From the IMG/VR virus record IMGVR_UViG_3300012000_000008, positions 1 to 64,000 of that record: a DNA stretch of 64,000 nucleotides; one strand, 5' to 3'. The position numbers were made by a program, and so were the translations under genes. The notes under the pieces are model-generated. The model had not been told where the DNA came from. It saw nothing but the letters and a program-made list of their open reading frames with translations, and searched no databases. This document shows positions 1 through 64,000 of this stretch, piece after piece. Position 1 is the first letter of the stretch; every line of letters starts with the position of its first letter. The DNA comes from a virus.

Positions 1-1388
1 ATGATGCTGCAAATACTGGTTACAACATAGGCGACACAAGCAACACAAGTTCTAATATAGAGAGTCATCCACCAACATTAGCCCCTGCTAGCAAAGCAAG
101 CGGATTTATTCAAAGCTCAACCTTAAGACCCACCACAACCAATGTAAATGTTGTTAATGATTTCTATTGGACATATTCTCCACTGGGTGCTTCTAGACGC
201 CAAGAAGTACCAAAAATAATTTTAACTGAAAAAAGACTTAAAACCAACGCCATGGTAGCTCAAATAATTGCTTCCTTTAATACTGCAACTGAAGGGGTAG
301 GAAATGTTTTGGATAATCTTAAAAAATCAGAGATTGGACCTTATGTAAGCAGCTTTACAGAAACATTGCAAAAACTAGCTGAAAGTGCAGGCAACGCTAT
401 TAATAATACTCTTACAGCAGAACAACAAAAACAAATAGCTATTGCAAAAGCAAGAGCCAAATCTTATCTTAACAGATTGCAAAATAAAACAGTGGATGAT
501 AATCCTATCATGAAAACTGACCTTTTACAAGCATACAAAGATTTGTATCCCACAATAGATACAGGATGGAGATACATTTTTCCTTATTTTGATGACTATT
601 ATTCAAGCTCTCAAAATGTATTTGGCAGTGATGGTGTTGGTAATTTAATGAATGTAGGAATTGAAACTTCTGAACTAATTACCAATTTGGCTGCAGCAGC
701 TGGTGCTTTGCAAAAACCATTTGGGTTTAGCTTTCAAGAAAGAGCAAAATTCTATAATTTTCCAACTGAAGGGGAAGAAATTTCTTTTACTTTTCCTCTT
801 ATAAACACTGGCAGCGCTTCTTTTGATGATGTGGTTAGAAACTGGCAATTGCTGTTTATGCTATTGTATCAAAATAAACCAGCAAGACTAAACAGATCCA
901 TAGTTGAACCACCAGTAATTTATCAAGTAGAAATACCTGGCCAAAAATTTTATCCTTTTTGCTATGTTTCCAGTATTACTGTTGATTTTAAAGGTGCAAG
1001 AAGGGAGTTAAAATTTCAATTACCCTTTCAAAATACCGTATATAATGACTCTGGAAGAACAGAAGGTGTAGAAGAAGTGCCCATTATAGATGAACAAATA
1101 CAGACTGAAAACAGAACCTTTACAACCATAATACCTGATGCTTACATGGTAAAAATTACCTTAAAATCATTGCTAGCAGAAACCAGAAATTTCATGGTTT
1201 ATGCATTACAAGCAGGCCAAGGTGGTGATACACGCATAAAAATACAGAATCAAGATGAAAACATTAAAAACTTAAATACCCAGCGTTTAGGCAATAGTTT
1301 TGCTTTGCCTGGTGATGAATTCAATGGACCAACTTTTCCTACCAATAACAACACCAATTTTTCAACAAATACTAACATACCTCAATAA
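1..1388 (+). CDS. Baseplate/tail-tube-associated protein (T4 gp48/gp54-like), 5'-truncated by the window edge
   Basis: Frame is open from position 3 to the stop at 1388. The segment 'EISFTFPLINT...PPVIYQVEIPGQKFYPFCYVSSITVDF' resembles tail-tube-fold baseplate proteins, and the gene precedes a gp53-like gene. Confidence 0.5.
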   Translation, partial: DAANTGYNIGDTSNTSSNIESHPPTLAPASKASGFIQSSTLRPTTTNVNVVNDFYWTYSPLGASRRQEVPKIILTEKRLKTNAMVAQIIASFNTATEGVGNVLDNLKKSEIGPYVSSFTETLQKLAESAGNAINNTLTAEQQKQIAIAKARAKSYLNRLQNKTVDDNPIMKTDLLQAYKDLYPTIDTGWRYIFPYFDDYYSSSQNVFGSDGVGNLMNVGIETSELITNLAAAAGALQKPFGFSFQERAKFYNFPTEGEEISFTFPLINTGSASFDDVVRNWQLLFMLLYQNKPARLNRSIVEPPVIYQVEIPGQKFYPFCYVSSITVDFKGARRELKFQLPFQNTVYNDSGRTEGVEEVPIIDEQIQTENRTFTTIIPDAYMVKITLKSLLAETRNFMVYALQAGQGGDTRIKIQNQDENIKNLNTQRLGNSFALPGDEFNGPTFPTNNNTNFSTNTNIPQ

Positions 1389-1409
1389 TATTTTTTCATA
1401 AATAATTTT

Positions 1410-1775
1410 ATGGATTTAGGTAAATATCAAAACAATATACCAGAATTGTCCAATTTAAACAATTTAAGATATGAAAATATTTTTAAAATGTATAAAAATA
1501 AGGATGCTCAGTATTTTTACAATATTACCAAAACCATAACTGTTCCCGAAGATATTGATCCAGGTCAAATCATATACTACAGAATAAGAAGAAAAATGCC
1601 TTGGACCATGGTAAGCTTTAATATTTACAACACTATAGAACTGTGGTGGTTAATATGCCTTCTTAATAAAATAAAGAACCCTGTTGAAGCTCCAGAAACA
1701 GGCATAATTATTAAAGCTTTAAATCCAGATATTGTTTCTCAAGTCATATCTGAAATTAAAAAGCAATTAGTATGA
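1410..1775 (+). CDS. gp53: Baseplate wedge protein, T4 gp53-like
   Basis: Motif 'WTMVSFNIYNTIELWWLICLLNKIKNP' is typical of gp53/LysM-like wedge proteins; baseplate context. Confidence 0.7.
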   Translation: MDLGKYQNNIPELSNLNNLRYENIFKMYKNKDAQYFYNITKTITVPEDIDPGQIIYYRIRRKMPWTMVSFNIYNTIELWWLICLLNKIKNPVEAPETGIIIKALNPDIVSQVISEIKKQLV

Positions 1776-3355
1776 GCGACTATCTACCTGCAAGCAACGA
1801 TTCAAAATATAGCAGCTTCTCTTACTTAATAAATAACAATTTTTATGATTTTAGAGTCTTCTTAGTATCATTTGACGGCAGAATAAAATCTTTGAGCCCC
1901 TCATCCATAAGAACCTTGATGCTTAATGACTGCCTGGACAGACCTTTTCATGATGGATACATTATTTTAGATAATAGAGAAGATAATATTGAAAGCAGTT
2001 ATTTTAACAAAGATAAAGATCCCACTTCTCCTGATTATTACATTCCTAAAAATACTAATAACTATGATCAATATGGAACTTTTATTTTTAATGGAGATTG
2101 TAGAGATATTTTAAAAATTGAAATATTACCCAAAGTTTCAGAAAATATTTCAACAGTTTATTCTGAAGATACGTTGCGTTATTTTTTACTTAAATTTGAT
2201 TTTGTCATATACAATACTGAAGAATTTAATGATGGAAGCTCTGGAGAAAAATTAAAAAAACTTTATTTCTGGGACTATCATTATGAATTGTTAAGAGAGA
2301 AGAATTCATACTTTTCAACTTCCAACTACCTCAGATCAGATGCAGATATCTCTACTCTTAGCAATAATGAAAGAAGAATTCCAACTGGTGCTGCTTTATC
2401 TTCATTACTTGTGGAAACATTTGATCCAAATGAAATTGGCTTTAATACAGCATTTGAAAAATTTGATACAGGCAGTACCACCATATTTTTTAGTGCACCT
2501 GCAAATTATAAAGCGCTGGACTCACTTAATTACATATTATCTAAGCATGTAGGCAGTCCAGACTCAAATTTTGACTCTTGTATTTTTAGATTAAATAGGT
2601 ACCCAAAAGCTTTTAGTCTCAGAAGCTTCAAAGACATTTTTACTAATGCAGTTACTTTTCAAAATGGATCTCTTTCTCCAGGGTTTGAATACCTGGAAAC
2701 TTATAAAGTTGCAGGTTATCAAGAGTTAAGTAATTCTACAGTACCAACTTTAAACATAGAATATGCACCTTCCATAGCTCCCTATTTCAAAACTGCAGGT
2801 AATATTGATGCATATAGTTTTGATTTTATTGCAGGGCAATATTCTCAACAAGAAATAAACAGCAAAGCTGTTCATTTCTATGATTATACTAGAAAAGAAT
2901 TTGAAATTGATTGTTTTAGAAATAGCATAGATGAATTTCTTAAAGCAGCCAAAGCAGATTATATCCTACCACTAGCACCACAAGGCACTGAAACATTTCA
3001 AATGGGTAAATTTAGAACAGAAAATAAAAATTTAAAAAATGTATTTGCTTCAGTTGAACAAAATCCCAATCAAAGATTAAGTCTGGGGCTATCTAAAAAT
3101 CTTAAAAATTATATTATGTTAAATAATTTTGTAACCTTTAGAGTCCAGGGCTCAACTCATAGACAGTCAGGCAAATTTATAGGCATAGTAAGAGATTCAA
3201 GCAAACAACCATCTGACTTTGATAAGAAATTTTTGGGCATTTATTTAATTATAGAAGTCAAACATTTGTTTCAGGATGCATCTTATTTTAATGATTTAAT
3301 TTGTGTAAAAACCTATCTATTGAATGATTTGTTTTTAAATAAAAATGTGTTATGA
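1772..3355 (+). CDS. Baseplate hub protein (gp27/GpD-like)
   Basis: C-terminal 'FRVQGSTHRQSGKFIGI...FLGIYLIIEVKHLF' is the pattern of hub proteins; follows the gp53-like gene. Confidence 0.6.
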   Translation: MSDYLPASNDSKYSSFSYLINNNFYDFRVFLVSFDGRIKSLSPSSIRTLMLNDCLDRPFHDGYIILDNREDNIESSYFNKDKDPTSPDYYIPKNTNNYDQYGTFIFNGDCRDILKIEILPKVSENISTVYSEDTLRYFLLKFDFVIYNTEEFNDGSSGEKLKKLYFWDYHYELLREKNSYFSTSNYLRSDADISTLSNNERRIPTGAALSSLLVETFDPNEIGFNTAFEKFDTGSTTIFFSAPANYKALDSLNYILSKHVGSPDSNFDSCIFRLNRYPKAFSLRSFKDIFTNAVTFQNGSLSPGFEYLETYKVAGYQELSNSTVPTLNIEYAPSIAPYFKTAGNIDAYSFDFIAGQYSQQEINSKAVHFYDYTRKEFEIDCFRNSIDEFLKAAKADYILPLAPQGTETFQMGKFRTENKNLKNVFASVEQNPNQRLSLGLSKNLKNYIMLNNFVTFRVQGSTHRQSGKFIGIVRDSSKQPSDFDKKFLGIYLIIEVKHLFQDASYFNDLICVKTYLLNDLFLNKNVL

Positions 3356-4320
3356 AAACTGCTGTTAATACATCTTTTCCTAAGCTAGCAGATATAAATT
3401 TTGCTAAAAATACAGATTTTGTAAAAAAATTTAGCAATTATTTAGATGTAATAGGCAATTTCACAACTGAAATAGGCATAAGTTTGGATTATTATAATTG
3501 TCTTGTAAGTGGTGATGTTACAACATCGCTTATAAATTTTTATAAAGATATTAATGATAATAAATTAAAAATTTTAAGCAATGATTTTGTAAATTTTTGG
3601 GTCAACAGATTTTCTAGCACTACAGAGCCCTTGAAACAAATTATTTTAGAAGAAGTTGGGTCTGATAAAAATAGTTTTTTTACTGAATTAAGCGATTCAA
3701 TTGGTATATTATTAAACAGTTACAATTTATTAGATGATGCAACCATACCTTTTTTTGACTATACAACCAACATCTATAATGCGCCCAATACTATACCTGT
3801 GCAATTAAGAAACAAAATTTCTCCTACTACACTGCAAGTAGCAAATAATTTATCTAAATCTAATACAATTTTAATGAGAAACAATCTTAAAAAAATAAAT
3901 CTTCCTACCCCTGGTGTTGACCCTTCTGCTGATGCTCTTACATCTCATGGTTTAAATTTAATAACTGATTTGAATTCGTACGTAATTATTAATAATAATT
4001 TAGCTGAACCTATTTATAGTCTTATAAAATATTATTCTAATATATACTCATACATTGCTTTTTTAAATAACATAGGAAACAATGATGGATACAACCCAAG
4101 AGATGCAACAGAAAAAACTGGTACCAATCAACAGTACATAAATGAATTATTTTTTAGTCTGGATATTGAAAAAATAACACAAACAGTGGATTTGTTGCAG
4201 AGAAAATTTAAAAATATCATGAGTTACAGTACCATAAAAAATACTATTTCTAATATCATAACAGAATCTACAGCAACCAATACAACTACTGAAATTAACC
4301 AAACTGAAGGACTATCATAA
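3352..4320 (+). CDS. Hypothetical protein, probably virion/baseplate
   Basis: 322-aa ORF coupled by an ATGA overlap to the hub gene. Confidence 0.5.
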   Translation: MKTAVNTSFPKLADINFAKNTDFVKKFSNYLDVIGNFTTEIGISLDYYNCLVSGDVTTSLINFYKDINDNKLKILSNDFVNFWVNRFSSTTEPLKQIILEEVGSDKNSFFTELSDSIGILLNSYNLLDDATIPFFDYTTNIYNAPNTIPVQLRNKISPTTLQVANNLSKSNTILMRNNLKKINLPTPGVDPSADALTSHGLNLITDLNSYVIINNNLAEPIYSLIKYYSNIYSYIAFLNNIGNNDGYNPRDATEKTGTNQQYINELFFSLDIEKITQTVDLLQRKFKNIMSYSTIKNTISNIITESTATNTTTEINQTEGLS

Positions 4321-4328
4321 GTAATTTT

Positions 4329-4970
4329 ATGGCTACATCTACGCCCAATTCCAAATCAGTTCCAGTACCAGCTGATAGCACACCAGAATATGCCATAAAA
4401 CTAACAGACAATATCAATCAATTGCAAGAAATTGATTCCTTGGCAAGTAATTTTCCAGGCTTACCTGATATAAATGAGCTAGCAAGTCCTGAAGATTTGC
4501 TCTCTTATGTTACAGATTTTATAGATATACCTTCTTACATGCCCAGTATTAATTTGGGCGGTATTACTGAACTGGCGAGTTCTGCAGCCTCACTTGCAGG
4601 GCAACCACCATTAGATGCAGGTGCACTACTTGGCAATGCTACTGGCCTTATAACAGGTGATTTTGATTTTGAATCACTGGATCCATTTGGTTTATTTAGC
4701 ATCATTGAACAAGCAAAAAATATTGCATGTAATTTCACAATTCCCAGTATTACAGTACCTGATATTGAGGCCATATTTAATGCAAAAATAAATGAACAAG
4801 AAGAAAAATTTAAAAGTCTTGCCATTAAATTTAATGGTATTGAAGGATTTAATGTTGAAGAATTTCTTAAAAAAGCTGTTAAAAGCTTTGAAAAGAAGAT
4901 TACTGATGCATTTAAAAGCCTATACAACAAATTGTTTACTTGTCAGTCTGAGGGTGATCAATCTGCTTAG
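4329..4970 (+). CDS. Hypothetical protein
   Basis: 213-aa ORF; TAAGTA late-type motif 5 nt before the ATG. Confidence 0.55.
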   Translation: MATSTPNSKSVPVPADSTPEYAIKLTDNINQLQEIDSLASNFPGLPDINELASPEDLLSYVTDFIDIPSYMPSINLGGITELASSAASLAGQPPLDAGALLGNATGLITGDFDFESLDPFGLFSIIEQAKNIACNFTIPSITVPDIEAIFNAKINEQEEKFKSLAIKFNGIEGFNVEEFLKKAVKSFEKKITDAFKSLYNKLFTCQSEGDQSA

Positions 4971-5415
4971 TTTCCACAATCTCTGCATCAATTGCACCAG
5001 CAGCTAGTAGTTTAAATATTTGTTCTCTTGTTGCTAACATTTTTGATTCATTATTTTCTTGATTCATTTCTTTTCTTGCATCTATATCCATTTGCTTGAC
5101 CTTGACAATTGTATCTGTTTTTTTATCATTAATAGCAATTCTGTTGAGCGTTTCAATTGCATTTGCTGCAGCTGAAATTAAACTTGCAAATGCATCAACA
5201 TCTTTTGCTTCTGGTGCATTTACAATATAATCCCTCACATTTTTTACCATTTCAATGGTTTCCTTAACAAGATTGCCTCCATTTTCAATAACAAATTTTT
5301 CTAATTCTTCTTTCTTAAGTGGATTGGTTTCTTTTTCTACTTCTTTTGCTTTAGCTTGAGCTTCATTTAGTTGACTCAATAAATCACCTACCATTTCATT
5401 CAATTCCTCACTCAT
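4936..5415 (-). CDS. Probable terminase small subunit (T4 gp16-like)
   Basis: Helical protein of fitting size; central 'DVDAFASLISAAANAIETL' helix and C-terminal 'ATREQIFKLL' resemble gp16 architecture; late motif upstream. Confidence 0.5.
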   Translation of the reverse strand: MSEELNEMVGDLLSQLNEAQAKAKEVEKETNPLKKEELEKFVIENGGNLVKETIEMVKNVRDYIVNAPEAKDVDAFASLISAAANAIETLNRIAINDKKTDTIVKVKQMDIDARKEMNQENNESKMLATREQIFKLLAAGAIDAEIVETKQIDHPQTDK

Positions 5416-5434
5416 TAGAAATATTTAATTGATA

Positions 5435-5468
5435 TTGATTTTTATCAAACATATATTATTATTAAAGC
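5435..5468 (+). promoter_or_regulatory. Sigma70-like promoter, leaderless geometry (dUTPase)
   Basis: TTGATT-N16-TATTAT-N6-ATG. Confidence 0.55.
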
Positions 5469-5933
5469 ATGATTAGTATTAAGGATACAGACCCTAATTT
5501 TGCATATTTACCTGTTTTAAGGTTTGAAAAGACACATGCAGATGCCAAGCTACCCACAAAAAACCATGAATCTGACACAGGTTATGATGTGTTTTGCATT
5601 GAAGATAAGATTGTCCCGGCCCAGGGCAGTGCAATAGTATCAGTAGGGTTAAAATTTGCAGAAATACCTGAAGGTTATTGGGTTAAAGTTGAGAGTCGCA
5701 GTGGCATGGGATTCAAGCATGGTATCATGGCCCACCCAGGCATAATAGACAATGGATACAGAGGTGACGCAGGAATCAAACTATACAATTTAACTGATAA
5801 AGATTATGAAATAAAAAAGGGTGACAGAATTGCACAATTTGTAATCTACATGACAGTTCATATGCAAGTAGAGGAAGGTAAAGTTGTGGTAACTACTAGA
5901 GGTGACAAGGGATTTGGTAGTTCAGGCAAATGA
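5469..5933 (+). CDS. dut: dUTPase (trimeric)
   Basis: Motifs GYD, RSG, GIIDNGYRG, GDRIAQ and RGDKGFGSSG. Confidence 0.96.
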   Translation: MISIKDTDPNFAYLPVLRFEKTHADAKLPTKNHESDTGYDVFCIEDKIVPAQGSAIVSVGLKFAEIPEGYWVKVESRSGMGFKHGIMAHPGIIDNGYRGDAGIKLYNLTDKDYEIKKGDRIAQFVIYMTVHMQVEEGKVVVTTRGDKGFGSSGK

Positions 5934-6886
5934 CCATTAACGATTTTAGTAATTTATGGTGTGAGAAATACCGTCCAAAAATCTTGGGTGATTTTGTTGT
6001 ATCTGAAAGAAATTTAGAAATTATAAATTCTTTTAAGAAGAAAGCTCAAATACCAAATCTACTTTTCACTGGCACACCAGGCATAGGCAAAACAACATTA
6101 GCAAAGATTATTGTTAACGATATTCTCAACTGCCAGTATTTGTACATAAATGCAAGTGATGAAAATGGTATTGACACCATACGTACCAAGGTTACAAGCT
6201 TTGCACAGACCAAAAGTTTTGATGGTAATTTAAAGACCATTATTTTAGATGAATGCGATGGCATTTCAATTGATGCACAAAGGGCACTGCGCAATACCAT
6301 GGAAGAATTATCTGGATTTGCAAGATTTATTCTCACAGCCAACTACAAATATAAAATTATTCCTGCACTACAAAGCAGATGTCAGACCTTAGATTTAACA
6401 CCCCCACTGGATTCTGTTCTTAAGAGATGTGCATATATCTTGAAAAATGAGAATATAGCAGTTGAAAATGGTCAAAAAGCTAAACTTTTAGAACTAGTTA
6501 GAAATTTTTATCCTGACCTCCGTAAATGCATAAATGAACTCCAAAAATCATCTGTATCAGAAAAACTTAAGATCAATGAATTTGATAGCAATGATTTAAT
6601 CAATTTGATTTACAAAGAAATTAAAAACAAAAATATTAATTCACTCCGGAAAGCACTCATTGAAAATGAAGCAACTTTTAATTCTGATTATGTAGCTCTA
6701 TTAAGAGAACTGTTTAATTTTATAGAACAGAATGAAACAGATGATAATTTTAAAAAGAAAGCTCTTGTTATTATTGCTGAACATCTGTACCGTTCAGCAT
6801 TTGTTGTAGATCAAGAAATAAATTTCTTTGCGTGTATTGTGTTACTATCTGATACTCAGCTCTTGGGCAAATATTGTGCTGTGTAA
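5930..6886 (+). CDS. gp44: Sliding-clamp loader AAA+ subunit (T4 gp44/RFC-like)
   Basis: WCEKYRP, Walker A GTPGIGKT, NASDENG, DECD and ALQSRC motifs. Confidence 0.92.
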   Translation: MTINDFSNLWCEKYRPKILGDFVVSERNLEIINSFKKKAQIPNLLFTGTPGIGKTTLAKIIVNDILNCQYLYINASDENGIDTIRTKVTSFAQTKSFDGNLKTIILDECDGISIDAQRALRNTMEELSGFARFILTANYKYKIIPALQSRCQTLDLTPPLDSVLKRCAYILKNENIAVENGQKAKLLELVRNFYPDLRKCINELQKSSVSEKLKINEFDSNDLINLIYKEIKNKNINSLRKALIENEATFNSDYVALLRELFNFIEQNETDDNFKKKALVIIAEHLYRSAFVVDQEINFFACIVLLSDTQLLGKYCAV

Positions 6887-7461
6887 GATGCGGGATCCTT
6901 ATGACCTTCTGCAGGTTTTGAAGGTATCTTTACATTTACATTTTTTAGCTCTCTATCACCTGTTTCCAACTTCTTATCTCCCACATCAGATAAGTGTGTT
7001 TTTGATCTGGGTGTAAGCATAGTTTTATCATCGTTAATTGTCACTTCTGAAGGCTTGATTTGCACCTTGTTATCATATTTTAATTTGTCTGGTACTGGAG
7101 GTAAATTTGGATAATCAGAAAAACGATCCAACAGAGTTGAAGGCACAGTTACAGCTTTATTAACATCATACAGACCAGGGGCAATTTCAGGCACCACTTC
7201 AATGTTAAAACTATAACCAAAATCATCTGGATTGCCTGCACCCATTACTGCAGGCATGAATGATTTAACATTACGTACCCTTAGATTTACACCTGAATTT
7301 ATAAGTTCTTGTACTGCTGCCTTGGTTTCAGTAGGTGCATTTTTAAAAAAATCATGAGATAGAGCTTTATCTACAAATTTAACTCTATCACTAGTTAAAA
7401 ATCCACCTCTTGTGTATCTTGACAATGTAGCTTCAAAGAGCTTTATAAATTTCTTTTCCAT
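6856..7461 (-). CDS. Hypothetical protein (possibly head-associated)
   Basis: 201-aa ORF; late motif TAAATA-N6-ATG; N-terminus MEKKFIKLFE. Confidence 0.55.
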   Translation of the reverse strand: MEKKFIKLFEATLSRYTRGGFLTSDRVKFVDKALSHDFFKNAPTETKAAVQELINSGVNLRVRNVKSFMPAVMGAGNPDDFGYSFNIEVVPEIAPGLYDVNKAVTVPSTLLDRFSDYPNLPPVPDKLKYDNKVQIKPSEVTINDDKTMLTPRSKTHLSDVGDKKLETGDRELKNVNVKIPSKPAEGHKDPASYTAQYLPKS

Positions 7462-7522
7462 TTAAATTATTTATTTTCAAGAGCTTAATATTCCTTCTTT
7501 ATTTATAATAATAAATAATAAT

Positions 7523-8002
7523 GTGGCCAATATAAGCATCAATTCACTTAAAAAAACAGATAAAACAGAGCAAGGCTTTACTTATTCAGATTTAAAACTG
7601 GATTTACAGTTCAATTACACTGTTAACAATGAATTATTAAAGAATAAAGAAATTAAAGATTCAATCAATAGTTTTGATTATGATGCTATTAAAAACAGCA
7701 TAGTTAATATCTTTACCACCATTCCTGGTCAAAAGCTACTAAACCCATATTTTGGGTTAAATTTAGCAAAATATCTATTTGAACCTGTGAATGAAGAAAC
7801 TGCGGCAGTTATTGCTAATGACATAATTTTCGGTCTGAATACATATGAACCCAGAATTATCATAAGAAATTTGGACGTATTGTATAGTGAAGAAAATCAA
7901 ACATATACCATTGGTTTGACCTTTACAGTTCCTCAAATAAAAAATAAAGAATTAAAATTGGTAGGAACGTTGAGCAACTCAGGTTTCTTTTTAAATAATT
8001 AA
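7523..8002 (+). CDS. gp25: Baseplate wedge/sheath initiator, T4 gp25-like
   Basis: 'AIKNSIVNIFTTIPGQKLLNPYFG...YLFEP...YEPRI' is the gp25/GpW signature. Confidence 0.9.
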   Translation: MANISINSLKKTDKTEQGFTYSDLKLDLQFNYTVNNELLKNKEIKDSINSFDYDAIKNSIVNIFTTIPGQKLLNPYFGLNLAKYLFEPVNEETAAVIANDIIFGLNTYEPRIIIRNLDVLYSEENQTYTIGLTFTVPQIKNKELKLVGTLSNSGFFLNN

Positions 8003-8004
8003 AC

Positions 8005-9867
8005 ATGGCCTCTGACAATACATTTAATAATTTTGATTTAAACGTTGATAGCTATGCTGCGTTTGATGCACTTTCATTAAAACAGCTCATAATTTCAAGA
8101 TTAAACAGCAACACAATTTTTACAGATCAAAATTTTGAAGGCAGCAATATTTCTTCTGTTATTGATATTATTGCATATGCATACAATGTATTGTTGTTTT
8201 ATTTGAACCAAACTGCTGCAGAATCAACTTTTACTTCTGCTCAAGTTTATGAAAACATAAACAAAATTGTAAAACTTATTGGCTACAAACCCATAGGTAT
8301 TCAAACTGCCATACTCCCATTTCAAGCTACAGCCAACTATCAACTACTACCAGAAACTTATACCATTCAAAGGTATTCATACTTTACTGTTAATGGCATA
8401 GTTTTTAGTTTCAACAGCGACTCTACATTTACAAAAACAATTACTGGCACAGAATTTTTATCAGATTTTAGTGAACAAAATTTACTTTATCAAGGTTCAT
8501 ATACTGAGTATCCTACCTATGTTGCTACTGGAGAACCTTTTGAAGTTCTTACTATGACAGTTGTTGATAATCAAGGAAATAATATTTTAATTGATCATTT
8601 TAATATTGATGTTTATGTTAGAGACAACACTCTATCAAACCCAGTTTGGACAAAATGGGAACCCACACAGTCTTTATTTCTTGAAAGAAGCAATTCATTT
8701 AAATATGAAATAAGATTAAATGAAGACGGTAGATATGAAATAAAATTTGGTAACAATATAAATGGCAAGCAACTTAACTTTAATGATGAAGTTGCTGTTT
8801 ACTATATTAAATCTAATGGTGTCCAAGGGCAAGTGGGCCCCAATGTGCTCAATGGCAATTCCCTATTTTCATATAATACGCCAAGATTTCAGCAAATTAA
8901 AGCTAATACCACATCACCTAATTTAAAAATTCTTTCACAAACCGAACTTTCTTATCTTTCTTTTAGCAATACTGACCCATCAACCAATTATGTTGAGTCT
9001 GAATCTGTAGCAAGCATTAAAAATAATGCCATAAATACATTCAAAAGCCAGTACAGGCTCATAACATCTGAAGATTTTACTACCTATTTGCTTAAAAATT
9101 ATGGAAATATTTTAGCTTCAGCAAAAGTTGTTAACAATTGGGATTACATAAGCCAGCATGTAAAATATTATTTTGATTTAGGAATAGAAAAACCAAATTT
9201 AGAATCAAGAGTTTTATTTAATCAAGTCAAGTTTGCAGATGCATGCAATTTTAATAACATATATGTTTATGCTGTTCCTAAGTTGGAAAAATTAACTTCC
9301 CTTACCACAAGAGCCAATTATCTTAATGCTGCACAAAAGAATTTGATTATAAATGATTTAAACACAACTAAATTAGCTACAGCAGAAGTAGTAATTAATG
9401 ATCCTGTGTACATGCAAGTGGATGTAGGTGTTAAAATTCCTGATGAGGTATTAACTCCTGATATTTCTAAAAACAGTTATATTCAAATTACAAGGAATAT
9501 TACTGCTAAAAGAAATCCTGAAGCAATTAAAAAACAAGTTTCACAAATTTTTCAAAATTATTTCTCAACTACAAAAGATAATTTAGGCCTTCTTCTTTCT
9601 CTAACAGATCTATCCAATCAAATTAGTAAAATTGAAGGTGTAACTGATATTAAAACTATAAGAGTAGAAAACGGTAATACATATGAAACCCCAGGAATTA
9701 GCCTGGTAATCTACAATCCTGTCTACCCTTACACAGATATAAATGTAATATCTCAAGACACACAATTGCCTTTCTTTAAATTTCCGTTCTTAAATAATTC
9801 TTTAGATTTTATTAACAAAGTAGTAGTTGTTACACCCTCTATTCAGCTACTTCAGAGAGAGTTCTAA
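8005..9867 (+). CDS. gp6: Baseplate wedge protein, T4 gp6-like
   Basis: 'FTDQNFEGSNISSVIDIIAY', 'KLIGYKP', 'YEIKFGNNINGK' and 'SQYRLITSEDF'; follows gp25. Confidence 0.88.
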   Translation: MASDNTFNNFDLNVDSYAAFDALSLKQLIISRLNSNTIFTDQNFEGSNISSVIDIIAYAYNVLLFYLNQTAAESTFTSAQVYENINKIVKLIGYKPIGIQTAILPFQATANYQLLPETYTIQRYSYFTVNGIVFSFNSDSTFTKTITGTEFLSDFSEQNLLYQGSYTEYPTYVATGEPFEVLTMTVVDNQGNNILIDHFNIDVYVRDNTLSNPVWTKWEPTQSLFLERSNSFKYEIRLNEDGRYEIKFGNNINGKQLNFNDEVAVYYIKSNGVQGQVGPNVLNGNSLFSYNTPRFQQIKANTTSPNLKILSQTELSYLSFSNTDPSTNYVESESVASIKNNAINTFKSQYRLITSEDFTTYLLKNYGNILASAKVVNNWDYISQHVKYYFDLGIEKPNLESRVLFNQVKFADACNFNNIYVYAVPKLEKLTSLTTRANYLNAAQKNLIINDLNTTKLATAEVVINDPVYMQVDVGVKIPDEVLTPDISKNSYIQITRNITAKRNPEAIKKQVSQIFQNYFSTTKDNLGLLLSLTDLSNQISKIEGVTDIKTIRVENGNTYETPGISLVIYNPVYPYTDINVISQDTQLPFFKFPFLNNSLDFINKVVVVTPSIQLLQREF

Positions 9868-12800
9868 TGGCATCAATAAATTACAGTTACCTGTATTTTG
9901 ATATCAAGAACTATGCAGGTATAAATTCATTATCTTCTTATACTTTAGAAAATACTCCTCTTTATTTTTATCCTGATTTTACAACATCACCTTTATTATC
10001 AAGCAATGTAGTTATCTCTAACAAAAAAATACAATGGAATTTTGGTGATGGAACATTTTCAAATGAAGTTACAGCTTCCCATGTATATACATGGCCTGGA
10101 ACATATGAAGTAAAATTGACTATCTTTGATTCAAATGGAACTGCTTATGACAGCAGTTACAAACCAACTGTAACCATAAGAGATTTTATTGCTGATGATT
10201 TTATTTTTGAAAATTATGGAAAATTTATTTATGATGTACCAGCAAGCAAAATAATTGATCCATTAAAAATAATAAGACGCAACAGTTGGCAAACGTATAA
10301 TGCTCTTTCTGCAGAAGGATATACAGTAAATCTTTATGCATCAGGTGCAGGTGGAAGCTTTATTGATATCAATTCATTTTATAATGACAAGTGGAGTCAT
10401 TTGAGATCATTGTCTAGATTTTATGAAAAACAAAAAATAGGTAATAATGAAGAATATGTTATTGTAACATCTCTTTCCACCAAAGATACAGAATTATATG
10501 CAAGAATTAATAGCAATCAATTGGAAGTGTGTGGTCCTAATGATTCAGGAGCAGTTTTTGTTGGAACTTCTGGATATGCTGAATTTTATTATGTAGATGA
10601 TAAAACTAAAAATTATACCACCAGAGAAAATCCTATTTTTATTTTTGCAACGCTAGATAATTCAAAATTTAATGATTATTTTTCTCAACAGAGAAAACTA
10701 TTTAACTATATACCATTTCCACCTTATGGATTTCAGAGCATAGCTCCAGCTGTTCAGCCTATTATTAAAGTTAGACACAACCCTGCAAGTAAACTAAGCA
10801 TTACAAGCAATGGTATTGATGGTGAGGGAGCTTTATCTGCTACAAATTTCAATATACCGCCCATTAGTTGGCAAAACACACAAATACCTTTTGTTGTAAA
10901 ATTAAAAGACAATGAAAATTTTACTACCAGAACATACCCTCCTTTGTATTGCACAACAGCAGATTCGGTTGCGTTATCTTCAGTTTCAGCTTTTAATTTA
11001 ACCATTGATTTGGCTACTCTTAGTGCAGGCAATTACATAAGAGTACCTGGTATTGACTTTGTATCCAATTTTAACACAGACATACCCAGAAGTATAGGAG
11101 CATTTTATAAAGGTTATTTTACACCACAAAATAGTTTGCTCAATTGTATTTTAACTGCTGGAATGACCATAGTAGACCCAGTCAATTTTCCTAAAGATAG
11201 TTTAGTTGGGTGGGTATGTGAGCCAGAATATAAAAGTATTAAAAGATTATTTAAAACAAGTTTTTATAACAGTTGTTATGGCTCTGTAAATGTAAATCTC
11301 TCTGCTTATGTTCAAGATTATTCAACACCAAATAGTTCTGAATCTTATTGTGTGGCAGTAGCACCTTCTGGTGCAGGTTTTGGAAATGATTATTTGGCAT
11401 GGATTGGTGATGGATTTGCAGAAAAAATTTATAAAATTGATATTTTTGGCAATATACTTTCAGCATTTTCATTATCTTCATACCCCCTGTCTTCACCAAG
11501 TGGGATAGTAAACGTAAACTTATTGTCACAGGTTTTATCGAGTGCTGCACCCAACAGCATAGCATTAGATGGAAATAGTGATGTATGGGTTTCATTATTT
11601 GACACAGTTTCTTGCATAAAAATTGATTATAATTCTGGTGCCATAAAATCTGTAGCATACCCCAATCTACAAAACATTGTCTATTATCTGAGCTCCACAT
11701 ATAATATTCCTGAATTATCAGGTTTTGCAGGTGAAAATATTTTATTACCTGCTTCCTTGGATACTGATAAGAATAATAATTTATGGGTTGCTTATACACA
11801 CCCTGTTTCAAATTTCTTATTCAAATATAATACATACGGTACGATTTTAACAGCAGTTCCTTTTCCTTCATTAATATCACCAGTTGAAATAATTGTTGAT
11901 AGAAATGATTATGTTTGGTTTACAGCACTCAATAATACCTACAACCCTCCTAATATTTTAAATAGAAATGATTATGTTTATAAAATAGATTCAACTGGTG
12001 CTTTGGTTTCAGGCTATCCATTGAGCGGGTTTAAACTTGTTGGCAATATAACTGTGGATGGGACTCAAAGTGCCTATGTTTCCCATGCTTTAGAAACAGT
12101 TACACGAATAGATGGCAATACAGCTGCATTACTAAATTATGTAGCAGGTGCAGGAAACAACAATACAGATTATATTTGTAGTATTGGAGGCATTGCTGCA
12201 GATACAGGAAATTATATTTGGACCATAAACAATTTTGATAATAAGCTTTACTACCTGGATGCTTATAGTGTATCTATTACATCAGTAAATGGTATAGACA
12301 ATGTGGATCTTGTGTTTCCTCCAGACAATGATCCTCTTTATCCTGTAAGTGCATTTGCTGAGAAAATTTTTCAATCTTACGGTGATTGGAATGGTTCCAG
12401 ATGGATTAACAAATACATGGTGCCAGTTACAGTTACCAGATATATTTCAGGAAACTCAACACCTTTCAACATATATTCAGATGAAGGCATTTATAATATA
12501 ACAAAAGTAAATGAAGATTTTAATGCCAAGGGTTTCTATGATGAAACAAGATATCAAGAATTTTTAATTGACAAGACAATATTTTTTGATGAATTTCTAG
12601 GCACCATAGTGGGCGATTTGAGCTCACAACCTTATGAATTAGGAAAAACAATTTATGAAAAAATAGCTAATTTTACTAATAATGTTGCAAATGTAGATAA
12701 ATGCAATTTAAAGCAGCTACTTTCTTTCTGTGATGAACTAAGCGTTCAATTTGAACAATACAATTACCCCTTTCCACCACAATTGAGAAGATTAGTAGAT

Positions 12801-13328
12801 ATTTTGTCCATAAAACACAAGTTGTTGTTTGGAGATCAAAACAAATACAATTTAAATTTTATTAAAAATGGAAGCATAAATTCAAACATAGGCATTAATT
12901 TAGGCAATCAAATATCACCTGTATCTGGCACAATTTATTCTGGTGTTCCAATTGTAGCTTATGAAGTATTCTCAGGTCTATATACTCTAGTTAATTTCTC
13001 CATAATACCAAATACCTCCTATAATCAAGCTCTGCCTTTAAGCACATACAATTATAATTGGGCATGGGGTCTAGTAGCTCCAGAATCCCTTACAGGTAGA
13101 GATATAGGCATATACTATAATTTTTATAATTTTATTGACATTTACGAGAATTCTTATTATAACAATGTTATAAACTGGTATGATCCTCTTAATAAACTGT
13201 CTCCAACACTGTCTTCTTATGGTGATTGGATAAAAAACGATGGTATCATGCAAAATATTCTTAGCTATGAAATGACAAAAGGCTTAAGATTGTTTACAAG
13301 TGCTGCCAACATACAATACAACAATTAA
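9867..13328 (+). CDS. Large baseplate/tail protein with PKD domain and beta-propeller repeats (gp7 position)
   Basis: PKD motif 'WNFGDG...HVYTWPGTYEVKLT'; repeated 'IALDGNSDVWV / LDTDKNNNLWVA / IIVDRNDYVWF' blades; directly after gp6. Confidence 0.6.
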   Translation: MASINYSYLYFDIKNYAGINSLSSYTLENTPLYFYPDFTTSPLLSSNVVISNKKIQWNFGDGTFSNEVTASHVYTWPGTYEVKLTIFDSNGTAYDSSYKPTVTIRDFIADDFIFENYGKFIYDVPASKIIDPLKIIRRNSWQTYNALSAEGYTVNLYASGAGGSFIDINSFYNDKWSHLRSLSRFYEKQKIGNNEEYVIVTSLSTKDTELYARINSNQLEVCGPNDSGAVFVGTSGYAEFYYVDDKTKNYTTRENPIFIFATLDNSKFNDYFSQQRKLFNYIPFPPYGFQSIAPAVQPIIKVRHNPASKLSITSNGIDGEGALSATNFNIPPISWQNTQIPFVVKLKDNENFTTRTYPPLYCTTADSVALSSVSAFNLTIDLATLSAGNYIRVPGIDFVSNFNTDIPRSIGAFYKGYFTPQNSLLNCILTAGMTIVDPVNFPKDSLVGWVCEPEYKSIKRLFKTSFYNSCYGSVNVNLSAYVQDYSTPNSSESYCVAVAPSGAGFGNDYLAWIGDGFAEKIYKIDIFGNILSAFSLSSYPLSSPSGIVNVNLLSQVLSSAAPNSIALDGNSDVWVSLFDTVSCIKIDYNSGAIKSVAYPNLQNIVYYLSSTYNIPELSGFAGENILLPASLDTDKNNNLWVAYTHPVSNFLFKYNTYGTILTAVPFPSLISPVEIIVDRNDYVWFTALNNTYNPPNILNRNDYVYKIDSTGALVSGYPLSGFKLVGNITVDGTQSAYVSHALETVTRIDGNTAALLNYVAGAGNNNTDYICSIGGIAADTGNYIWTINNFDNKLYYLDAYSVSITSVNGIDNVDLVFPPDNDPLYPVSAFAEKIFQSYGDWNGSRWINKYMVPVTVTRYISGNSTPFNIYSDEGIYNITKVNEDFNAKGFYDETRYQEFLIDKTIFFDEFLGTIVGDLSSQPYELGKTIYEKIANFTNNVANVDKCNLKQLLSFCDELSVQFEQYNYPFPPQLRRLVDILSIKHKLLFGDQNKYNLNFIKNGSINSNIGINLGNQISPVSGTIYSGVPIVAYEVFSGLYTLVNFSIIPNTSYNQALPLSTYNYNWAWGLVAPESLTGRDIGIYYNFYNFIDIYENSYYNNVINWYDPLNKLSPTLSSYGDWIKNDGIMQNILSYEMTKGLRLFTSAANIQYNN

Positions 13329-13336
13329 ATATTTTA

Positions 13337-16300
13337 ATGCCTGAAAGCAGCCGATTTTCTAATGAAGTAATTCCTAATTCAATTACTTCTATTGATAACA
13401 AAAACTTAAGTGTTGATAAAAATCAACCTTTAACTTTTATTCAATGGGTTGAATACAATAGAGCCATAGCTACAAATATTTCAGATTTATTGTATAGATA
13501 TCAAAATTACTTGAATAACTGGTATGTTGCAAAAAATTTAATACCTGAAAATAATCAGCTTTCCATAAAAGATTTATATGTTAACCTATTAAACGAAATA
13601 ATTTTAAATTATACTTCTATCGATGAACGAAGATTTTTAAAAAATATAGACCCAAATGATCCAAATGATTTAAGTATAGCGGTTCCTTTTTTTGCTCAAA
13701 AAATAAAAGACATTTGTGTATATTATTCTACTTTGAGAGACAAGGCTCAAAATGCCACTCTTGAATACAATTTAAAGGGTAGTAATTTTGGTTTAAAGAA
13801 TTTAATTTATAATGAAATTTCTAAAGCATTGGAGAATCAAGATTTAACAGAATTAATACGCTCATTAAACCTTTCAGTTTCTTCAGTTAGAAATAATATT
13901 ACAGTAGATCTTGAAGAGCTCTATGATTTGTATCCTAATTATTTTGATCTAGGAACTTTGCCCGCATCTGCATACCTTGCATCAACAGGCCAGAGAAATG
14001 AGTATTTTGATTTTAATACTTACAGTATCAAGCCAAACCTTTTCATTGATTTTGATCAAGCCATAGTAGATGCCATAAAAGATTATCCTTTCTTTTTAAT
14101 TGAACTTGGCACAAACAATTTATCCATTTCACCTGGTGTAAGCTCCACTCAGTTAAATTATCTTAAAGATAGTGATTTTATAACAAACATAAACAATAAT
14201 GATAAAGAAAACTTAAAATTATTTTTAGAAAAATCTGTTACAACCAAATTTATTGGTACTGATTTTTATTATATTTCAACCGGTAGCACAGCATCTCAAT
14301 TTGTTTCAGGCAAGCTATTTGAAGCAGATGCACCATACGCAAATTATTTAAATAAAAATACACCTACAATTGCAGCAGTACCAAGCCTGGATTATTTGTT
14401 TTCAGCTAAAAATATTGGCTTCTTTTTCAAACCAGATAAAGTTGGGCTTTTATCTTTTAATAATTTTAATTTTACTCATAGTATAAATTTTGATGCTCTT
14501 AGCTCTAATTTTGTTTATATATTTCCCGATCCAAAATATTATGGCAATGTAACAGGCGGTACCAAACAAGATCAAACAACACCATTGTCATTTTTTGAAA
14601 ATAATTATGTATTAAGAACTAGCTTTGCCAATAGTTATAAATTTGGTGACCCAGTAAGTGACCCTCTGCTACCCACTATTAAAGGATATCAAAGCAGAGA
14701 GCAAAGTCTTAATTATTCTAATCAAGGCCTCTCAAGATATATAGACCCTCAGGACTTTTTCAATAAAGAAAAGAAAGATGTATGGGCCAATTCAGATGTA
14801 TACTCACTAGCACCTATTATTGAGTTTCCCATTGCAAAAAGACTAGAGACTTTGCTCTCTATAAACAAAACACTTGTACAATACAAATCAGATGTTTATG
14901 GCAATGAATATGGTCTTTATAAATTTGTAGAGCCTGCTAAAGACACTTCAAATATTTTAACACAATCTGAACAACAGCAAACTGATAAATTTTGCCTTGT
15001 ATTAGATGGTCATACTTTTTATGATCTAGTTTCAGGATTTAATTTTAATTATGCTATAAGCTCCTCTGAACTGGGCTACTCAGGTGTAATTCTTAAAACA
15101 ACTAACAACATACCACCAGGGTCAGGATTTTATACACATGCGTCCAGTATAACAGGCACATCACCATTGAGCACGTTCTATTATAACAATGGTGCACCAT
15201 CATTCTCACTTTCAGGCATACCTGAAAACATAGTTTCATACTTGTTCCAGCCTGAAAACTTTTGTTCAAACATAGTAACTACAACTTTTAACTGCAATGT
15301 AAGAGATGGGTTTAGTTTTGTGTCATCTAGCTCAGGCTTATTACCAGATTATCCTTCTGATGACCCATCATTTAACCCTGCTGTAACACAAGTTTATTAT
15401 GATATTTTAGCAGATGGTGGTGTGAATCCTTTGAGCCCTGATTATAGAGCCACATTTGCATATGCAGGTTCTTTCTTATTTGTGCCTCCTGTAACAGCAC
15501 TCACAAACTATTATGGCAATTTCTTCTTAGTCAGCTCATTTAGCAATCAAACTACACCATGCAATGATGTTTTTGAAGACAAAACAGATTTCTTTTTGGA
15601 AAGTTATTATTTAAATTATAATTTACCCAAGAGAAACACTCTGTATGTACCAACAATAACTTCTAATTTACCCAAACAAAATTTATATAAAACTAAATTT
15701 GTGAACTACGGTGATTTTTATTATAGAAATAGCAATACATCTCTAGTTGCACCAGTTTCAACTGCTTTGTCATCAATTTTTATCAAGTATCCCATTGAAA
15801 CGCAGCAAGAAATATTTGAAAAAACTATTAATTTTGATGTTTATTTTGACATATTGCAAATTGAAACAGAAAATTATGTAATTTTTGATAAGATAGAATT
15901 TAATTATGAGAGCAATTTACCAAGAAGCTCTTCTTATAACGAGTTATACGTTAAAAGAGGCATTAACAAAGATTTTGACAAAATTTCTACTGTTTGGTTT
16001 AATGAAAATGAAAAAAGTTTAATCTTTGCAAAAACAACCTTGTTCTATGAAAACAGTTCCACAAACTTCAAAGTAATATATCCAGTAATTTACTCATTAA
16101 ATTTAGATTCTCTTAATTTGTTACAAATTTACCCTTCAAAGCCTGTGCAAAATTTAAGTTCACAAGATTTACTTGAATTTTCTCTTTCAGGCACAGGGGT
16201 AAATGTTAATTTAGTATCCATAGACAAGCCTATAATGTCTTATAGCAATGAATCTGGGCTATATAGCTTAAGTTATCTGGCCAGAGATTCTTCTGAATTG

Positions 16301-16489
16301 TTCTACATGTTTGTAACTACATTTAAATACTTTAATGGCATATTAAGTAACATTAAAAATATTATGTACAGGCCTGTTATTGATCTCACCTCACTAAACT
16401 TTAGTAATTCACTGAATTATTTGGTGTATGGAACTTATAATGTAGCAGGAACCGGGGGCAATATAACAGGAGGTACTTTTGTTTTTTAA
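13337..16489 (+). CDS. Large putative virion structural protein
   Basis: 1050-aa ORF in the tail module; TAAATA-N5-ATG upstream. Confidence 0.55.
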   Translation: MPESSRFSNEVIPNSITSIDNKNLSVDKNQPLTFIQWVEYNRAIATNISDLLYRYQNYLNNWYVAKNLIPENNQLSIKDLYVNLLNEIILNYTSIDERRFLKNIDPNDPNDLSIAVPFFAQKIKDICVYYSTLRDKAQNATLEYNLKGSNFGLKNLIYNEISKALENQDLTELIRSLNLSVSSVRNNITVDLEELYDLYPNYFDLGTLPASAYLASTGQRNEYFDFNTYSIKPNLFIDFDQAIVDAIKDYPFFLIELGTNNLSISPGVSSTQLNYLKDSDFITNINNNDKENLKLFLEKSVTTKFIGTDFYYISTGSTASQFVSGKLFEADAPYANYLNKNTPTIAAVPSLDYLFSAKNIGFFFKPDKVGLLSFNNFNFTHSINFDALSSNFVYIFPDPKYYGNVTGGTKQDQTTPLSFFENNYVLRTSFANSYKFGDPVSDPLLPTIKGYQSREQSLNYSNQGLSRYIDPQDFFNKEKKDVWANSDVYSLAPIIEFPIAKRLETLLSINKTLVQYKSDVYGNEYGLYKFVEPAKDTSNILTQSEQQQTDKFCLVLDGHTFYDLVSGFNFNYAISSSELGYSGVILKTTNNIPPGSGFYTHASSITGTSPLSTFYYNNGAPSFSLSGIPENIVSYLFQPENFCSNIVTTTFNCNVRDGFSFVSSSSGLLPDYPSDDPSFNPAVTQVYYDILADGGVNPLSPDYRATFAYAGSFLFVPPVTALTNYYGNFFLVSSFSNQTTPCNDVFEDKTDFFLESYYLNYNLPKRNTLYVPTITSNLPKQNLYKTKFVNYGDFYYRNSNTSLVAPVSTALSSIFIKYPIETQQEIFEKTINFDVYFDILQIETENYVIFDKIEFNYESNLPRSSSYNELYVKRGINKDFDKISTVWFNENEKSLIFAKTTLFYENSSTNFKVIYPVIYSLNLDSLNLLQIYPSKPVQNLSSQDLLEFSLSGTGVNVNLVSIDKPIMSYSNESGLYSLSYLARDSSELFYMFVTTFKYFNGILSNIKNIMYRPVIDLTSLNFSNSLNYLVYGTYNVAGTGGNITGGTFVF

Positions 16490-16500
16490 AGTAATTGCAT

Positions 16501-19500
16501 ATGGCTACTAAAGTTTTTATTCGTTACAATTCCCCCAGAACAAGCATTAACAATTGTTTCTATGCTGGTGGGTACCCTGCAGGCCCATTTCCAGTAGTAC
16601 AAAATGTGGATTTACTTTTTAATATTAATGATCCATACACACTATCAGCTGAAGATACTTCCACATCTTTGCAAAATATAACTGCTGTTTCTCCAATTGA
16701 TCCAGCAACTTACTTTGATTTTTCTTTGACTCCTAGATTGAAGTATTTTACAACGTTTAGTGATTCATTTAACATAGGCAGTTATACTTCTCCTGCGCCC
16801 AATGTTTATTGCAAAGATTTAATTAGTTTTACTTCTCAAGGTGGCACTCTGGCAAGCAATTTATCAGGTCTAACAGCATTACAATTTGCAGATGGCTCTT
16901 CTTCAAACAGTAGAAGCTTGACTTCTACAAATTTTAATAGCTGTTCTTCTCTTGTAAATGCTGATTTTAGAGACAATGGTGTAAAATCTTTTAATTTTTT
17001 AGGAGCACCATCATTAATAATTGCTTTTATTGGTAATAACCCTCTATCAGCAACAAACATTTCTGAAAATTTTGTATCAAATTTAAATTATAGAGCTCTG
17101 TCTGGGTTCTTAGATTTGGGGCTAGCTCCTAAAAATTTGCCAAATTTATACCCAATAAGCTCAACCAATCTGGGTGTAAATTCGCTCACATCTTTAAGCG
17201 CTTTGCAGAATCTTAGACTAGGATACAATGATTTAACGGAATTAACAATACCACTCTTGCCTAAATTGTTTTCTCTTGACTTGACTTATAATACAAGACT
17301 TAGTAGCCTAACCTTTAATAGCACTTTGTTTAATTTAGAATATTTGTATTGCAATAATACACAGTTATCTGCTTTGAATGTGGTTCAATTATCAGCTTTA
17401 AGAGAATTAAATTTATCAAATACACCATTTAATAGTATTACCAATATTACAAACCTTTCATCCATAAGTGGGTTGCAACAATTATACGTTGATTCAACCA
17501 ATATAAATGATTTAGACTTCTCCTACTTGCCCAATTCATTCTCCATTGAATCTCTTCAAGCAAGTAATAACCCTTCTTTGTCTTCCATAAACCCTTTGAG
17601 CTTGAGCTCAATTAATACCAGAGGATACAATTTAAAATCACTGCAATTAAACGTAAATACATCTCTTTCTGCAGCTGCATTCTATACACTGTCTGCATTG
17701 CAATATCTTGCATTGAGTAGAACAAGATTGAAAGATGTTTCATTTGCAGGTCTTTCTTCTTTAAGAACTTTTGAATCTACTGGTAACAGATTTCTTTCAT
17801 CTTTTAATAGTACAACTAGCTTGCCTCAACTGACTGGTTGTTATTTTACTTCTACAGGTGGGGTTCATCATAGAGCTTTAAGTTCTTTTGCATTAACAGG
17901 CTGCCCGCTTTTGCAAGAAATTAATGTAAATAATGCACCATTAGAATATATCAATGCAAGTAATAATCCAAGCTTAAACTTATTTTTTTCAAATTGTAAT
18001 TCTGTACCTTCAAATGAAAAAATTATTTATTTAAATAATTTAACAAACCTAAAAGACCTCTACATATACAATCACTCCAATTTAAACACAATAAATTTTG
18101 CAAATACACCCAATATTTCTAGTTTTACAGTAGCATATGCACAATTAACTTCAAATAACATTTTTGATAATATAGCTTCAAATGCTCTAACAGAGGTAGA
18201 AGTAATTAGCAATAAATTATCAGGTAGTTTTGATTTTACAAGATTTTACAATCTTAAAAACCTTTCTGTAGCTTTAAATAGCATTTCTGCGCTGCAATTA
18301 CCCAGTACAATAGAACAATTAATTGTAGCTTACAATAAATTATCTTCATTAAACATTTCAAGTTTAACCGCTCTTAGTCTTGTAATAGCCCAAAATAATA
18401 ATTTAACTGCTCTGGATACATCTGCACTTCAAAAAATTAATTATATCCAAGCAAGCTCAAATTTATTGTCCAGCATTAATTTAAACAGTCAAAAATTAAA
18501 AAATGTATATTTAAATGACAATTTTTTAAATTATTGCAATTTTTCTGCTGCTACTGGTTTACAGTTTCTAGCTACCCACAACAATAACATAACATCCATA
18601 CAGCCACCTTCTGGATTTAATGCTTCCAATACTTTTATTAACATAAGCAGCAATTATCTCTATTCAGATTCTATTGATGCTTTTATTATTTCTTTGTGTG
18701 CAAGTAATGCTTTAAACTCAGTTTTAAGATATGCAGACAACACTAAGGGCAGATCATCATACTCTGATTCTGCTTATATTCATTTGTCATCTTTTAGAAA
18801 TGCAACCTTTATACCCAATGAACCCGCTGGTACTGTTGGTTCTCCTGTGCCCATTATTACTAATATTAGCATACCTTCTACTCTTGCTTATGGTACTTCA
18901 GCAACATTATCTGCTTATGCTAGTTATCTGGATAATTTCTTTAATGTTTCTTATGGCATAGTAAATGGTCCAGGAACTATTGCATCTGGTAATATATTGA
19001 GTGCTTATTATCCAGGAACAATTACTTTGCTAGTAAGTACTCTCTCTACTACTCAATTTGACCCTGCTACAGCAGAATTTATTGTAAATGTTCCTAAGGC
19101 AAATATATCAAGCTTCATATCTTTCTCTGGCACCAATGCTTATTTCTATGATGGTAGTGTCAAATCAGCTTACCCCTATGTGCAAGGTCTATCAGGCATT
19201 GCATTTAGTACATCTTACTTTAAAAACAGTGCATTGGATGTGCCTCAAGACACAGGAACATACTCAGTAAGCACGTATATTATAAACCCAGTTTACGAAG
19301 GGTCAGCCACTTCAACACTATACATTTTTAATTCTGCTACTACATATACTCTGCCTGCCACGTGCACTAGTTCTGTCGTTTATAGCCCCAGTGGTTATGA
19401 TACTAAAAAAGATTTAGTTATATCATTTCAGTATGCATGCTATGGCAATACTGAAATTGCTGGTGAAGGTTTCTGCATATCTTTTATATCTGACACTCAA

Positions 19501-20526
19501 GCAGTTCAAGGCGGGGGCCCCGGGTATGCATTAAATTACTCTTCCGCTTCTATTTTAACTGCCAATTCAGATGGCAGTGTTGTTTATAAAAATTATCAAG
19601 GATTGTCCGGTGCACAATTAGGCATAGGTTTTGATATTACTGGTCTCTTTGGTGCATCAGGCACTGAGACCATTCCAAATTCTATAGCTATTCGCTATGG
19701 ACAAAAAGAAAATTATAGCTTACTGTATAAAACACCCAATCTAACATCTTTTCAAACACCAATTACTTTTTATCAGCAAGTTACAGCAGGAGCACCCAAG
19801 TACAAATTTGCTCTTGTTAGAGTAACTGGCTTGGGCAAAAGAATAATAGTAAAACTAAAAGATAACGCAGAAGATGATTATGTTACTTGTGTTGATTATG
19901 ATTTACCAGCACCCTTAAATGATGCTGTAAGACCTTGTATTTCTTTTAGCACAGGCATGACTGCTGCAAAGTTAGCAATAAAAAGCTTCGACATAAACGG
20001 TTTTTACAATAGTTTAAGCTCATACCCCACACTTCAACCTGCTGTAAATTATGAATATGTTCAGAATAACAACAGCATTGTTTATATTAATAATTTCTCT
20101 ATACCAAATTATATCATAGTAACTACCACAGTTTCTAGTTTTAGTGCTGTTATAGATACTAAAGTTTTAGGTCTAGTAAACAATTATAATGTAAATAGTT
20201 TTGCAAATTGCAATTTAACTCTCATTCCAGGAGTAGGCTTAAGTGCAAACAAAATTACCCTGCCTATCACAAGCAGTGCATATGTTTCTTCTTATTTAAG
20301 CAACATTTATACTTTATATTATTTTAATACAGGGTCGCTTATATTAGGGCTAGCTTTATCTTCAATAAATGTACCGCCTATTACAGCTTACCCACCTGCA
20401 CCACCAACACCACCACCAACACCGCCGCCAACACCTACTCCTACACCTGCAGCAAATAACATATTATTAGAAGATAGTAACCCTCTGCTCTTAGAAAACA
20501 ATCAACCCTTTTTATTGGAGACTTAA
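16501..20526 (+). CDS. Leucine-rich-repeat and L-type lectin domain protein with Pro/Thr linker (putative adhesin/fibre)
   Basis: Many LxxLxLxxNxL repeats; legume-lectin-like 'GEGFCISF..GGGPGYALNY..LGIGFD'; PTPPPT linker; C-terminal 'ILLEDSNPLLLENNQPFLLE'. ATG start chosen at 16501. Confidence 0.65.
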   Translation: MATKVFIRYNSPRTSINNCFYAGGYPAGPFPVVQNVDLLFNINDPYTLSAEDTSTSLQNITAVSPIDPATYFDFSLTPRLKYFTTFSDSFNIGSYTSPAPNVYCKDLISFTSQGGTLASNLSGLTALQFADGSSSNSRSLTSTNFNSCSSLVNADFRDNGVKSFNFLGAPSLIIAFIGNNPLSATNISENFVSNLNYRALSGFLDLGLAPKNLPNLYPISSTNLGVNSLTSLSALQNLRLGYNDLTELTIPLLPKLFSLDLTYNTRLSSLTFNSTLFNLEYLYCNNTQLSALNVVQLSALRELNLSNTPFNSITNITNLSSISGLQQLYVDSTNINDLDFSYLPNSFSIESLQASNNPSLSSINPLSLSSINTRGYNLKSLQLNVNTSLSAAAFYTLSALQYLALSRTRLKDVSFAGLSSLRTFESTGNRFLSSFNSTTSLPQLTGCYFTSTGGVHHRALSSFALTGCPLLQEINVNNAPLEYINASNNPSLNLFFSNCNSVPSNEKIIYLNNLTNLKDLYIYNHSNLNTINFANTPNISSFTVAYAQLTSNNIFDNIASNALTEVEVISNKLSGSFDFTRFYNLKNLSVALNSISALQLPSTIEQLIVAYNKLSSLNISSLTALSLVIAQNNNLTALDTSALQKINYIQASSNLLSSINLNSQKLKNVYLNDNFLNYCNFSAATGLQFLATHNNNITSIQPPSGFNASNTFINISSNYLYSDSIDAFIISLCASNALNSVLRYADNTKGRSSYSDSAYIHLSSFRNATFIPNEPAGTVGSPVPIITNISIPSTLAYGTSATLSAYASYLDNFFNVSYGIVNGPGTIASGNILSAYYPGTITLLVSTLSTTQFDPATAEFIVNVPKANISSFISFSGTNAYFYDGSVKSAYPYVQGLSGIAFSTSYFKNSALDVPQDTGTYSVSTYIINPVYEGSATSTLYIFNSATTYTLPATCTSSVVYSPSGYDTKKDLVISFQYACYGNTEIAGEGFCISFISDTQAVQGGGPGYALNYSSASILTANSDGSVVYKNYQGLSGAQLGIGFDITGLFGASGTETIPNSIAIRYGQKENYSLLYKTPNLTSFQTPITFYQQVTAGAPKYKFALVRVTGLGKRIIVKLKDNAEDDYVTCVDYDLPAPLNDAVRPCISFSTGMTAAKLAIKSFDINGFYNSLSSYPTLQPAVNYEYVQNNNSIVYINNFSIPNYIIVTTTVSSFSAVIDTKVLGLVNNYNVNSFANCNLTLIPGVGLSANKITLPITSSAYVSSYLSNIYTLYYFNTGSLILGLALSSINVPPITAYPPAPPTPPPTPPPTPTPTPAANNILLEDSNPLLLENNQPFLLET

Positions 20527-20563
20527 TATAAAGCAGCTGCTTTATTGAATTATAAATAAATTT

Positions 20564-23500
20564 ATGGAGATTTTTAATTTAAATAATAATTGTTTAACTC
20601 CTCTTACTGCAAAATATGCTTATGATGAAGATCTTAAATTAAAAAAAGATGTTCTTTTTACAGAAAATAATTTAAATTTTGTTTTTGAGCAAATATTTAA
20701 AAATTCAAATGATTTTTCTTCTAATAATTATAGTAATTTATATCTGTCCAGAAGAGACAATATAAATGCAAGCGCAAATATTGAACCACTAGAACCTCTT
20801 GCTGATGAAGGGTTTTCTACGTTTCTTGCAGTTAATGCTACCACTGTCTTTACTCCTGCATCACGTTTTTGGGTAGTTCAAGAACCAGCAGAAACAGTTA
20901 ACACTGCTATGCTTGCTGCATCTGGCACACTCACATCAATTGATAACAGATATTTCTTTGAAATATTGTTTCTAGATGATTATACTTGCAAAGTAATACA
21001 TGAAAACGATGGTATAGGCAGATATTTGACTGTTGATTATATAGGCAATTTAGTTTTTGCAAAAGATGCAAATACTGATTATTTGGGTGAAAAAAGCCCC
21101 CAGATTTTTAATTACATTTATGACCGCATAAATGAGCTCATAGTTTTTATAAAAAATGTTAATGATGTAATTTATTATGTTGCTTTTCAGCAGAGCAATG
21201 ATGAATTAATATTAACACCATCACTCACAGGTACTAATTTTTCTTTTACAACTAACTCCATCTTTAAATGTGCTGCAAGATCTGAAACTGCAAATTATAC
21301 TCCTATTAATGACCCATGGCTAGCGTACAAAAAAAATTCATTGAATAATTCTCTTGCTATTAATTCTGCATTAAGCTACGAAAATTCAAATTCAAATGTT
21401 TTAACCAACACCCAATATTTAAATGCTTCAGCAGGAAATATTGATGTAAATCTGCTATCACTTAAAAATACCAACACACCCGAAAATTATCAGTCAAGAA
21501 ACAACCCATTTTTTAATGAAAATAGAACTCTCATGAGAGACTTTAAGAAATTATTCACAGGATCCAATCAACTACTAGGCAACGACAATATTACCATGGG
21601 ATACGAAGCATATACATCCAATATTATCTTAAAAAAAGATAAGATAACTTATTTTCATGTTCCTCAAAATTTTTACCCCTTTCAAAGACTCAATATAAAT
21701 GATGCAGGATTAGCAGAATCAGGATCCATAGCTGGTGATCATCCCTTGAAAAGCGATAAAATTTTTAAGAAAAAAGCTGATTATAGTGATACCAGTTATT
21801 TTGGAAATACCATTGAAGAAAATACAGGCAGCTTCTTGTGTGCCTGGCTCTCAGGAAACAGCAATGTAAATTCTAAACCTATTTGGGTGGATAGATACTA
21901 TAATCCTTCCAAAGTATCTTTCTTTCAAGCTTTAACTACATCAGAGATAAACGCAGTAGAATACATTTCTGTTTTTAATTGCATAGATTCCTTGGTTCCT
22001 GACGATATTACTGTGTTTGACAAACCTTCAGACTTAATCTTTGAGGCAGGTACTTATTATGCCTATCATCACATAGGTGAAAATTTTTGCAATGATTATA
22101 TTAGATCATTAAGCTCAAGTTTAATACAAAAAAACTTTGATTATTATTTTAACTACAATGGAACACCTGCAGAAAATTCTCCCAATCTTACTGAATATGT
22201 TTTCAATAATAATGCTTACAGTGTTACAAATAACTTAAGCTCCATTCAAGATTCAAATGAATTTACCATTATTTTTGATGCATACAATAATAATTGGCTA
22301 TTACCATTTGCATATCAAGTTTTAGGAAATTACTGCAATGATGGTTTTGGGTTGTTTAATTTTAATAATTTAACACCAGCGCTTTTCATTAGTTCACTAT
22401 CATCCATAAAAACAACCAATTTAAATTTAAAAATCCTTGATACACTGGAATTACCTGCATCAGCAAATGCTCTTATTACTTTGGAAGGTTTTGATTTCTT
22501 TTTTGTAATAACTTCAGATGGTTATTTTAGAAAATATAACAATAAAAATGGCTTGGTATACAAAGTTTTTAATAATAGATTTAAAACAATCTATGGTTAT
22601 GATTATGATTCAAAAAATTGCTATGTATTAGGAAAAGATTTATTTTCAAACACTGCATTTTTGTACAAAATTGAATTAGATTCTGGTGAAGTTACACAAA
22701 TATTCACAGGATATTCTTTTTATTTCTTAAATGTTCCATCTAGCAATATTGGCAATTCTAGAACTGTTAATTTCTATAACAATGCATTTTATTTTACTGC
22801 TGGTAGTAAAACTGAAAGAATAGAGGATCAAATATATGCAAAAATTAATAATGGCATATACAAATGGAGTCTGCCTTCTTCAACTAATTATATTTTAGCT
22901 TTTTCTGCTTCCAATTCATTACAGACATTCAATATTGATTTGAGTGGTAACATATGGATTGCTTATGATAACTATAAATTAGCTAAATATGATAGCTCCA
23001 GATCGTTGGTATTATCAGCTGTTTCTCCTCTTACTGGTGCAACCATAAACAACATAAATTTTGGTTATGAATTGAGTAATTCAAGCATTAAACAGAATGT
23101 TTATGTTGCCAGCATCTCAGCAGACAATAGTGCCATTTTTTCCAAATATAATAACGTTGGAAATTTGGAAACTTATAAAATCTATCCAAACAATGGGCCT
23201 GTAAATTTAGATTTTACACAGAATAGATATTTAAGGACTTATATTGCTGAAAGTTACCCTCAAAGCAGTTTAAATTTAAAATTAAAACTCACAAATACTT
23301 ATAATCCTTTGGATGTTCAAAACGTTAACTTAATTTACAATTTAACTGCATTGGATCCAGGTTATCATAATTTTGCTATTAGATTTGATAGCTATGTTGG
23401 TACTCTGCATTTTATAATTGATGGACAAATTGTTAATAGTTCCAAATTTACCCCTAGAAAATATAGTTTTTCTGATCTTATTTACAGGCCATTCTTTTTT

Positions 23501-23890
23501 GGCACAAGCAATTACAGCAACAACATAACTATATCAGAATTTTTAAATAACCCAAGTTTTAATGCTCAAAATTTAACAGTTAAAAATTTCTACCTTTACA
23601 ATCAAGCATTAAATTATTTTGACATAATTTTTCATACACGCTTATCTGAATCAATAGAAGATGTTGTTTTTGATCTGGCCTGTGGCAGAAGAAATTATTT
23701 GGATGAAATAGAAAGATATTTTAAATTTAGAGTTCCAGGCAACAAGAGTGCTCTCATGAATATTATTTTAAGAAACTCAGGTATAAATAATGCTGACTTG
23801 CAAAAAGAAATGGAAAAACGCATATATGCATTGCTTGCTAAAACTGCACCTGCTTACATAAAAATTAATAACATTGAATGGAGTAACTAA
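20564..23890 (+). CDS. Large tail-associated protein with beta-propeller and ConA/LamG-like segments
   Basis: 'GYHNFAIRFDSYVGTLHFIIDGQIV...VKNFYLYNQALN' is LamG-like; TATAAATA upstream. Confidence 0.55.
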   Translation: MEIFNLNNNCLTPLTAKYAYDEDLKLKKDVLFTENNLNFVFEQIFKNSNDFSSNNYSNLYLSRRDNINASANIEPLEPLADEGFSTFLAVNATTVFTPASRFWVVQEPAETVNTAMLAASGTLTSIDNRYFFEILFLDDYTCKVIHENDGIGRYLTVDYIGNLVFAKDANTDYLGEKSPQIFNYIYDRINELIVFIKNVNDVIYYVAFQQSNDELILTPSLTGTNFSFTTNSIFKCAARSETANYTPINDPWLAYKKNSLNNSLAINSALSYENSNSNVLTNTQYLNASAGNIDVNLLSLKNTNTPENYQSRNNPFFNENRTLMRDFKKLFTGSNQLLGNDNITMGYEAYTSNIILKKDKITYFHVPQNFYPFQRLNINDAGLAESGSIAGDHPLKSDKIFKKKADYSDTSYFGNTIEENTGSFLCAWLSGNSNVNSKPIWVDRYYNPSKVSFFQALTTSEINAVEYISVFNCIDSLVPDDITVFDKPSDLIFEAGTYYAYHHIGENFCNDYIRSLSSSLIQKNFDYYFNYNGTPAENSPNLTEYVFNNNAYSVTNNLSSIQDSNEFTIIFDAYNNNWLLPFAYQVLGNYCNDGFGLFNFNNLTPALFISSLSSIKTTNLNLKILDTLELPASANALITLEGFDFFFVITSDGYFRKYNNKNGLVYKVFNNRFKTIYGYDYDSKNCYVLGKDLFSNTAFLYKIELDSGEVTQIFTGYSFYFLNVPSSNIGNSRTVNFYNNAFYFTAGSKTERIEDQIYAKINNGIYKWSLPSSTNYILAFSASNSLQTFNIDLSGNIWIAYDNYKLAKYDSSRSLVLSAVSPLTGATINNINFGYELSNSSIKQNVYVASISADNSAIFSKYNNVGNLETYKIYPNNGPVNLDFTQNRYLRTYIAESYPQSSLNLKLKLTNTYNPLDVQNVNLIYNLTALDPGYHNFAIRFDSYVGTLHFIIDGQIVNSSKFTPRKYSFSDLIYRPFFFGTSNYSNNITISEFLNNPSFNAQNLTVKNFYLYNQALNYFDIIFHTRLSESIEDVVFDLACGRRNYLDEIERYFKFRVPGNKSALMNIILRNSGINNADLQKEMEKRIYALLAKTAPAYIKINNIEWSN

Positions 23891-25482
23891 TGAATATTTC
23901 TGAGGAATTTAATAGCAGTGGCTTGATTTATGATAGATTTTCTAATCAAAGTTTATCTTTACCATATTCTTTTGACTCTATAAAAATACAACCCAATGAT
24001 ACTGTTACATATGATGTTTTAAATTTAAAATATGGTCATTTGTACGACAACTTTTTGTACCTGTATAAAAATTGCAAAATTGCTTCAAATCTTTTGCCTG
24101 TAAGTTCTTCTGCTATTCTTGGGCTTGCTAATGGCCTGGTTTTTGCTTGGTACAACAACTTATCTACATCACAATTTGAACCTGCAACTGGGTCTTTTTT
24201 TGATACTAATGTTTTTTTTGCAATTAATAATAATGAACTGCCAGTTTATAGTATGTTTTTTTCTAATGGATCTATTTTATACGTGCTTAAATCTGATAAA
24301 AATGACACCAGCATAGCACTTACTTTAAGTGCCGATACATACAATACAGAAAAAACAACCAATGTAAATTTTGAAAAAATAGTAAGAATAACAGATGGTC
24401 CTAATAAAACACTTTTAATATTAGATAAAACAGCTAACACTTTGTATCAATATGATGCATCAGGTTTCTATACTAATGATACAGTTCTGCAGAACAGATT
24501 AATCTTCTTGAGATTCATTGGTGGTTTTGGTTCTATTTTAGATAAACTAAGTTTTAATGGTCCCAACGATGTGGTAACATATGGAAAAAACATTTATGTT
24601 CTAGACTCTGGTAACTATTGCATAAAACAGTATGATGAAAATTTAAACTGGAAAAACACATACAGACTTATTAAAGATTTAAAAAATAATAATATTTTAA
24701 AATTAAGAGTAGATGCTACTGGAAACTTCTTTGCACTAACTGATAAAAATAAAATCTTTGTTTATAGTAATAATTTTGAACAAAAATCTGTTTATAATAT
24801 TAATGACCTGGAAGTTAATGAAAATGCTACTGATATTGTTTTCTCTGCATCAGATACCAACATATTTTATATTGTAACAAACCTGAACATTTACAAAAGG
24901 TTTGTGTCCAATTTAAATTTTAACGCTGGAAAATATTTGTTTTACAATTTTAACTACAACAATACTCAAACTATTTCTTGTTTTGCTGCTATTCCTTATT
25001 TAGACGGTGATAAAACTTTAGTTGTCTCTAAAAGTGGATCCACACAAATAATAGGAAGCTTTTTTGACAATAAAAATTTATATGATATTTTAACTATTTC
25101 TGATTTTGATGTTTATAGCTTAGGCAACATAGAAGTGGATTCTGAAGAATATGTGCAAAGCTGGGTAATAAACAAAAGCCTGTCCAAATTAATTTTGAAT
25201 CATATGAGATTAAGAGATCAGATAATTGGTAAGTTTTTATTTGTTAAAGATGCTAATGAAAATACAGTATTTAATTTTACAAGATATTTAACTACAGATG
25301 AAATATCTTCCATTTTGTTTGACAGCAACATTACTAATTTTATTGGGCAAAATGAAGTAGTTTCCAATGCCAGTATTAACAGATGTTTAAAAAACATATA
25401 TTCTATTCAAACTAAATTGTTAACAATATTGAAAGATGAGCAAAACACAGTACCTTATGCAAACTCTACTGTATTTTTATGA
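23890..25482 (+). CDS. NHL/beta-propeller repeat virion protein
   Basis: NHL-type repeat 'GGFG...SFNGPNDVV..GKNIYVLDSGNYCIKQYD'. Confidence 0.6.
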   Translation: MNISEEFNSSGLIYDRFSNQSLSLPYSFDSIKIQPNDTVTYDVLNLKYGHLYDNFLYLYKNCKIASNLLPVSSSAILGLANGLVFAWYNNLSTSQFEPATGSFFDTNVFFAINNNELPVYSMFFSNGSILYVLKSDKNDTSIALTLSADTYNTEKTTNVNFEKIVRITDGPNKTLLILDKTANTLYQYDASGFYTNDTVLQNRLIFLRFIGGFGSILDKLSFNGPNDVVTYGKNIYVLDSGNYCIKQYDENLNWKNTYRLIKDLKNNNILKLRVDATGNFFALTDKNKIFVYSNNFEQKSVYNINDLEVNENATDIVFSASDTNIFYIVTNLNIYKRFVSNLNFNAGKYLFYNFNYNNTQTISCFAAIPYLDGDKTLVVSKSGSTQIIGSFFDNKNLYDILTISDFDVYSLGNIEVDSEEYVQSWVINKSLSKLILNHMRLRDQIIGKFLFVKDANENTVFNFTRYLTTDEISSILFDSNITNFIGQNEVVSNASINRCLKNIYSIQTKLLTILKDEQNTVPYANSTVFL

Positions 25483-25524
25483 TATAAAATGTATAAAACA
25501 ACAAAAACACAATAAATACTTAAA

Positions 25525-26154
25525 ATGGCTACAGTTTCTGTAATAAAACTCAAAGTTCGCAGAGGCACAGACAGTGAAAGAAAACTCATTACTTTGGATA
25601 ATGGTGAGTTGGGCTATGTTACTGATATTTCTTCTAGACGTCTCTTTGTAGGGGATGGTGTCACCCAAGGTGGGCATCCAGCTGGTGCTAGAATTTTTAG
25701 TAATGGCAGTTTCTCATCACCATCTACACTAGCCACTGCCCAAGTGGGTGATTTAGTTTTTAATAATGACGATACTTCTTTGTATGTGCTTACAGGTGTT
25801 GATGCGAATTTCTTTCCTAATTATTCTTCTCCTGGTGCATATACTTTTGTTGGACCAAGAGCAGACAACATAACCATCACAACAAACAGTGGGGTGTTTT
25901 TAGTTGCCAATGGGGGAATTAACGAAAACAAAATAGCATCAACAACCTTTACAAATGGTATTACCGGTGGCAGGGGATTAAAAATTGGTATTAATTATGA
26001 TAATACCAAAATAGTTTATGTTAACAGCAAACTTACTGTTAATGAAGCTTCATTAGTTCTTTCTGCTATTAATGCTTCTTCTTTGCCTACAACTTCACCT
26101 GCCCCTGGATCAAAAATATTATGGAACGATGGAGGTACTGTAAAAGTAGCATAA
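25525..26154 (+). CDS. Tail fibre-like protein with Mtd/hyaluronidase-type N-terminal domain
   Basis: 'LKVRRGT...LDNGELGYVTD..RRLFVGDGVTQGG'. Confidence 0.7.
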   Translation: MATVSVIKLKVRRGTDSERKLITLDNGELGYVTDISSRRLFVGDGVTQGGHPAGARIFSNGSFSSPSTLATAQVGDLVFNNDDTSLYVLTGVDANFFPNYSSPGAYTFVGPRADNITITTNSGVFLVANGGINENKIASTTFTNGITGGRGLKIGINYDNTKIVYVNSKLTVNEASLVLSAINASSLPTTSPAPGSKILWNDGGTVKVA

Positions 26155-26157
26155 TTT

Positions 26158-27735
26158 ATGGCCATAGAAATTACATCAGATACAATTGTAAAAATTTTAG
26201 TAAGACGAGGTGTTGAAGCTGATAGAGTACAGACTGTTCTTACTGAAGGTGAACTAGGTTACTCTGTAGATACCAGAAGGCTTTTTGTTGGTGATGGATC
26301 AACACTAGGAGGAGTACCTGCAGGTAATATTCATTTAGGATTTACAACCAACAGAAATGCTTACTCATCTTATGCACAAAATGGAGATCAGATTAGTGAC
26401 AGTGGCAAAAACTATGTGTTTCAGAGTGGAAGCTGGAATTCTATTAGCCCTCAATTGTATCTGGAAACAACAACCAACATTCAGAGCATTCAAGAGGATC
26501 AACCCTCAACTAACCGTCTTAGATTAAATCCTGATTCTTTGGGTGCAGGGCTAAGCCTGGATTACAGTATTAATCCAAGTGGTTATCTTAACAATACCAT
26601 TCAAAAACAATATGGTTTGATACAATTTGATGCCAGATATATTTCATTATGTGCATCCAGTAATAGTTTTTATATTGGCAATGTGTTCAATAAACAAATT
26701 AACAACAATTTAAATGCTACTTTGAATGTTGATAGGAATATTTTTGTAAATGATACCAATCCAAACCCATTCCAGATTCAAATTTATGCAAAAGATCCAA
26801 ACGGGACATCCAACAGCTACATAAATGCAGTAAGTGGTGGTCTTGTTATCCGTGGCCAGAATTCAGTGGGACTTTTAAACAATTATAACGCCACCATTTC
26901 ACCTCAAATACAGGTTGCAAACAATGGCCAAGTAATATTTACCCCCAACATTCCTAATCAGAGCTATGGCACACCAGGCAATTTACTCAATGGTATCACC
27001 AGAGTTTTAAGCACTGCATATTTTGATAAAGATGTTCTTGTTGCTGGCACTCTAACAACGTCAATTCTATGTGCTTACAGTACCATAGTTTCTGAAACTA
27101 CTGCTTTGAGTGTAATCAATAGTAGCAATGCAACAGAAACTGCAACAATTGTAAATACCAACCCCAATAATGCGCAAAACATCTTAAGAGTTTCAGGCAA
27201 TTCAGGATCAGGTGTAACACCTTATATGATTGTTAAAGATAGTAACACCACCAGTGGCCCTGGTGTAGTGGCAATTAATGTTGAACCAGGATCTTTTGAT
27301 ACATATTCATTATTGCTTTCAGGCAGCTTAGGAGTCAATTCAATAGGAGTTCCCAATGGTACGGACAAAGCTTACATCAGATCCAGTGACATTACTCTAG
27401 TTGGAGGCTCTGCAGGAACAGGCACAGTAACTGTGAGTGGCAATTTAAGAACTTCACAGGACATAATTGCATTCTCTACATCTGATATTTCATTAAAAGA
27501 AAACATAAAACCAATTAGTAATGCATTAATAAAACTTAAAAAATTAAATGGTGTGCATTTTAAATGGAAAGATGGTACTGTTTACAACGGTGAAGACTAT
27601 GGAGTAATTGCACAAGAAGTTGAACATATAATGCCTGAAATAGTTATCACCAGAGCAAATGGTAAGAAAGCAGTTAGATATGAAAAATTAATACCATTAA
27701 TTATTGAAGCTATTAAAGAAATAGGAGATAGATAA
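26158..27735 (+). CDS. Tail fibre with Mtd-type N-terminus and C-terminal intramolecular chaperone (peptidase S74)
   Basis: N-terminal 'LVRRG...LTEGELGYSVDTRRLFVGDG'; C-terminal 'SDISLKENIKPI...GVIAQEVE...VRYEKLIPLIIEAIKE'. Confidence 0.85.
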   Translation: MAIEITSDTIVKILVRRGVEADRVQTVLTEGELGYSVDTRRLFVGDGSTLGGVPAGNIHLGFTTNRNAYSSYAQNGDQISDSGKNYVFQSGSWNSISPQLYLETTTNIQSIQEDQPSTNRLRLNPDSLGAGLSLDYSINPSGYLNNTIQKQYGLIQFDARYISLCASSNSFYIGNVFNKQINNNLNATLNVDRNIFVNDTNPNPFQIQIYAKDPNGTSNSYINAVSGGLVIRGQNSVGLLNNYNATISPQIQVANNGQVIFTPNIPNQSYGTPGNLLNGITRVLSTAYFDKDVLVAGTLTTSILCAYSTIVSETTALSVINSSNATETATIVNTNPNNAQNILRVSGNSGSGVTPYMIVKDSNTTSGPGVVAINVEPGSFDTYSLLLSGSLGVNSIGVPNGTDKAYIRSSDITLVGGSAGTGTVTVSGNLRTSQDIIAFSTSDISLKENIKPISNALIKLKKLNGVHFKWKDGTVYNGEDYGVIAQEVEHIMPEIVITRANGKKAVRYEKLIPLIIEAIKEIGDR

Positions 27736-27736
27736 A

Positions 27737-28393
27737 GTGGCTGCCGGTAATTTACCTACATCCGGCCCTGTAAGTTTTGGTGCAACAGCTGCTGCTGATA
27801 GTAGTTTAAATAATTTTGTAAATGTAAAAAGAATTACAGCCACCAATACAGCTAATACATCTCTTTCTTCTCTTATATATTATTTTGAAAATTATGTTAA
27901 ACCGCCTGGTGATCCAAGCAATGTTTTAATTCCCGGTCCTCCTTATGCTATTTCTGAAACAAGAAACTTAGAGATTATGGTGTTCCGTGTTTCCATTAAA
28001 AATGAATCTACCTCCACTTATGGAAATAATGATGATGCTGGTGTTTATGTTCAAGTACTTACACCTGCTGGAAGAAACTATAATTTAAGCTGCACAGGTC
28101 TTGGCAGCACAACAGTAGCTGCTGGAGCAACCTATCTTTTTGGCGGTTACAGTGGTGCATGGGATGCTAGTGCAACAAAAACTGTTACAATACAAGATGC
28201 TACAACTCTTGCAACAATGACTATAGATATTACACCAGCTTATTCTACTGGTCAATCATATTCTACTTCAACTAGTACAGTAGCTGCACCTGCAGGCACA
28301 ATTTATAATACCACAAACCCCAGTGTTGCAGGATCTGATTATCAAACTTTTTACAGTGGAAAATTAGACCCCTCAGGGAGACCAAATGGATAA
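27737..28393 (+). CDS. Putative tail-fibre-associated/adhesin protein
   Basis: Starts 'LPTSGPVSF', as is common for genes following S74 fibres; Thr/Ala/Ser-rich. Confidence 0.45.
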   Translation: MAAGNLPTSGPVSFGATAAADSSLNNFVNVKRITATNTANTSLSSLIYYFENYVKPPGDPSNVLIPGPPYAISETRNLEIMVFRVSIKNESTSTYGNNDDAGVYVQVLTPAGRNYNLSCTGLGSTTVAAGATYLFGGYSGAWDASATKTVTIQDATTLATMTIDITPAYSTGQSYSTSTSTVAAPAGTIYNTTNPSVAGSDYQTFYSGKLDPSGRPNG

Positions 28394-29177
28394 TATTATT
28401 TTAATGCAGGAAAAAGCTAAAACTTTTATTGTTAAAGTATTTTATGATAAAAGCGGATATGATTCATTTTTGTATTTTACAAACAATGGCACAGTTATAG
28501 AAAAAAGCAATTTGGAAGATAAAAAATGTTGTTTTTTTAACTTAATTAATAACAATTTTTTAGAGATTGATTCAAAAAATATAACAGGGTTTGAAGTTGA
28601 GCATATTTCATTTAATAGTTATTGTAACCCAGAAAAAACAACAGAGTCTGAATTAATTGAACAAAAAAATAAAATTTATAATTTTATAGATACAATTAAT
28701 AAGAAAATTAATTATGATTATGAAAACTTTTTTTATGTGAAGCAATTTCTAGATGAAAGCACTTTTTGTAGTAGATTTGCTTTAGAGTTTGATCAAATTA
28801 ATGATAAAGATGCTTATATAAAAGAATTGTCTTTTTTAAAAAACACATCGCGCAATTTCAAAACTACCTTTATTATTAAAAAATTTGGACTATCAAGCAA
28901 TAAGTTTGATTCAGTAGATAATATTGAATTAGAAGGTTTTAAAGCAAATTGGTTGCAGTACATTAATAACTTTGCAGCCATATTTATTGAATACTTAAAA
29001 ACAGAAAATAATAAAATTACTGATAATGATATCGACTATAAAAAAGAAATGGATAATTTAGTTAGTGAAATAGAAAAAGATATAAAAAATGTTAATCTTT
29101 CTGGTGCTAAAACAATTAATGAAGCATTGAGTCTCTGGCCTGTTTTAATTTCTCCCCCACCATTTTTTATTGAATAA
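28386..29177 (+). CDS. Hypothetical protein (C-terminus resembles tail-fibre assembly proteins)
   Basis: 263-aa ORF ending 'AKTINEALSLWPVLI'. Confidence 0.45.
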   Translation: MDNIILMQEKAKTFIVKVFYDKSGYDSFLYFTNNGTVIEKSNLEDKKCCFFNLINNNFLEIDSKNITGFEVEHISFNSYCNPEKTTESELIEQKNKIYNFIDTINKKINYDYENFFYVKQFLDESTFCSRFALEFDQINDKDAYIKELSFLKNTSRNFKTTFIIKKFGLSSNKFDSVDNIELEGFKANWLQYINNFAAIFIEYLKTENNKITDNDIDYKKEMDNLVSEIEKDIKNVNLSGAKTINEALSLWPVLISPPPFFIE

Positions 29178-29905
29178 TGTACAATTTATTAATTGCTACA
29201 ACTTCTTGTAAAAAATATTTAAGCACAAGAGTAAACGCAATTAAAAATTCTTGGAATTATAATGGTATTTATAAAAATTTTAAAATAACTCACTTATTCT
29301 TTATAGGAGGCAATGATGAAAAACAAGAAAATGATTTAATTACGTTAAAATGTAGAGATGATTATTGTTCATTATCTGGTAAAACCTATAGTGTTTTAAA
29401 ATATATCAATGATAATTTACATTTTGATTATCTTATTAAGACAAATGACGATAGTTATGTAAACATTGAAAAATTTTGTGATTCAAATTTTGAAAATTAT
29501 GATTATGGTGGCTATTGCTGTATTAATACAGATATGGATGTTTTACAACAAACAGATTTTGCACAGGGTGGGTTTTATTTTCTTTCTTGCAAATCAACAG
29601 AATATATTTTAAATACTGAAGGGGAACTATCACTTTTAAATAATCTTAATAGTTCTATTGAAGATCAGAACATTGGCAGAATAATGGCGCAAAAAAATAA
29701 TCTTAAATTCTTAAAATTAAATAATTTTCCAAAAATTGATATGCCTTTTCATATTTGCGAGGAAGGTATGAGCATACACCCTGTTCATCATACATTAATG
29801 AGAGAACTTTATACCAATAAAAACCATTTTAATAAACAATTAAGTATTTTAAAATATAAATCATTTACAAGTGATTATGGTATAAGAAGAACAATAAAAA
29901 AATGA
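29177..29905 (+). CDS. GT31-like glycosyltransferase (galactosyltransferase/Fringe-like)
   Basis: 'DDYCSLSGKT', 'FDYLIKTNDDSYVN', 'AQGGFYFLS' and 'EDQNIG'. Confidence 0.75.
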   Translation: MYNLLIATTSCKKYLSTRVNAIKNSWNYNGIYKNFKITHLFFIGGNDEKQENDLITLKCRDDYCSLSGKTYSVLKYINDNLHFDYLIKTNDDSYVNIEKFCDSNFENYDYGGYCCINTDMDVLQQTDFAQGGFYFLSCKSTEYILNTEGELSLLNNLNSSIEDQNIGRIMAQKNNLKFLKLNNFPKIDMPFHICEEGMSIHPVHHTLMRELYTNKNHFNKQLSILKYKSFTSDYGIRRTIKK

Positions 29906-30564
29906 AACAATTAGTATTTTTAGTAAATATTACAAAAATTGAACATATACTAAATTTTTCAAATTTTTATTATATTACTGATAAAAAATTCACTATTAAT
30001 GCAGATAATATTATAAAAGTCGATGTAGAGGACAAATATGAAAATTTAGCACTTAAAACTTTTTTAGGGTATAAAGAATTTAAAAGAAAAAATATTAAGT
30101 TTGACTTTTTATGTAGAGTTGACACTGATACTTATATAGATTTTAAAAATCTATATAATTCAAAATTTGAAAATAGAAAAAATTATGGATTTATAAATTA
30201 TGGAAATAGCTTTTTACACGAAAAAAATTTTAATAAATTTCCTTTTTCTCCAGGGTTTACAGAATATTTTTTAGGAGGTGGCTATATGATCAACAAAGAT
30301 TCATTTAATAATTTAAAAATAGACCATTTTATTAATTTAATATATGGAAATATAGAAAAAAATGTTGATATGTGTTTTGAAGATGTGATTACTAGCTTAG
30401 CATTAAAAGAACAAAATCAAACCATGGTACATTCAGGAGCATGGATAGACAAGAAAAATAACTGTACTTCTTCTTGCAACAATTCTTTTTTTCATTCTTT
30501 AAAATTTTATAATGAAAAAAAATTTAAACTTATAAATAAATTACAAAACAAAAATTTAGCTTAA
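29902..30564 (+). CDS. GT31-like glycosyltransferase
   Basis: 'DKYENLALKT', 'FDFLCRVDTDTYID', 'GGGYMIN' and 'FEDVIT'. Confidence 0.7.
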   Translation: MKQLVFLVNITKIEHILNFSNFYYITDKKFTINADNIIKVDVEDKYENLALKTFLGYKEFKRKNIKFDFLCRVDTDTYIDFKNLYNSKFENRKNYGFINYGNSFLHEKNFNKFPFSPGFTEYFLGGGYMINKDSFNNLKIDHFINLIYGNIEKNVDMCFEDVITSLALKEQNQTMVHSGAWIDKKNNCTSSCNNSFFHSLKFYNEKKFKLINKLQNKNLA

Positions 30565-31046
30565 TTATTTTTTAAAATATAACAATTATAATAATTTTTA
30601 AAGCCCAAATTAAAAGCACCTTTTTGACTCAATATATTTTCTGGATGAATTTTTGCAATTAAATATGGTACTTGTTTTTTGTGTTTTCTTAAAATTTTAT
30701 AAAAAATATCATATAACATAAAATTGTTTTTATCTCTAATAATTTTTTTAAATTTATTTTTAATTAATTTTAAATGTTTTGTATTTAAAAAAACTGCAAG
30801 CTCTAAATTTTTAGATATATAAATTTCTGCAAACGGCATTTTTCTATAAGTTATTATATAAAAAGCAAGATAATTTTTTTTTCTTAGTTTTTTTACATGC
30901 TCATTAAAAGAAGGTAACTGTTTTTGCTGGCTTTCAGATTCTATTTCTATATTTTTTTTTTGAAATCTTTCTCTAAGTGTATCATATGTAAATTCTAAAT
31001 GATTCTTATTATATGTGTCCAAGAATTGCATTTGTATATACTGCAT
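30561..31046 (-). CDS. GNAT-like N-acetyltransferase
   Basis: C-terminal 'IAKIHPENILSQKGAFNLGF' (N-x2-S...LGF) and 'PSFNEH', resembling RimJ/PseH-like GNATs. Confidence 0.55.
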   Translation of the reverse strand: MQYIQMQFLDTYNKNHLEFTYDTLRERFQKKNIEIESESQQKQLPSFNEHVKKLRKKNYLAFYIITYRKMPFAEIYISKNLELAVFLNTKHLKLIKNKFKKIIRDKNNFMLYDIFYKILRKHKKQVPYLIAKIHPENILSQKGAFNLGFKNYYNCYILKNN

Positions 31047-31060
31047 GTAACTATTTATAA

Positions 31061-31666
31061 GTGAAAAATACAGATCTACAGTTGCTTTATAAAACAGTAA
31101 ATCTTTTTGAACAAAATTTATGTAATTACACAGGAAGCAAATATGCAGTATCTGTTGACTGCTGTACCAATGCTCTTTTGTTATGCTTTCAGTATTTAAA
31201 TCCTAAAACTATTATTTTGCCTAAAAATACTTTTATTGGTGTGGCATCAGCTGCAACTCATTTAGGAATAAGAGTAAAATTTAAAGATATAAAATGGAAT
31301 GGTATGTATAAAATAGAACCATTAAATGTATTTGATTGTGCAAGAAGATTCACAAGCAACATGTACATAAAAAATTCATTTATGTGTTTATCTTTTCATT
31401 ACAAAAAACATTTAAAAATAGGCAGGGGTGGCGCTATTCTCTTAGATAACTATGAAGCTTATGAATGGTTTTTAAAAGCTAGAAATTGTGGTAAAGATAT
31501 AAGTCTTCCTCTGTTTAAACAGACCTTTGACGTTTGTGGTTGGAATATGCTTTTGCATCCTGAACTTGCTAAAAAAGGAATTAAATTATTAAAAAAAATG
31601 CCTAAAAATAATCTAGATCTACCATATGAGTTCTATGGCAATCTAAACAAACAAATTACATATTAA
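31061..31666 (+). CDS. DegT/DnrJ/EryC1/StrS-type PLP sugar aminotransferase (short form)
   Basis: 'FEQNLCNYTGSKYAVSVDCCTNAL', 'DCA' and 'LSFHYKKHLKIGRGGAI'. Confidence 0.8.
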   Translation: MKNTDLQLLYKTVNLFEQNLCNYTGSKYAVSVDCCTNALLLCFQYLNPKTIILPKNTFIGVASAATHLGIRVKFKDIKWNGMYKIEPLNVFDCARRFTSNMYIKNSFMCLSFHYKKHLKIGRGGAILLDNYEAYEWFLKARNCGKDISLPLFKQTFDVCGWNMLLHPELAKKGIKLLKKMPKNNLDLPYEFYGNLNKQITY

Positions 31667-32934
31667 ACATGAAATCCGCGTTTTTCTTCAGCAAAAGGAA
31701 AATTATTTTGTTCTAAATAAAATCTTAACGGCGATTTATAATATTTGTTTTTTAATTCTGGAGATAACCATAGAAACTCTTGTACTAATTTTTTATCTAA
31801 GAACGGATATCTAGCTTCTATACCCAAACAACCCATCACATACTCGTCCTTAGTAATGTATTCCTTCATAGTACCATTATAAAAGTTTTTCCAAGGAAAA
31901 TATTGTGCTAAATTATCAGGAAAAACACCTTTAAAACAAGAAGTACCATCTAATTCATAAATATTTTTTATAAAATAATCGCCCATTATTTCATCACATC
32001 CAGTACCAGAAAGAAAAATTTTACAATTATTCATTTTGCCTTTTTTTCCTATAAACAACAAAGGCAATGTAGAAGAATCTTTTATAAAATGGTATTCAGT
32101 GTTTTCTTGTAATTCACAGTATTTACGCAAAAAAACTGTTAAAAGAGAATTATTAAATTTGTTATAAAATATAAATTCAGTATTTTTTAATAACAATTTT
32201 CTTTGTTCTAAAACCTCTATATTTTCATTATTTAAAATACTAAAACAATGAAAATTTTTATTTAAATTTAATAATTCTGCTGCTATACATCCACTGTCGT
32301 ACCCGCTACTTAAACCTATAAAAATTTTTTTATCTGTATTGCTTCTTTTAAAAATGGATTCTTTAAAGGCTGCAATCCAATCGTTGTAAGAGGTTTTATA
32401 TTGATTTAAATCAAAAACAGTATTTGTAATATGGTTTATACTATCAGGTGTTTCGAATACAATAGTTGTATTAGGAGCACAAGGCATTATATTTTTTAAA
32501 TTTAAACTTATAAGTGCGCTCTTGTAAGTGCTAGCGTGAACCCCTCTATCTGTAGAAAAATATATTGGTTTTGTTTTAAAAGTATCTGTTGTAACTAAAA
32601 TTTTTTTTAAATTATTGTCTTTTAATATTATAGCAAACTCACCATCTAAATATTTTGCATAATTATCACCGTATTTAAGATAGCATTCTATAATAAAATC
32701 TGCTTCATCAATTCCAACATAATTATAAATTTCACCGTTAAAAATTACTTCTATATTTTTTTTAACTCTTGGTTGTAGACAATCACCTGTTATTTTTAAT
32801 TGATTATGTATAAATGTACCACCATTGTTTTTAAGGACTGATGTTTTATCAGGACCTCTAAAACACATTAAACTATTGGCCAAACAAATTTCTTGTTCAG
32901 TTAATAATTTAGAAGTATATAAAATACTACACAT
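31663..32934 (-). CDS. Asparagine synthetase B-like glutamine amidotransferase
   Basis: Ntn start MCSI, RGPD, FNGEIYNY, LSSGYDS, SGTGCDE and RYPFLD. Start moved to the Met preceding the catalytic Cys. Confidence 0.88.
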   Translation of the reverse strand: MCSILYTSKLLTEQEICLANSLMCFRGPDKTSVLKNNGGTFIHNQLKITGDCLQPRVKKNIEVIFNGEIYNYVGIDEADFIIECYLKYGDNYAKYLDGEFAIILKDNNLKKILVTTDTFKTKPIYFSTDRGVHASTYKSALISLNLKNIMPCAPNTTIVFETPDSINHITNTVFDLNQYKTSYNDWIAAFKESIFKRSNTDKKIFIGLSSGYDSGCIAAELLNLNKNFHCFSILNNENIEVLEQRKLLLKNTEFIFYNKFNNSLLTVFLRKYCELQENTEYHFIKDSSTLPLLFIGKKGKMNNCKIFLSGTGCDEIMGDYFIKNIYELDGTSCFKGVFPDNLAQYFPWKNFYNGTMKEYITKDEYVMGCLGIEARYPFLDKKLVQEFLWLSPELKNKYYKSPLRFYLEQNNFPFAEEKRGFHV

Positions 32935-33709
32935 ATTTTTTATACTCCTCAATTAATTTTTTTAAAGTTAAAAATTTATTTTGAGGTGCATCGTTTTTGT
33001 TATTTAAAATATAGGGGTCGAAATTATTTTTTAATAGTTGATCATTAGAAAACCATGGTTTTTTCTTACCAACAAAATGAACTATTTTTGCAGTTTTTAG
33101 AGTGTTAAGATTTAAGTTTTCAGTAGTTACAAGATATTCTTCAGGCAATTTATATGTTTTATTTTTAAAAATTTTATTAAACACCCCTTGATTACCATGC
33201 CATTTAAATTTTGTTAATAAAGAAATAGCTTCATTATAATTCTCTTCAGTTAAATATTTTTTTCCTATAACCATTAATCCTGCATTAAACCCCCCATTAA
33301 AATTTAAGATTTTTTCATCAGCTTCAGTCATTTTTTGATTTATAACTGCACAGAAATCATGATTACAATTAAAAAGTAAACTTATGTCACCTCTGCAAAG
33401 CATATCTGTATCTAAATAAATGACCTTATCATATTCAGATAATAAGAATATTTCAAATCTGCAAGCAGGGGTTAATGACCAATTGTACGAAAACCTTAAA
33501 TTTTTCTTATATTTAAGCTTGTCAAAATATTTAAATTCTATATTTTTATAAATTTTTAATAAGCTTTCTTTATTTTCCTTTTTGAAATTTTTTTCAACAA
33601 AAATTAAATACGGTATTTCTAATTTATTATGTGTAATCAAGCTTTTTAAAAAGATTTTCATACCAGGTATAAAATCTTCCGTTACAAAAGAAACAAAACA
33701 CATTTTCAT
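32927..33709 (-). CDS. GT8-family glycosyltransferase
   Basis: 'YDKVIYLDTDML', 'FNAGLMVI', 'NQGVFN' and 'IVHFVGKKKPW'. Confidence 0.85.
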   Translation of the reverse strand: MKMCFVSFVTEDFIPGMKIFLKSLITHNKLEIPYLIFVEKNFKKENKESLLKIYKNIEFKYFDKLKYKKNLRFSYNWSLTPACRFEIFLLSEYDKVIYLDTDMLCRGDISLLFNCNHDFCAVINQKMTEADEKILNFNGGFNAGLMVIGKKYLTEENYNEAISLLTKFKWHGNQGVFNKIFKNKTYKLPEEYLVTTENLNLNTLKTAKIVHFVGKKKPWFSNDQLLKNNFDPYILNNKNDAPQNKFLTLKKLIEEYKKYV

Positions 33710-34461
33710 AAATAAATTAACGAATCATCGGTATTTAATAAAAAAAAATTTTTGTTATAAAAAACTTCTTTTTCATATTCTTCTACTGCTGCTAGAAGCA
33801 CTTTATGAGGATTAAAAATAACTTTATTATTCTTAACGGTTTTTCCAAAATTATGATAAATTTTATTTATTATATTTTTTACAATTTTAGCAGGGCCCGC
33901 AATCAAATCATCTCTTAAAATAGCATTAGAACAAAAAGATGTTTTATCAATACATTGTTTTTCAATAGTAATTATCTTCTCTTCAGATAAAAAAGTTTTT
34001 AACCATTCTGTTTTAGAACAAAATAAATTGAGTTTATTAAAATTAAAATTTATTTCTTCTTTTATTAAGCAATCTGGTCTTGTTAAAATTATAAAATCAT
34101 AACTATTATCAACTAGTTCTAATACTTTATTTTTTTTTCTTAAAGACTTTAATTGATTTAAAAATGCTGCAGTTAAATTATTTAAAAATAATTTTGAAGC
34201 TATATTTTCCTTTGATCTTAAAGTAGAGTCACAAATTTCGTCTTCTTTTTCCAACACAATTTTTTTAGTATTTGTTAAGCTAAAGCTATATTCAGATACC
34301 AAATCTTTAAAATTATAAAACCTTTTATCATTTAAATAAGATTTAGTGGTGTAACTATGAATAAAAATATCACAATTGTATTTTTTTATTGTTTTTTCTA
34401 AACCAATTTTACAGTACGGATAATGTCTAAAATGGCCGGCTAAACATAGAGCAGTTTTCAT
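33706..34461 (-). CDS. Putative glycosyltransferase-like protein
   Basis: 'KTALCLAGHFR', 'DIFIHSY' and 'YDFIILTRPD' pattern seen in glycan-cluster proteins. Confidence 0.5.
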   Translation of the reverse strand: MKTALCLAGHFRHYPYCKIGLEKTIKKYNCDIFIHSYTTKSYLNDKRFYNFKDLVSEYSFSLTNTKKIVLEKEDEICDSTLRSKENIASKLFLNNLTAAFLNQLKSLRKKNKVLELVDNSYDFIILTRPDCLIKEEINFNFNKLNLFCSKTEWLKTFLSEEKIITIEKQCIDKTSFCSNAILRDDLIAGPAKIVKNIINKIYHNFGKTVKNNKVIFNPHKVLLAAVEEYEKEVFYNKNFFLLNTDDSLIYL

Positions 34462-34468
34462 TAATTTA

Positions 34469-34503
34469 TTGATATTTAATATTGAAGAAGCTATAATAAA
34501 GAT
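34469..34503 (+). promoter_or_regulatory. Sigma70-like promoter, leaderless geometry
   Basis: TTGATA-N17-TATAAT-N6-ATG. Confidence 0.7.
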
Positions 34504-35370
34504 ATGATTTTATTGACTGGATCAAGCGGGTTTATTGGTAAACATATTTACAATATACTTAAAAAATATTATGGTGTCATTCCTTATGATAAAAAATGTG
34601 GCAAAGATCTTTTAAATATAAAACAACTTGAAAAATCTATACAAAAGTGTGAAATTGTTGTGCATGCTGCAGCTGAAGCAAATTTTGAAAATATGGAAGT
34701 TTTTGATAAAAGCTATTCAAGCACTTCTATGAATATACAAGGCACTCATAATATTGCGCATTTATGCTCTAAACATGAAAAAAAATTAATTTTTATCTCT
34801 ACGTGTTGTGTGTATGGAAATGCTAGTAAATTTGTAGAAGAAATTAAGGTATATCCTAAAGATCTTTATAGTTTTTCTAAACTAGCTGGTGAAAATATTA
34901 TTTTTGGATATCACAAAAATTTTGATTTACAATTTATTATTTTAAGAATAGCTACCTGCTATGGTCCTAATATGAGACCTGAGTTAGGCATTGCAAAATT
35001 TATTTATAATGCCAGCAAGAACATACCACTTCCTATACATGGTAATGGAAAGCAAACCCGTACATTTACACATGTATACGATATTGCACAGGGGGTATTA
35101 AAATCAATAAAGTTTTTTAATATAGCAAAAAATAATATTATAAATATAAGTACCACTGAACAGACCTCAGCATTACAAGCTGCAAAAGACATCATAAGAC
35201 TGTGTAAAAGCAAATCACCACTACAGTTTGTTAAACAAAGAAAACATCAAATTTTTAAGGAAAATGTGAGCAACCATAAAGCTATGCAACTTTTAAAATG
35301 GTCCCCTAAGTATAATTGGCAAAAAGGAATATGCCAAACCATTAAAACATATGTTAATCAAAAATATTGA
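34504..35370 (+). CDS. NAD-dependent nucleotide-sugar epimerase/dehydratase
   Basis: TGSSGFIG, YSFSK (YxxxK) and 'GNGKQTRTFTHVYD'. Confidence 0.9.
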   Translation: MILLTGSSGFIGKHIYNILKKYYGVIPYDKKCGKDLLNIKQLEKSIQKCEIVVHAAAEANFENMEVFDKSYSSTSMNIQGTHNIAHLCSKHEKKLIFISTCCVYGNASKFVEEIKVYPKDLYSFSKLAGENIIFGYHKNFDLQFIILRIATCYGPNMRPELGIAKFIYNASKNIPLPIHGNGKQTRTFTHVYDIAQGVLKSIKFFNIAKNNIINISTTEQTSALQAAKDIIRLCKSKSPLQFVKQRKHQIFKENVSNHKAMQLLKWSPKYNWQKGICQTIKTYVNQKY

Positions 35371-36091
35371 ATATGAAATTGTGGAGCATTGCAATTTAAG
35401 ATGTAAAAATTGCAATAAGTTTAGTTATATTAAAGAACACAATTGCATTGATATAGATCAGATAAAAAAAGACTTTTTTTTATTAAGCAAAAGATTTACA
35501 CTTGAAAATTTTACCATCCTAGGCGGTGAACCGTTGCTTCACCCTGATTTAAACAATATAATTTTACTAGCAAAAAAGGCATTTAATAATAGTGCTATAA
35601 AAATAATTACAAACGGTGCTTTATTTTTTAAAAAAGATTTTATTTTTTTAAATCTCTTATCAGCAAAAAACATAACTTTAGAAATTTCCAAATATGAACT
35701 TAATATTGATTATGAAAAAATAAAAAATATTTGCAAAAAATTTAATATTAATTTTATTTTAACTGAAAAGCAATATTTTAAAGATTTTGTTGATAAAAGC
35801 GGTTCATGCGATCCAGACAAAAGTTTTAAAAGATGTAGAGAATTGGTTTATTGCCCAAGTTTTTTTAATGGTAAACTCTTTCAATGCGGATATTCAAAAA
35901 GCAGCGAATTTTTAACTAAAACAAGCAGACTTTCAAATTTTGCTTTAGATAAAGGTATAGATATAAGCAGCACAGATGAACAAATTTACAAATATTTGAC
36001 TGCACCTGTTCCAACTTGTAAATTTTGTAGTGTTGATGCAGAGTTTCATCCATGGAGGCAACTAAGCTCACAGGAAATAAAAAATATATGA
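35351..36091 (+). CDS. Radical SAM protein
   Basis: CNLRCKNC (CxxxCxxC), GGEPLLHP, TNG and extra C-terminal cysteines. Confidence 0.88.
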   Translation: MLIKNIEYEIVEHCNLRCKNCNKFSYIKEHNCIDIDQIKKDFFLLSKRFTLENFTILGGEPLLHPDLNNIILLAKKAFNNSAIKIITNGALFFKKDFIFLNLLSAKNITLEISKYELNIDYEKIKNICKKFNINFILTEKQYFKDFVDKSGSCDPDKSFKRCRELVYCPSFFNGKLFQCGYSKSSEFLTKTSRLSNFALDKGIDISSTDEQIYKYLTAPVPTCKFCSVDAEFHPWRQLSSQEIKNI

Positions 36092-36852
36092 ATGTTTGTT
36101 TTTTTTATTCAGTTTATAATAGATATAATATACTAAAACAAAACTTAACTCTTTTAAAAAATAACAATATTTCCAACATAGTATTTTTAATTGATAAGAC
36201 TAAAAGCTATAACTTAAATAACTTAAAAGCAATTAATTTAGTTAAAAATTCAAATTTAATTTACAAAGTTAATACTTCACACAAAGGCTCTTTCTGTACT
36301 TTTATAGATTTTTTTTATAATTTAAAAAAATTTCCTGACTATTCTATTTTTATAGAGGATGACTGTTTGCTTACAAATGAGTTCTTTGAATTTCATAATA
36401 TGGTATCAAACAACTTAAGCTATTTTATTAAAAATAATATAGCCTTGGTTTCACCGTTTGGTTTTAACTATGCTACTGACAATAATTTTAGTTTATCTAA
36501 CATTGATTGCAGTCTTATAAAAGGAAATCTGTGGGGATGTGGTTATATTGCGCCTTTTATAGAGCAGTTTTTTAAAGAAAAAAAATTTAATGCAGATGGT
36601 ACTTTTTATTTGGATTTAAATGTCCTTAATTATTTTTCTTCACAGAATAAAAGTATAGCTGTTGCTAGTCACAATCTTATTTCTTATGAGGGCCTAAAAG
36701 ATAGTAGAGATTACGATCAATTAAAACACTGTATTGATCATCCCATGTTTAAAGCTAATTTAAATTTTAAAGAGCTAAACATAGAATTTAACAATAATAA
36801 TCATTCATTCCTACAAAAACATAATTTTTTTAGAAATAATTGCATTTGTTAA
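36088..36852 (+). CDS. GT-A fold glycosyltransferase-like protein
   Basis: 'VYNR', 'IFIEDDC' and 'WG' motifs; ATGA coupling to the upstream gene. Confidence 0.55.
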   Translation: MNVCFFYSVYNRYNILKQNLTLLKNNNISNIVFLIDKTKSYNLNNLKAINLVKNSNLIYKVNTSHKGSFCTFIDFFYNLKKFPDYSIFIEDDCLLTNEFFEFHNMVSNNLSYFIKNNIALVSPFGFNYATDNNFSLSNIDCSLIKGNLWGCGYIAPFIEQFFKEKKFNADGTFYLDLNVLNYFSSQNKSIAVASHNLISYEGLKDSRDYDQLKHCIDHPMFKANLNFKELNIEFNNNNHSFLQKHNFFRNNCIC

Positions 36853-36871
36853 AAAGTTTTTAAATAATTTT

Positions 36872-37576
36872 ATGCAAATATTAATACCCATGGCAGGAAT
36901 GGGGTTAAGATTTAAAAATGCTGGTTTTGAAGTACCTAAACCGCTCATTAAAGTTAAAAATAAAACCCTCATTGAACATTCTGTAGAGACACTCAATATT
37001 AGCGGCCAATACATTTTTATAACAAGAAAATACTGGAATGAGTATGATTCTATATTGTCTGAAATATTAAAAAAATTAAGTCCCGATTCTATTGAAATTA
37101 AAATTGACTACAATACAAATGGAAGTGTTGATTCATGTCTTTTATCTGAACCTTTTTTAAAAAAAAATGATGAATTAATAACTACTAACTGTGATCAATA
37201 TTTAAAATGGAACTCAAATGAGTTTCTGCACTATATGAATAGCAACCAAGCAGCAGGTGGTATTCTTACTTTTACTTCTACTGATCCTAGACATTCTTTC
37301 GCAAAAATAAATCAAAATAGAGTTATACAAATTGTAGAAAAAAAAGCTATTAGTAATTGTTCACTTGTAGGTGTACATTATTTTAAAAAGAGTAAGTATT
37401 TTTTATATTCTGGAAAAAAATTAAAAAAGATAGTTAAAAACAGAGAATGCTATGTTTCTGAAACATATAATTTATTAATTGAAAAAAAATTAAAAGTAAT
37501 TTATTTTAATTTAGAAAATGGGTACTATCCCCTAGGTGTTCCTGAGGATTTAAATAATATAAATGAAATTGTTTAA
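36872..37576 (+). CDS. Sugar-phosphate nucleotidyltransferase
   Basis: 'IPMAGMGLRF...PKPLI', 'NCDQ', 'VEKKAIS' and 'LGVPEDL'. Confidence 0.85.
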   Translation: MQILIPMAGMGLRFKNAGFEVPKPLIKVKNKTLIEHSVETLNISGQYIFITRKYWNEYDSILSEILKKLSPDSIEIKIDYNTNGSVDSCLLSEPFLKKNDELITTNCDQYLKWNSNEFLHYMNSNQAAGGILTFTSTDPRHSFAKINQNRVIQIVEKKAISNCSLVGVHYFKKSKYFLYSGKKLKKIVKNRECYVSETYNLLIEKKLKVIYFNLENGYYPLGVPEDLNNINEIV

Positions 37577-37886
37577 TTTAAATAATATGAAATTAGGCTG
37601 GTTTGTAGGTAATTTTGAACCAACAGCATTTAAAACAAGTAATTTTGAAGTTTCCTATAAACTACACAGAAAAAATGAAAAATGGGATAAACATTTTCAT
37701 ACCACAGTAACTGAAATAAACTTAATCATAAGAGGAAAAATGAAAATACAAGGCAAATTGCTCTTTAGTCATGATATTTTTATTTTAGAGCCTTATGAAA
37801 TTGCGGACCCTGAATTTTTACAAGATACAGAAATTATTTGTGTTAAAACACCTTCAGCTAACGATAAAGTGGTTGTTAAATTTTAA
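37563..37886 (+). CDS. Cupin-fold protein
   Basis: 'GWFVGNFEP' and an HxH...E metal motif (HFHTTVTE). Confidence 0.7.
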   Translation: MKLFNLNNMKLGWFVGNFEPTAFKTSNFEVSYKLHRKNEKWDKHFHTTVTEINLIIRGKMKIQGKLLFSHDIFILEPYEIADPEFLQDTEIICVKTPSANDKVVVKF

Positions 37887-38655
37887 TTTTATATTTATTA
37901 TCTAAGAAACCACTAACACTTAAACAATCATACTCTAATTTGTAAGAGACCAATTTATTATCATTAACAACATTTGTATTCTTATAACCTTCAATTAACA
38001 TTAATGCAGGTGTGCCACCACCAACAGACCCCTCAATTACATAAGGCATAAAAGCAGTTTTCATTTTTTTAAGCTCATTTTTTAAGGTAAAGCTACTTCT
38101 TACAAAATAACATCCTTCTTTTATTAAATTAAATGTAGAATCAATATTATTAGTAAAAAATTCTTTAAAAATAGTTTCAGTATAGATATTATTTTTAACC
38201 TTAACAAAATTTTTTAAAGTATTTTTATCTATGCTTTGATAAACACATAAAATATCAAAAACTTTATTTATCAAAAAAGAGTCTATATCTTTAATTATTA
38301 TATTGTCTGTATCTACCTGTAACACATGTTCATAGCTGTCTAAAAATTCTAACACCATGAGATGTTTTAAGCAGTTAGCAATTGAACCTGTTTTTCTGAA
38401 AAACATTTCATTTATTTTTTTACTATTTGGATGTTTAGGTACAAGAGTGTCAGCCTTATAAAACTCAAAAAAATCATATGTAAATACTTTAAAGTCTTTA
38501 CACTTTAAAGACAAATATTTTTTTTCTTCTTCATTATTTACAACAAATCTACAATGCATAGATGTATTTGGATTACTAATACGCAAACTTAAATACAGTC
38601 TTTCTAAAAAATTAAAATATTTTTTATTGCAGCTTGTTATTACTATTGCAGACAT
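37876..38655 (-). CDS. Putative glycosyltransferase (DxD)
   Basis: 'IVITSCNKKY' and 'YEHVLQVDTDNII'. Confidence 0.5.
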   Translation of the reverse strand: MSAIVITSCNKKYFNFLERLYLSLRISNPNTSMHCRFVVNNEEEKKYLSLKCKDFKVFTYDFFEFYKADTLVPKHPNSKKINEMFFRKTGSIANCLKHLMVLEFLDSYEHVLQVDTDNIIIKDIDSFLINKVFDILCVYQSIDKNTLKNFVKVKNNIYTETIFKEFFTNNIDSTFNLIKEGCYFVRSSFTLKNELKKMKTAFMPYVIEGSVGGGTPALMLIEGYKNTNVVNDNKLVSYKLEYDCLSVSGFLDNKYKIKI

Positions 38656-38691
38656 AGTTGATATTGTTTAAATATATATAATAATTATCTT

Positions 38692-39348
38692 GTGCATAGT
38701 AAATATCTATTTTTAGTACCTCATGCAGATGATGAAGCACTAGGGTTTGGTGGAACTATTGCAAAATTATGTGAAAAAGGCAATGAAGTAACTGTTGCTA
38801 TTGTGCAAGCACCAAACAACAGTCGTGCTGCTAAACAACTTGAAAATGCTTTTAAAGCTAAAGAAATTTTAGGCTATAAAGATTTAGATTTTATTTCTAT
38901 ACCCAATGATGTATTTTGTAATGATTTATTTTTCTTAAAGAACAAAATTGAAGATTATATTTTATCTAAAACACCTACAGTGATTTACACTTCTTTTGTT
39001 GCAGATAATCACCAAGACCATAAAAATCTTTACAGAGCTGTATCAATTGCATGCAGACCTTCTGGACCATGCAAATCAGTAAGAACTATTTTTGCCGGAG
39101 AAATAATTTCTTCTTATGATCAATCATTAGGAGTAGAAAGAATAATTTTTACACCTAATTACTATGAAACACTTGAATTAAGCCATATAAACAAAAAAAT
39201 CATGGCATTGGAAGCATATGAATATGAGATACAAGCCTCTCCTCACCCAAGGTCAAAAGAATCAATAGTTGCCAAGAGTATAGTAAGGGGATCAGAAAGC
39301 AACAGCATGTATGCTGAAGCTTTTATGATGCTAAGAACTATAATTTAG
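38692..39348 (+). CDS. PIG-L/LmbE-family N-deacetylase
   Basis: PHADDEALGFGGTI, HQDH and final 'AEAF'. Confidence 0.9.
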   Translation: MHSKYLFLVPHADDEALGFGGTIAKLCEKGNEVTVAIVQAPNNSRAAKQLENAFKAKEILGYKDLDFISIPNDVFCNDLFFLKNKIEDYILSKTPTVIYTSFVADNHQDHKNLYRAVSIACRPSGPCKSVRTIFAGEIISSYDQSLGVERIIFTPNYYETLELSHINKKIMALEAYEYEIQASPHPRSKESIVAKSIVRGSESNSMYAEAFMMLRTII

Positions 39349-40132
39349 AAAGTTCATCTTTATACTGTTTTAAAAATTTTAATAAAATATTATAGCCTGA
39401 AGGGCCATTATTTTTTAAAACACTACTTAAAACAAAACTGCTAAAATTATCTTTTATTTTGTCGGAATTAACTAAGAAAGGTTTTTTATCACCACCAAAA
39501 TGTAAAAATTTTATATCTGTATGAATATTTTTTTTATTAATAAAAGGCGTAGATAAAAAATAATTTTCTGGTAACATAGTAACTTTATCATTAAAAAAAG
39601 CATTAAGAGGGCCTTGATTACCTAGCCAGCTGTTAACACTACTTATTTTTAATAATTCCTCTACGACACTATCATTCAAGTATTTTTTACCTATTACCAT
39701 TAATCCAGCATTAAATGATTTGTCCGGACAAAACCCAGAGTAATTAAAATTTTTACTATTAACACCGTCAGGATGTGGGTGATATACTGCACCAAAATCA
39801 CATTGTAAATCAAAAAGTTCATTTATGTTTGACAAACATATCATATCCAAATCTAAAAAAATAATTTTTTCATAATTTTTAAGTCTAAAAATATTGTATC
39901 TAACCAAAGGATTAATGTTCCATTTTCTAACAGCCCGGCCACAAAACTTTGGCATTGCAGGCTCATCAATAAAAAGCACATTATTACATAATTGCTTATT
40001 TTTAACTGTTATTTTTTCTTCTTCTATAGCTAAAAAGTCAAACTTTTTTGATGTGTTGCGTATGATGGTATTTTGTAAAACTTTAAGTGCAGGAATGTAG
40101 TTGTTAGAAACAGTAACTACTATAGCTTGCAT
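39338..40132 (-). CDS. GT8-family glycosyltransferase (paralog of 32927..33709)
   Basis: 'YEKIIFLDLDM', 'FNAGLMVIGKKYL', 'NQGPLN' and 'HFGGDKKP'. Confidence 0.85.
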   Translation of the reverse strand: MQAIVVTVSNNYIPALKVLQNTIIRNTSKKFDFLAIEEEKITVKNKQLCNNVLFIDEPAMPKFCGRAVRKWNINPLVRYNIFRLKNYEKIIFLDLDMICLSNINELFDLQCDFGAVYHPHPDGVNSKNFNYSGFCPDKSFNAGLMVIGKKYLNDSVVEELLKISSVNSWLGNQGPLNAFFNDKVTMLPENYFLSTPFINKKNIHTDIKFLHFGGDKKPFLVNSDKIKDNFSSFVLSSVLKNNGPSGYNILLKFLKQYKDELSKL

Positions 40133-40211
40133 AAATTATATTAATACTTTTCTACTTGCAATCAAGAAAAAGAAATGTTGAATTTTAAAATTTAAAGATT
40201 AATATAGATAT

Positions 40212-40412
40212 ATGCACATTGAGAAGTATACAGCTTATGTTAAAGATACCCTAACCAAAAAAAGTTTTAAACTTTCCATGGATGGAGACTGCCCCATGGA
40301 AGCACACAAGAGTTTCTACAATAGAATTAACAACTATCAAGAAATTGTTAAAATTACTGATGCCAGTAATGCTACCATATATGACTCAAACACAGGCTTC
40401 ATAAATAGTTAA
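40212..40412 (+). CDS. Hypothetical protein
   Basis: 66-aa ORF with a promoter-like upstream region. Confidence 0.5.
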   Translation: MHIEKYTAYVKDTLTKKSFKLSMDGDCPMEAHKSFYNRINNYQEIVKITDASNATIYDSNTGFINS

Positions 40413-48249: not shown

Positions 48250-48253
48250 TGAT

Positions 48254-48657
48254 GGGCCAGTACATGGAATCGATTGAACTGTGGAATTCATGGACGCAAG
48301 CACTGGGGCATGCCAGTATAAAATAGCAAACAAAATTAAATGCCGAAGATACCTTCGACATGGCCATGAGTCTGGAACAGGCTGATGCAATTCTTGCTCA
48401 GCATGGCTTTGTAGACTCAGAAGCTGAACTCGAGTTAGTTTAACTCGATCGTCTTGTTGTAGATTGAGATTGGTAAAACAAGGCGTGTTACAAATCTCTG
48501 ACTTGGTGTGTTGTGATGGTTATCTGCCAAGCGTATAAAACTATCATATGAAATGCGTTTAGCTTGGTTGCATGCATTTTGAATTTTAACCAAGATAAGC
48601 TTGTAGAGTCAATGAATGAAATTGTTCAAGACGTGGGTTCAAATCCCACCTGGTCCA
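48254..48657 (+). ncRNA. ssrA: tmRNA
   Basis: Acceptor GGGCCAG/CTGGTCC-A with G3-U70; 5' GGAATCGA; T-arm GTGGG-TTCAAAT-CCCAC; helix-2 pairings TTGAAC/GTTCAA and GCAAGC/GCTTGT; tag ORF 48342-48443 after AATTAAAT, with the stop codon in a hairpin. Confidence 0.93.
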
Positions 48658-48707
48658 CATGAAAATATATGTGTTGATAAATGCTTGCAATGCATTATAA
48701 TAATAAT

Positions 48708-49490
48708 GTGAAAGAAGTATTTTTTATTAATGGCATGCCTCGCTCAGGCAGCACTTTGCTTTGCAACATTCTGGCTCAAAATCCAGATTTCCATGTGACA
48801 CCCACCAGTGGTCTGAGTGAAATGATCAGAGGCATTCATCAATTCTGGAAACAAAACCCAGTAATCAAAGCTTCTGAAACACCAGAAAAACAATTGCAAA
48901 TCATCAAAGATCTTTTTCAAAGCTATCACTCTGACACAGAACGCCCTGTGGTGTTCAACAAGAGCAGAGGATGGTCATCTATGATTGAACTGGTGGAAAA
49001 TGCTTTGGATCGTCCCATTAAAATTTTAACCACCACCAGAAGAATCACATGCATTCTATCATCTTTGGAAAAATTGTACCGCAAAGAAATAAAGCTTGTT
49101 AATAGTCCCATGGAAATTGGTCCCATGATGGCTACCCTGGAAGGCAGAATTACCATGTGGACCAATCAAGATGGACTGGTGGGAGGCACATTCAATACCA
49201 TCAGAGATGCATGCATGAGGGGCCACCGAGACAAGTTTCATTTTGTAGATTTTGAAGAACTCACATCCACACCCAAGAGAGTCATGCAATCTGTGTACAA
49301 GTTTCTGGACAGAGACTATTATGACCATGACTTCAATAACATTGCTCAATACACCAAAGAGAATGATGCAGAGCATGGATTCACAGATTTGCATACTATT
49401 CGGCCTGAAATCAAGCCGGTCAAAGATGATAGCAAAGAAATATTGGGTCATTTGCATGAAAATTTTAAAAATTTTCACTTTAATTTTTAA
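48708..49490 (+). CDS. Sulfotransferase family protein
   Basis: PAPS-binding GMPRSGSTLL, 'NKSRGW' and 'FEELTSTP'. GTG start fits TTGATA-N16-TATAAT-N6-GTG. Confidence 0.88.
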   Translation: MKEVFFINGMPRSGSTLLCNILAQNPDFHVTPTSGLSEMIRGIHQFWKQNPVIKASETPEKQLQIIKDLFQSYHSDTERPVVFNKSRGWSSMIELVENALDRPIKILTTTRRITCILSSLEKLYRKEIKLVNSPMEIGPMMATLEGRITMWTNQDGLVGGTFNTIRDACMRGHRDKFHFVDFEELTSTPKRVMQSVYKFLDRDYYDHDFNNIAQYTKENDAEHGFTDLHTIRPEIKPVKDDSKEILGHLHENFKNFHFNF

Positions 49491-49510
49491 AATAAAACAT
49501 AAATAACTAT

Positions 49511-49801
49511 ATGAGCGAAAGAACTAAAGTAGATGTACTATTTGACAGTGTTTACACTATCAACCAAGTATTGGGCAATGAAAACAAAGGTGATGGTCAA
49601 AGAGGCGCACTCAAGGCCAATGTTGACTACATCAAGCATTGCTTGAAAAAAGAGGAATACACTCAGGTGCTAACAACTGAACAGACACAAGCTCTTAACA
49701 AAGCTGTTGCAGATGCAGAAGCTAAGATTGCTACTCTGCCTGTGCCAGAAGATGAAGCTAAGCGCGCTGAAAAACAAGCTCAGTTCAAGCCCAAAGCCTG
49801 A
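49511..49801 (+). CDS. Hypothetical protein
   Basis: 96-aa helical ORF; TAAATA-N5-ATG. Confidence 0.6.
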   Translation: MSERTKVDVLFDSVYTINQVLGNENKGDGQRGALKANVDYIKHCLKKEEYTQVLTTEQTQALNKAVADAEAKIATLPVPEDEAKRAEKQAQFKPKA

Positions 49802-49813
49802 GTATAACACTGC

Positions 49814-50710
49814 ATGTATAGTATCCTGCACGTAGAAGGCGGCGCTGGAAAAAATATTGTGGCCACCAATGTGGTCAGGAACATCAAAAAAACACATCCA
49901 GACAGAAAGCTGGTGGTTGTAGCACCATATCCTGAGGTGTTTTTGCACAATCCTCATGTGCATCGTGTATATAAGACTGGTGTGTGTCCTTATTTTTACG
50001 AAGATTACATTCAAAACAAAGATACTCTGGTGTTTAAGCATGAACCATACAACAGCAATGATGTTATTACTAGAAAATGCAGCTTAGCACAAGCATGGTG
50101 TCAAAGCTTAGGGTTGGAATTGGATAGAAATGCACCTGAATTATTTTTTAATAACATTGAAAGACAAAACAGCAATGTCTTATTGAATCAAATCAACACA
50201 GACAAACCCATTATTGCACTGCAGATCAATGGAGGCATGGGCAACAAACAGAACCAAATTAATTTTAATTGGTTCAGAGATTTGCCTCCTTTCTATGCAC
50301 AAGCTTTGATCAATCAATATGCAGATCGTTTCACTTTTGTGCAAATCAAGAATTCTCACCAAGTAGCTTTGCAAGGTGCATTGCAAGTGGATTTGTCTTT
50401 GAGAGAAATATTCTTAATTTTAGCTCAATGCAAGGGTGCTATTGGCATTGATTCAGTGGTGCAGCATGCCATGGCTGCTTTTGGTAAATCGAGCTTGGTT
50501 TTTTGGATCGGCAACAACCCCACAGTTTTTGGTTACGATATGCACACCAACATGGTTGCCAATGTGCCTGCTGCTGATAATCTGGAAAGTTATCTGGACC
50601 CTTACCCTCTTAATACTCATGGGCATCAGTGCCCTGCTGGCTACCGCATGGTGGATTTGTTTGATGCCAAGGAAATTATTAGTAATTTTGAAAAATTATT
50701 TTTGGCTTAA
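49814..50710 (+). CDS. GT9 (heptosyltransferase-like, GT-B) glycosyltransferase
   Basis: 'GGAGK', 'YPEVFLHNPHV' and 'IGIDSVVQHAMAAFG'. Confidence 0.72.
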   Translation: MYSILHVEGGAGKNIVATNVVRNIKKTHPDRKLVVVAPYPEVFLHNPHVHRVYKTGVCPYFYEDYIQNKDTLVFKHEPYNSNDVITRKCSLAQAWCQSLGLELDRNAPELFFNNIERQNSNVLLNQINTDKPIIALQINGGMGNKQNQINFNWFRDLPPFYAQALINQYADRFTFVQIKNSHQVALQGALQVDLSLREIFLILAQCKGAIGIDSVVQHAMAAFGKSSLVFWIGNNPTVFGYDMHTNMVANVPAADNLESYLDPYPLNTHGHQCPAGYRMVDLFDAKEIISNFEKLFLA

Positions 50711-53700
50711 ACGCTGTTGAATTGTATTTTTCGCAAAGTGCCATTCAAATTGATTACTAGCCAGCCAGCTGCTGCACCTGCTGTAGCTGTGGTGCTCAAT
50801 GGCCATGTGGTGCTGCCCATGGCCCATTGATTGCTGGCAGTTGCAGTAGCAAATGCACCCATGGCAATGACACCAGACAAACTGCCAGTAGACACATTGG
50901 CTTGATTGCCAATGATAACATTATTAGACCCTATGGTGTTGGTGCACCCTGCGCTCAATCCCAAGAAATTGTTACCATTGCCTGAAGTATTGCAGAGACC
51001 AGCTACTCGACCCAAGAAATTGTTATCATTGCCTGTGGTGTTGCAACGGCCAGCTGCATATCCAAAGAAATTGTTGTTATTGCCTGTGGTGTTACAAAAG
51101 CCAGCACTTCTTCCCATGAAATTGTTGCAACTGCCTGCATTGTTATTGTAGCCAGCACGTCTTCCTAGAAAATTGTTGTCATTGCCTGTGCAGCTGTTAC
51201 GACCAGCTCTGTATCCAAAGAAATTGTTGTAAGCACCTGTGGTGTTGCTAAAGCCAGCACTTGGTCCCAAGAAATTGTTGTTACCGCCTGTGCAGTTGTT
51301 ACGGCCAGCCGCATATCCAAAGAAATTGTTGTTATTGCCTGTGGTGTTACAAAAGCCAGCATATCTTCCCATGAAGATATTGGCACCGCCTGTGCAGTTG
51401 TTACGGCCAGCACGGTATCCAACAAAGATATTGTTGTTACCACTTGTGTTACAAAACCCTGCACGGTATCCTAAGAAATTGTTGCTGCTACCAGTGCAGT
51501 TATTATAGCCAGCACCATCACCAAAGAAATTGTTATTTCTGCCTGTGGTATTGCTACATCCAGCATTTCTTCCCAAGAAATTGTTGTAACGGCCTGTGGT
51601 GTTGGAACGGCCAGCATATCTGCCTAAGAAATTGTTGTAACTGCCTGTGCAGTTGCAGTAGCCAGCATCATATCCAAAGAAATTGTTGTGGTTGCCTGTG
51701 CAGTTGCAATAACCAGCAAATCTTCCCAAGAAATTGTTGTGGTTGCCTGTGGTATTGCCAAAGCCAGCATTGTTTCCAAAGAAATTGTTGTGGCTGCCTG
51801 TGGTGTTGTTACGGCCAGCAACGAATCCCAAGAAATTGTTCGAGTTACCTATGGTGTTGCTATAGCCAGCAATTCTTCCCAAGAAATTGTTGCCACTGCC
51901 TGAGGTTAATGCATTACCAGCACTCAATCCAAATACAAAATTATGACTGCCCGTAGCATTATTGTTACCTGTGGTACTATCACCAATGAATACGTTAGGA
52001 CCTGGGTTAGTACCTTTTAATGTTCTTATAGATATATCTGCAGAAGATAATACTATTTGATTGGTTTGGGTGGCTATGGCTCTTGTACCAAGAACTATGA
52101 CCCCTGACAGACTGCCAGTACTAACGTTAGCACCATTGCCAATGATAACATTATTAGACCCTATAGTGTTGGTGCTCCCTGCATTTAATCCCAAGAAATT
52201 GTTGTCATTGCCTGTGCAGTTGCAATAGCCAGCACGGTATCCCAAGAAATTGTTGCTATTGCCTGTGGAGTTGCAGTAGCCAGCACGGTATCCCAAGAAA
52301 TTGTTGTAACGGCCTGTGGTATTATATTTACCAGCACTTTGTCCTATGAAATTGTTGTGACTGCCTGTGGTGTTGCTACGGCCAGCATTACCTCCAAAGA
52401 AATTGTTGCTACCGCCTGTGGTGTTGGAAAAGCCAGCATATCTGCCCAAGAAATTATTGTAACTGCCTGTGGTGTTGCAGTAGCCAGCATATCTGCCCAA
52501 GAAATTATTGTAACTGCCTGTGGTGTTGCAGTAGCCAGCACGACTTCCCAAGAAACTATTAAAGTTGCCTGTGGTGTTGTAAAAGCCAGCATGGAATCCA
52601 AAGAAATTGTTGTTACTGCCTGTGGTGTTAAATGCACCTGCTGCTATTCCCAAGAAATTGTTGTAATTGCCTGTGGTGTTAGATGCACCTGCTGCAGGCC
52701 CCAAGAAGTTATTGCCACTGCCACTGTAATTGGAAAAACCAGCATTGCACCCCAAAAAGTTATTAAAAGAACCAACATTATTTGCCCGGCCAGCATTTTC
52801 ACCCAAGAAATTGTTAAAACCACCAGAACTAAGCCCATTGCCCGCACTCAATCCAACTGCAAAATTGCCAGTTTGACTTGCATTACCATTGCCTGCAGCA
52901 GTACCAATGAAAACGTTTTGCAATGCATCACTTGCAAACCTGGTGGTTAGCAAATACAAATCAGTGGCACTCAAGCTGGTGGTGCTCAAACCGCTGGCCA
53001 ATGTTAAATTGCCACCAATGTACACATCACCTGCAGAATTTACAGAAAAGGCAGTGGCGCTGAATGGATTGCCTATGGTAGTATTATTGAACAGATAAAT
53101 GCCACCAGAAGCAAATGCATTTATGGAGTTATTAGCAAAAGAAGAACTGTTCAATGCATTTGTATTGGCAGATATGACTGTAGACCCCGGATGCACTGCA
53201 TTGGCTTGCTTGCCAATGGCTGTACTATTGAATGCTGTAGCATTGGAATCAATGCCTTGTGCATAAGCATAATTTCCAGATGCAACAGAATTATAACCTT
53301 GTGCATGAGATCCTGTGCCAGATGCCAATGTGAACACTCCCTCTGAATGAGAACCTACACCTGTTGCAGAAGTATTGAACCCTTGCGCTACTGTATTAAA
53401 ATTAGTAGCTGTATTGTCAAAAAACTCAACTTGAAGGTTGTTTTTTATTTTGAGTGACACATCATTGTCATCATAAAATACTGCCACAGGCTGTGCTCCT
53501 GTTTGTTTGACTGTGAGTGCAGGGCCTGTTCCAGTGTTAACCACACTCAATGCACTGGTGACTGAAACAATGGTATCAATGTAAGAGAAATCACCCAAAG
53601 CTGTCAAGCTGCCAGCAATCAAAGCATTGCCTCCTACAAACAAATTGTTAGAAGCAGAAAGACTGCCAGCCAGGTGAAAATCACCCAAAAATGGTTCACT

Positions 53701-53805
53701 TGCTGAAGCTATGGGATCAGATGCAGAATCTGGATAGCCTGCTGAAGCATTGGTATGGTGACCTCTTCTGTGTAGTTTGTTATGAAAGCGAGCATTTCCT
53801 GCCAT
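50707..53805 (-). CDS. Beta-helical repeat fibre/adhesin-like virion protein
   Basis: Hep/Hag-like segment followed by two arrays of 14-aa repeats 'NNFLGxxAGxxNTTG'. Confidence 0.72.
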   Translation of the reverse strand: MAGNARFHNKLHRRGHHTNASAGYPDSASDPIASASEPFLGDFHLAGSLSASNNLFVGGNALIAGSLTALGDFSYIDTIVSVTSALSVVNTGTGPALTVKQTGAQPVAVFYDDNDVSLKIKNNLQVEFFDNTATNFNTVAQGFNTSATGVGSHSEGVFTLASGTGSHAQGYNSVASGNYAYAQGIDSNATAFNSTAIGKQANAVHPGSTVISANTNALNSSSFANNSINAFASGGIYLFNNTTIGNPFSATAFSVNSAGDVYIGGNLTLASGLSTTSLSATDLYLLTTRFASDALQNVFIGTAAGNGNASQTGNFAVGLSAGNGLSSGGFNNFLGENAGRANNVGSFNNFLGCNAGFSNYSGSGNNFLGPAAGASNTTGNYNNFLGIAAGAFNTTGSNNNFFGFHAGFYNTTGNFNSFLGSRAGYCNTTGSYNNFLGRYAGYCNTTGSYNNFLGRYAGFSNTTGGSNNFFGGNAGRSNTTGSHNNFIGQSAGKYNTTGRYNNFLGYRAGYCNSTGNSNNFLGYRAGYCNCTGNDNNFLGLNAGSTNTIGSNNVIIGNGANVSTGSLSGVIVLGTRAIATQTNQIVLSSADISIRTLKGTNPGPNVFIGDSTTGNNNATGSHNFVFGLSAGNALTSGSGNNFLGRIAGYSNTIGNSNNFLGFVAGRNNTTGSHNNFFGNNAGFGNTTGNHNNFLGRFAGYCNCTGNHNNFFGYDAGYCNCTGSYNNFLGRYAGRSNTTGRYNNFLGRNAGCSNTTGRNNNFFGDGAGYNNCTGSSNNFLGYRAGFCNTSGNNNIFVGYRAGRNNCTGGANIFMGRYAGFCNTTGNNNNFFGYAAGRNNCTGGNNNFLGPSAGFSNTTGAYNNFFGYRAGRNSCTGNDNNFLGRRAGYNNNAGSCNNFMGRSAGFCNTTGNNNNFFGYAAGRCNTTGNDNNFLGRVAGLCNTSGNGNNFLGLSAGCTNTIGSNNVIIGNQANVSTGSLSGVIAMGAFATATASNQWAMGSTTWPLSTTATAGAAAGWLVINLNGTLRKIQFNSV
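50900..52870 (-). repeat. Coding tandem repeats (42-bp unit, two arrays)
   Basis: Recurrent 'ccaagaaattgttg...gcctgtggtgttg...gccagc' every 42 bp. Confidence 0.9.
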
Positions 53806-53821
53806 ATAATATTATTTATTA

Positions 53822-54922
53822 TCAATACCCAGAATAAGTTTTTTTGTAAATAAATTTTTTATCATCATCTGCAGATTTTGACAGCTGCACACTTGTTTTT
53901 AGCTCTTTTTCATATCTAATCACATACACAATTACAATATCACCAATTTCCATGAGAACTGCCAATAACAAACATACCCATGCAGTTATCTCCCAATTTA
54001 ACAGAGCTGAAAATGATAGTTTTATTATGTTATCAGAACCAACTATTTGAACTGCATTGTATTGTACATTCAATTTGGAAGCTATGGTAGATAGAGCTGC
54101 ATTCACATCTACAACAGCATCTTCTAATTCCTTGAAGGTACTAGCAGCATTTACTTGTTTCTTTATTTTTATTAATTTTTCTTCTAACAAAACATTGGCT
54201 TGTTTCAGTTGATTAATAGCATCTTTGGTTTGATTTTGTACAAGCAGTGTTTCTCTTGATATTTTCTCTGCAGCAGCTTTGTTTTCAATTTCTGCTTGAC
54301 TCTGCAATTTTCTCACTTCTGCTTGTAATTCTTTGGTTCTGGGGCCCTCTCCTACTTTTCCTGTTGAATAATCTGCTTTTACCCCTGTTTTTTCATCAAT
54401 AACTTTTTGATTGGCATCATTAATTTCTATGTTCAATTGGGTTTTTTTCTGAGAATGGTGTTCTTCTATTTCTGCAATTTTGTTTCTCTCTTGATCTTTA
54501 ATTTTTATTTCTTCTTCTGCAGCATTTTTTTTGCTCTGAATTTCAAAAGAGTTAATTTGCTCACTAATAGTTAATTTGCTCAGTTTGACGCTGTCTTGCA
54601 AGCCAGTTTCTGCATAAAAACCAGAGAAGTCAAATATGGTGGGCAAGAGACTCAAGAATGCACACAACAATGCAGCTTTCTTGGGAAATTTTTCACGTCC
54701 AAACAAAATAATTTTAACACAATAAGGCAAACCTACCACTCCTAATGCAGCCAATGCTACCAGAAACCAATTCCATGAAACCAATATAAAATTCAATGCA
54801 TGAAAAGCAAAACAGTATGCAACACCAATTATGATCCAATAAACTATGTCTATGGCTTGTGCAGATACTTTATGTGAAGTATCAAATCCAAAAATGGTAG
54901 GATAGCTAGTCTTAAGCTGCAC
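53822..54922 (-). CDS. Membrane protein with long coiled coil (DUF4407-like)
   Basis: Three N-terminal TM helices, a coiled coil containing 'GKVGEGP', and a C-terminal TM helix. Confidence 0.6.
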   Translation of the reverse strand: MQLKTSYPTIFGFDTSHKVSAQAIDIVYWIIIGVAYCFAFHALNFILVSWNWFLVALAALGVVGLPYCVKIILFGREKFPKKAALLCAFLSLLPTIFDFSGFYAETGLQDSVKLSKLTISEQINSFEIQSKKNAAEEEIKIKDQERNKIAEIEEHHSQKKTQLNIEINDANQKVIDEKTGVKADYSTGKVGEGPRTKELQAEVRKLQSQAEIENKAAAEKISRETLLVQNQTKDAINQLKQANVLLEEKLIKIKKQVNAASTFKELEDAVVDVNAALSTIASKLNVQYNAVQIVGSDNIIKLSFSALLNWEITAWVCLLLAVLMEIGDIVIVYVIRYEKELKTSVQLSKSADDDKKFIYKKTYSGY

Positions 54923-54930
54923 CCTATTAT

Positions 54931-55098
54931 TTACTTTTTCTTTTTTTTGGATTTGGCCTTTTTTTTAGGCTTTTTAGCTACAGGATCAATGGTCAAATCA
55001 GTGAAATCATGAATTTTGTATTTTCTAGCAAAAATCCAATCTTCTATTTGGAACTTTGTATTGTAATATAAATCAATTATTCTGTCTAGTAAGTTCAT
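54931..55098 (-). CDS. Small protein with Lys-rich tail (55 aa, not in ORF track)
   Basis: [12 protein letters not shown]...[14 protein letters not shown]; TAAATA-N5-ATG. Confidence 0.5.
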
Positions 55099-55128
55099 GT
55101 AATTATTTATTCTCTATTAAATAATTTC

Positions 55129-55581
55129 ATGGGATTTGCTGTAAAACTAGGTACTCAATTGAAGATAAACAAGGGTATTCCATTGGAAGCTAAAGTTTCT
55201 GATGATTATTTTATACAGCCTACACCTACACCAACGCCTACACCTACACCAACTGCAACACCTACACCAACTGCAACACCAACACCTACACCAACGCCTA
55301 CGCCTACACCTACACCTACACCAACTGCAACGCCTACACCTACACCAACGCCTACACCAACGCCTACACCAACTGCAACACCTACACCTACACCTACACC
55401 AACTGCAACGCCTACACCAACTGCAACACCAACACCAACTGCAACCCCTACACCTACACCTACACCAACACCAACTGCAACTCCTACACCAACACCAACT
55501 GCAACTCCTACACCAACACCAACTGCAACTCCTACACCTACACCCGGATCCTTGGGAGGTGTAGGTGGAGGAGGCATTTAA
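55129..55581 (+). CDS. Pro-Thr repeat (mucin-like) protein
   Basis: About 110 aa of PT/AT repeats after a 30-aa head; TAAATA-N5-ATG. Confidence 0.65.
55219..55545 (+). repeat. Low-complexity hexamer repeat (CCT/CCA-ACA) encoding (PT)n
   Basis: Direct inspection; variation is mostly at third codon positions of the PT frame. Confidence 0.92.
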
Positions 55582-55582
55582 A

Positions 55583-56440
55583 ATGAACATTTATTTTAGC
55601 TTCTGGCAGAGTGGTTGGAGAAAGAGCAATCTAAACATGGACATGTGGAGATTGAGTTTTGAATTGGTTAAGAAGCATTATGGTAATAAAAAACTGTATC
55701 TTATTACTGACACGCAAAGCATGCATCTTTTTAAAAATTATGATTTTACCGAAATTTTACCCATTTTAGATGGCATACCCGATTTTCAAAAAGTATGGTG
55801 CTTGGGCAAAATTTTTGCATACAAACATGCAGTTAGCATGGGCCCATTCTTGCATTTGGATGCTGATGTATTCTTATGGGAGCCATTGCCTGAATCTTTG
55901 CTGCAATCTGAAGTTTTTTGTCAATCACCTGACAAGCCCAGATTATTTGAAAAAGGATTAAAATTTTCACCTTATGATATTGATCATGTTAAAAAAGAAT
56001 ATGGCAAAGTGCCCCAAGACTGGCAAACATTGCTGGATACTAACTATGATATCCAAGCTTATAATGTGGGCATATTTGGTGGAACAAATTTAAAATTCAT
56101 TTCAGAATATTGTGACTATGTGTTAGAAATGGTAAATGATTCACAGTTTTATGATTTGTGGAGAGGCATAAACAAAGGTTACAGTGTTCATGCATGTTTG
56201 CCTTGCATGTTGGAACAAATGAATTTAACTTTGTTTGCAGAGAAGAAAAACATAAAGATTAACTGTCTCCTGGATGATTTTTATGATTTAAAAAATAAAT
56301 CTTATCTCAAATACAGTCATTTAATGTTGCTCAAAGACAAACATTACATTATGCAAAGGGTATCCGAAAGAGTAAGAAAAAATCCTATTGATTTAGAAGT
56401 AAAAAAAGTTTCTATTGATGAATGGAATATACATGTCTGA
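55583..56440 (+). CDS. Glycosyltransferase-like protein (DUF6734-like, DxD)
   Basis: 'LYLITD', 'WCLGKIFAY', '[12 protein letters not shown]', 'YNVGIFGG', 'EQ' and 'YSHL'. Confidence 0.62.
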
Positions 56441-56594
56441 AAATTGCAAATTTTGGATAGACAGGCAGAAAACACAATGTGGAAAACCTGCTACCCAGGT
56501 GTTTTCAATACCTGGCATGCAACCACAAGAAGTTTGTGAAGAACACTACCAAGCTTGGATGCATCATTTTGGTTTAAATACAGAAAAAAAATAA
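56433..56594 (+). CDS. Small C-C-C-H zinc-finger-like protein (53 aa, not in ORF track)
   Basis: C..QCGKPA...VCEEH. Confidence 0.5.
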   Translation: MSENCKFWIDRQKTQCGKPATQVFSIPGMQPQEVCEEHYQAWMHHFGLNTEKK

Positions 56595-56602
56595 ATAATT
56601 TT

Positions 56603-56785
56603 ATGCACAAATGTGAATTCATAGTGGATGTTGATGCAAGAACACCTTGTAATGAGCAGGCTTCAGATCAAGATTTTATTTATGAGAATAATGTGAAAAG
56701 ATTTTATTGTCAAAAACACCTCAAAAAGACGCTGTCCATGTTAGGTTACGACAGAACATCCAGTTTGTACGATACAGAAGAATGA
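56603..56785 (+). CDS. Small C-C-C-H zinc-finger-like protein
   Basis: C...PCNEQA...YCQKH; TAAATA-N5-ATG. Confidence 0.55.
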   Translation: MHKCEFIVDVDARTPCNEQASDQDFIYENNVKRFYCQKHLKKTLSMLGYDRTSSLYDTEE

Positions 56786-56787
56786 TA

Positions 56788-57321
56788 TTATTTTAATTGT
56801 TTGTTTGCGCACAAGCAATGTTCATGATAAGGGCAAGGCCTGCAGCGCCCTTGTTTATTAAATTCATTGTCATAATAAATGTCTGGCCGTATACACGTGC
56901 CACCATGGGGAACTTGGCATTTGCCAGGGCCACCTGTCATTTCTTCAATCCATGTTTTGGAACATGTCTTCATGGTTTCTTGCCTCTCATACCAATCTCT
57001 TTCATTCTTTTCAGTTTGTTCTCTGAGCTGCTTCATTTCTTCTGCAGTCATTCTGGACTTGCCTCTGGCTTTCTTGAGCAGTTTTAACCGGGCCAAAGCA
57101 TGCAAATTAATGGCAAAAGGCTTCTTGCCTGCAGGCAACAGTTTCATTTGTACTTGATCTGGTGGAATGCGTTGACGCAAAAGCCGTTTAGCCTCTGTGC
57201 ATACAAAATGCTCCTCAAACTGTTCCAAGTTACCAAATCTCAGTGATTGCTTGTTTATGGTCATGCCAGAAACACGTTTCTCAATGCCAGTTACTATGCA
57301 ACTCATGACTTTTGAACTCAT
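56788..57321 (-). CDS. Cys-rich hypothetical protein
   Basis: 'CIVTG...VCTEA' and 'CIRPD...CRPCPYHEHCLC'. Confidence 0.6.
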   Translation of the reverse strand: MSSKVMSCIVTGIEKRVSGMTINKQSLRFGNLEQFEEHFVCTEAKRLLRQRIPPDQVQMKLLPAGKKPFAINLHALARLKLLKKARGKSRMTAEEMKQLREQTEKNERDWYERQETMKTCSKTWIEEMTGGPGKCQVPHGGTCIRPDIYYDNEFNKQGRCRPCPYHEHCLCANKQLK

Positions 57322-57384
57322 GTTTTTATTATACAGGAAAAAAAATAGCTTTCCATTGTTTTTATTTTATCATATAATATTAAC

Positions 57385-57702
57385 ATGCAGGAACTAGAAG
57401 AAATTCTGTGTGAATTGTACCATGCTTCAGAAGAAGCTGGCAAAGAAATTTATGTGGATACAGATGTGTATGAAGAAGAAGGTTTTTATATTGTTATCAG
57501 TCATAAAGGACACATTGGTGCATTTGGCATAATTACAGAAGAAAATGGGCATGAGCACAACATATTTCTGTTACTGGATGACAAGCGCATCAAATACTTG
57601 CATGATGAAGGGTTTCATTTGAATGATTTCTACCAGGCCATGGGTGAAAAACTGTTCATTAAATTGACAAAAGAAGCATTTATTGCTGAAATGACCAAAT
57701 AA
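57385..57702 (+). CDS. Acidic hypothetical protein
   Basis: 105-aa ORF; TATAAT-N6-ATG. Confidence 0.6.
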   Translation: MQELEEILCELYHASEEAGKEIYVDTDVYEEEGFYIVISHKGHIGAFGIITEENGHEHNIFLLLDDKRIKYLHDEGFHLNDFYQAMGEKLFIKLTKEAFIAEMTK

Positions 57703-57765
57703 ACCAGTAGATCTTGGTTTTTTATATGTTATAATTTATTAATCATGAGAGGAGGTAAGAAACAA

Positions 57766-57966
57766 ATGACAATCGACTATACGAACAAGGATCTGCGTGC
57801 TAAGACCTTTTTCGTTAAGATTGAGCGTAGCCGCAGCGGTGAGTTTATCGTGAAGCGTGCCAAGGTTCTTAACCAGAAGAACCAGTATGCTCGTTCCATT
57901 AGCCGTGTTGATGCTCGCGATCTAACCCGCGCCATCAACCGCAGTGGTGGTCTTAACGTTGCCTAA
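57766..57966 (+). CDS. Small basic protein, likely highly expressed
   Basis: Extended -10 TGTTATAAT; SD AGGAGGT 9 nt before the ATG; CGT/CGC/AAC/ATC-rich codons; downstream terminator. Confidence 0.75.
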   Translation: MTIDYTNKDLRAKTFFVKIERSRSGEFIVKRAKVLNQKNQYARSISRVDARDLTRAINRSGGLNVA

Positions 57967-58001
57967 TTTTATTTAGGCGCTTAATTAATTAAGCGAGTAC
58001 C

Positions 58002-58044
58002 AGAGGGGTGCAAGAGTCAAAAGCTTTTGCACCCCTCTTTTTTT
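58002..58044 (+). terminator. Rho-independent terminator
   Basis: AGAGGGGTGCAAGAG-loop-CTTTTGCACCCCTCT followed by a T-run. Confidence 0.85.
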
Positions 58045-58079
58045 CTTGTAATGCCCCTGATTTCCCTTATAATATGGGC

Positions 58080-58301
58080 ATGATAAAAGAACCACCGTTT
58101 CCAATTGGATTCAAGAAACCCATTGTAAATTTACCTGCTGAAAAAATGCGTAACCGCTTTGGTCGCATGGTGTATGAAGGAAAAGTCGGGGGAGCTATAG
58201 AAATACATACAGCACAATCGTGGAAAGAAAATAAGAAATATTTTTTTGCTGATGGCGCAAGAAGCGCTGTTAAAAATTTTTCAAAAAACGTCTGCAATTA
58301 A
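58080..58301 (+). CDS. Hypothetical protein
   Basis: TTGTAA-N16-TATAAT-N6-ATG defines the start MIKEPP... Confidence 0.5.
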   Translation: MIKEPPFPIGFKKPIVNLPAEKMRNRFGRMVYEGKVGGAIEIHTAQSWKENKKYFFADGARSAVKNFSKNVCN

Positions 58302-59071
58302 AGCTTTTTGTACCTACCACAGCTTCTAAATTTAAGACCGTAATATTTAAACCACTTATTTAACAGCTCAGCGCTAACGTTATTTAGCTGCTTTCTAATC
58401 TGTAATTTATTAAGATGTTGTTTGAAATAAAAATCTATAAGAATTTTTTTATCTGGTATAGGCTTCTCAATGCCTATTACACGGTCTAAAGTTATATTAT
58501 AGGTTTTAAACCATTTATAAATTAAAGAAGCGCTGACTTTATAAATCCTACTTATTTCTTTAGGTGTTTTATTTTGTAAGAGATTAATTAAAGTCTCTTT
58601 ATTAGGTTTTTTAAAACAATATTCTCTATTTTTTTTAGGGGGTATATTAAGCATTTTAAACCATTTGCAGACTGTCATATCAGAAACATTGAATTTAGTA
58701 GCAATTTTTTTAAAGGACATATTGCGGTTAAAATACATTTTCTCTAAAATTGTTTTTTTAGGAAGCTTTTTTGTAATAGTAATTTTAATTAAATGGTATT
58801 GATTACTATTTAGATTTCGCCTTCTACCATAAGACATAGCACTTAGTGCATTTTTAAGTTTATTATTTTTTGGATATGCTTTACATAAAATTAAATGTGC
58901 AAAATAATGTTCTCTAGGGGTGAGAATTATAATATTGTTTTTGTTATTGGAGCCTCCTAAACATTTTGGTTTTATATGATGTCTTTCCGTATAGTTAAAG
59001 TTTGTTTTATTAGAAGAACGAGATGATATGAATTTTCTATATAAATCTTTATAATAGAAAGAACTTTTCAT
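58298..59071 (-). CDS. Free-standing HNH homing endonuclease with tandem HTH domains
   Basis: 'ERHHIKPKCLGGSN..NII.LTPREHYFAH' followed by three HTH-like repeats ending 'KWFK'. Confidence 0.88.
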   Translation of the reverse strand: MKSSFYYKDLYRKFISSRSSNKTNFNYTERHHIKPKCLGGSNNKNNIIILTPREHYFAHLILCKAYPKNNKLKNALSAMSYGRRRNLNSNQYHLIKITITKKLPKKTILEKMYFNRNMSFKKIATKFNVSDMTVCKWFKMLNIPPKKNREYCFKKPNKETLINLLQNKTPKEISRIYKVSASLIYKWFKTYNITLDRVIGIEKPIPDKKILIDFYFKQHLNKLQIRKQLNNVSAELLNKWFKYYGLKFRSCGRYKKL

Positions 59072-59148
59072 AAAATTATTTATGTCCGTATACTATTAGC
59101 CCAAATAACTTCTTGAAAAAAGTAAAATTTCTTTTATTATAAAAGCAC

Positions 59149-59412
59149 ATGAAGATTATTAAAAAAGATTTTGATAATGTAGTAAATGACTGTGCTGCAG
59201 TCAACATTGCCAGAACCAGAGGTGGCACAGTAATTGAATTAACCTTCAAACCACATGCAGGATCCACACAAGGGCACAAGGTGTACATAACAAAAAAAGA
59301 AGTGAATTCTTTGATTACTAACCTTAAATCTACTGTAGATGCATATGAATGTATGCATGACCCTTATGGATACTATTACAAGAAGACAGCAGTTGCTGGA
59401 CGGGATTCATAA
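59149..59412 (+). CDS. Hypothetical protein
   Basis: 87-aa ORF; TTGAAA-N16-TATTAT upstream. Confidence 0.55.
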   Translation: MKIIKKDFDNVVNDCAAVNIARTRGGTVIELTFKPHAGSTQGHKVYITKKEVNSLITNLKSTVDAYECMHDPYGYYYKKTAVAGRDS

Positions 59413-59635
59413 CTTATCTACAGATGAGATAGAAACTCGTCGTCATGAGTTGGACATGTACTTTTTAACAGGTATACCACCACTGTGGGCTGTCAGCAAA
59501 GCCAAAAGTTTCTTGGACGTAGACTATTTAGATGATCGTTTTCTGGAACACTATCAATGCATGCTCAACATGGAATGCCTGGACAGATGCAAAAGTTTCA
59601 AGTTAGTACCAGTACTGGAATTTATATACAATTAA
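59366..59635 (+). CDS. Hypothetical protein
   Basis: ORF filling the gap; start codon uncertain. Confidence 0.45.
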   Translation: MDTITRRQQLLDGIHNLSTDEIETRRHELDMYFLTGIPPLWAVSKAKSFLDVDYLDDRFLEHYQCMLNMECLDRCKSFKLVPVLEFIYN

Positions 59636-61455
59636 TCTGATTCAATAAACGTCAAGGTTGCGTATTGCTCTTTTGAATTTGAATCTAAAGGAGTGAATAC
59701 TAACCACAATTCATCTCTCTGGCCTGCAACAGAGCAACCCAATCTTAAAAACTTTTCAAACCTACTACCCTCTAAATTAATAGAATTGTTAATATTAGAC
59801 ACACCAGAAGCAATTACAGTACCACCAGTAACTGTAACTGTGTTATCCGGTACTACAGCATATTGAAAGTTACTGTTTACATCCACATCATTCCATGTAA
59901 CTGCAGATCCTCCCAGCGTAGGATTAATTACCAATTCATAACGAAATCCTGCAGGAGATGATGCGCTTTGAGGCAAATCATATATACTTGCATTTAAAAC
60001 TTCGTTTACACTATCAAGCTTTTGTGACTGTAATCTTACCCCTATAAGTGCCCTTCTATTTTTTGAAGTGGTAATGGTAATAGCAGTAGTACCGGTATCT
60101 ACTGCACGTGTCACCCCAGTAAAATCTGCACCAGCTTCTGACATGATGGAGCAACATATAATTTTCATGGTAGCAGTACCTGCTCCAATCTGCCTTATCT
60201 CTGCTCTTACAGGCAAGTTGGGTGTGAGCATGTAAGCACCTGCCACGTTACCTGCATTGTTGAATGCATGGCAGTAACATATTTGACCATCAATGCAAAA
60301 ACCAAAACGAGTACGGCCTACACCCAACCACTCATAATCAATGATAAAGATATTAGCAGCAGACAATTGCAATGTCTTGCCACTGGGGCCTTTACCGTCT
60401 AATTTGTCTATGTTCCAATCCTCACGTCGAGCTGATACAGTGGGCACCAAGAAGCCATTGTTTTGCTGTATAACAGCAATAGAACTAGGAGAATCAGTTT
60501 GTGTTTCAAAGTACAATCCACAATTAGGATTATAAGGAGCAGCAGTTAAGCTTTGGAACGATCCAATTCTTTTGATGGCATTGGAAACAGGTGTAAGAAC
60601 TCCAGTATACAAGCACAATTGAGACTTGCCTGGTTGGTAATTGAACCTCTGCGTGGTTTGACGTATGGCATATGCACCATTGGCAGCTGCTGATAGTGTG
60701 ACACTGGCATCTGTGCCTTCACCTGTAAATTGCACTACAGCACCTGTGCCCACAGCTGTTTGTGACCAGAATAAACTTGATTTGTTGTGCAATGTTTTGC
60801 TGTCAAAAAGAGTAGTAGGAAATGAAACTCTTAATCTGCTAAAAGCATCCAAGTTACCAGAATCAAGCGGGTAGGCCACATTTATTGATGCAGAAGCAGG
60901 GTTTAAAACAGTTACAGAACCTGCAATAGGAAGTGTTTGTGCAGCACTAACGCCCACTGTGTTGATTACTTGCAGTGCAGTGACTGGATTGAGTATAGTT
61001 ATTGCACCAGAAACTGCAGCTGTGTTAATAACTGTGGCCAGAAGAGATGTAACTGGGTTGAGTATGGTCACATTACCTGATACTGGAGTAGTTCCATACG
61101 GTATAACAGAAACTGCTCCCATTTCATAACTAATGCCAGATACAACAGCTGTGCTTGTTCTGATAACTTGAGCATGAGTACTGGTACCTGTAGTATAATG
61201 ATCTACCAGCCCAACATCCCCAATATCCACATTGCTGGCAGACAGAACCAATTGAATGTCTGATGCATTTGCCAGGTATGTTATGACACCATATTTGGGA
61301 TAAACATACAGTGAGCTAACAGAAGCTGTAGAAGAATCAGCATACTCCCACTTGACAACTGAAATAGGAGGAAATCTTGCATCGTCCTGAATTTGAACAA
61401 ACTTCTGGTATTCCACCAATTCTTGATTGCTTCTTACATCTGGGTTATAAGACAT
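59632..61455 (-). CDS. Virion structural protein with DAFxRLRVS motif and lectin-like beta-sandwich
   Basis: 'DAFSRLRVSFPTTLFD', 'YQPGKS' and 'DYEWLGVGR'; internal 'ILNPVT' repeats; late motif upstream. Confidence 0.62.
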   Translation of the reverse strand: MSYNPDVRSNQELVEYQKFVQIQDDARFPPISVVKWEYADSSTASVSSLYVYPKYGVITYLANASDIQLVLSASNVDIGDVGLVDHYTTGTSTHAQVIRTSTAVVSGISYEMGAVSVIPYGTTPVSGNVTILNPVTSLLATVINTAAVSGAITILNPVTALQVINTVGVSAAQTLPIAGSVTVLNPASASINVAYPLDSGNLDAFSRLRVSFPTTLFDSKTLHNKSSLFWSQTAVGTGAVVQFTGEGTDASVTLSAAANGAYAIRQTTQRFNYQPGKSQLCLYTGVLTPVSNAIKRIGSFQSLTAAPYNPNCGLYFETQTDSPSSIAVIQQNNGFLVPTVSARREDWNIDKLDGKGPSGKTLQLSAANIFIIDYEWLGVGRTRFGFCIDGQICYCHAFNNAGNVAGAYMLTPNLPVRAEIRQIGAGTATMKIICCSIMSEAGADFTGVTRAVDTGTTAITITTSKNRRALIGVRLQSQKLDSVNEVLNASIYDLPQSASSPAGFRYELVINPTLGGSAVTWNDVDVNSNFQYAVVPDNTVTVTGGTVIASGVSNINNSINLEGSRFEKFLRLGCSVAGQRDELWLVFTPLDSNSKEQYATLTFIESD

Positions 61456-61489
61456 TATAAATATTTAATAGAAAGTATAAATATATTAT
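61456..61489. promoter_or_regulatory. Back-to-back late-type promoters
   Basis: TAAATA-N6-ATG on both strands within a 34-bp spacer. Confidence 0.6.
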
Positions 61490-61750
61490 ATGGCAGATAA
61501 CATTACATACACTTACGTAGACAATTTTCAAACCCGTATTTTTAACAGTTTTGTTAATTTAACCAAAGCTAATCCTACTGCTTATCCTGCTATTTCTTCT
61601 GTAAAATATGAATACAATGACACAGCACTAGGTGGCTCTAATGTGCCTGTTTTAACAGCAGTTTACATATATGATCAGTGGGCATTCCGTGTGGCATCGC
61701 TATCTGGATTTAGCACAGCTGGTGGCTTGCAGACACCTTATGGCCCATAA
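61490..61750 (+). CDS. Small late protein similar to the N-terminus of 59632..61455
   Basis: 'YPAISSVKYEYND' versus 'FPPISVVKWEYAD'. Confidence 0.6.
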   Translation: MADNITYTYVDNFQTRIFNSFVNLTKANPTAYPAISSVKYEYNDTALGGSNVPVLTAVYIYDQWAFRVASLSGFSTAGGLQTPYGP

Positions 61751-61785
61751 GTTGCACTAGTATATTTTTCATATATAATGATTGT

Positions 61786-61932
61786 ATGGCTGGCAAAGGA
61801 TCTAAACCTCGTCCTGTAAAGAAAAAGACATTTGATAATAACTTTGATCAAATTAACTGGTCAACTGTTCAGAATCAACAAGTTAGAAACTTTGTATCCA
61901 AAAAAGGCAAAAAGATTTACAAATATTCTTGA
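61786..61932 (+). CDS. Small basic phage protein MAGKGSKPRP (48 aa, not in ORF track)
   Basis: TTGCAC-N16-TATAAT-N6-ATG; 'GKGSKPRP...FDNNFDQINW' pattern is common in large phages. Confidence 0.65.
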   Translation: MAGKGSKPRPVKKKTFDNNFDQINWSTVQNQQVRNFVSKKGKKIYKYS

Positions 61933-61963
61933 CAGCAGCCATTGTTTCCGTTACAATAGTATT

Positions 61964-62257
61964 ATGAAATTGACACCTGAAGCTGAGCAGTACTTGGATA
62001 CTCTGGAAATGCTATCCAAATCTTTTGATTTCTATGAGATGGAGAGCCGCAAGCTAGATAAAGAAGCAGCAGGCTTGGAGTTTCAAGCTGATGGTGAAGA
62101 TTTTGCTGCAAAACTAGAAAAAGTTGATAAGAAAATGGAAGAACTGTATGTGCGTTACACAAAAGACCGTAAAATTTATTTGGATACCATTCAACAAGTA
62201 AAGAATTATTTCTTCAACAAATATGGGGTAGTTCTGGACCTGGACGAATACAAATAA
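61964..62257 (+). CDS. Coiled-coil hypothetical protein
   Basis: TTGACA-N17-TACAAT-N6-ATG defines the start MKLTPE. Confidence 0.65.
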   Translation: MKLTPEAEQYLDTLEMLSKSFDFYEMESRKLDKEAAGLEFQADGEDFAAKLEKVDKKMEELYVRYTKDRKIYLDTIQQVKNYFFNKYGVVLDLDEYK

Positions 62258-62568
62258 TGCCCTGGAAAAGAATTAAACAAGGCGCTCCCTTCACTTTTCA
62301 AGAGCTAGTCTTCTTCTCACCTCGTCAATTTGATACTCCTGTAGAACTAGAAGAAAAAGAATTCATTTTTCGTCTCAAAGTGTGTGTAAATTCTGGACGT
62401 TGCTTCACAGGTCCTTTTTATGATGATGTGGCCGGTGAAGAAGAAATAACTAGTAAAGAATTTAAAAATCTCATGGACATGGTACACAGTACCCCTGGCA
62501 TTATTATAACAGGCAAAGAGTATGTGAGGTATGATGACTATGGGGGTTTAAAAAAGATTTACGGGTAG
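62257..62568 (+). CDS. Hypothetical protein
   Basis: 103-aa ORF with TAATG coupling. Confidence 0.55.
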   Translation: MPWKRIKQGAPFTFQELVFFSPRQFDTPVELEEKEFIFRLKVCVNSGRCFTGPFYDDVAGEEEITSKEFKNLMDMVHSTPGIIITGKEYVRYDDYGGLKKIYG

Positions 62569-62570
62569 AT

Positions 62571-62821
62571 GGCCCAGTAGTCCAACGGCAGAGACAAACG
62601 ACTTTATTTGGAGTCCTTACATAGGAATATGTATGAAAAAAGCTGTAAATTCGGTGAACGCTTAACTGCCAATACCGAGCCAAACCTATAGGGAGGTGTA
62701 GAGACTATAATCAGCTACTCAGAACGGGTAAAGGTATAGTCCAGACCACAAACATAATGGTAGCGAAAGCTATAGTGGTAAGAAAATCGTTCAAGTGTCA
62801 GTTCGAGTCTGACCTGGGCCA
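62571..62821 (+). tRNA. tRNA-Leu(UAA), short variable loop, split by a group I intron (exons 62571-62604 and 62783-62821)
   Basis: GGCCCAG/CTGGGCC-A; spliced anticodon arm AACGA-CT-TAA-AA-TCGTT; GTCAG-TTCGAGT-CTGAC. Confidence 0.88.
62605..62782 (+). mobile_element. Group I self-splicing intron (178 nt, no ORF)
   Basis: P1 GACTT/GAGTC with U-G at the 5' splice site; P AAATTCGGTGAA; Q AATACCGAGC; R GTAGAGACTA; S AAGGTATAGTCC; GNRA loops; terminal omega-G. Confidence 0.9.
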
Positions 62822-62830
62822 TAATATTTT

Positions 62831-63118
62831 ATGAGCATAGACAATATATTAAAACAAATCATTGGACATCAGAAGATGTTTGCATGGATTATCAAAGAAA
62901 CAGAAAAAATCTTTAAAAAGATTGTGGATTTGGAAACAAAACAATTTGATGCTAAAAAATATGAAAAGCTCAGAGACATGCTCATAGAATTGCAGTTAAG
63001 ATATCAGCAAGATAGAATACAATATCAAAAATCTTTTAAACTCTTAAAAAAGACATTCAAAGAAAATTACGGCATTAACATTGTAGCTTTATTAGAAAGT
63101 GATATTGGTGCAAAATGA
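62831..63118 (+). CDS. Coiled-coil hypothetical protein (paralog of 61964..62257)
   Basis: Shared 'EL..RY..DR..Y......K..F...YG' pattern. Confidence 0.6.
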   Translation: MSIDNILKQIIGHQKMFAWIIKETEKIFKKIVDLETKQFDAKKYEKLRDMLIELQLRYQQDRIQYQKSFKLLKKTFKENYGINIVALLESDIGAK

Positions 63119-63152
63119 TGGCATTACTCTGTAAGCATAGTATAATACTAGT

Positions 63153-63353
63153 ATGAAATTGACAGATCTTATGGACAAAAAAATATTGTTTGTTCATTTT
63201 CCTGTGTCTAAGCATGCAGTCATTGAAGGAACAGTAAAAGAATTATCGCCTTCTAAAAATTTTGTAAAAATAAATAATGATTGGTATTTGATTGAAAATA
63301 TCAGGATTCTGGAATTATTTTCTGATGATAAGAAGAAATTAGGCTTTAGCTAA
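63153..63353 (+). CDS. Hypothetical protein
   Basis: 66-aa ORF; TATAAT-N6-ATG. Confidence 0.55.
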   Translation: MKLTDLMDKKILFVHFPVSKHAVIEGTVKELSPSKNFVKINNDWYLIENIRILELFSDDKKKLGFS

Positions 63354-64000
63354 TTCATTGTCCGCATAATTATAAAAATGTTTGTATGCATGCAAAAAGG
63401 CCACATCTGCTTGTTCATGCATGGGCACAGTCCATCCACTCTTGTCAAACCAATTGCCCTGATTTTTTGAATCATATTGTGCCCAGTCTGCCCAAATTCC
63501 TGTTTTTAGATTAGCATGTTGAAATACGAAACTTAAACTAGCATCTGACCATTCAACAGGCCTGGTGTCCAGTGCATAAATTTCATTCCAATTAATGTTT
63601 TTTATGTTTTTAAAGGCTTGAATAAAGCTGGTTCTTTTGAAAATAGTACCACCGCATGCACCATAGCTTTGCAAAGAACCATTTCTATTCCAATGATTTC
63701 TTGTGTTCTTGTTTTCATTGTGTAGATTGCATAAAAAATTAAAAAGCTCAGGCTTCCACAATGGTCCATTGGCCCCTTCCAAATCAAGATCAGGGTATTT
63801 TGCTATACGTCTCTTGCACCAAACATCATCTTCAAACAAAATTATGTAATCTGTGTCGTTCAAATAACCTGTACAAGAGGCATATATTCTTTCCAACCAT
63901 TTCAAATTTGTCTCTAAGTTGTGTACAGGCCGGCCAAAATGCTTTGAGCTAATACCTGATTGATTGATCTGTGTTAAATTGACGGAAAATTTTTCTTTAA
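63339..64000 (-). CDS. Glycosyltransferase-like protein, 5'-truncated by the window edge
   Basis: Frame is open to the window end; 'DYIILFEDDVW' and 'YGACGGTIF'. Confidence 0.55.
   Translation of the reverse strand, partial: KEKFSVNLTQINQSGISSKHFGRPVHNLETNLKWLERIYASCTGYLNDTDYIILFEDDVWCKRRIAKYPDLDLEGANGPLWKPELFNFLCNLHNENKNTRNHWNRNGSLQSYGACGGTIFKRTSFIQAFKNIKNINWNEIYALDTRPVEWSDASLSFVFQHANLKTGIWADWAQYDSKNQGNWFDKSGWTVPMHEQADVAFLHAYKHFYNYADNELAKA

Follow-up and report, generated by a model that had tools for sequence, protein, structure and literature searches.

Why would a bacteriophage carry a ribosome-rescue RNA of its own, and could the peptide that such an RNA adds to truncated proteins say anything besides "degrade me"? 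The usual picture of trans-translation couples rescue to destruction, the product being marked with a short tag that ends in Ala-Ala. Both questions are raised by a clade of large, uncultured phages that possess their own tmRNA, whose tag is three times as long as usual and conserved residue by residue. The DNA analyzed here (the window) comprises the opening 64 kb of an IMG/VR virus record of 90.7 kb (IMGVR_UViG_3300012000_000008; CheckV completeness 42%), in which an initial annotation had described a phage tmRNA with a 33-codon acidic tag ending in ELV. We asked whether this RNA is functional, whether the whole tag is translated, and what the tag might do.

An uncultured T4-like phage carries a one-piece tmRNA

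The carrier of the tmRNA is an uncultured T4-like giant phage (a myophage). The window holds T4-type genes for a clamp loader, a baseplate wedge and tail fibres, and complete relatives of the phage have genomes of about 200-230 kb (217-230 kb measured). Its nearest cultured phages are only 41% identical in the clamp loader, and no psbA gene was found in the phage, which indicates that it is not a typical cyanophage. The tmRNA gene sits in a gap free of open reading frames, with an endolysin-like gene on one side and a sulfotransferase-like gene on the other; the nearest tRNA gene (45843-45917) is 2.3 kb away and the main tRNA cluster (44.2-44.7 kb) 3.5 kb away. That nearest tRNA gene is a sixth one, scored at 52.7 bits by Rfam and absent from the ARAGORN output. 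The G+C content of the window is very uneven. It is 0.25-0.33 over 1-40 kb, with the minimum at 28-40 kb; in the region of the tRNAs, the tmRNA and sugar-modification genes (44-56 kb) it rises to 0.39-0.41.

The reading of this locus as a phage tmRNA held up. Rfam calls a full-length one-piece tmRNA (RF00023) on the plus strand at 48254-48660 (92.1 bits, E = 1.6e-34, model positions 1-374; gathering score 47), and the mature molecule, supported by this match and by compensatory changes, extends from the 5' G to the discriminator A at 48254-48657. The two kinds of program proposed for checking the claim gave different answers: the Rfam model recovers the gene, whereas ARAGORN reports five tRNAs and no tmRNA in the window. 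The intact alanine acceptor that had been claimed is confirmed by direct reading. Its 5' strand (48254-48260) pairs with 48650-48656 in a 7-bp stem, the G3-U70 pair is formed by 48256 and 48654, and the discriminator is A48657. CCA is not encoded in the window's branch of the family, CAT following the discriminator instead; a sister branch, described below, does encode CCA. In the window's branch CCA would have to be supplied post-transcriptionally, as happens with many tRNA genes.

Further elements of the tmRNA fold lie on the same strand. The stem of the PK1 hairpin (CTGG/CCAG, 48303-48316) aligns to PK1 of the Rfam model, and the T-arm of the tRNA-like domain is placed by the same alignment at 48633-48649 (48633-48637 pairing with 48645-48649). 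Helix 5 is a hairpin with an 8-pair stem at 48430-48448, and the stop codon of the tag (TAA, 48441-48443) falls within its 3' arm, as the annotation had noted. The predicted fold of the RNA is better than that of 100 out of 100 shuffled sequences (z = -3.66).

A family of long-tag tmRNAs in two branches

Relatives were reached through the clamp loader, which led to 80 related viral loci. Fifty of their records were scanned for tmRNA and nine contained a full-length one, most of the records without a tmRNA being small fragments. Six of these nine synteny-derived tmRNAs are of the ELV type and three belong to the sister branch. A blastn search with the tmRNA against 50,697 phage records gave no match, nor did an exact 23-nt pattern from its 3' end against viral contigs. 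A 20-nt tag pattern, on the other hand, retrieved 25 viral contigs with a tmRNA, each of which has a 33-codon tag ending in LELV, and an amino-acid-degenerate tag pattern retrieved 96 tmRNA tags among the 100 metagenome matches listed. These 96 tags represent some 50 distinct peptides; 89 end in LELV, six in LELVY and one in ELVS. The stop keeps its position in 89 and is shifted one codon downstream in seven. Those seven (within L194-L293) are one residue longer, so that the terminal valine is not always last. Across the 100 listed matches, the four that are not tags included, the stop codon is TAA in 78, TAG in 19 and TGA in three. The tag peptide is conserved in at least about 120 related phage and metagenome sequences.

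The sister branch (e.g. L082, L090 and L132-L169) belongs to the same phage clade, with clamp loaders 63-68% identical and the same tmRNA architecture. A pattern for this branch retrieved 38 viral contigs, whose tags have 32-34 residues (32-35 codons when the synteny-derived members are included). Tags of both branches share an AEDN start and a D-A-(I/L)-L-A core. Their ends differ: among 36 complete sister-branch tags, 30 end in LAA, three in AAV, two in EAA and one in LAV, and this branch encodes CCA, whereas the window's branch has 33 codons, ends in LELV and leaves CCA unencoded. Since the sister tags mostly end in LAA within the same clade, the ELV end is a derived variant.

The initial annotation had allowed that the host tmRNA might carry a similar tag. 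This finds no support, as the exact peptide motif of the ELV-branch core had no match in 185,579 bacterial and archaeal species represented by one genome each. The core of the sister branch had a single match in this collection, in a 1407-bp fragment (L171, RFNV01000365.1) of a Lake Lanier metagenome-assembled genome labeled "Proteobacteria". This fragment holds a tmRNA, a tRNA-Asp gene and an AT-rich open reading frame. The nearest relatives of the Lake Lanier genome lack any one-piece tmRNA, and the fragment is therefore read as mis-binned phage DNA; we rejected it as a clue to the host, a binning artefact being likely, but it does indicate a freshwater source for the clade. In the collections searched, the long-tag tmRNA family was found only on phage DNA.

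The failure of ARAGORN is not peculiar to the window. The program overlooked the tmRNA in nine of the ten sequences tested, namely the window and eight of nine relatives (L082-L090), and in the ninth relative (L089) it placed the start of the tag 25 codons too late, giving eight residues ending in LELV. Two phage surveys, one of them a tmRNA census, annotate tmRNA with this program (PMC7162821, PMC9004378). Given nine failures and one mis-set tag in ten sequences, the family is probably under-counted in surveys that depend on ARAGORN.

Compensatory changes maintain the structure

In the acceptor stem, positions 4-7 change on both strands among the relatives and the G-U at position 3 is retained. 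An alignment of 23 full-length tmRNA genes, examined with RNAalifold for compensatory changes, has such changes in 34 of 86 predicted pairs, and the covarying pairs span P2, the PK1 hairpin, helix 5, three downstream helices and the T-arm. In the PK1 stem (columns 50-53/60-63), C-G is replaced by U-A in three sequences and U-A by C-G in 11; three of the five T-stem pairs have compensatory changes. Helix 5 overlaps the end of the tag. Here the synonymous changes GAG to GAA and CTC to CTT are matched in the 3' arm (columns 183/197 in five sequences and 180/200 in two), which argues that both the peptide and the hairpin are maintained. Inside the tag frame none of the predicted pairs covaries, as is expected of coding sequence.

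Judged from this comparative evidence, we consider it established that the window encodes a functional phage tmRNA in which every structural element of a tmRNA is kept by compensatory changes. One might nevertheless suspect a decaying or non-functional relic of a tmRNA acquired from a host, given that ARAGORN is blind to the window's gene and that Rfam scores it at 92 bits, compared with 175-195 for typical bacterial tmRNAs. A relic, however, is at odds with conservation accompanied by compensatory changes over at least some 120 phage and metagenome sequences, and the search of the species collection turned up no bacterial source sequence. We regard this explanation as barely conceivable.

The entire 33-codon frame is maintained as a peptide

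From a resume codon GCC at 48342-48344, the tag frame runs for 33 codons to 48440 on the plus strand and is closed by the TAA at 48441-48443. Its translation is AEDTFDMAMSLEQADAILAQHGFVDSEAELELV, which reproduces the residues and stop quoted in the initial annotation; it contains nine acidic and no basic residues and finishes in LELV, so that the tag indeed ends in ELV instead of Ala-Ala. A usual tmRNA tag has about 10 codons and ends in Ala-Ala, and this one, with 33 residues, is about three times as long.

The resume codon had earlier been inferred from context, and several observations now place it at 48342. In the Rfam alignment the stretch around this position falls on the consensus resume region, at a high posterior probability. 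It is preceded by U at -5 and A at -4 (48337-48338, by direct reading), and A stands at -4 in every tmRNA tag context that we recovered. In E. coli tmRNA the corresponding U85 and A86 set the frame, A86 being nearly universal (PMC2481249). Both alternative frames carry stops in all relatives, which excludes another resume frame, a possibility that the annotation had named as fatal to its reading. Finally, substitutions within the frame are of the coding type, starting with its first codons.

This last point deserves some care, since most family members were retrieved with patterns derived from the tag itself; the subset found by synteny alone is for this reason given separately. The homologous GCC and 33-codon frame are kept in six of the nine synteny-derived tmRNAs as well as in the window. 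In these seven sequences, an unbiased subset, dN/dS is 0.20 (0.15 for codons 1-25), and variable sites are distributed over the three codon positions as 6:5:15 (3:4:14 for codons 1-25). Over 22 unique sequences dN/dS is 0.18, or 0.24 without the codons fixed by the search pattern, and variable sites are again most frequent at third positions (10:7:21). The tag region is also the most conserved part of the RNA, with a mean column identity of 0.90 compared with 0.82 elsewhere. The low dN/dS and the codon-position pattern show that selection acts on the peptide encoded by the full 33-codon frame, as would be expected if translation resumes at GCC 48342. The last codons may owe part of their conservation to helix 5, where the synonymous, compensated changes also argue for selection on the peptide. 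Such purifying selection on the whole peptide argues for a sequence-specific role beyond release of the ribosome.

The same data bear on the idea that the tag is in fact shorter, with translation resuming at an internal alanine codon and the upstream codons serving as untranslated RNA. The ARAGORN call on L089, with its eight residues ending in LELV, would be of this kind. Yet the dN/dS of 0.15 and the 3:4:14 distribution fall precisely in codons 1-25, the Rfam alignment and the A at -4 put the resume codon at 48342, and the upstream codon stretch contains no compensatory pair. We judge this reading highly improbable; whether a shorter tag or a dead gene is proposed, either is very unlikely.

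As to the shape of the peptide, the initial annotation had proposed an amphipathic helix. A helix is indeed predicted: run on 30 aligned tags, AlphaFold2 places a single short one at residues 11-20 and is moderately confident of it (mean pLDDT 68). Its amphipathic character is doubtful, the helical hydrophobic moment within residues 11-20 being low (0.18-0.28) and the maximum (0.38) lying at the N-terminus. A strongly amphipathic helix is thus not supported.

A conserved leader precedes the gene

A candidate sigma-70-like promoter (TTGATT, 17 nt, TATAAT; 10 of 12 consensus positions matched in a scan) lies on the plus strand at 48204-48232, about 20 nt 5' of the mature tmRNA end. At this site relatives have either a comparable -10 box or a tRNA-Met gene immediately upstream. 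In several of them (L084, L086, L089, L103, L120 and L121) about 12 nt separate the end of the tRNA-Met gene from the tmRNA. Where tRNA-Met is adjacent, the tmRNA and the tRNA cluster probably share a transcript; in the window, by contrast, the tmRNA stands behind its own promoter-like site.

Between this site and the gene, directly 5' of the tmRNA on the same strand, lies the motif GTTCTTTGACA (48239-48249). It, or a near-identical motif, occupies this place in nearly all of the 23 relatives, with variants that include GTTCATTAACA and GATCTTTGATA, and it is kept both behind a promoter-like site and behind a tRNA-Met gene. The window contains a single exact copy. A copy with one mismatch is found at 44271-44281, ahead of another, unassigned small RNA that follows tRNA-Glu. 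The leader motif may be a processing or transcription-start signal for stable RNAs of the phage.

Tagging would depend on host factors

Neither the window's record nor relatives of 77-100% completeness (three at 91-100%, the others at 77% and 88%) yielded an SmpB gene. ClpP, Tsp-type, Lon and FtsH domains were likewise absent from the window's record and from four relatives that are 88-100% complete. With neither SmpB nor protease genes of its own, the phage must rely on host factors to charge and deliver the tmRNA and for any proteolysis. The idea that the phage itself encodes a protease or adaptor that reads the tag was rejected, ClpP, Tsp, Lon, FtsH and SmpB all being absent. As a separate observation, one sister-branch phage whose tag ends in LAA (record G019) encodes a 705-aa ClpC-like class I Hsp100 ATPase (L294:202-2319) with AAA, AAA_lid_9, UVR, AAA_2 and ClpB_D2-small domains. 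No ClpP accompanies it in G019, and two complete ELV-branch genomes contain no counterpart.

These features can be assembled into a working account. The tmRNA would be transcribed from its own promoter or within a tRNA cluster, trimmed, and completed by a CCA-adding enzyme. Host AlaRS would charge it with alanine by way of G3-U70, and host SmpB and EF-Tu would bind it. In the infected cell it could then enter ribosomes that have stalled on broken or cleaved mRNAs and resume translation at GCC, adding the 33-residue acidic peptide ending in LELV before the ribosome is freed at UAA. The tag may then act as a degradation signal for a host AAA+ protease, with LELV substituting for LAA and the conserved core around the predicted helix serving as an adaptor or enhancer site. 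There is a parallel in E. coli, where the N-terminal half of the tag serves SspB and ClpX reads L-A-A. We think it reasonably likely that this account, a functional one-piece phage tmRNA with host-dependent tagging as proposed, is correct.

What becomes of the tagged proteins?

Within this account, our inference that the tag is still a degron is about evenly balanced. The mostly LAA ends of the sister tags and the nearly invariant, hydrophobic LELV end favor a signal that is altered but still degradative. Against a degradative role, glutamate in third-last and valine in last position differ from the L-A-A that ClpX reads, the extra residue beyond LELV in seven of the 96 listed tags fits poorly with strict reading of a free C-terminal carboxylate, and a plain degron has no need of a long conserved acidic body. 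For the fate of tagged proteins we favor an altered degradation signal as most likely. The tag probably does more than an ordinary degradation tag.

The claim that the tag lacks the canonical degron accordingly needs qualification. It is literally true, Ala-Ala being absent, but the C-terminus remains hydrophobic, the sister tags end in LAA, LAV, AAV or EAA, and Val-ended variants of ssrA are degraded: in enterobacteria the AAV and ASV variants are still ClpXP-dependent degrons, only slower (PMC11003136). Indeed, the last residue of a tmRNA tag is hydrophobic in nearly all cases (PMC4131195).

A different possibility is that the ELV tag is not a degron at all and that ribosomes are rescued without destruction of the product, or that the tag is a functional peptide in its own right. 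The acidic peptide might help truncated products stay in solution or label them for a specific phage or host partner; it might also sequester, inactivate or relocate fragments that arise when host defenses cleave mRNA or tRNA. Purifying selection along all 33 codons, far beyond the needs of a C-terminal degron, speaks for such a role, as do the missing Ala-Ala end, the minority of tags extended by one residue past LELV, the large set of tRNA genes on the phage, and the recurrence of long acidic tags in the unrelated phages Bxz1 and Wildcat, which suggests a phage-specific need. However, the sister branch combines the same long acidic body mostly with a canonical LAA, so that the body can coexist with a degron, and the C-terminal LELV is both nearly invariant and hydrophobic. 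Moreover, comparing the tag with the proteins of the 90.7-kb record revealed nothing similar (best E 3.7). Mimicry of a phage protein was rejected as well, since the one open reading frame ending in KELV looks like chance. Rescue without destruction seems to us possible but rather unlikely. We hold to about the same minority view the more specific proposal that the long acidic tag is a phage-specific peptide with a dedicated partner, which neutralizes, solubilizes or redirects the truncated proteins that accumulate when mRNAs or tRNAs are cut by host defenses.

The tag might instead matter less than the RNA that carries it. As a competitor or decoy, the phage tmRNA could displace host tmRNA from SmpB or from stalled ribosomes, or it could flood a host protease or adaptor with high-affinity substrates, so that phage proteins are protected or a host response that depends on trans-translation is blunted. 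The phage lacks an SmpB of its own and must share that of the host, the tag is unlike every bacterial tag in the species collection, and a molecule of mycobacteriophage DS6A consisting only of a tRNA-like domain may titrate SmpB (Hudson et al., PMC4131195). A pure competitor, however, would have no use for a conserved 33-codon peptide, an intact helix 5 and four maintained helices of the pseudoknot region, all of which the family keeps, and we consider competition improbable. An altered but degradative tag, attached with the help of host factors, remains our preferred reading.

Comparison with known tmRNAs

The window's tmRNA resembles canonical one-piece SsrA (RF00023) in its G3-U70 acceptor, T-arm, long P2 and PK1, in the A at -4 before an alanine resume codon, in a stop codon within helix 5 and in the downstream pseudoknot helices. 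It differs in being encoded by a phage without SmpB, in having 33 codons instead of about 10, in its strongly acidic tag, in ending in LELV rather than Ala-Ala, in leaving CCA unencoded, and in escaping ARAGORN.

Phage tmRNAs have been listed since the genome of Bxz1 (PMC4131195), and a 2022 survey reports tmRNA in 2.3% of phage genomes (PMC9004378). Supplementary Table S1 of that survey (Buchholz et al.) names the phages with tmRNA and gives no tag sequences (PMC9004378). Our literature search for an analysis of long acidic phage tags or of the LV end found none. Short tags occur in Enterococcus phage EFDG1, a 595-kb uncultured phage and Cellulophaga phage phi14:2, and phage G has a tag of 13 residues (PMC12484599).

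The tmRNAs of marine pelagimyophages and phage Melnitz (Buchholz et al. 2022, PMC9004378) belong, like that of the window, to T4-like phages of aquatic bacteria. They are circularly permuted, two-piece molecules related to those of alphaproteobacteria, some with a glutamine riboswitch (PMC9004378), whereas the window's tmRNA is in one piece and has no bacterial counterpart in the species collection. For the Melnitz and pelagimyophage tmRNAs the question of function has also been raised, in terms of maintaining translation or of selective tagging (PMC9004378).

A precedent is found in the Bxz1 group and Wildcat, whose one-piece tmRNAs are likewise phage-borne, lie in tRNA clusters and have long acidic tags (PMC4131195). 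ARAGORN, applied to the published genomes of these mycobacteriophages, gives an acidic tag of 25 residues ending in ALV for Bxz1 (ATDTDATVTDAEIEAFFAEEAAALV) and an acidic tag of 22 residues ending in VAA for Wildcat. These phages are of another lineage and infect another host phylum; their tags are shorter and have another core, and no nucleotide similarity to the window's tmRNA is detectable. The likeness of the tags is thus probably convergent. Still, there is precedent in unrelated phages for long acidic tags (Bxz1 and Wildcat) and for an LV end (the ALV of Bxz1). If the proposal of a phage-specific peptide with a dedicated partner were true, the long acidic tags of this clade, Bxz1 and Wildcat would represent a shared and so far undescribed phage strategy, the re-purposing of trans-translation.

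Follow-up and report, generated by a model that had tools for sequence, protein, structure and literature searches.

A 178-nt ORF-less group I intron in a short-arm tRNA-Leu(UAA) gene of a phage genome fragment

The DNA analysed here, referred to as the window, is a stretch of 64,000 nucleotides (positions 1 to 64,000 of IMG/VR record IMGVR_UViG_3300012000_000008). The record itself is a 90.7-kb fragment and is estimated to be 42% complete. Positions 62571-62821 of the window hold the two halves of a tRNA-Leu(UAA) gene, with a 178-nt insert between them. The split gene starts 2 nt after one plus strand ORF and ends 9 nt before the next one, and the minus strand ORFs across the region (59 and 35 aa) are spurious. 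In intron mode (-i), ARAGORN calls a tRNA-Leu(taa) at this place and puts a 178-nt intron between ..gactt and aaaat... The exons, the intron and its helices are located as follows.

62571-62604, plus strand: tRNA-Leu(UAA) exon 1, tRNA positions 1-34 (ARAGORN -i; L350 and L284, relatives that lack the intron, have the same 34 nt), with the 5' strand of the acceptor stem, a 3-bp D stem, a Leu-like D loop, the 5' strand of the anticodon stem, and C32 U33 U34
62605-62782, plus strand: group I intron of the IC3 tRNA-Leu type, 178 nt, ORF-less (RF00028, covariance model R1, empty-site alignment)
62600-62615, plus strand: P1, 6 bp; exon positions 62600-62604 and U62605 pair with the guide 62610-62615
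62618-62633, plus strand: P2 hairpin, 6 bp, with a GGAA (GNRA) loop at 62624-62627 (RNAalifold, R1; compensatory changes at 23:34 and 25:32 in the compact clade)
62642-62715, plus strand: P3 (62642-62645 with 62712-62715), enclosing the P4-P6 domain and the 5' strand of P7
62650-62679, plus strand: P4 (62650-62655 with 62674-62679) and a short P5 (62660-62661 with 62668-62669), with J4/5 and J5/4
62680-62696, plus strand: P6 (62680-62681 with 62695-62696) and a minimal P6a (62685-62686 with 62691-62692, 4-nt loop), from the model alignment
62703-62741, plus strand: P7, the guanosine-binding pseudoknot helix (62703-62707 with 62737-62741), enclosing the 3' strand of P3 and P8
62717-62729, plus strand: P8, 4 bp with a 5-nt loop (compensatory exchange of C-G and U-A at 121:131 in L360)
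62745-62779, plus strand: P9 three-way junction, with P9 formed by 62745-62749 and 62775-62779 (covariation in the family for P9, P9a and P9b alike)
62753-62754 with 62758-62759: P9a, with a UAA triloop, versus GNRA in the family
62761-62764 with 62769-62772: P9b, with a GAAA loop at 62765-62768 and covariation at all 4 pairs
62782, plus strand: omega-G, the final intron nucleotide (the column is an invariant G in 41 sequences; the boundary is set by the empty site)
62783-62821, plus strand: tRNA-Leu(UAA) exon 2, tRNA positions 35-73 (ARAGORN -i; empty-site alignment), with A35 A36 A37 A38, the 3' strand of the anticodon stem, a 5-nt variable loop ending in U48, the T arm, the 3' strand of the acceptor stem, and A73; CCA is not encoded

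The boundaries of the insert can be read from an intron-less syntenic relative, L350, whose upstream and downstream ORFs share 59% and 51% amino acid identity with those of the window. In a three-way alignment, the gap in L350 covers exactly window positions 62605-62782: exon 1 aligns up to 62604, and the alignment resumes at 62783. L350 and L284 are identical to the joined exons of the window at 67-68 of 73 positions, and in both the predicted junction, ..CGACTTAAAATCG.., is uninterrupted. A splice site one base later, after U62605, would make an anticodon loop of 8 nt. It is contradicted by L360 and is excluded by the empty site, since the gap in L350 is exact. The initial annotation, which was made from the letters alone, had placed a 178-nt intron with the same coordinates between U34 and A35 and had predicted a spliced product of 73 nt with a short variable loop. 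The placement agrees with the ARAGORN intron-mode call and with the gap in L350, and the product with the same call and with the intron-less relatives.

Standard annotation does not see this gene. Default ARAGORN run on the window does not call the split tRNA-Leu, and Rfam at gathering thresholds returns no intron match in the whole window. A local, permissive Rfam search does find RF00028 (model positions 1-253, 45.5 bits, E 1.7e-10), below the curated gathering cut-off of 50 bits for this model. At E<=0.01, Rfam gave zero matches on four phage loci with clear homologues, L002 and L003 being among those missed, and the model is therefore insensitive to the tRNA-Leu intron family. According to Williams 2020, the RF00028 seed holds zero bacterial sequences. 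We built a covariance model, R1, from 40 viral tRNA-Leu introns, with the window excluded. R1 matches window positions 62598-62787 over its full length (model positions 1-212) with 145.9 bits and an E-value of 2.5e-36, and has no second scoring match across the window. The covariance models thus speak for a group I intron, with the reservation that the RF00028 score remains under the gathering threshold. Since default ARAGORN and the Rfam gathering thresholds miss the introns in phage tRNA genes, the tRNA sets of phages are under-counted.

The structure of the intron is supported by covariation in a structural alignment of the window copy with 40 distinct viral tRNA-Leu(UAA) introns (41 sequences). 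Run blind, RNAalifold recovered P2, P3, P4, P5, P6, P6a, P8, P9 and the two P9 hairpins, with compensatory changes at 27 of 47 pairs. When the structure was supplied explicitly, including the P3/P7 pseudoknot, 86% of the cells were paired, versus 28-47% with the partners slid, and the covariation score was 0.281, versus at most 0.118. P3 shows covariation at all 6 family pairs; the window retains 4-5 of them, with the register offset by one column. P4 is invariant in the 41 sequences, the P5 pair 73:84 exchanges G-C and C-G in 17 sequences, and P6a covaries across the family. P7, with the strands GACUA and UAGUC, is paired in 100% of the 41 sequences, and its fifth pair exchanges A-U and U-A in 8 of them. 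All of J3/4, J4/5, J6/7, J8/7, P4 and P7 in the window are identical to the family consensus. The centroid of the thermodynamic fold also contains P2, P4/P5, P7, P8 and P9b; at an MFE z-score of -1.0, however, thermodynamic folding alone carries no weight. In P1, as read from the sequence, the splice-site wobble is U62604.G62611, and the UUU of the loop (62607-62609) can pair with the first AAA of exon 2 to give a P10 of 3 bp. All the elements named in the initial annotation (P1 with its U-G pair, P2 with the GGAA loop, the P/Q/R/S core, P7, P8, P9 with the GAAA loop, and omega-G) are located in the alignment, in the RNAalifold result or in the R1 match.

Relative to the consensus of the R1 alignment, 22 positions are missing from the window intron: 3 in the P1 loop, 1 in J2/3, 2 in L5, 6 in the tip of P6a, 1 beside the 3' strand of P3, 8 in distal P8 and 1 in L9a. 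The P6/P6a region is 6 nt under the family consensus length, and the distal P8a hairpin that most relatives possess is absent (8 nt less). The description of the intron as having almost no peripheral domains holds for these peripheral loops, but P2 and the P9/P9a/P9b three-way junction are kept. In P5, the window has a C.C mismatch, versus a G.U pair in most relatives. As the GNRA loop of L9a is lost, and P6a and P8 are at minimal length, the tertiary contacts that stabilise the relatives may be weakened in this intron, and a chaperone or high Mg2+ might be needed.

At 178 nt, the window intron is the shortest among ~150 homologues that were sized. Outside its own clade, the next lengths are 183-193 nt. 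Introns in viral split tRNAs measure 187-216 nt, with some longer ones, and cellular introns below 400 nt measure 189-368 nt, with a median of 233. Six further members of the family, found in 887 kb of phage DNA, cover 208-231 nt on R1, versus 190 for the window. The sizes form a continuum, over which the margin to the next lengths is ~5-13 nt. For group I introns of jumbo phages, an average of ~206 nt was reported in 2026 (2,513 introns, PMC12880540), and a search of the literature for a stated size record of group I introns found nothing usable. It is defensible to call the window intron the shortest known member of the tRNA-Leu family. The more general claim, which ranks it with the smallest natural group I ribozymes, has not been established and is true only modestly.

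A pattern search that demanded a short P6 and a short P8 identified three further compact copies: L359 and L361 (both 179 nt) and L360 (180 nt). Of these, L359 belongs to a genuine relative of the present phage, in which several genes are 70-85% identical in nucleotides and the split tRNA follows the same upstream ORF. Nine helix pairs vary among the four copies, and 8 of these 9 are compensatory or wobble-preserving. Four double changes keep or gain pairing (P2 23:34, P2 25:32, P8 121:131 and P5 62:73); the other variation consists of three or four wobble-preserving single changes and one broken pair. The U34 wobble is kept in 4 of the 4 copies. Its neighbouring pair, read by hand, is U-A in L360, so that only U34 keeps the U.G wobble. 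The exons vary in a similar manner: the window has C-G at acceptor pair 5:68 where L359 and L361 have U-A, and the T stem of L360 is altered on both strands. Compensatory changes of this kind indicate purifying selection on the tRNA exons, which would require that the intron be removed. In the intron tree, the window intron groups with those of L359, L360 and L361 in a clade that is supported at 100/100 and has a long stem branch, so compaction happened once. Adjoining the compact tRNA-Leu copy of L361, at positions 1977-2171 (Ga0214923_10071647), there is also a tRNA(CAU) gene, which is split by a second compact group I intron (183 nt, R1 144 bits).

The wider family is large. A core motif derived from the window is present in >118 viral contigs and >120 cellular genomes, and lies within a split tRNA gene in 65 of 120 viral and 101 of 120 cellular candidates. 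The cellular hits are mostly introns of tRNA-fMet and tRNA-Arg (including Nostoc tRNA-Arg), with few in Leu(UAA). About 10 ARAGORN calls of 'tRNA-Tyr(ata)' and 19 of 'Leu(caa)' among the relatives are splice-site miscalls of Leu(UAA) and fMet(CAU) genes. Among viruses, Agrobacterium phage Atu_ph07 (L003, MF403008.1, ~112.9-113.25 kb) has a tRNA-Leu(UAA) with a 278-nt group I intron (R1 176 bits), the 735-kb megaphage LR756501 has a tRNA-Leu(UAA) intron of 205 nt, and in a Microcoleus phage a homologous intron splits tRNA-Arg(CCU). More than 45 IMG/VR contigs carry phage tRNA-Leu(UAA) introns of 191-216 nt; some introns reach 691-899 nt and contain HNH genes. In L066, L069, L075 and L281, the 691-899-nt tRNA-Leu introns encode HNH endonucleases of 160-209 aa (Pfam HNH_3/HNH), and that of L281 sits in a short-arm tRNA(UAA) gene. 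A 189-aa ORF in the intron of L077 has no Pfam domain match. To explain the intron tree, at least 3 host switches between short-arm and long-arm tRNAs are needed. The HNH-carrying members, taken together with these switches, indicate that the tRNA-Leu intron family is mobile.

Some further observations were made along with these searches. The split tRNA of Atu_ph07 is missing from its annotation, which places a CDS for a 'hypothetical protein' (AUZ94936.1) across exon 2 and the 3' end of the intron. The core motif also matches in or beside protein genes, namely in capsid genes of Pelagibacter phage HTVC120P and a marine phage (H3/H4), and in the crAss-like cr111_1, adjoining genes for a GIY-YIG endonuclease and a helicase (H8); these are presumably group I introns of the same broad type. 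Two IMG/VR contigs, L315 and L353, have a short-arm tRNA-Leu(UAA) with an identical 49-nt insert at the 34/35 site. This insert ends in CACCA, resembles a tRNA minihelix and is not a group I intron. A search via the 607-aa structural protein encoded in the neighbourhood of the window gene led to three loci, none with this tRNA.

The interrupted tRNA is a widespread phage tRNA that has already been annotated elsewhere. Short-arm tRNA-Leu genes are annotated in Prochlorococcus phage P-SSM7 (73 nt, 'codon recognized: UUA'), Synechococcus phage S-CREM1, Rhodococcus phage Trina and ~20 Streptomyces phages (Karimacvirus). They share with the window the D arm, the 5-nt variable loop ending in GU, A73 and the CUUAAAA loop; unlike the window gene, those of P-SSM7, S-CREM1, Trina and Karimacvirus are uninterrupted. 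At least 118 copies of the short-arm tRNA(UAA) turned up when viral contigs were searched with the 5' exon; ~105 of these are uninterrupted, and an insert is present in ~10% of the copies sampled. Among the 105 intron-less homologues, the CUUAAAA anticodon loop is identical in 104 and A73 is present in 103. The long variable arm of class II tRNAs is absent from the window tRNA, which has a variable loop of 5 nt. In E. coli, LeuRS depends on A73, A14, A15-U48, G18G19 and A20a, and the long variable arm is dispensable (review, PMC9976931); all of these determinants are present in the joined exons. Since LeuRS does not need the arm, the short loop makes the molecule less typical as a tRNA-Leu, without counting against its charging with leucine, and the tRNA is probably leucylated. 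As for codon demand, TTA was correctly noted as a common Leu codon: in the record, which has a GC content of 33.9%, it is the commonest one (38%), followed by TTG (24%). The split gene encodes the only Leu tRNA within the 90.7 kb of the record; as the record is a 42%-complete fragment, this statement applies to 90.7 kb only.

In view of its homology to the tRNA-Leu introns, its exact boundaries and conserved structure, the purifying selection on its exons and its mobile relatives, the insert is very probably an ordinary IC3 intron that lacks an ORF, is able to splice and survives in a phage tRNA-Leu(UAA) gene as a streamlined remnant of a mobile family driven by HNH enzymes. Catalysis and unaided self-splicing of the window copy are predictions from sequence. 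Because ORFs lie 2 nt upstream and 9 nt downstream, the tRNA is probably transcribed within a polycistronic RNA. The intron would then fold, and exogenous guanosine would attack after U34, held in the U.G wobble of P1. Omega-G would replace the exogenous guanosine in the P7 pocket, and ligation of the exons would create the CUUAAAA anticodon loop. RNase P, 3' trimming and CCA addition would complete the tRNA, which is expected to decode UUA and UUG, together 62% of the Leu codons of the phage. The intron would be a selfish passenger from a family that spreads among phage tRNA-Leu(UAA) genes by means of intron-encoded HNH homing endonucleases. The window copy, which is ORF-less, would have become 22 nt shorter through losses in peripheral loops (P1 loop, L5, P6a, distal P8, L9a), with the core junctions kept.

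It is possible, although somewhat doubtful, that the intron is kept because it confers immunity at the DNA level, by splitting the target site of homing endonucleases that cut intron-less tRNA-Leu(UAA) genes in co-infections. The enzymes could be the HNH proteins of intron relatives, or free-standing ones. This idea is compatible with the selfish passenger and would add a selective reason for its persistence. Long family members do encode HNH endonucleases, that of L281 within a short-arm tRNA(UAA) gene, and the intron has switched at least 3 times between tRNA body types. Moreover, L359, with the intron, and L284, without it, have nearly the same tRNA and both come from sample 3300016472. However, most short-arm tRNA(UAA) genes do well without an intron, and a source of the enzyme is not at hand in the record: the 178-nt intron has no ORF, the flanking ORFs have no Pfam match, no endonuclease domain was found in them, and no HNH gene or relative of one is present in the 90.7 kb, to which this negative result is confined by the incompleteness of the record.

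The initial annotation had proposed two functions for the intron in the phage programme. According to the first, splicing would be a regulatory gate, and its efficiency would time the supply of tRNA-Leu(UAA) and thereby the translation of TTA-rich late and glycan genes. The use of TTA is in fact uneven, with 50-78% of the Leu codons at 28-40 kb versus 0-26% at 42-54 kb. We nevertheless regard a gate as very unlikely and find no support for it. About 90% of the homologous short-arm tRNA(UAA) genes, including the syntenic one in L350, are intron-less, and the intron is therefore dispensable for the phage programme. In addition, the intron contains no sensor or switch element, its compact form has lost peripheral domains and gained none, and the host presumably supplies a tRNA-Leu(UAA) of its own.

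Still less probable is the possibility that the window copy is a decaying, splicing-dead intron in a tRNA pseudogene. The shortened peripheral elements, the C.C mismatch in P5, the degenerate L9a and the Rfam score under threshold would be in line with decay. On the other hand, all core junctions correspond to the family consensus, and in four diverged copies compensatory changes have preserved the helices of the intron as well as the stems of the tRNA. The compact clade is also conserved internally, despite the long branch on which it sits.

Least probable of all is the second proposed function, in which the intron would keep anticodon nucleases of the host defence away from the anticodon loop until the precursor has matured: other tRNAs of the window are structurally unusual, and published work describes phage tRNAs that counter tRNA-cleaving defences, with Septu cleaving tRNA-Tyr, but precursors are short-lived, no nuclease reported to act on tRNA-Leu(UAA) was found in the literature, and the mature CUUAAAA loop is normal, is exposed like any other and is the same in 104 of 105 intron-less homologues, which leaves the proposal without support. 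The HNH-carrying members of the family point to the history of an ordinary selfish element rather than to gating or hiding.

The site of insertion is not new. Among 5,292 split bacterial tRNA genes, Williams 2020 designates the CUU/intron/AAAA site of the classic cyanobacterial and plastid intron as 'Leu.3Ug'. The ARAGORN call and the empty-site alignment place the window intron at this same U34/A35 site, CUU/AAAA, which confirms the correspondence that had been claimed. Compared by description, the window intron and the cyanobacterial and plastid one have in common the site, U-1 in the P1 wobble, omega-G, the core sequence blocks and the GNRA loops on P2 and P9. The window differs in its phage host, in the 5-nt variable loop instead of a long arm, and in the intron length of 178 nt. 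The Azoarcus intron, the usual reference for a 'minimal' natural group I ribozyme, is likewise a compact, ORF-less IC3 tRNA intron with tetraloops on P2 and P9. It resides in another tRNA, at a site after the anticodon, and, compared by description, is ~27 nt longer than the window intron, which is shorter mainly in its minimal P6a and P8. The introns of Atu_ph07, LR756501 and the IMG/VR phages belong to the same family by R1 (176 bits for Atu_ph07, 146 for the window) and occupy the same site; compared with them, the ORF-less window clade is separate, on a long branch, and the window copy is 22 nt below the consensus.

Small, ORF-less group I introns of ~200 nt are also abundant in the genomes of the Jug jumbo phages (Sci Adv 2026, PMC12880540), where splicing was confirmed by metatranscriptome reads for 37 of 76. 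These introns differ in that they lie in protein genes (terL, nrdD, DNA polymerase); tRNA genes are not mentioned in PMC12880540. A review from 2014 states that all phage introns known at the time were in protein genes (PMC3984707), as the initial annotation had also stated for classic phage group I introns. The statement is accurate as a reflection of that literature, but homologues of the window intron split tRNA genes in 65 of 120 viral candidates, among them Atu_ph07, the megaphage and the Microcoleus phage. The window intron and its relatives thus contradict the view that phage group I introns occur only in protein-coding genes. A preprint on Lak megaphages describes tRNA introns as previously unreported in phages, and does not assign its own 'enigmatic' ones to group I. 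Our literature search found no explicit report of group I introns in phage tRNA genes.

The window intron is nonetheless real but fairly ordinary, and does not represent a new kind of biology. Its novelty is lowered by the abundance of the family in phage tRNA genes, by the existing annotation of the tRNA and by the small margin in size. Its interest lies elsewhere. From the compact clade one can see which peripheral parts an IC3 intron is able to lose in nature: the tip of P6a, distal P8, L9a and part of the P1 loop. The coexistence of intron-less alleles, alleles with an ORF-less intron and alleles with an HNH-carrying intron, all of one small tRNA gene, also offers a tidy system for the study of homing and intron loss in phages.

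The Anabaena tRNA-Leu intron, with a length of ~250 nt, is the standard scaffold for making circular RNA. For RNA engineering, the compact intron would provide a scaffold that is ~70 nt shorter and has the same exon context, a use that is directly testable. A bolder reading of the compact clade (178-180 nt) combines several of the points above. Its members would be fully autonomous ribozymes and the smallest natural self-splicing IC3 tRNA introns, with minimal P6a and P8 and without the L9a tetraloop, and would be kept in phage tRNA-Leu genes through immunity to HNH endonucleases that cut intron-less alleles. We put this forward tentatively and consider it rather unlikely as a whole. If it holds, the clade would serve as a new minimal model ribozyme, and intron-mediated endonuclease immunity would have its first example in a phage tRNA gene.

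Several other features of the window RNAs and codons deserve mention. The choice of Leu codons differs by region: TTA accounts for 50-78% of them at 28386-40132 and for 0-26% at 42257-53805, where TTG is dominant, a contrast that suggests blocks of different origin or expression class. Two further tRNA genes of the window, tRNA-Asn(GUU) at 44462-44544 (83 nt) and tRNA-Thr(UGU) at 44551-44632 (82 nt), have a long, class II-like variable arm, and the former also has a Leu/Tyr-like D arm and G73. Asn and Thr isotypes normally have a short variable loop, while the tRNA-Leu of this phage lacks the long arm. An ARAGORN intron-mode call of a 'tRNA-Asn, 175-nt intron' at 44461-44714 is false and joins two neighbouring tRNAs. 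A seventh tRNA is detected by Rfam at 45843-45917 (52.7 bits) and is not called by ARAGORN. Finally, positions 48254-48660 encode a tmRNA (RF00023, 92 bits), which has a long insertion in the region of the tag reading frame relative to the model.
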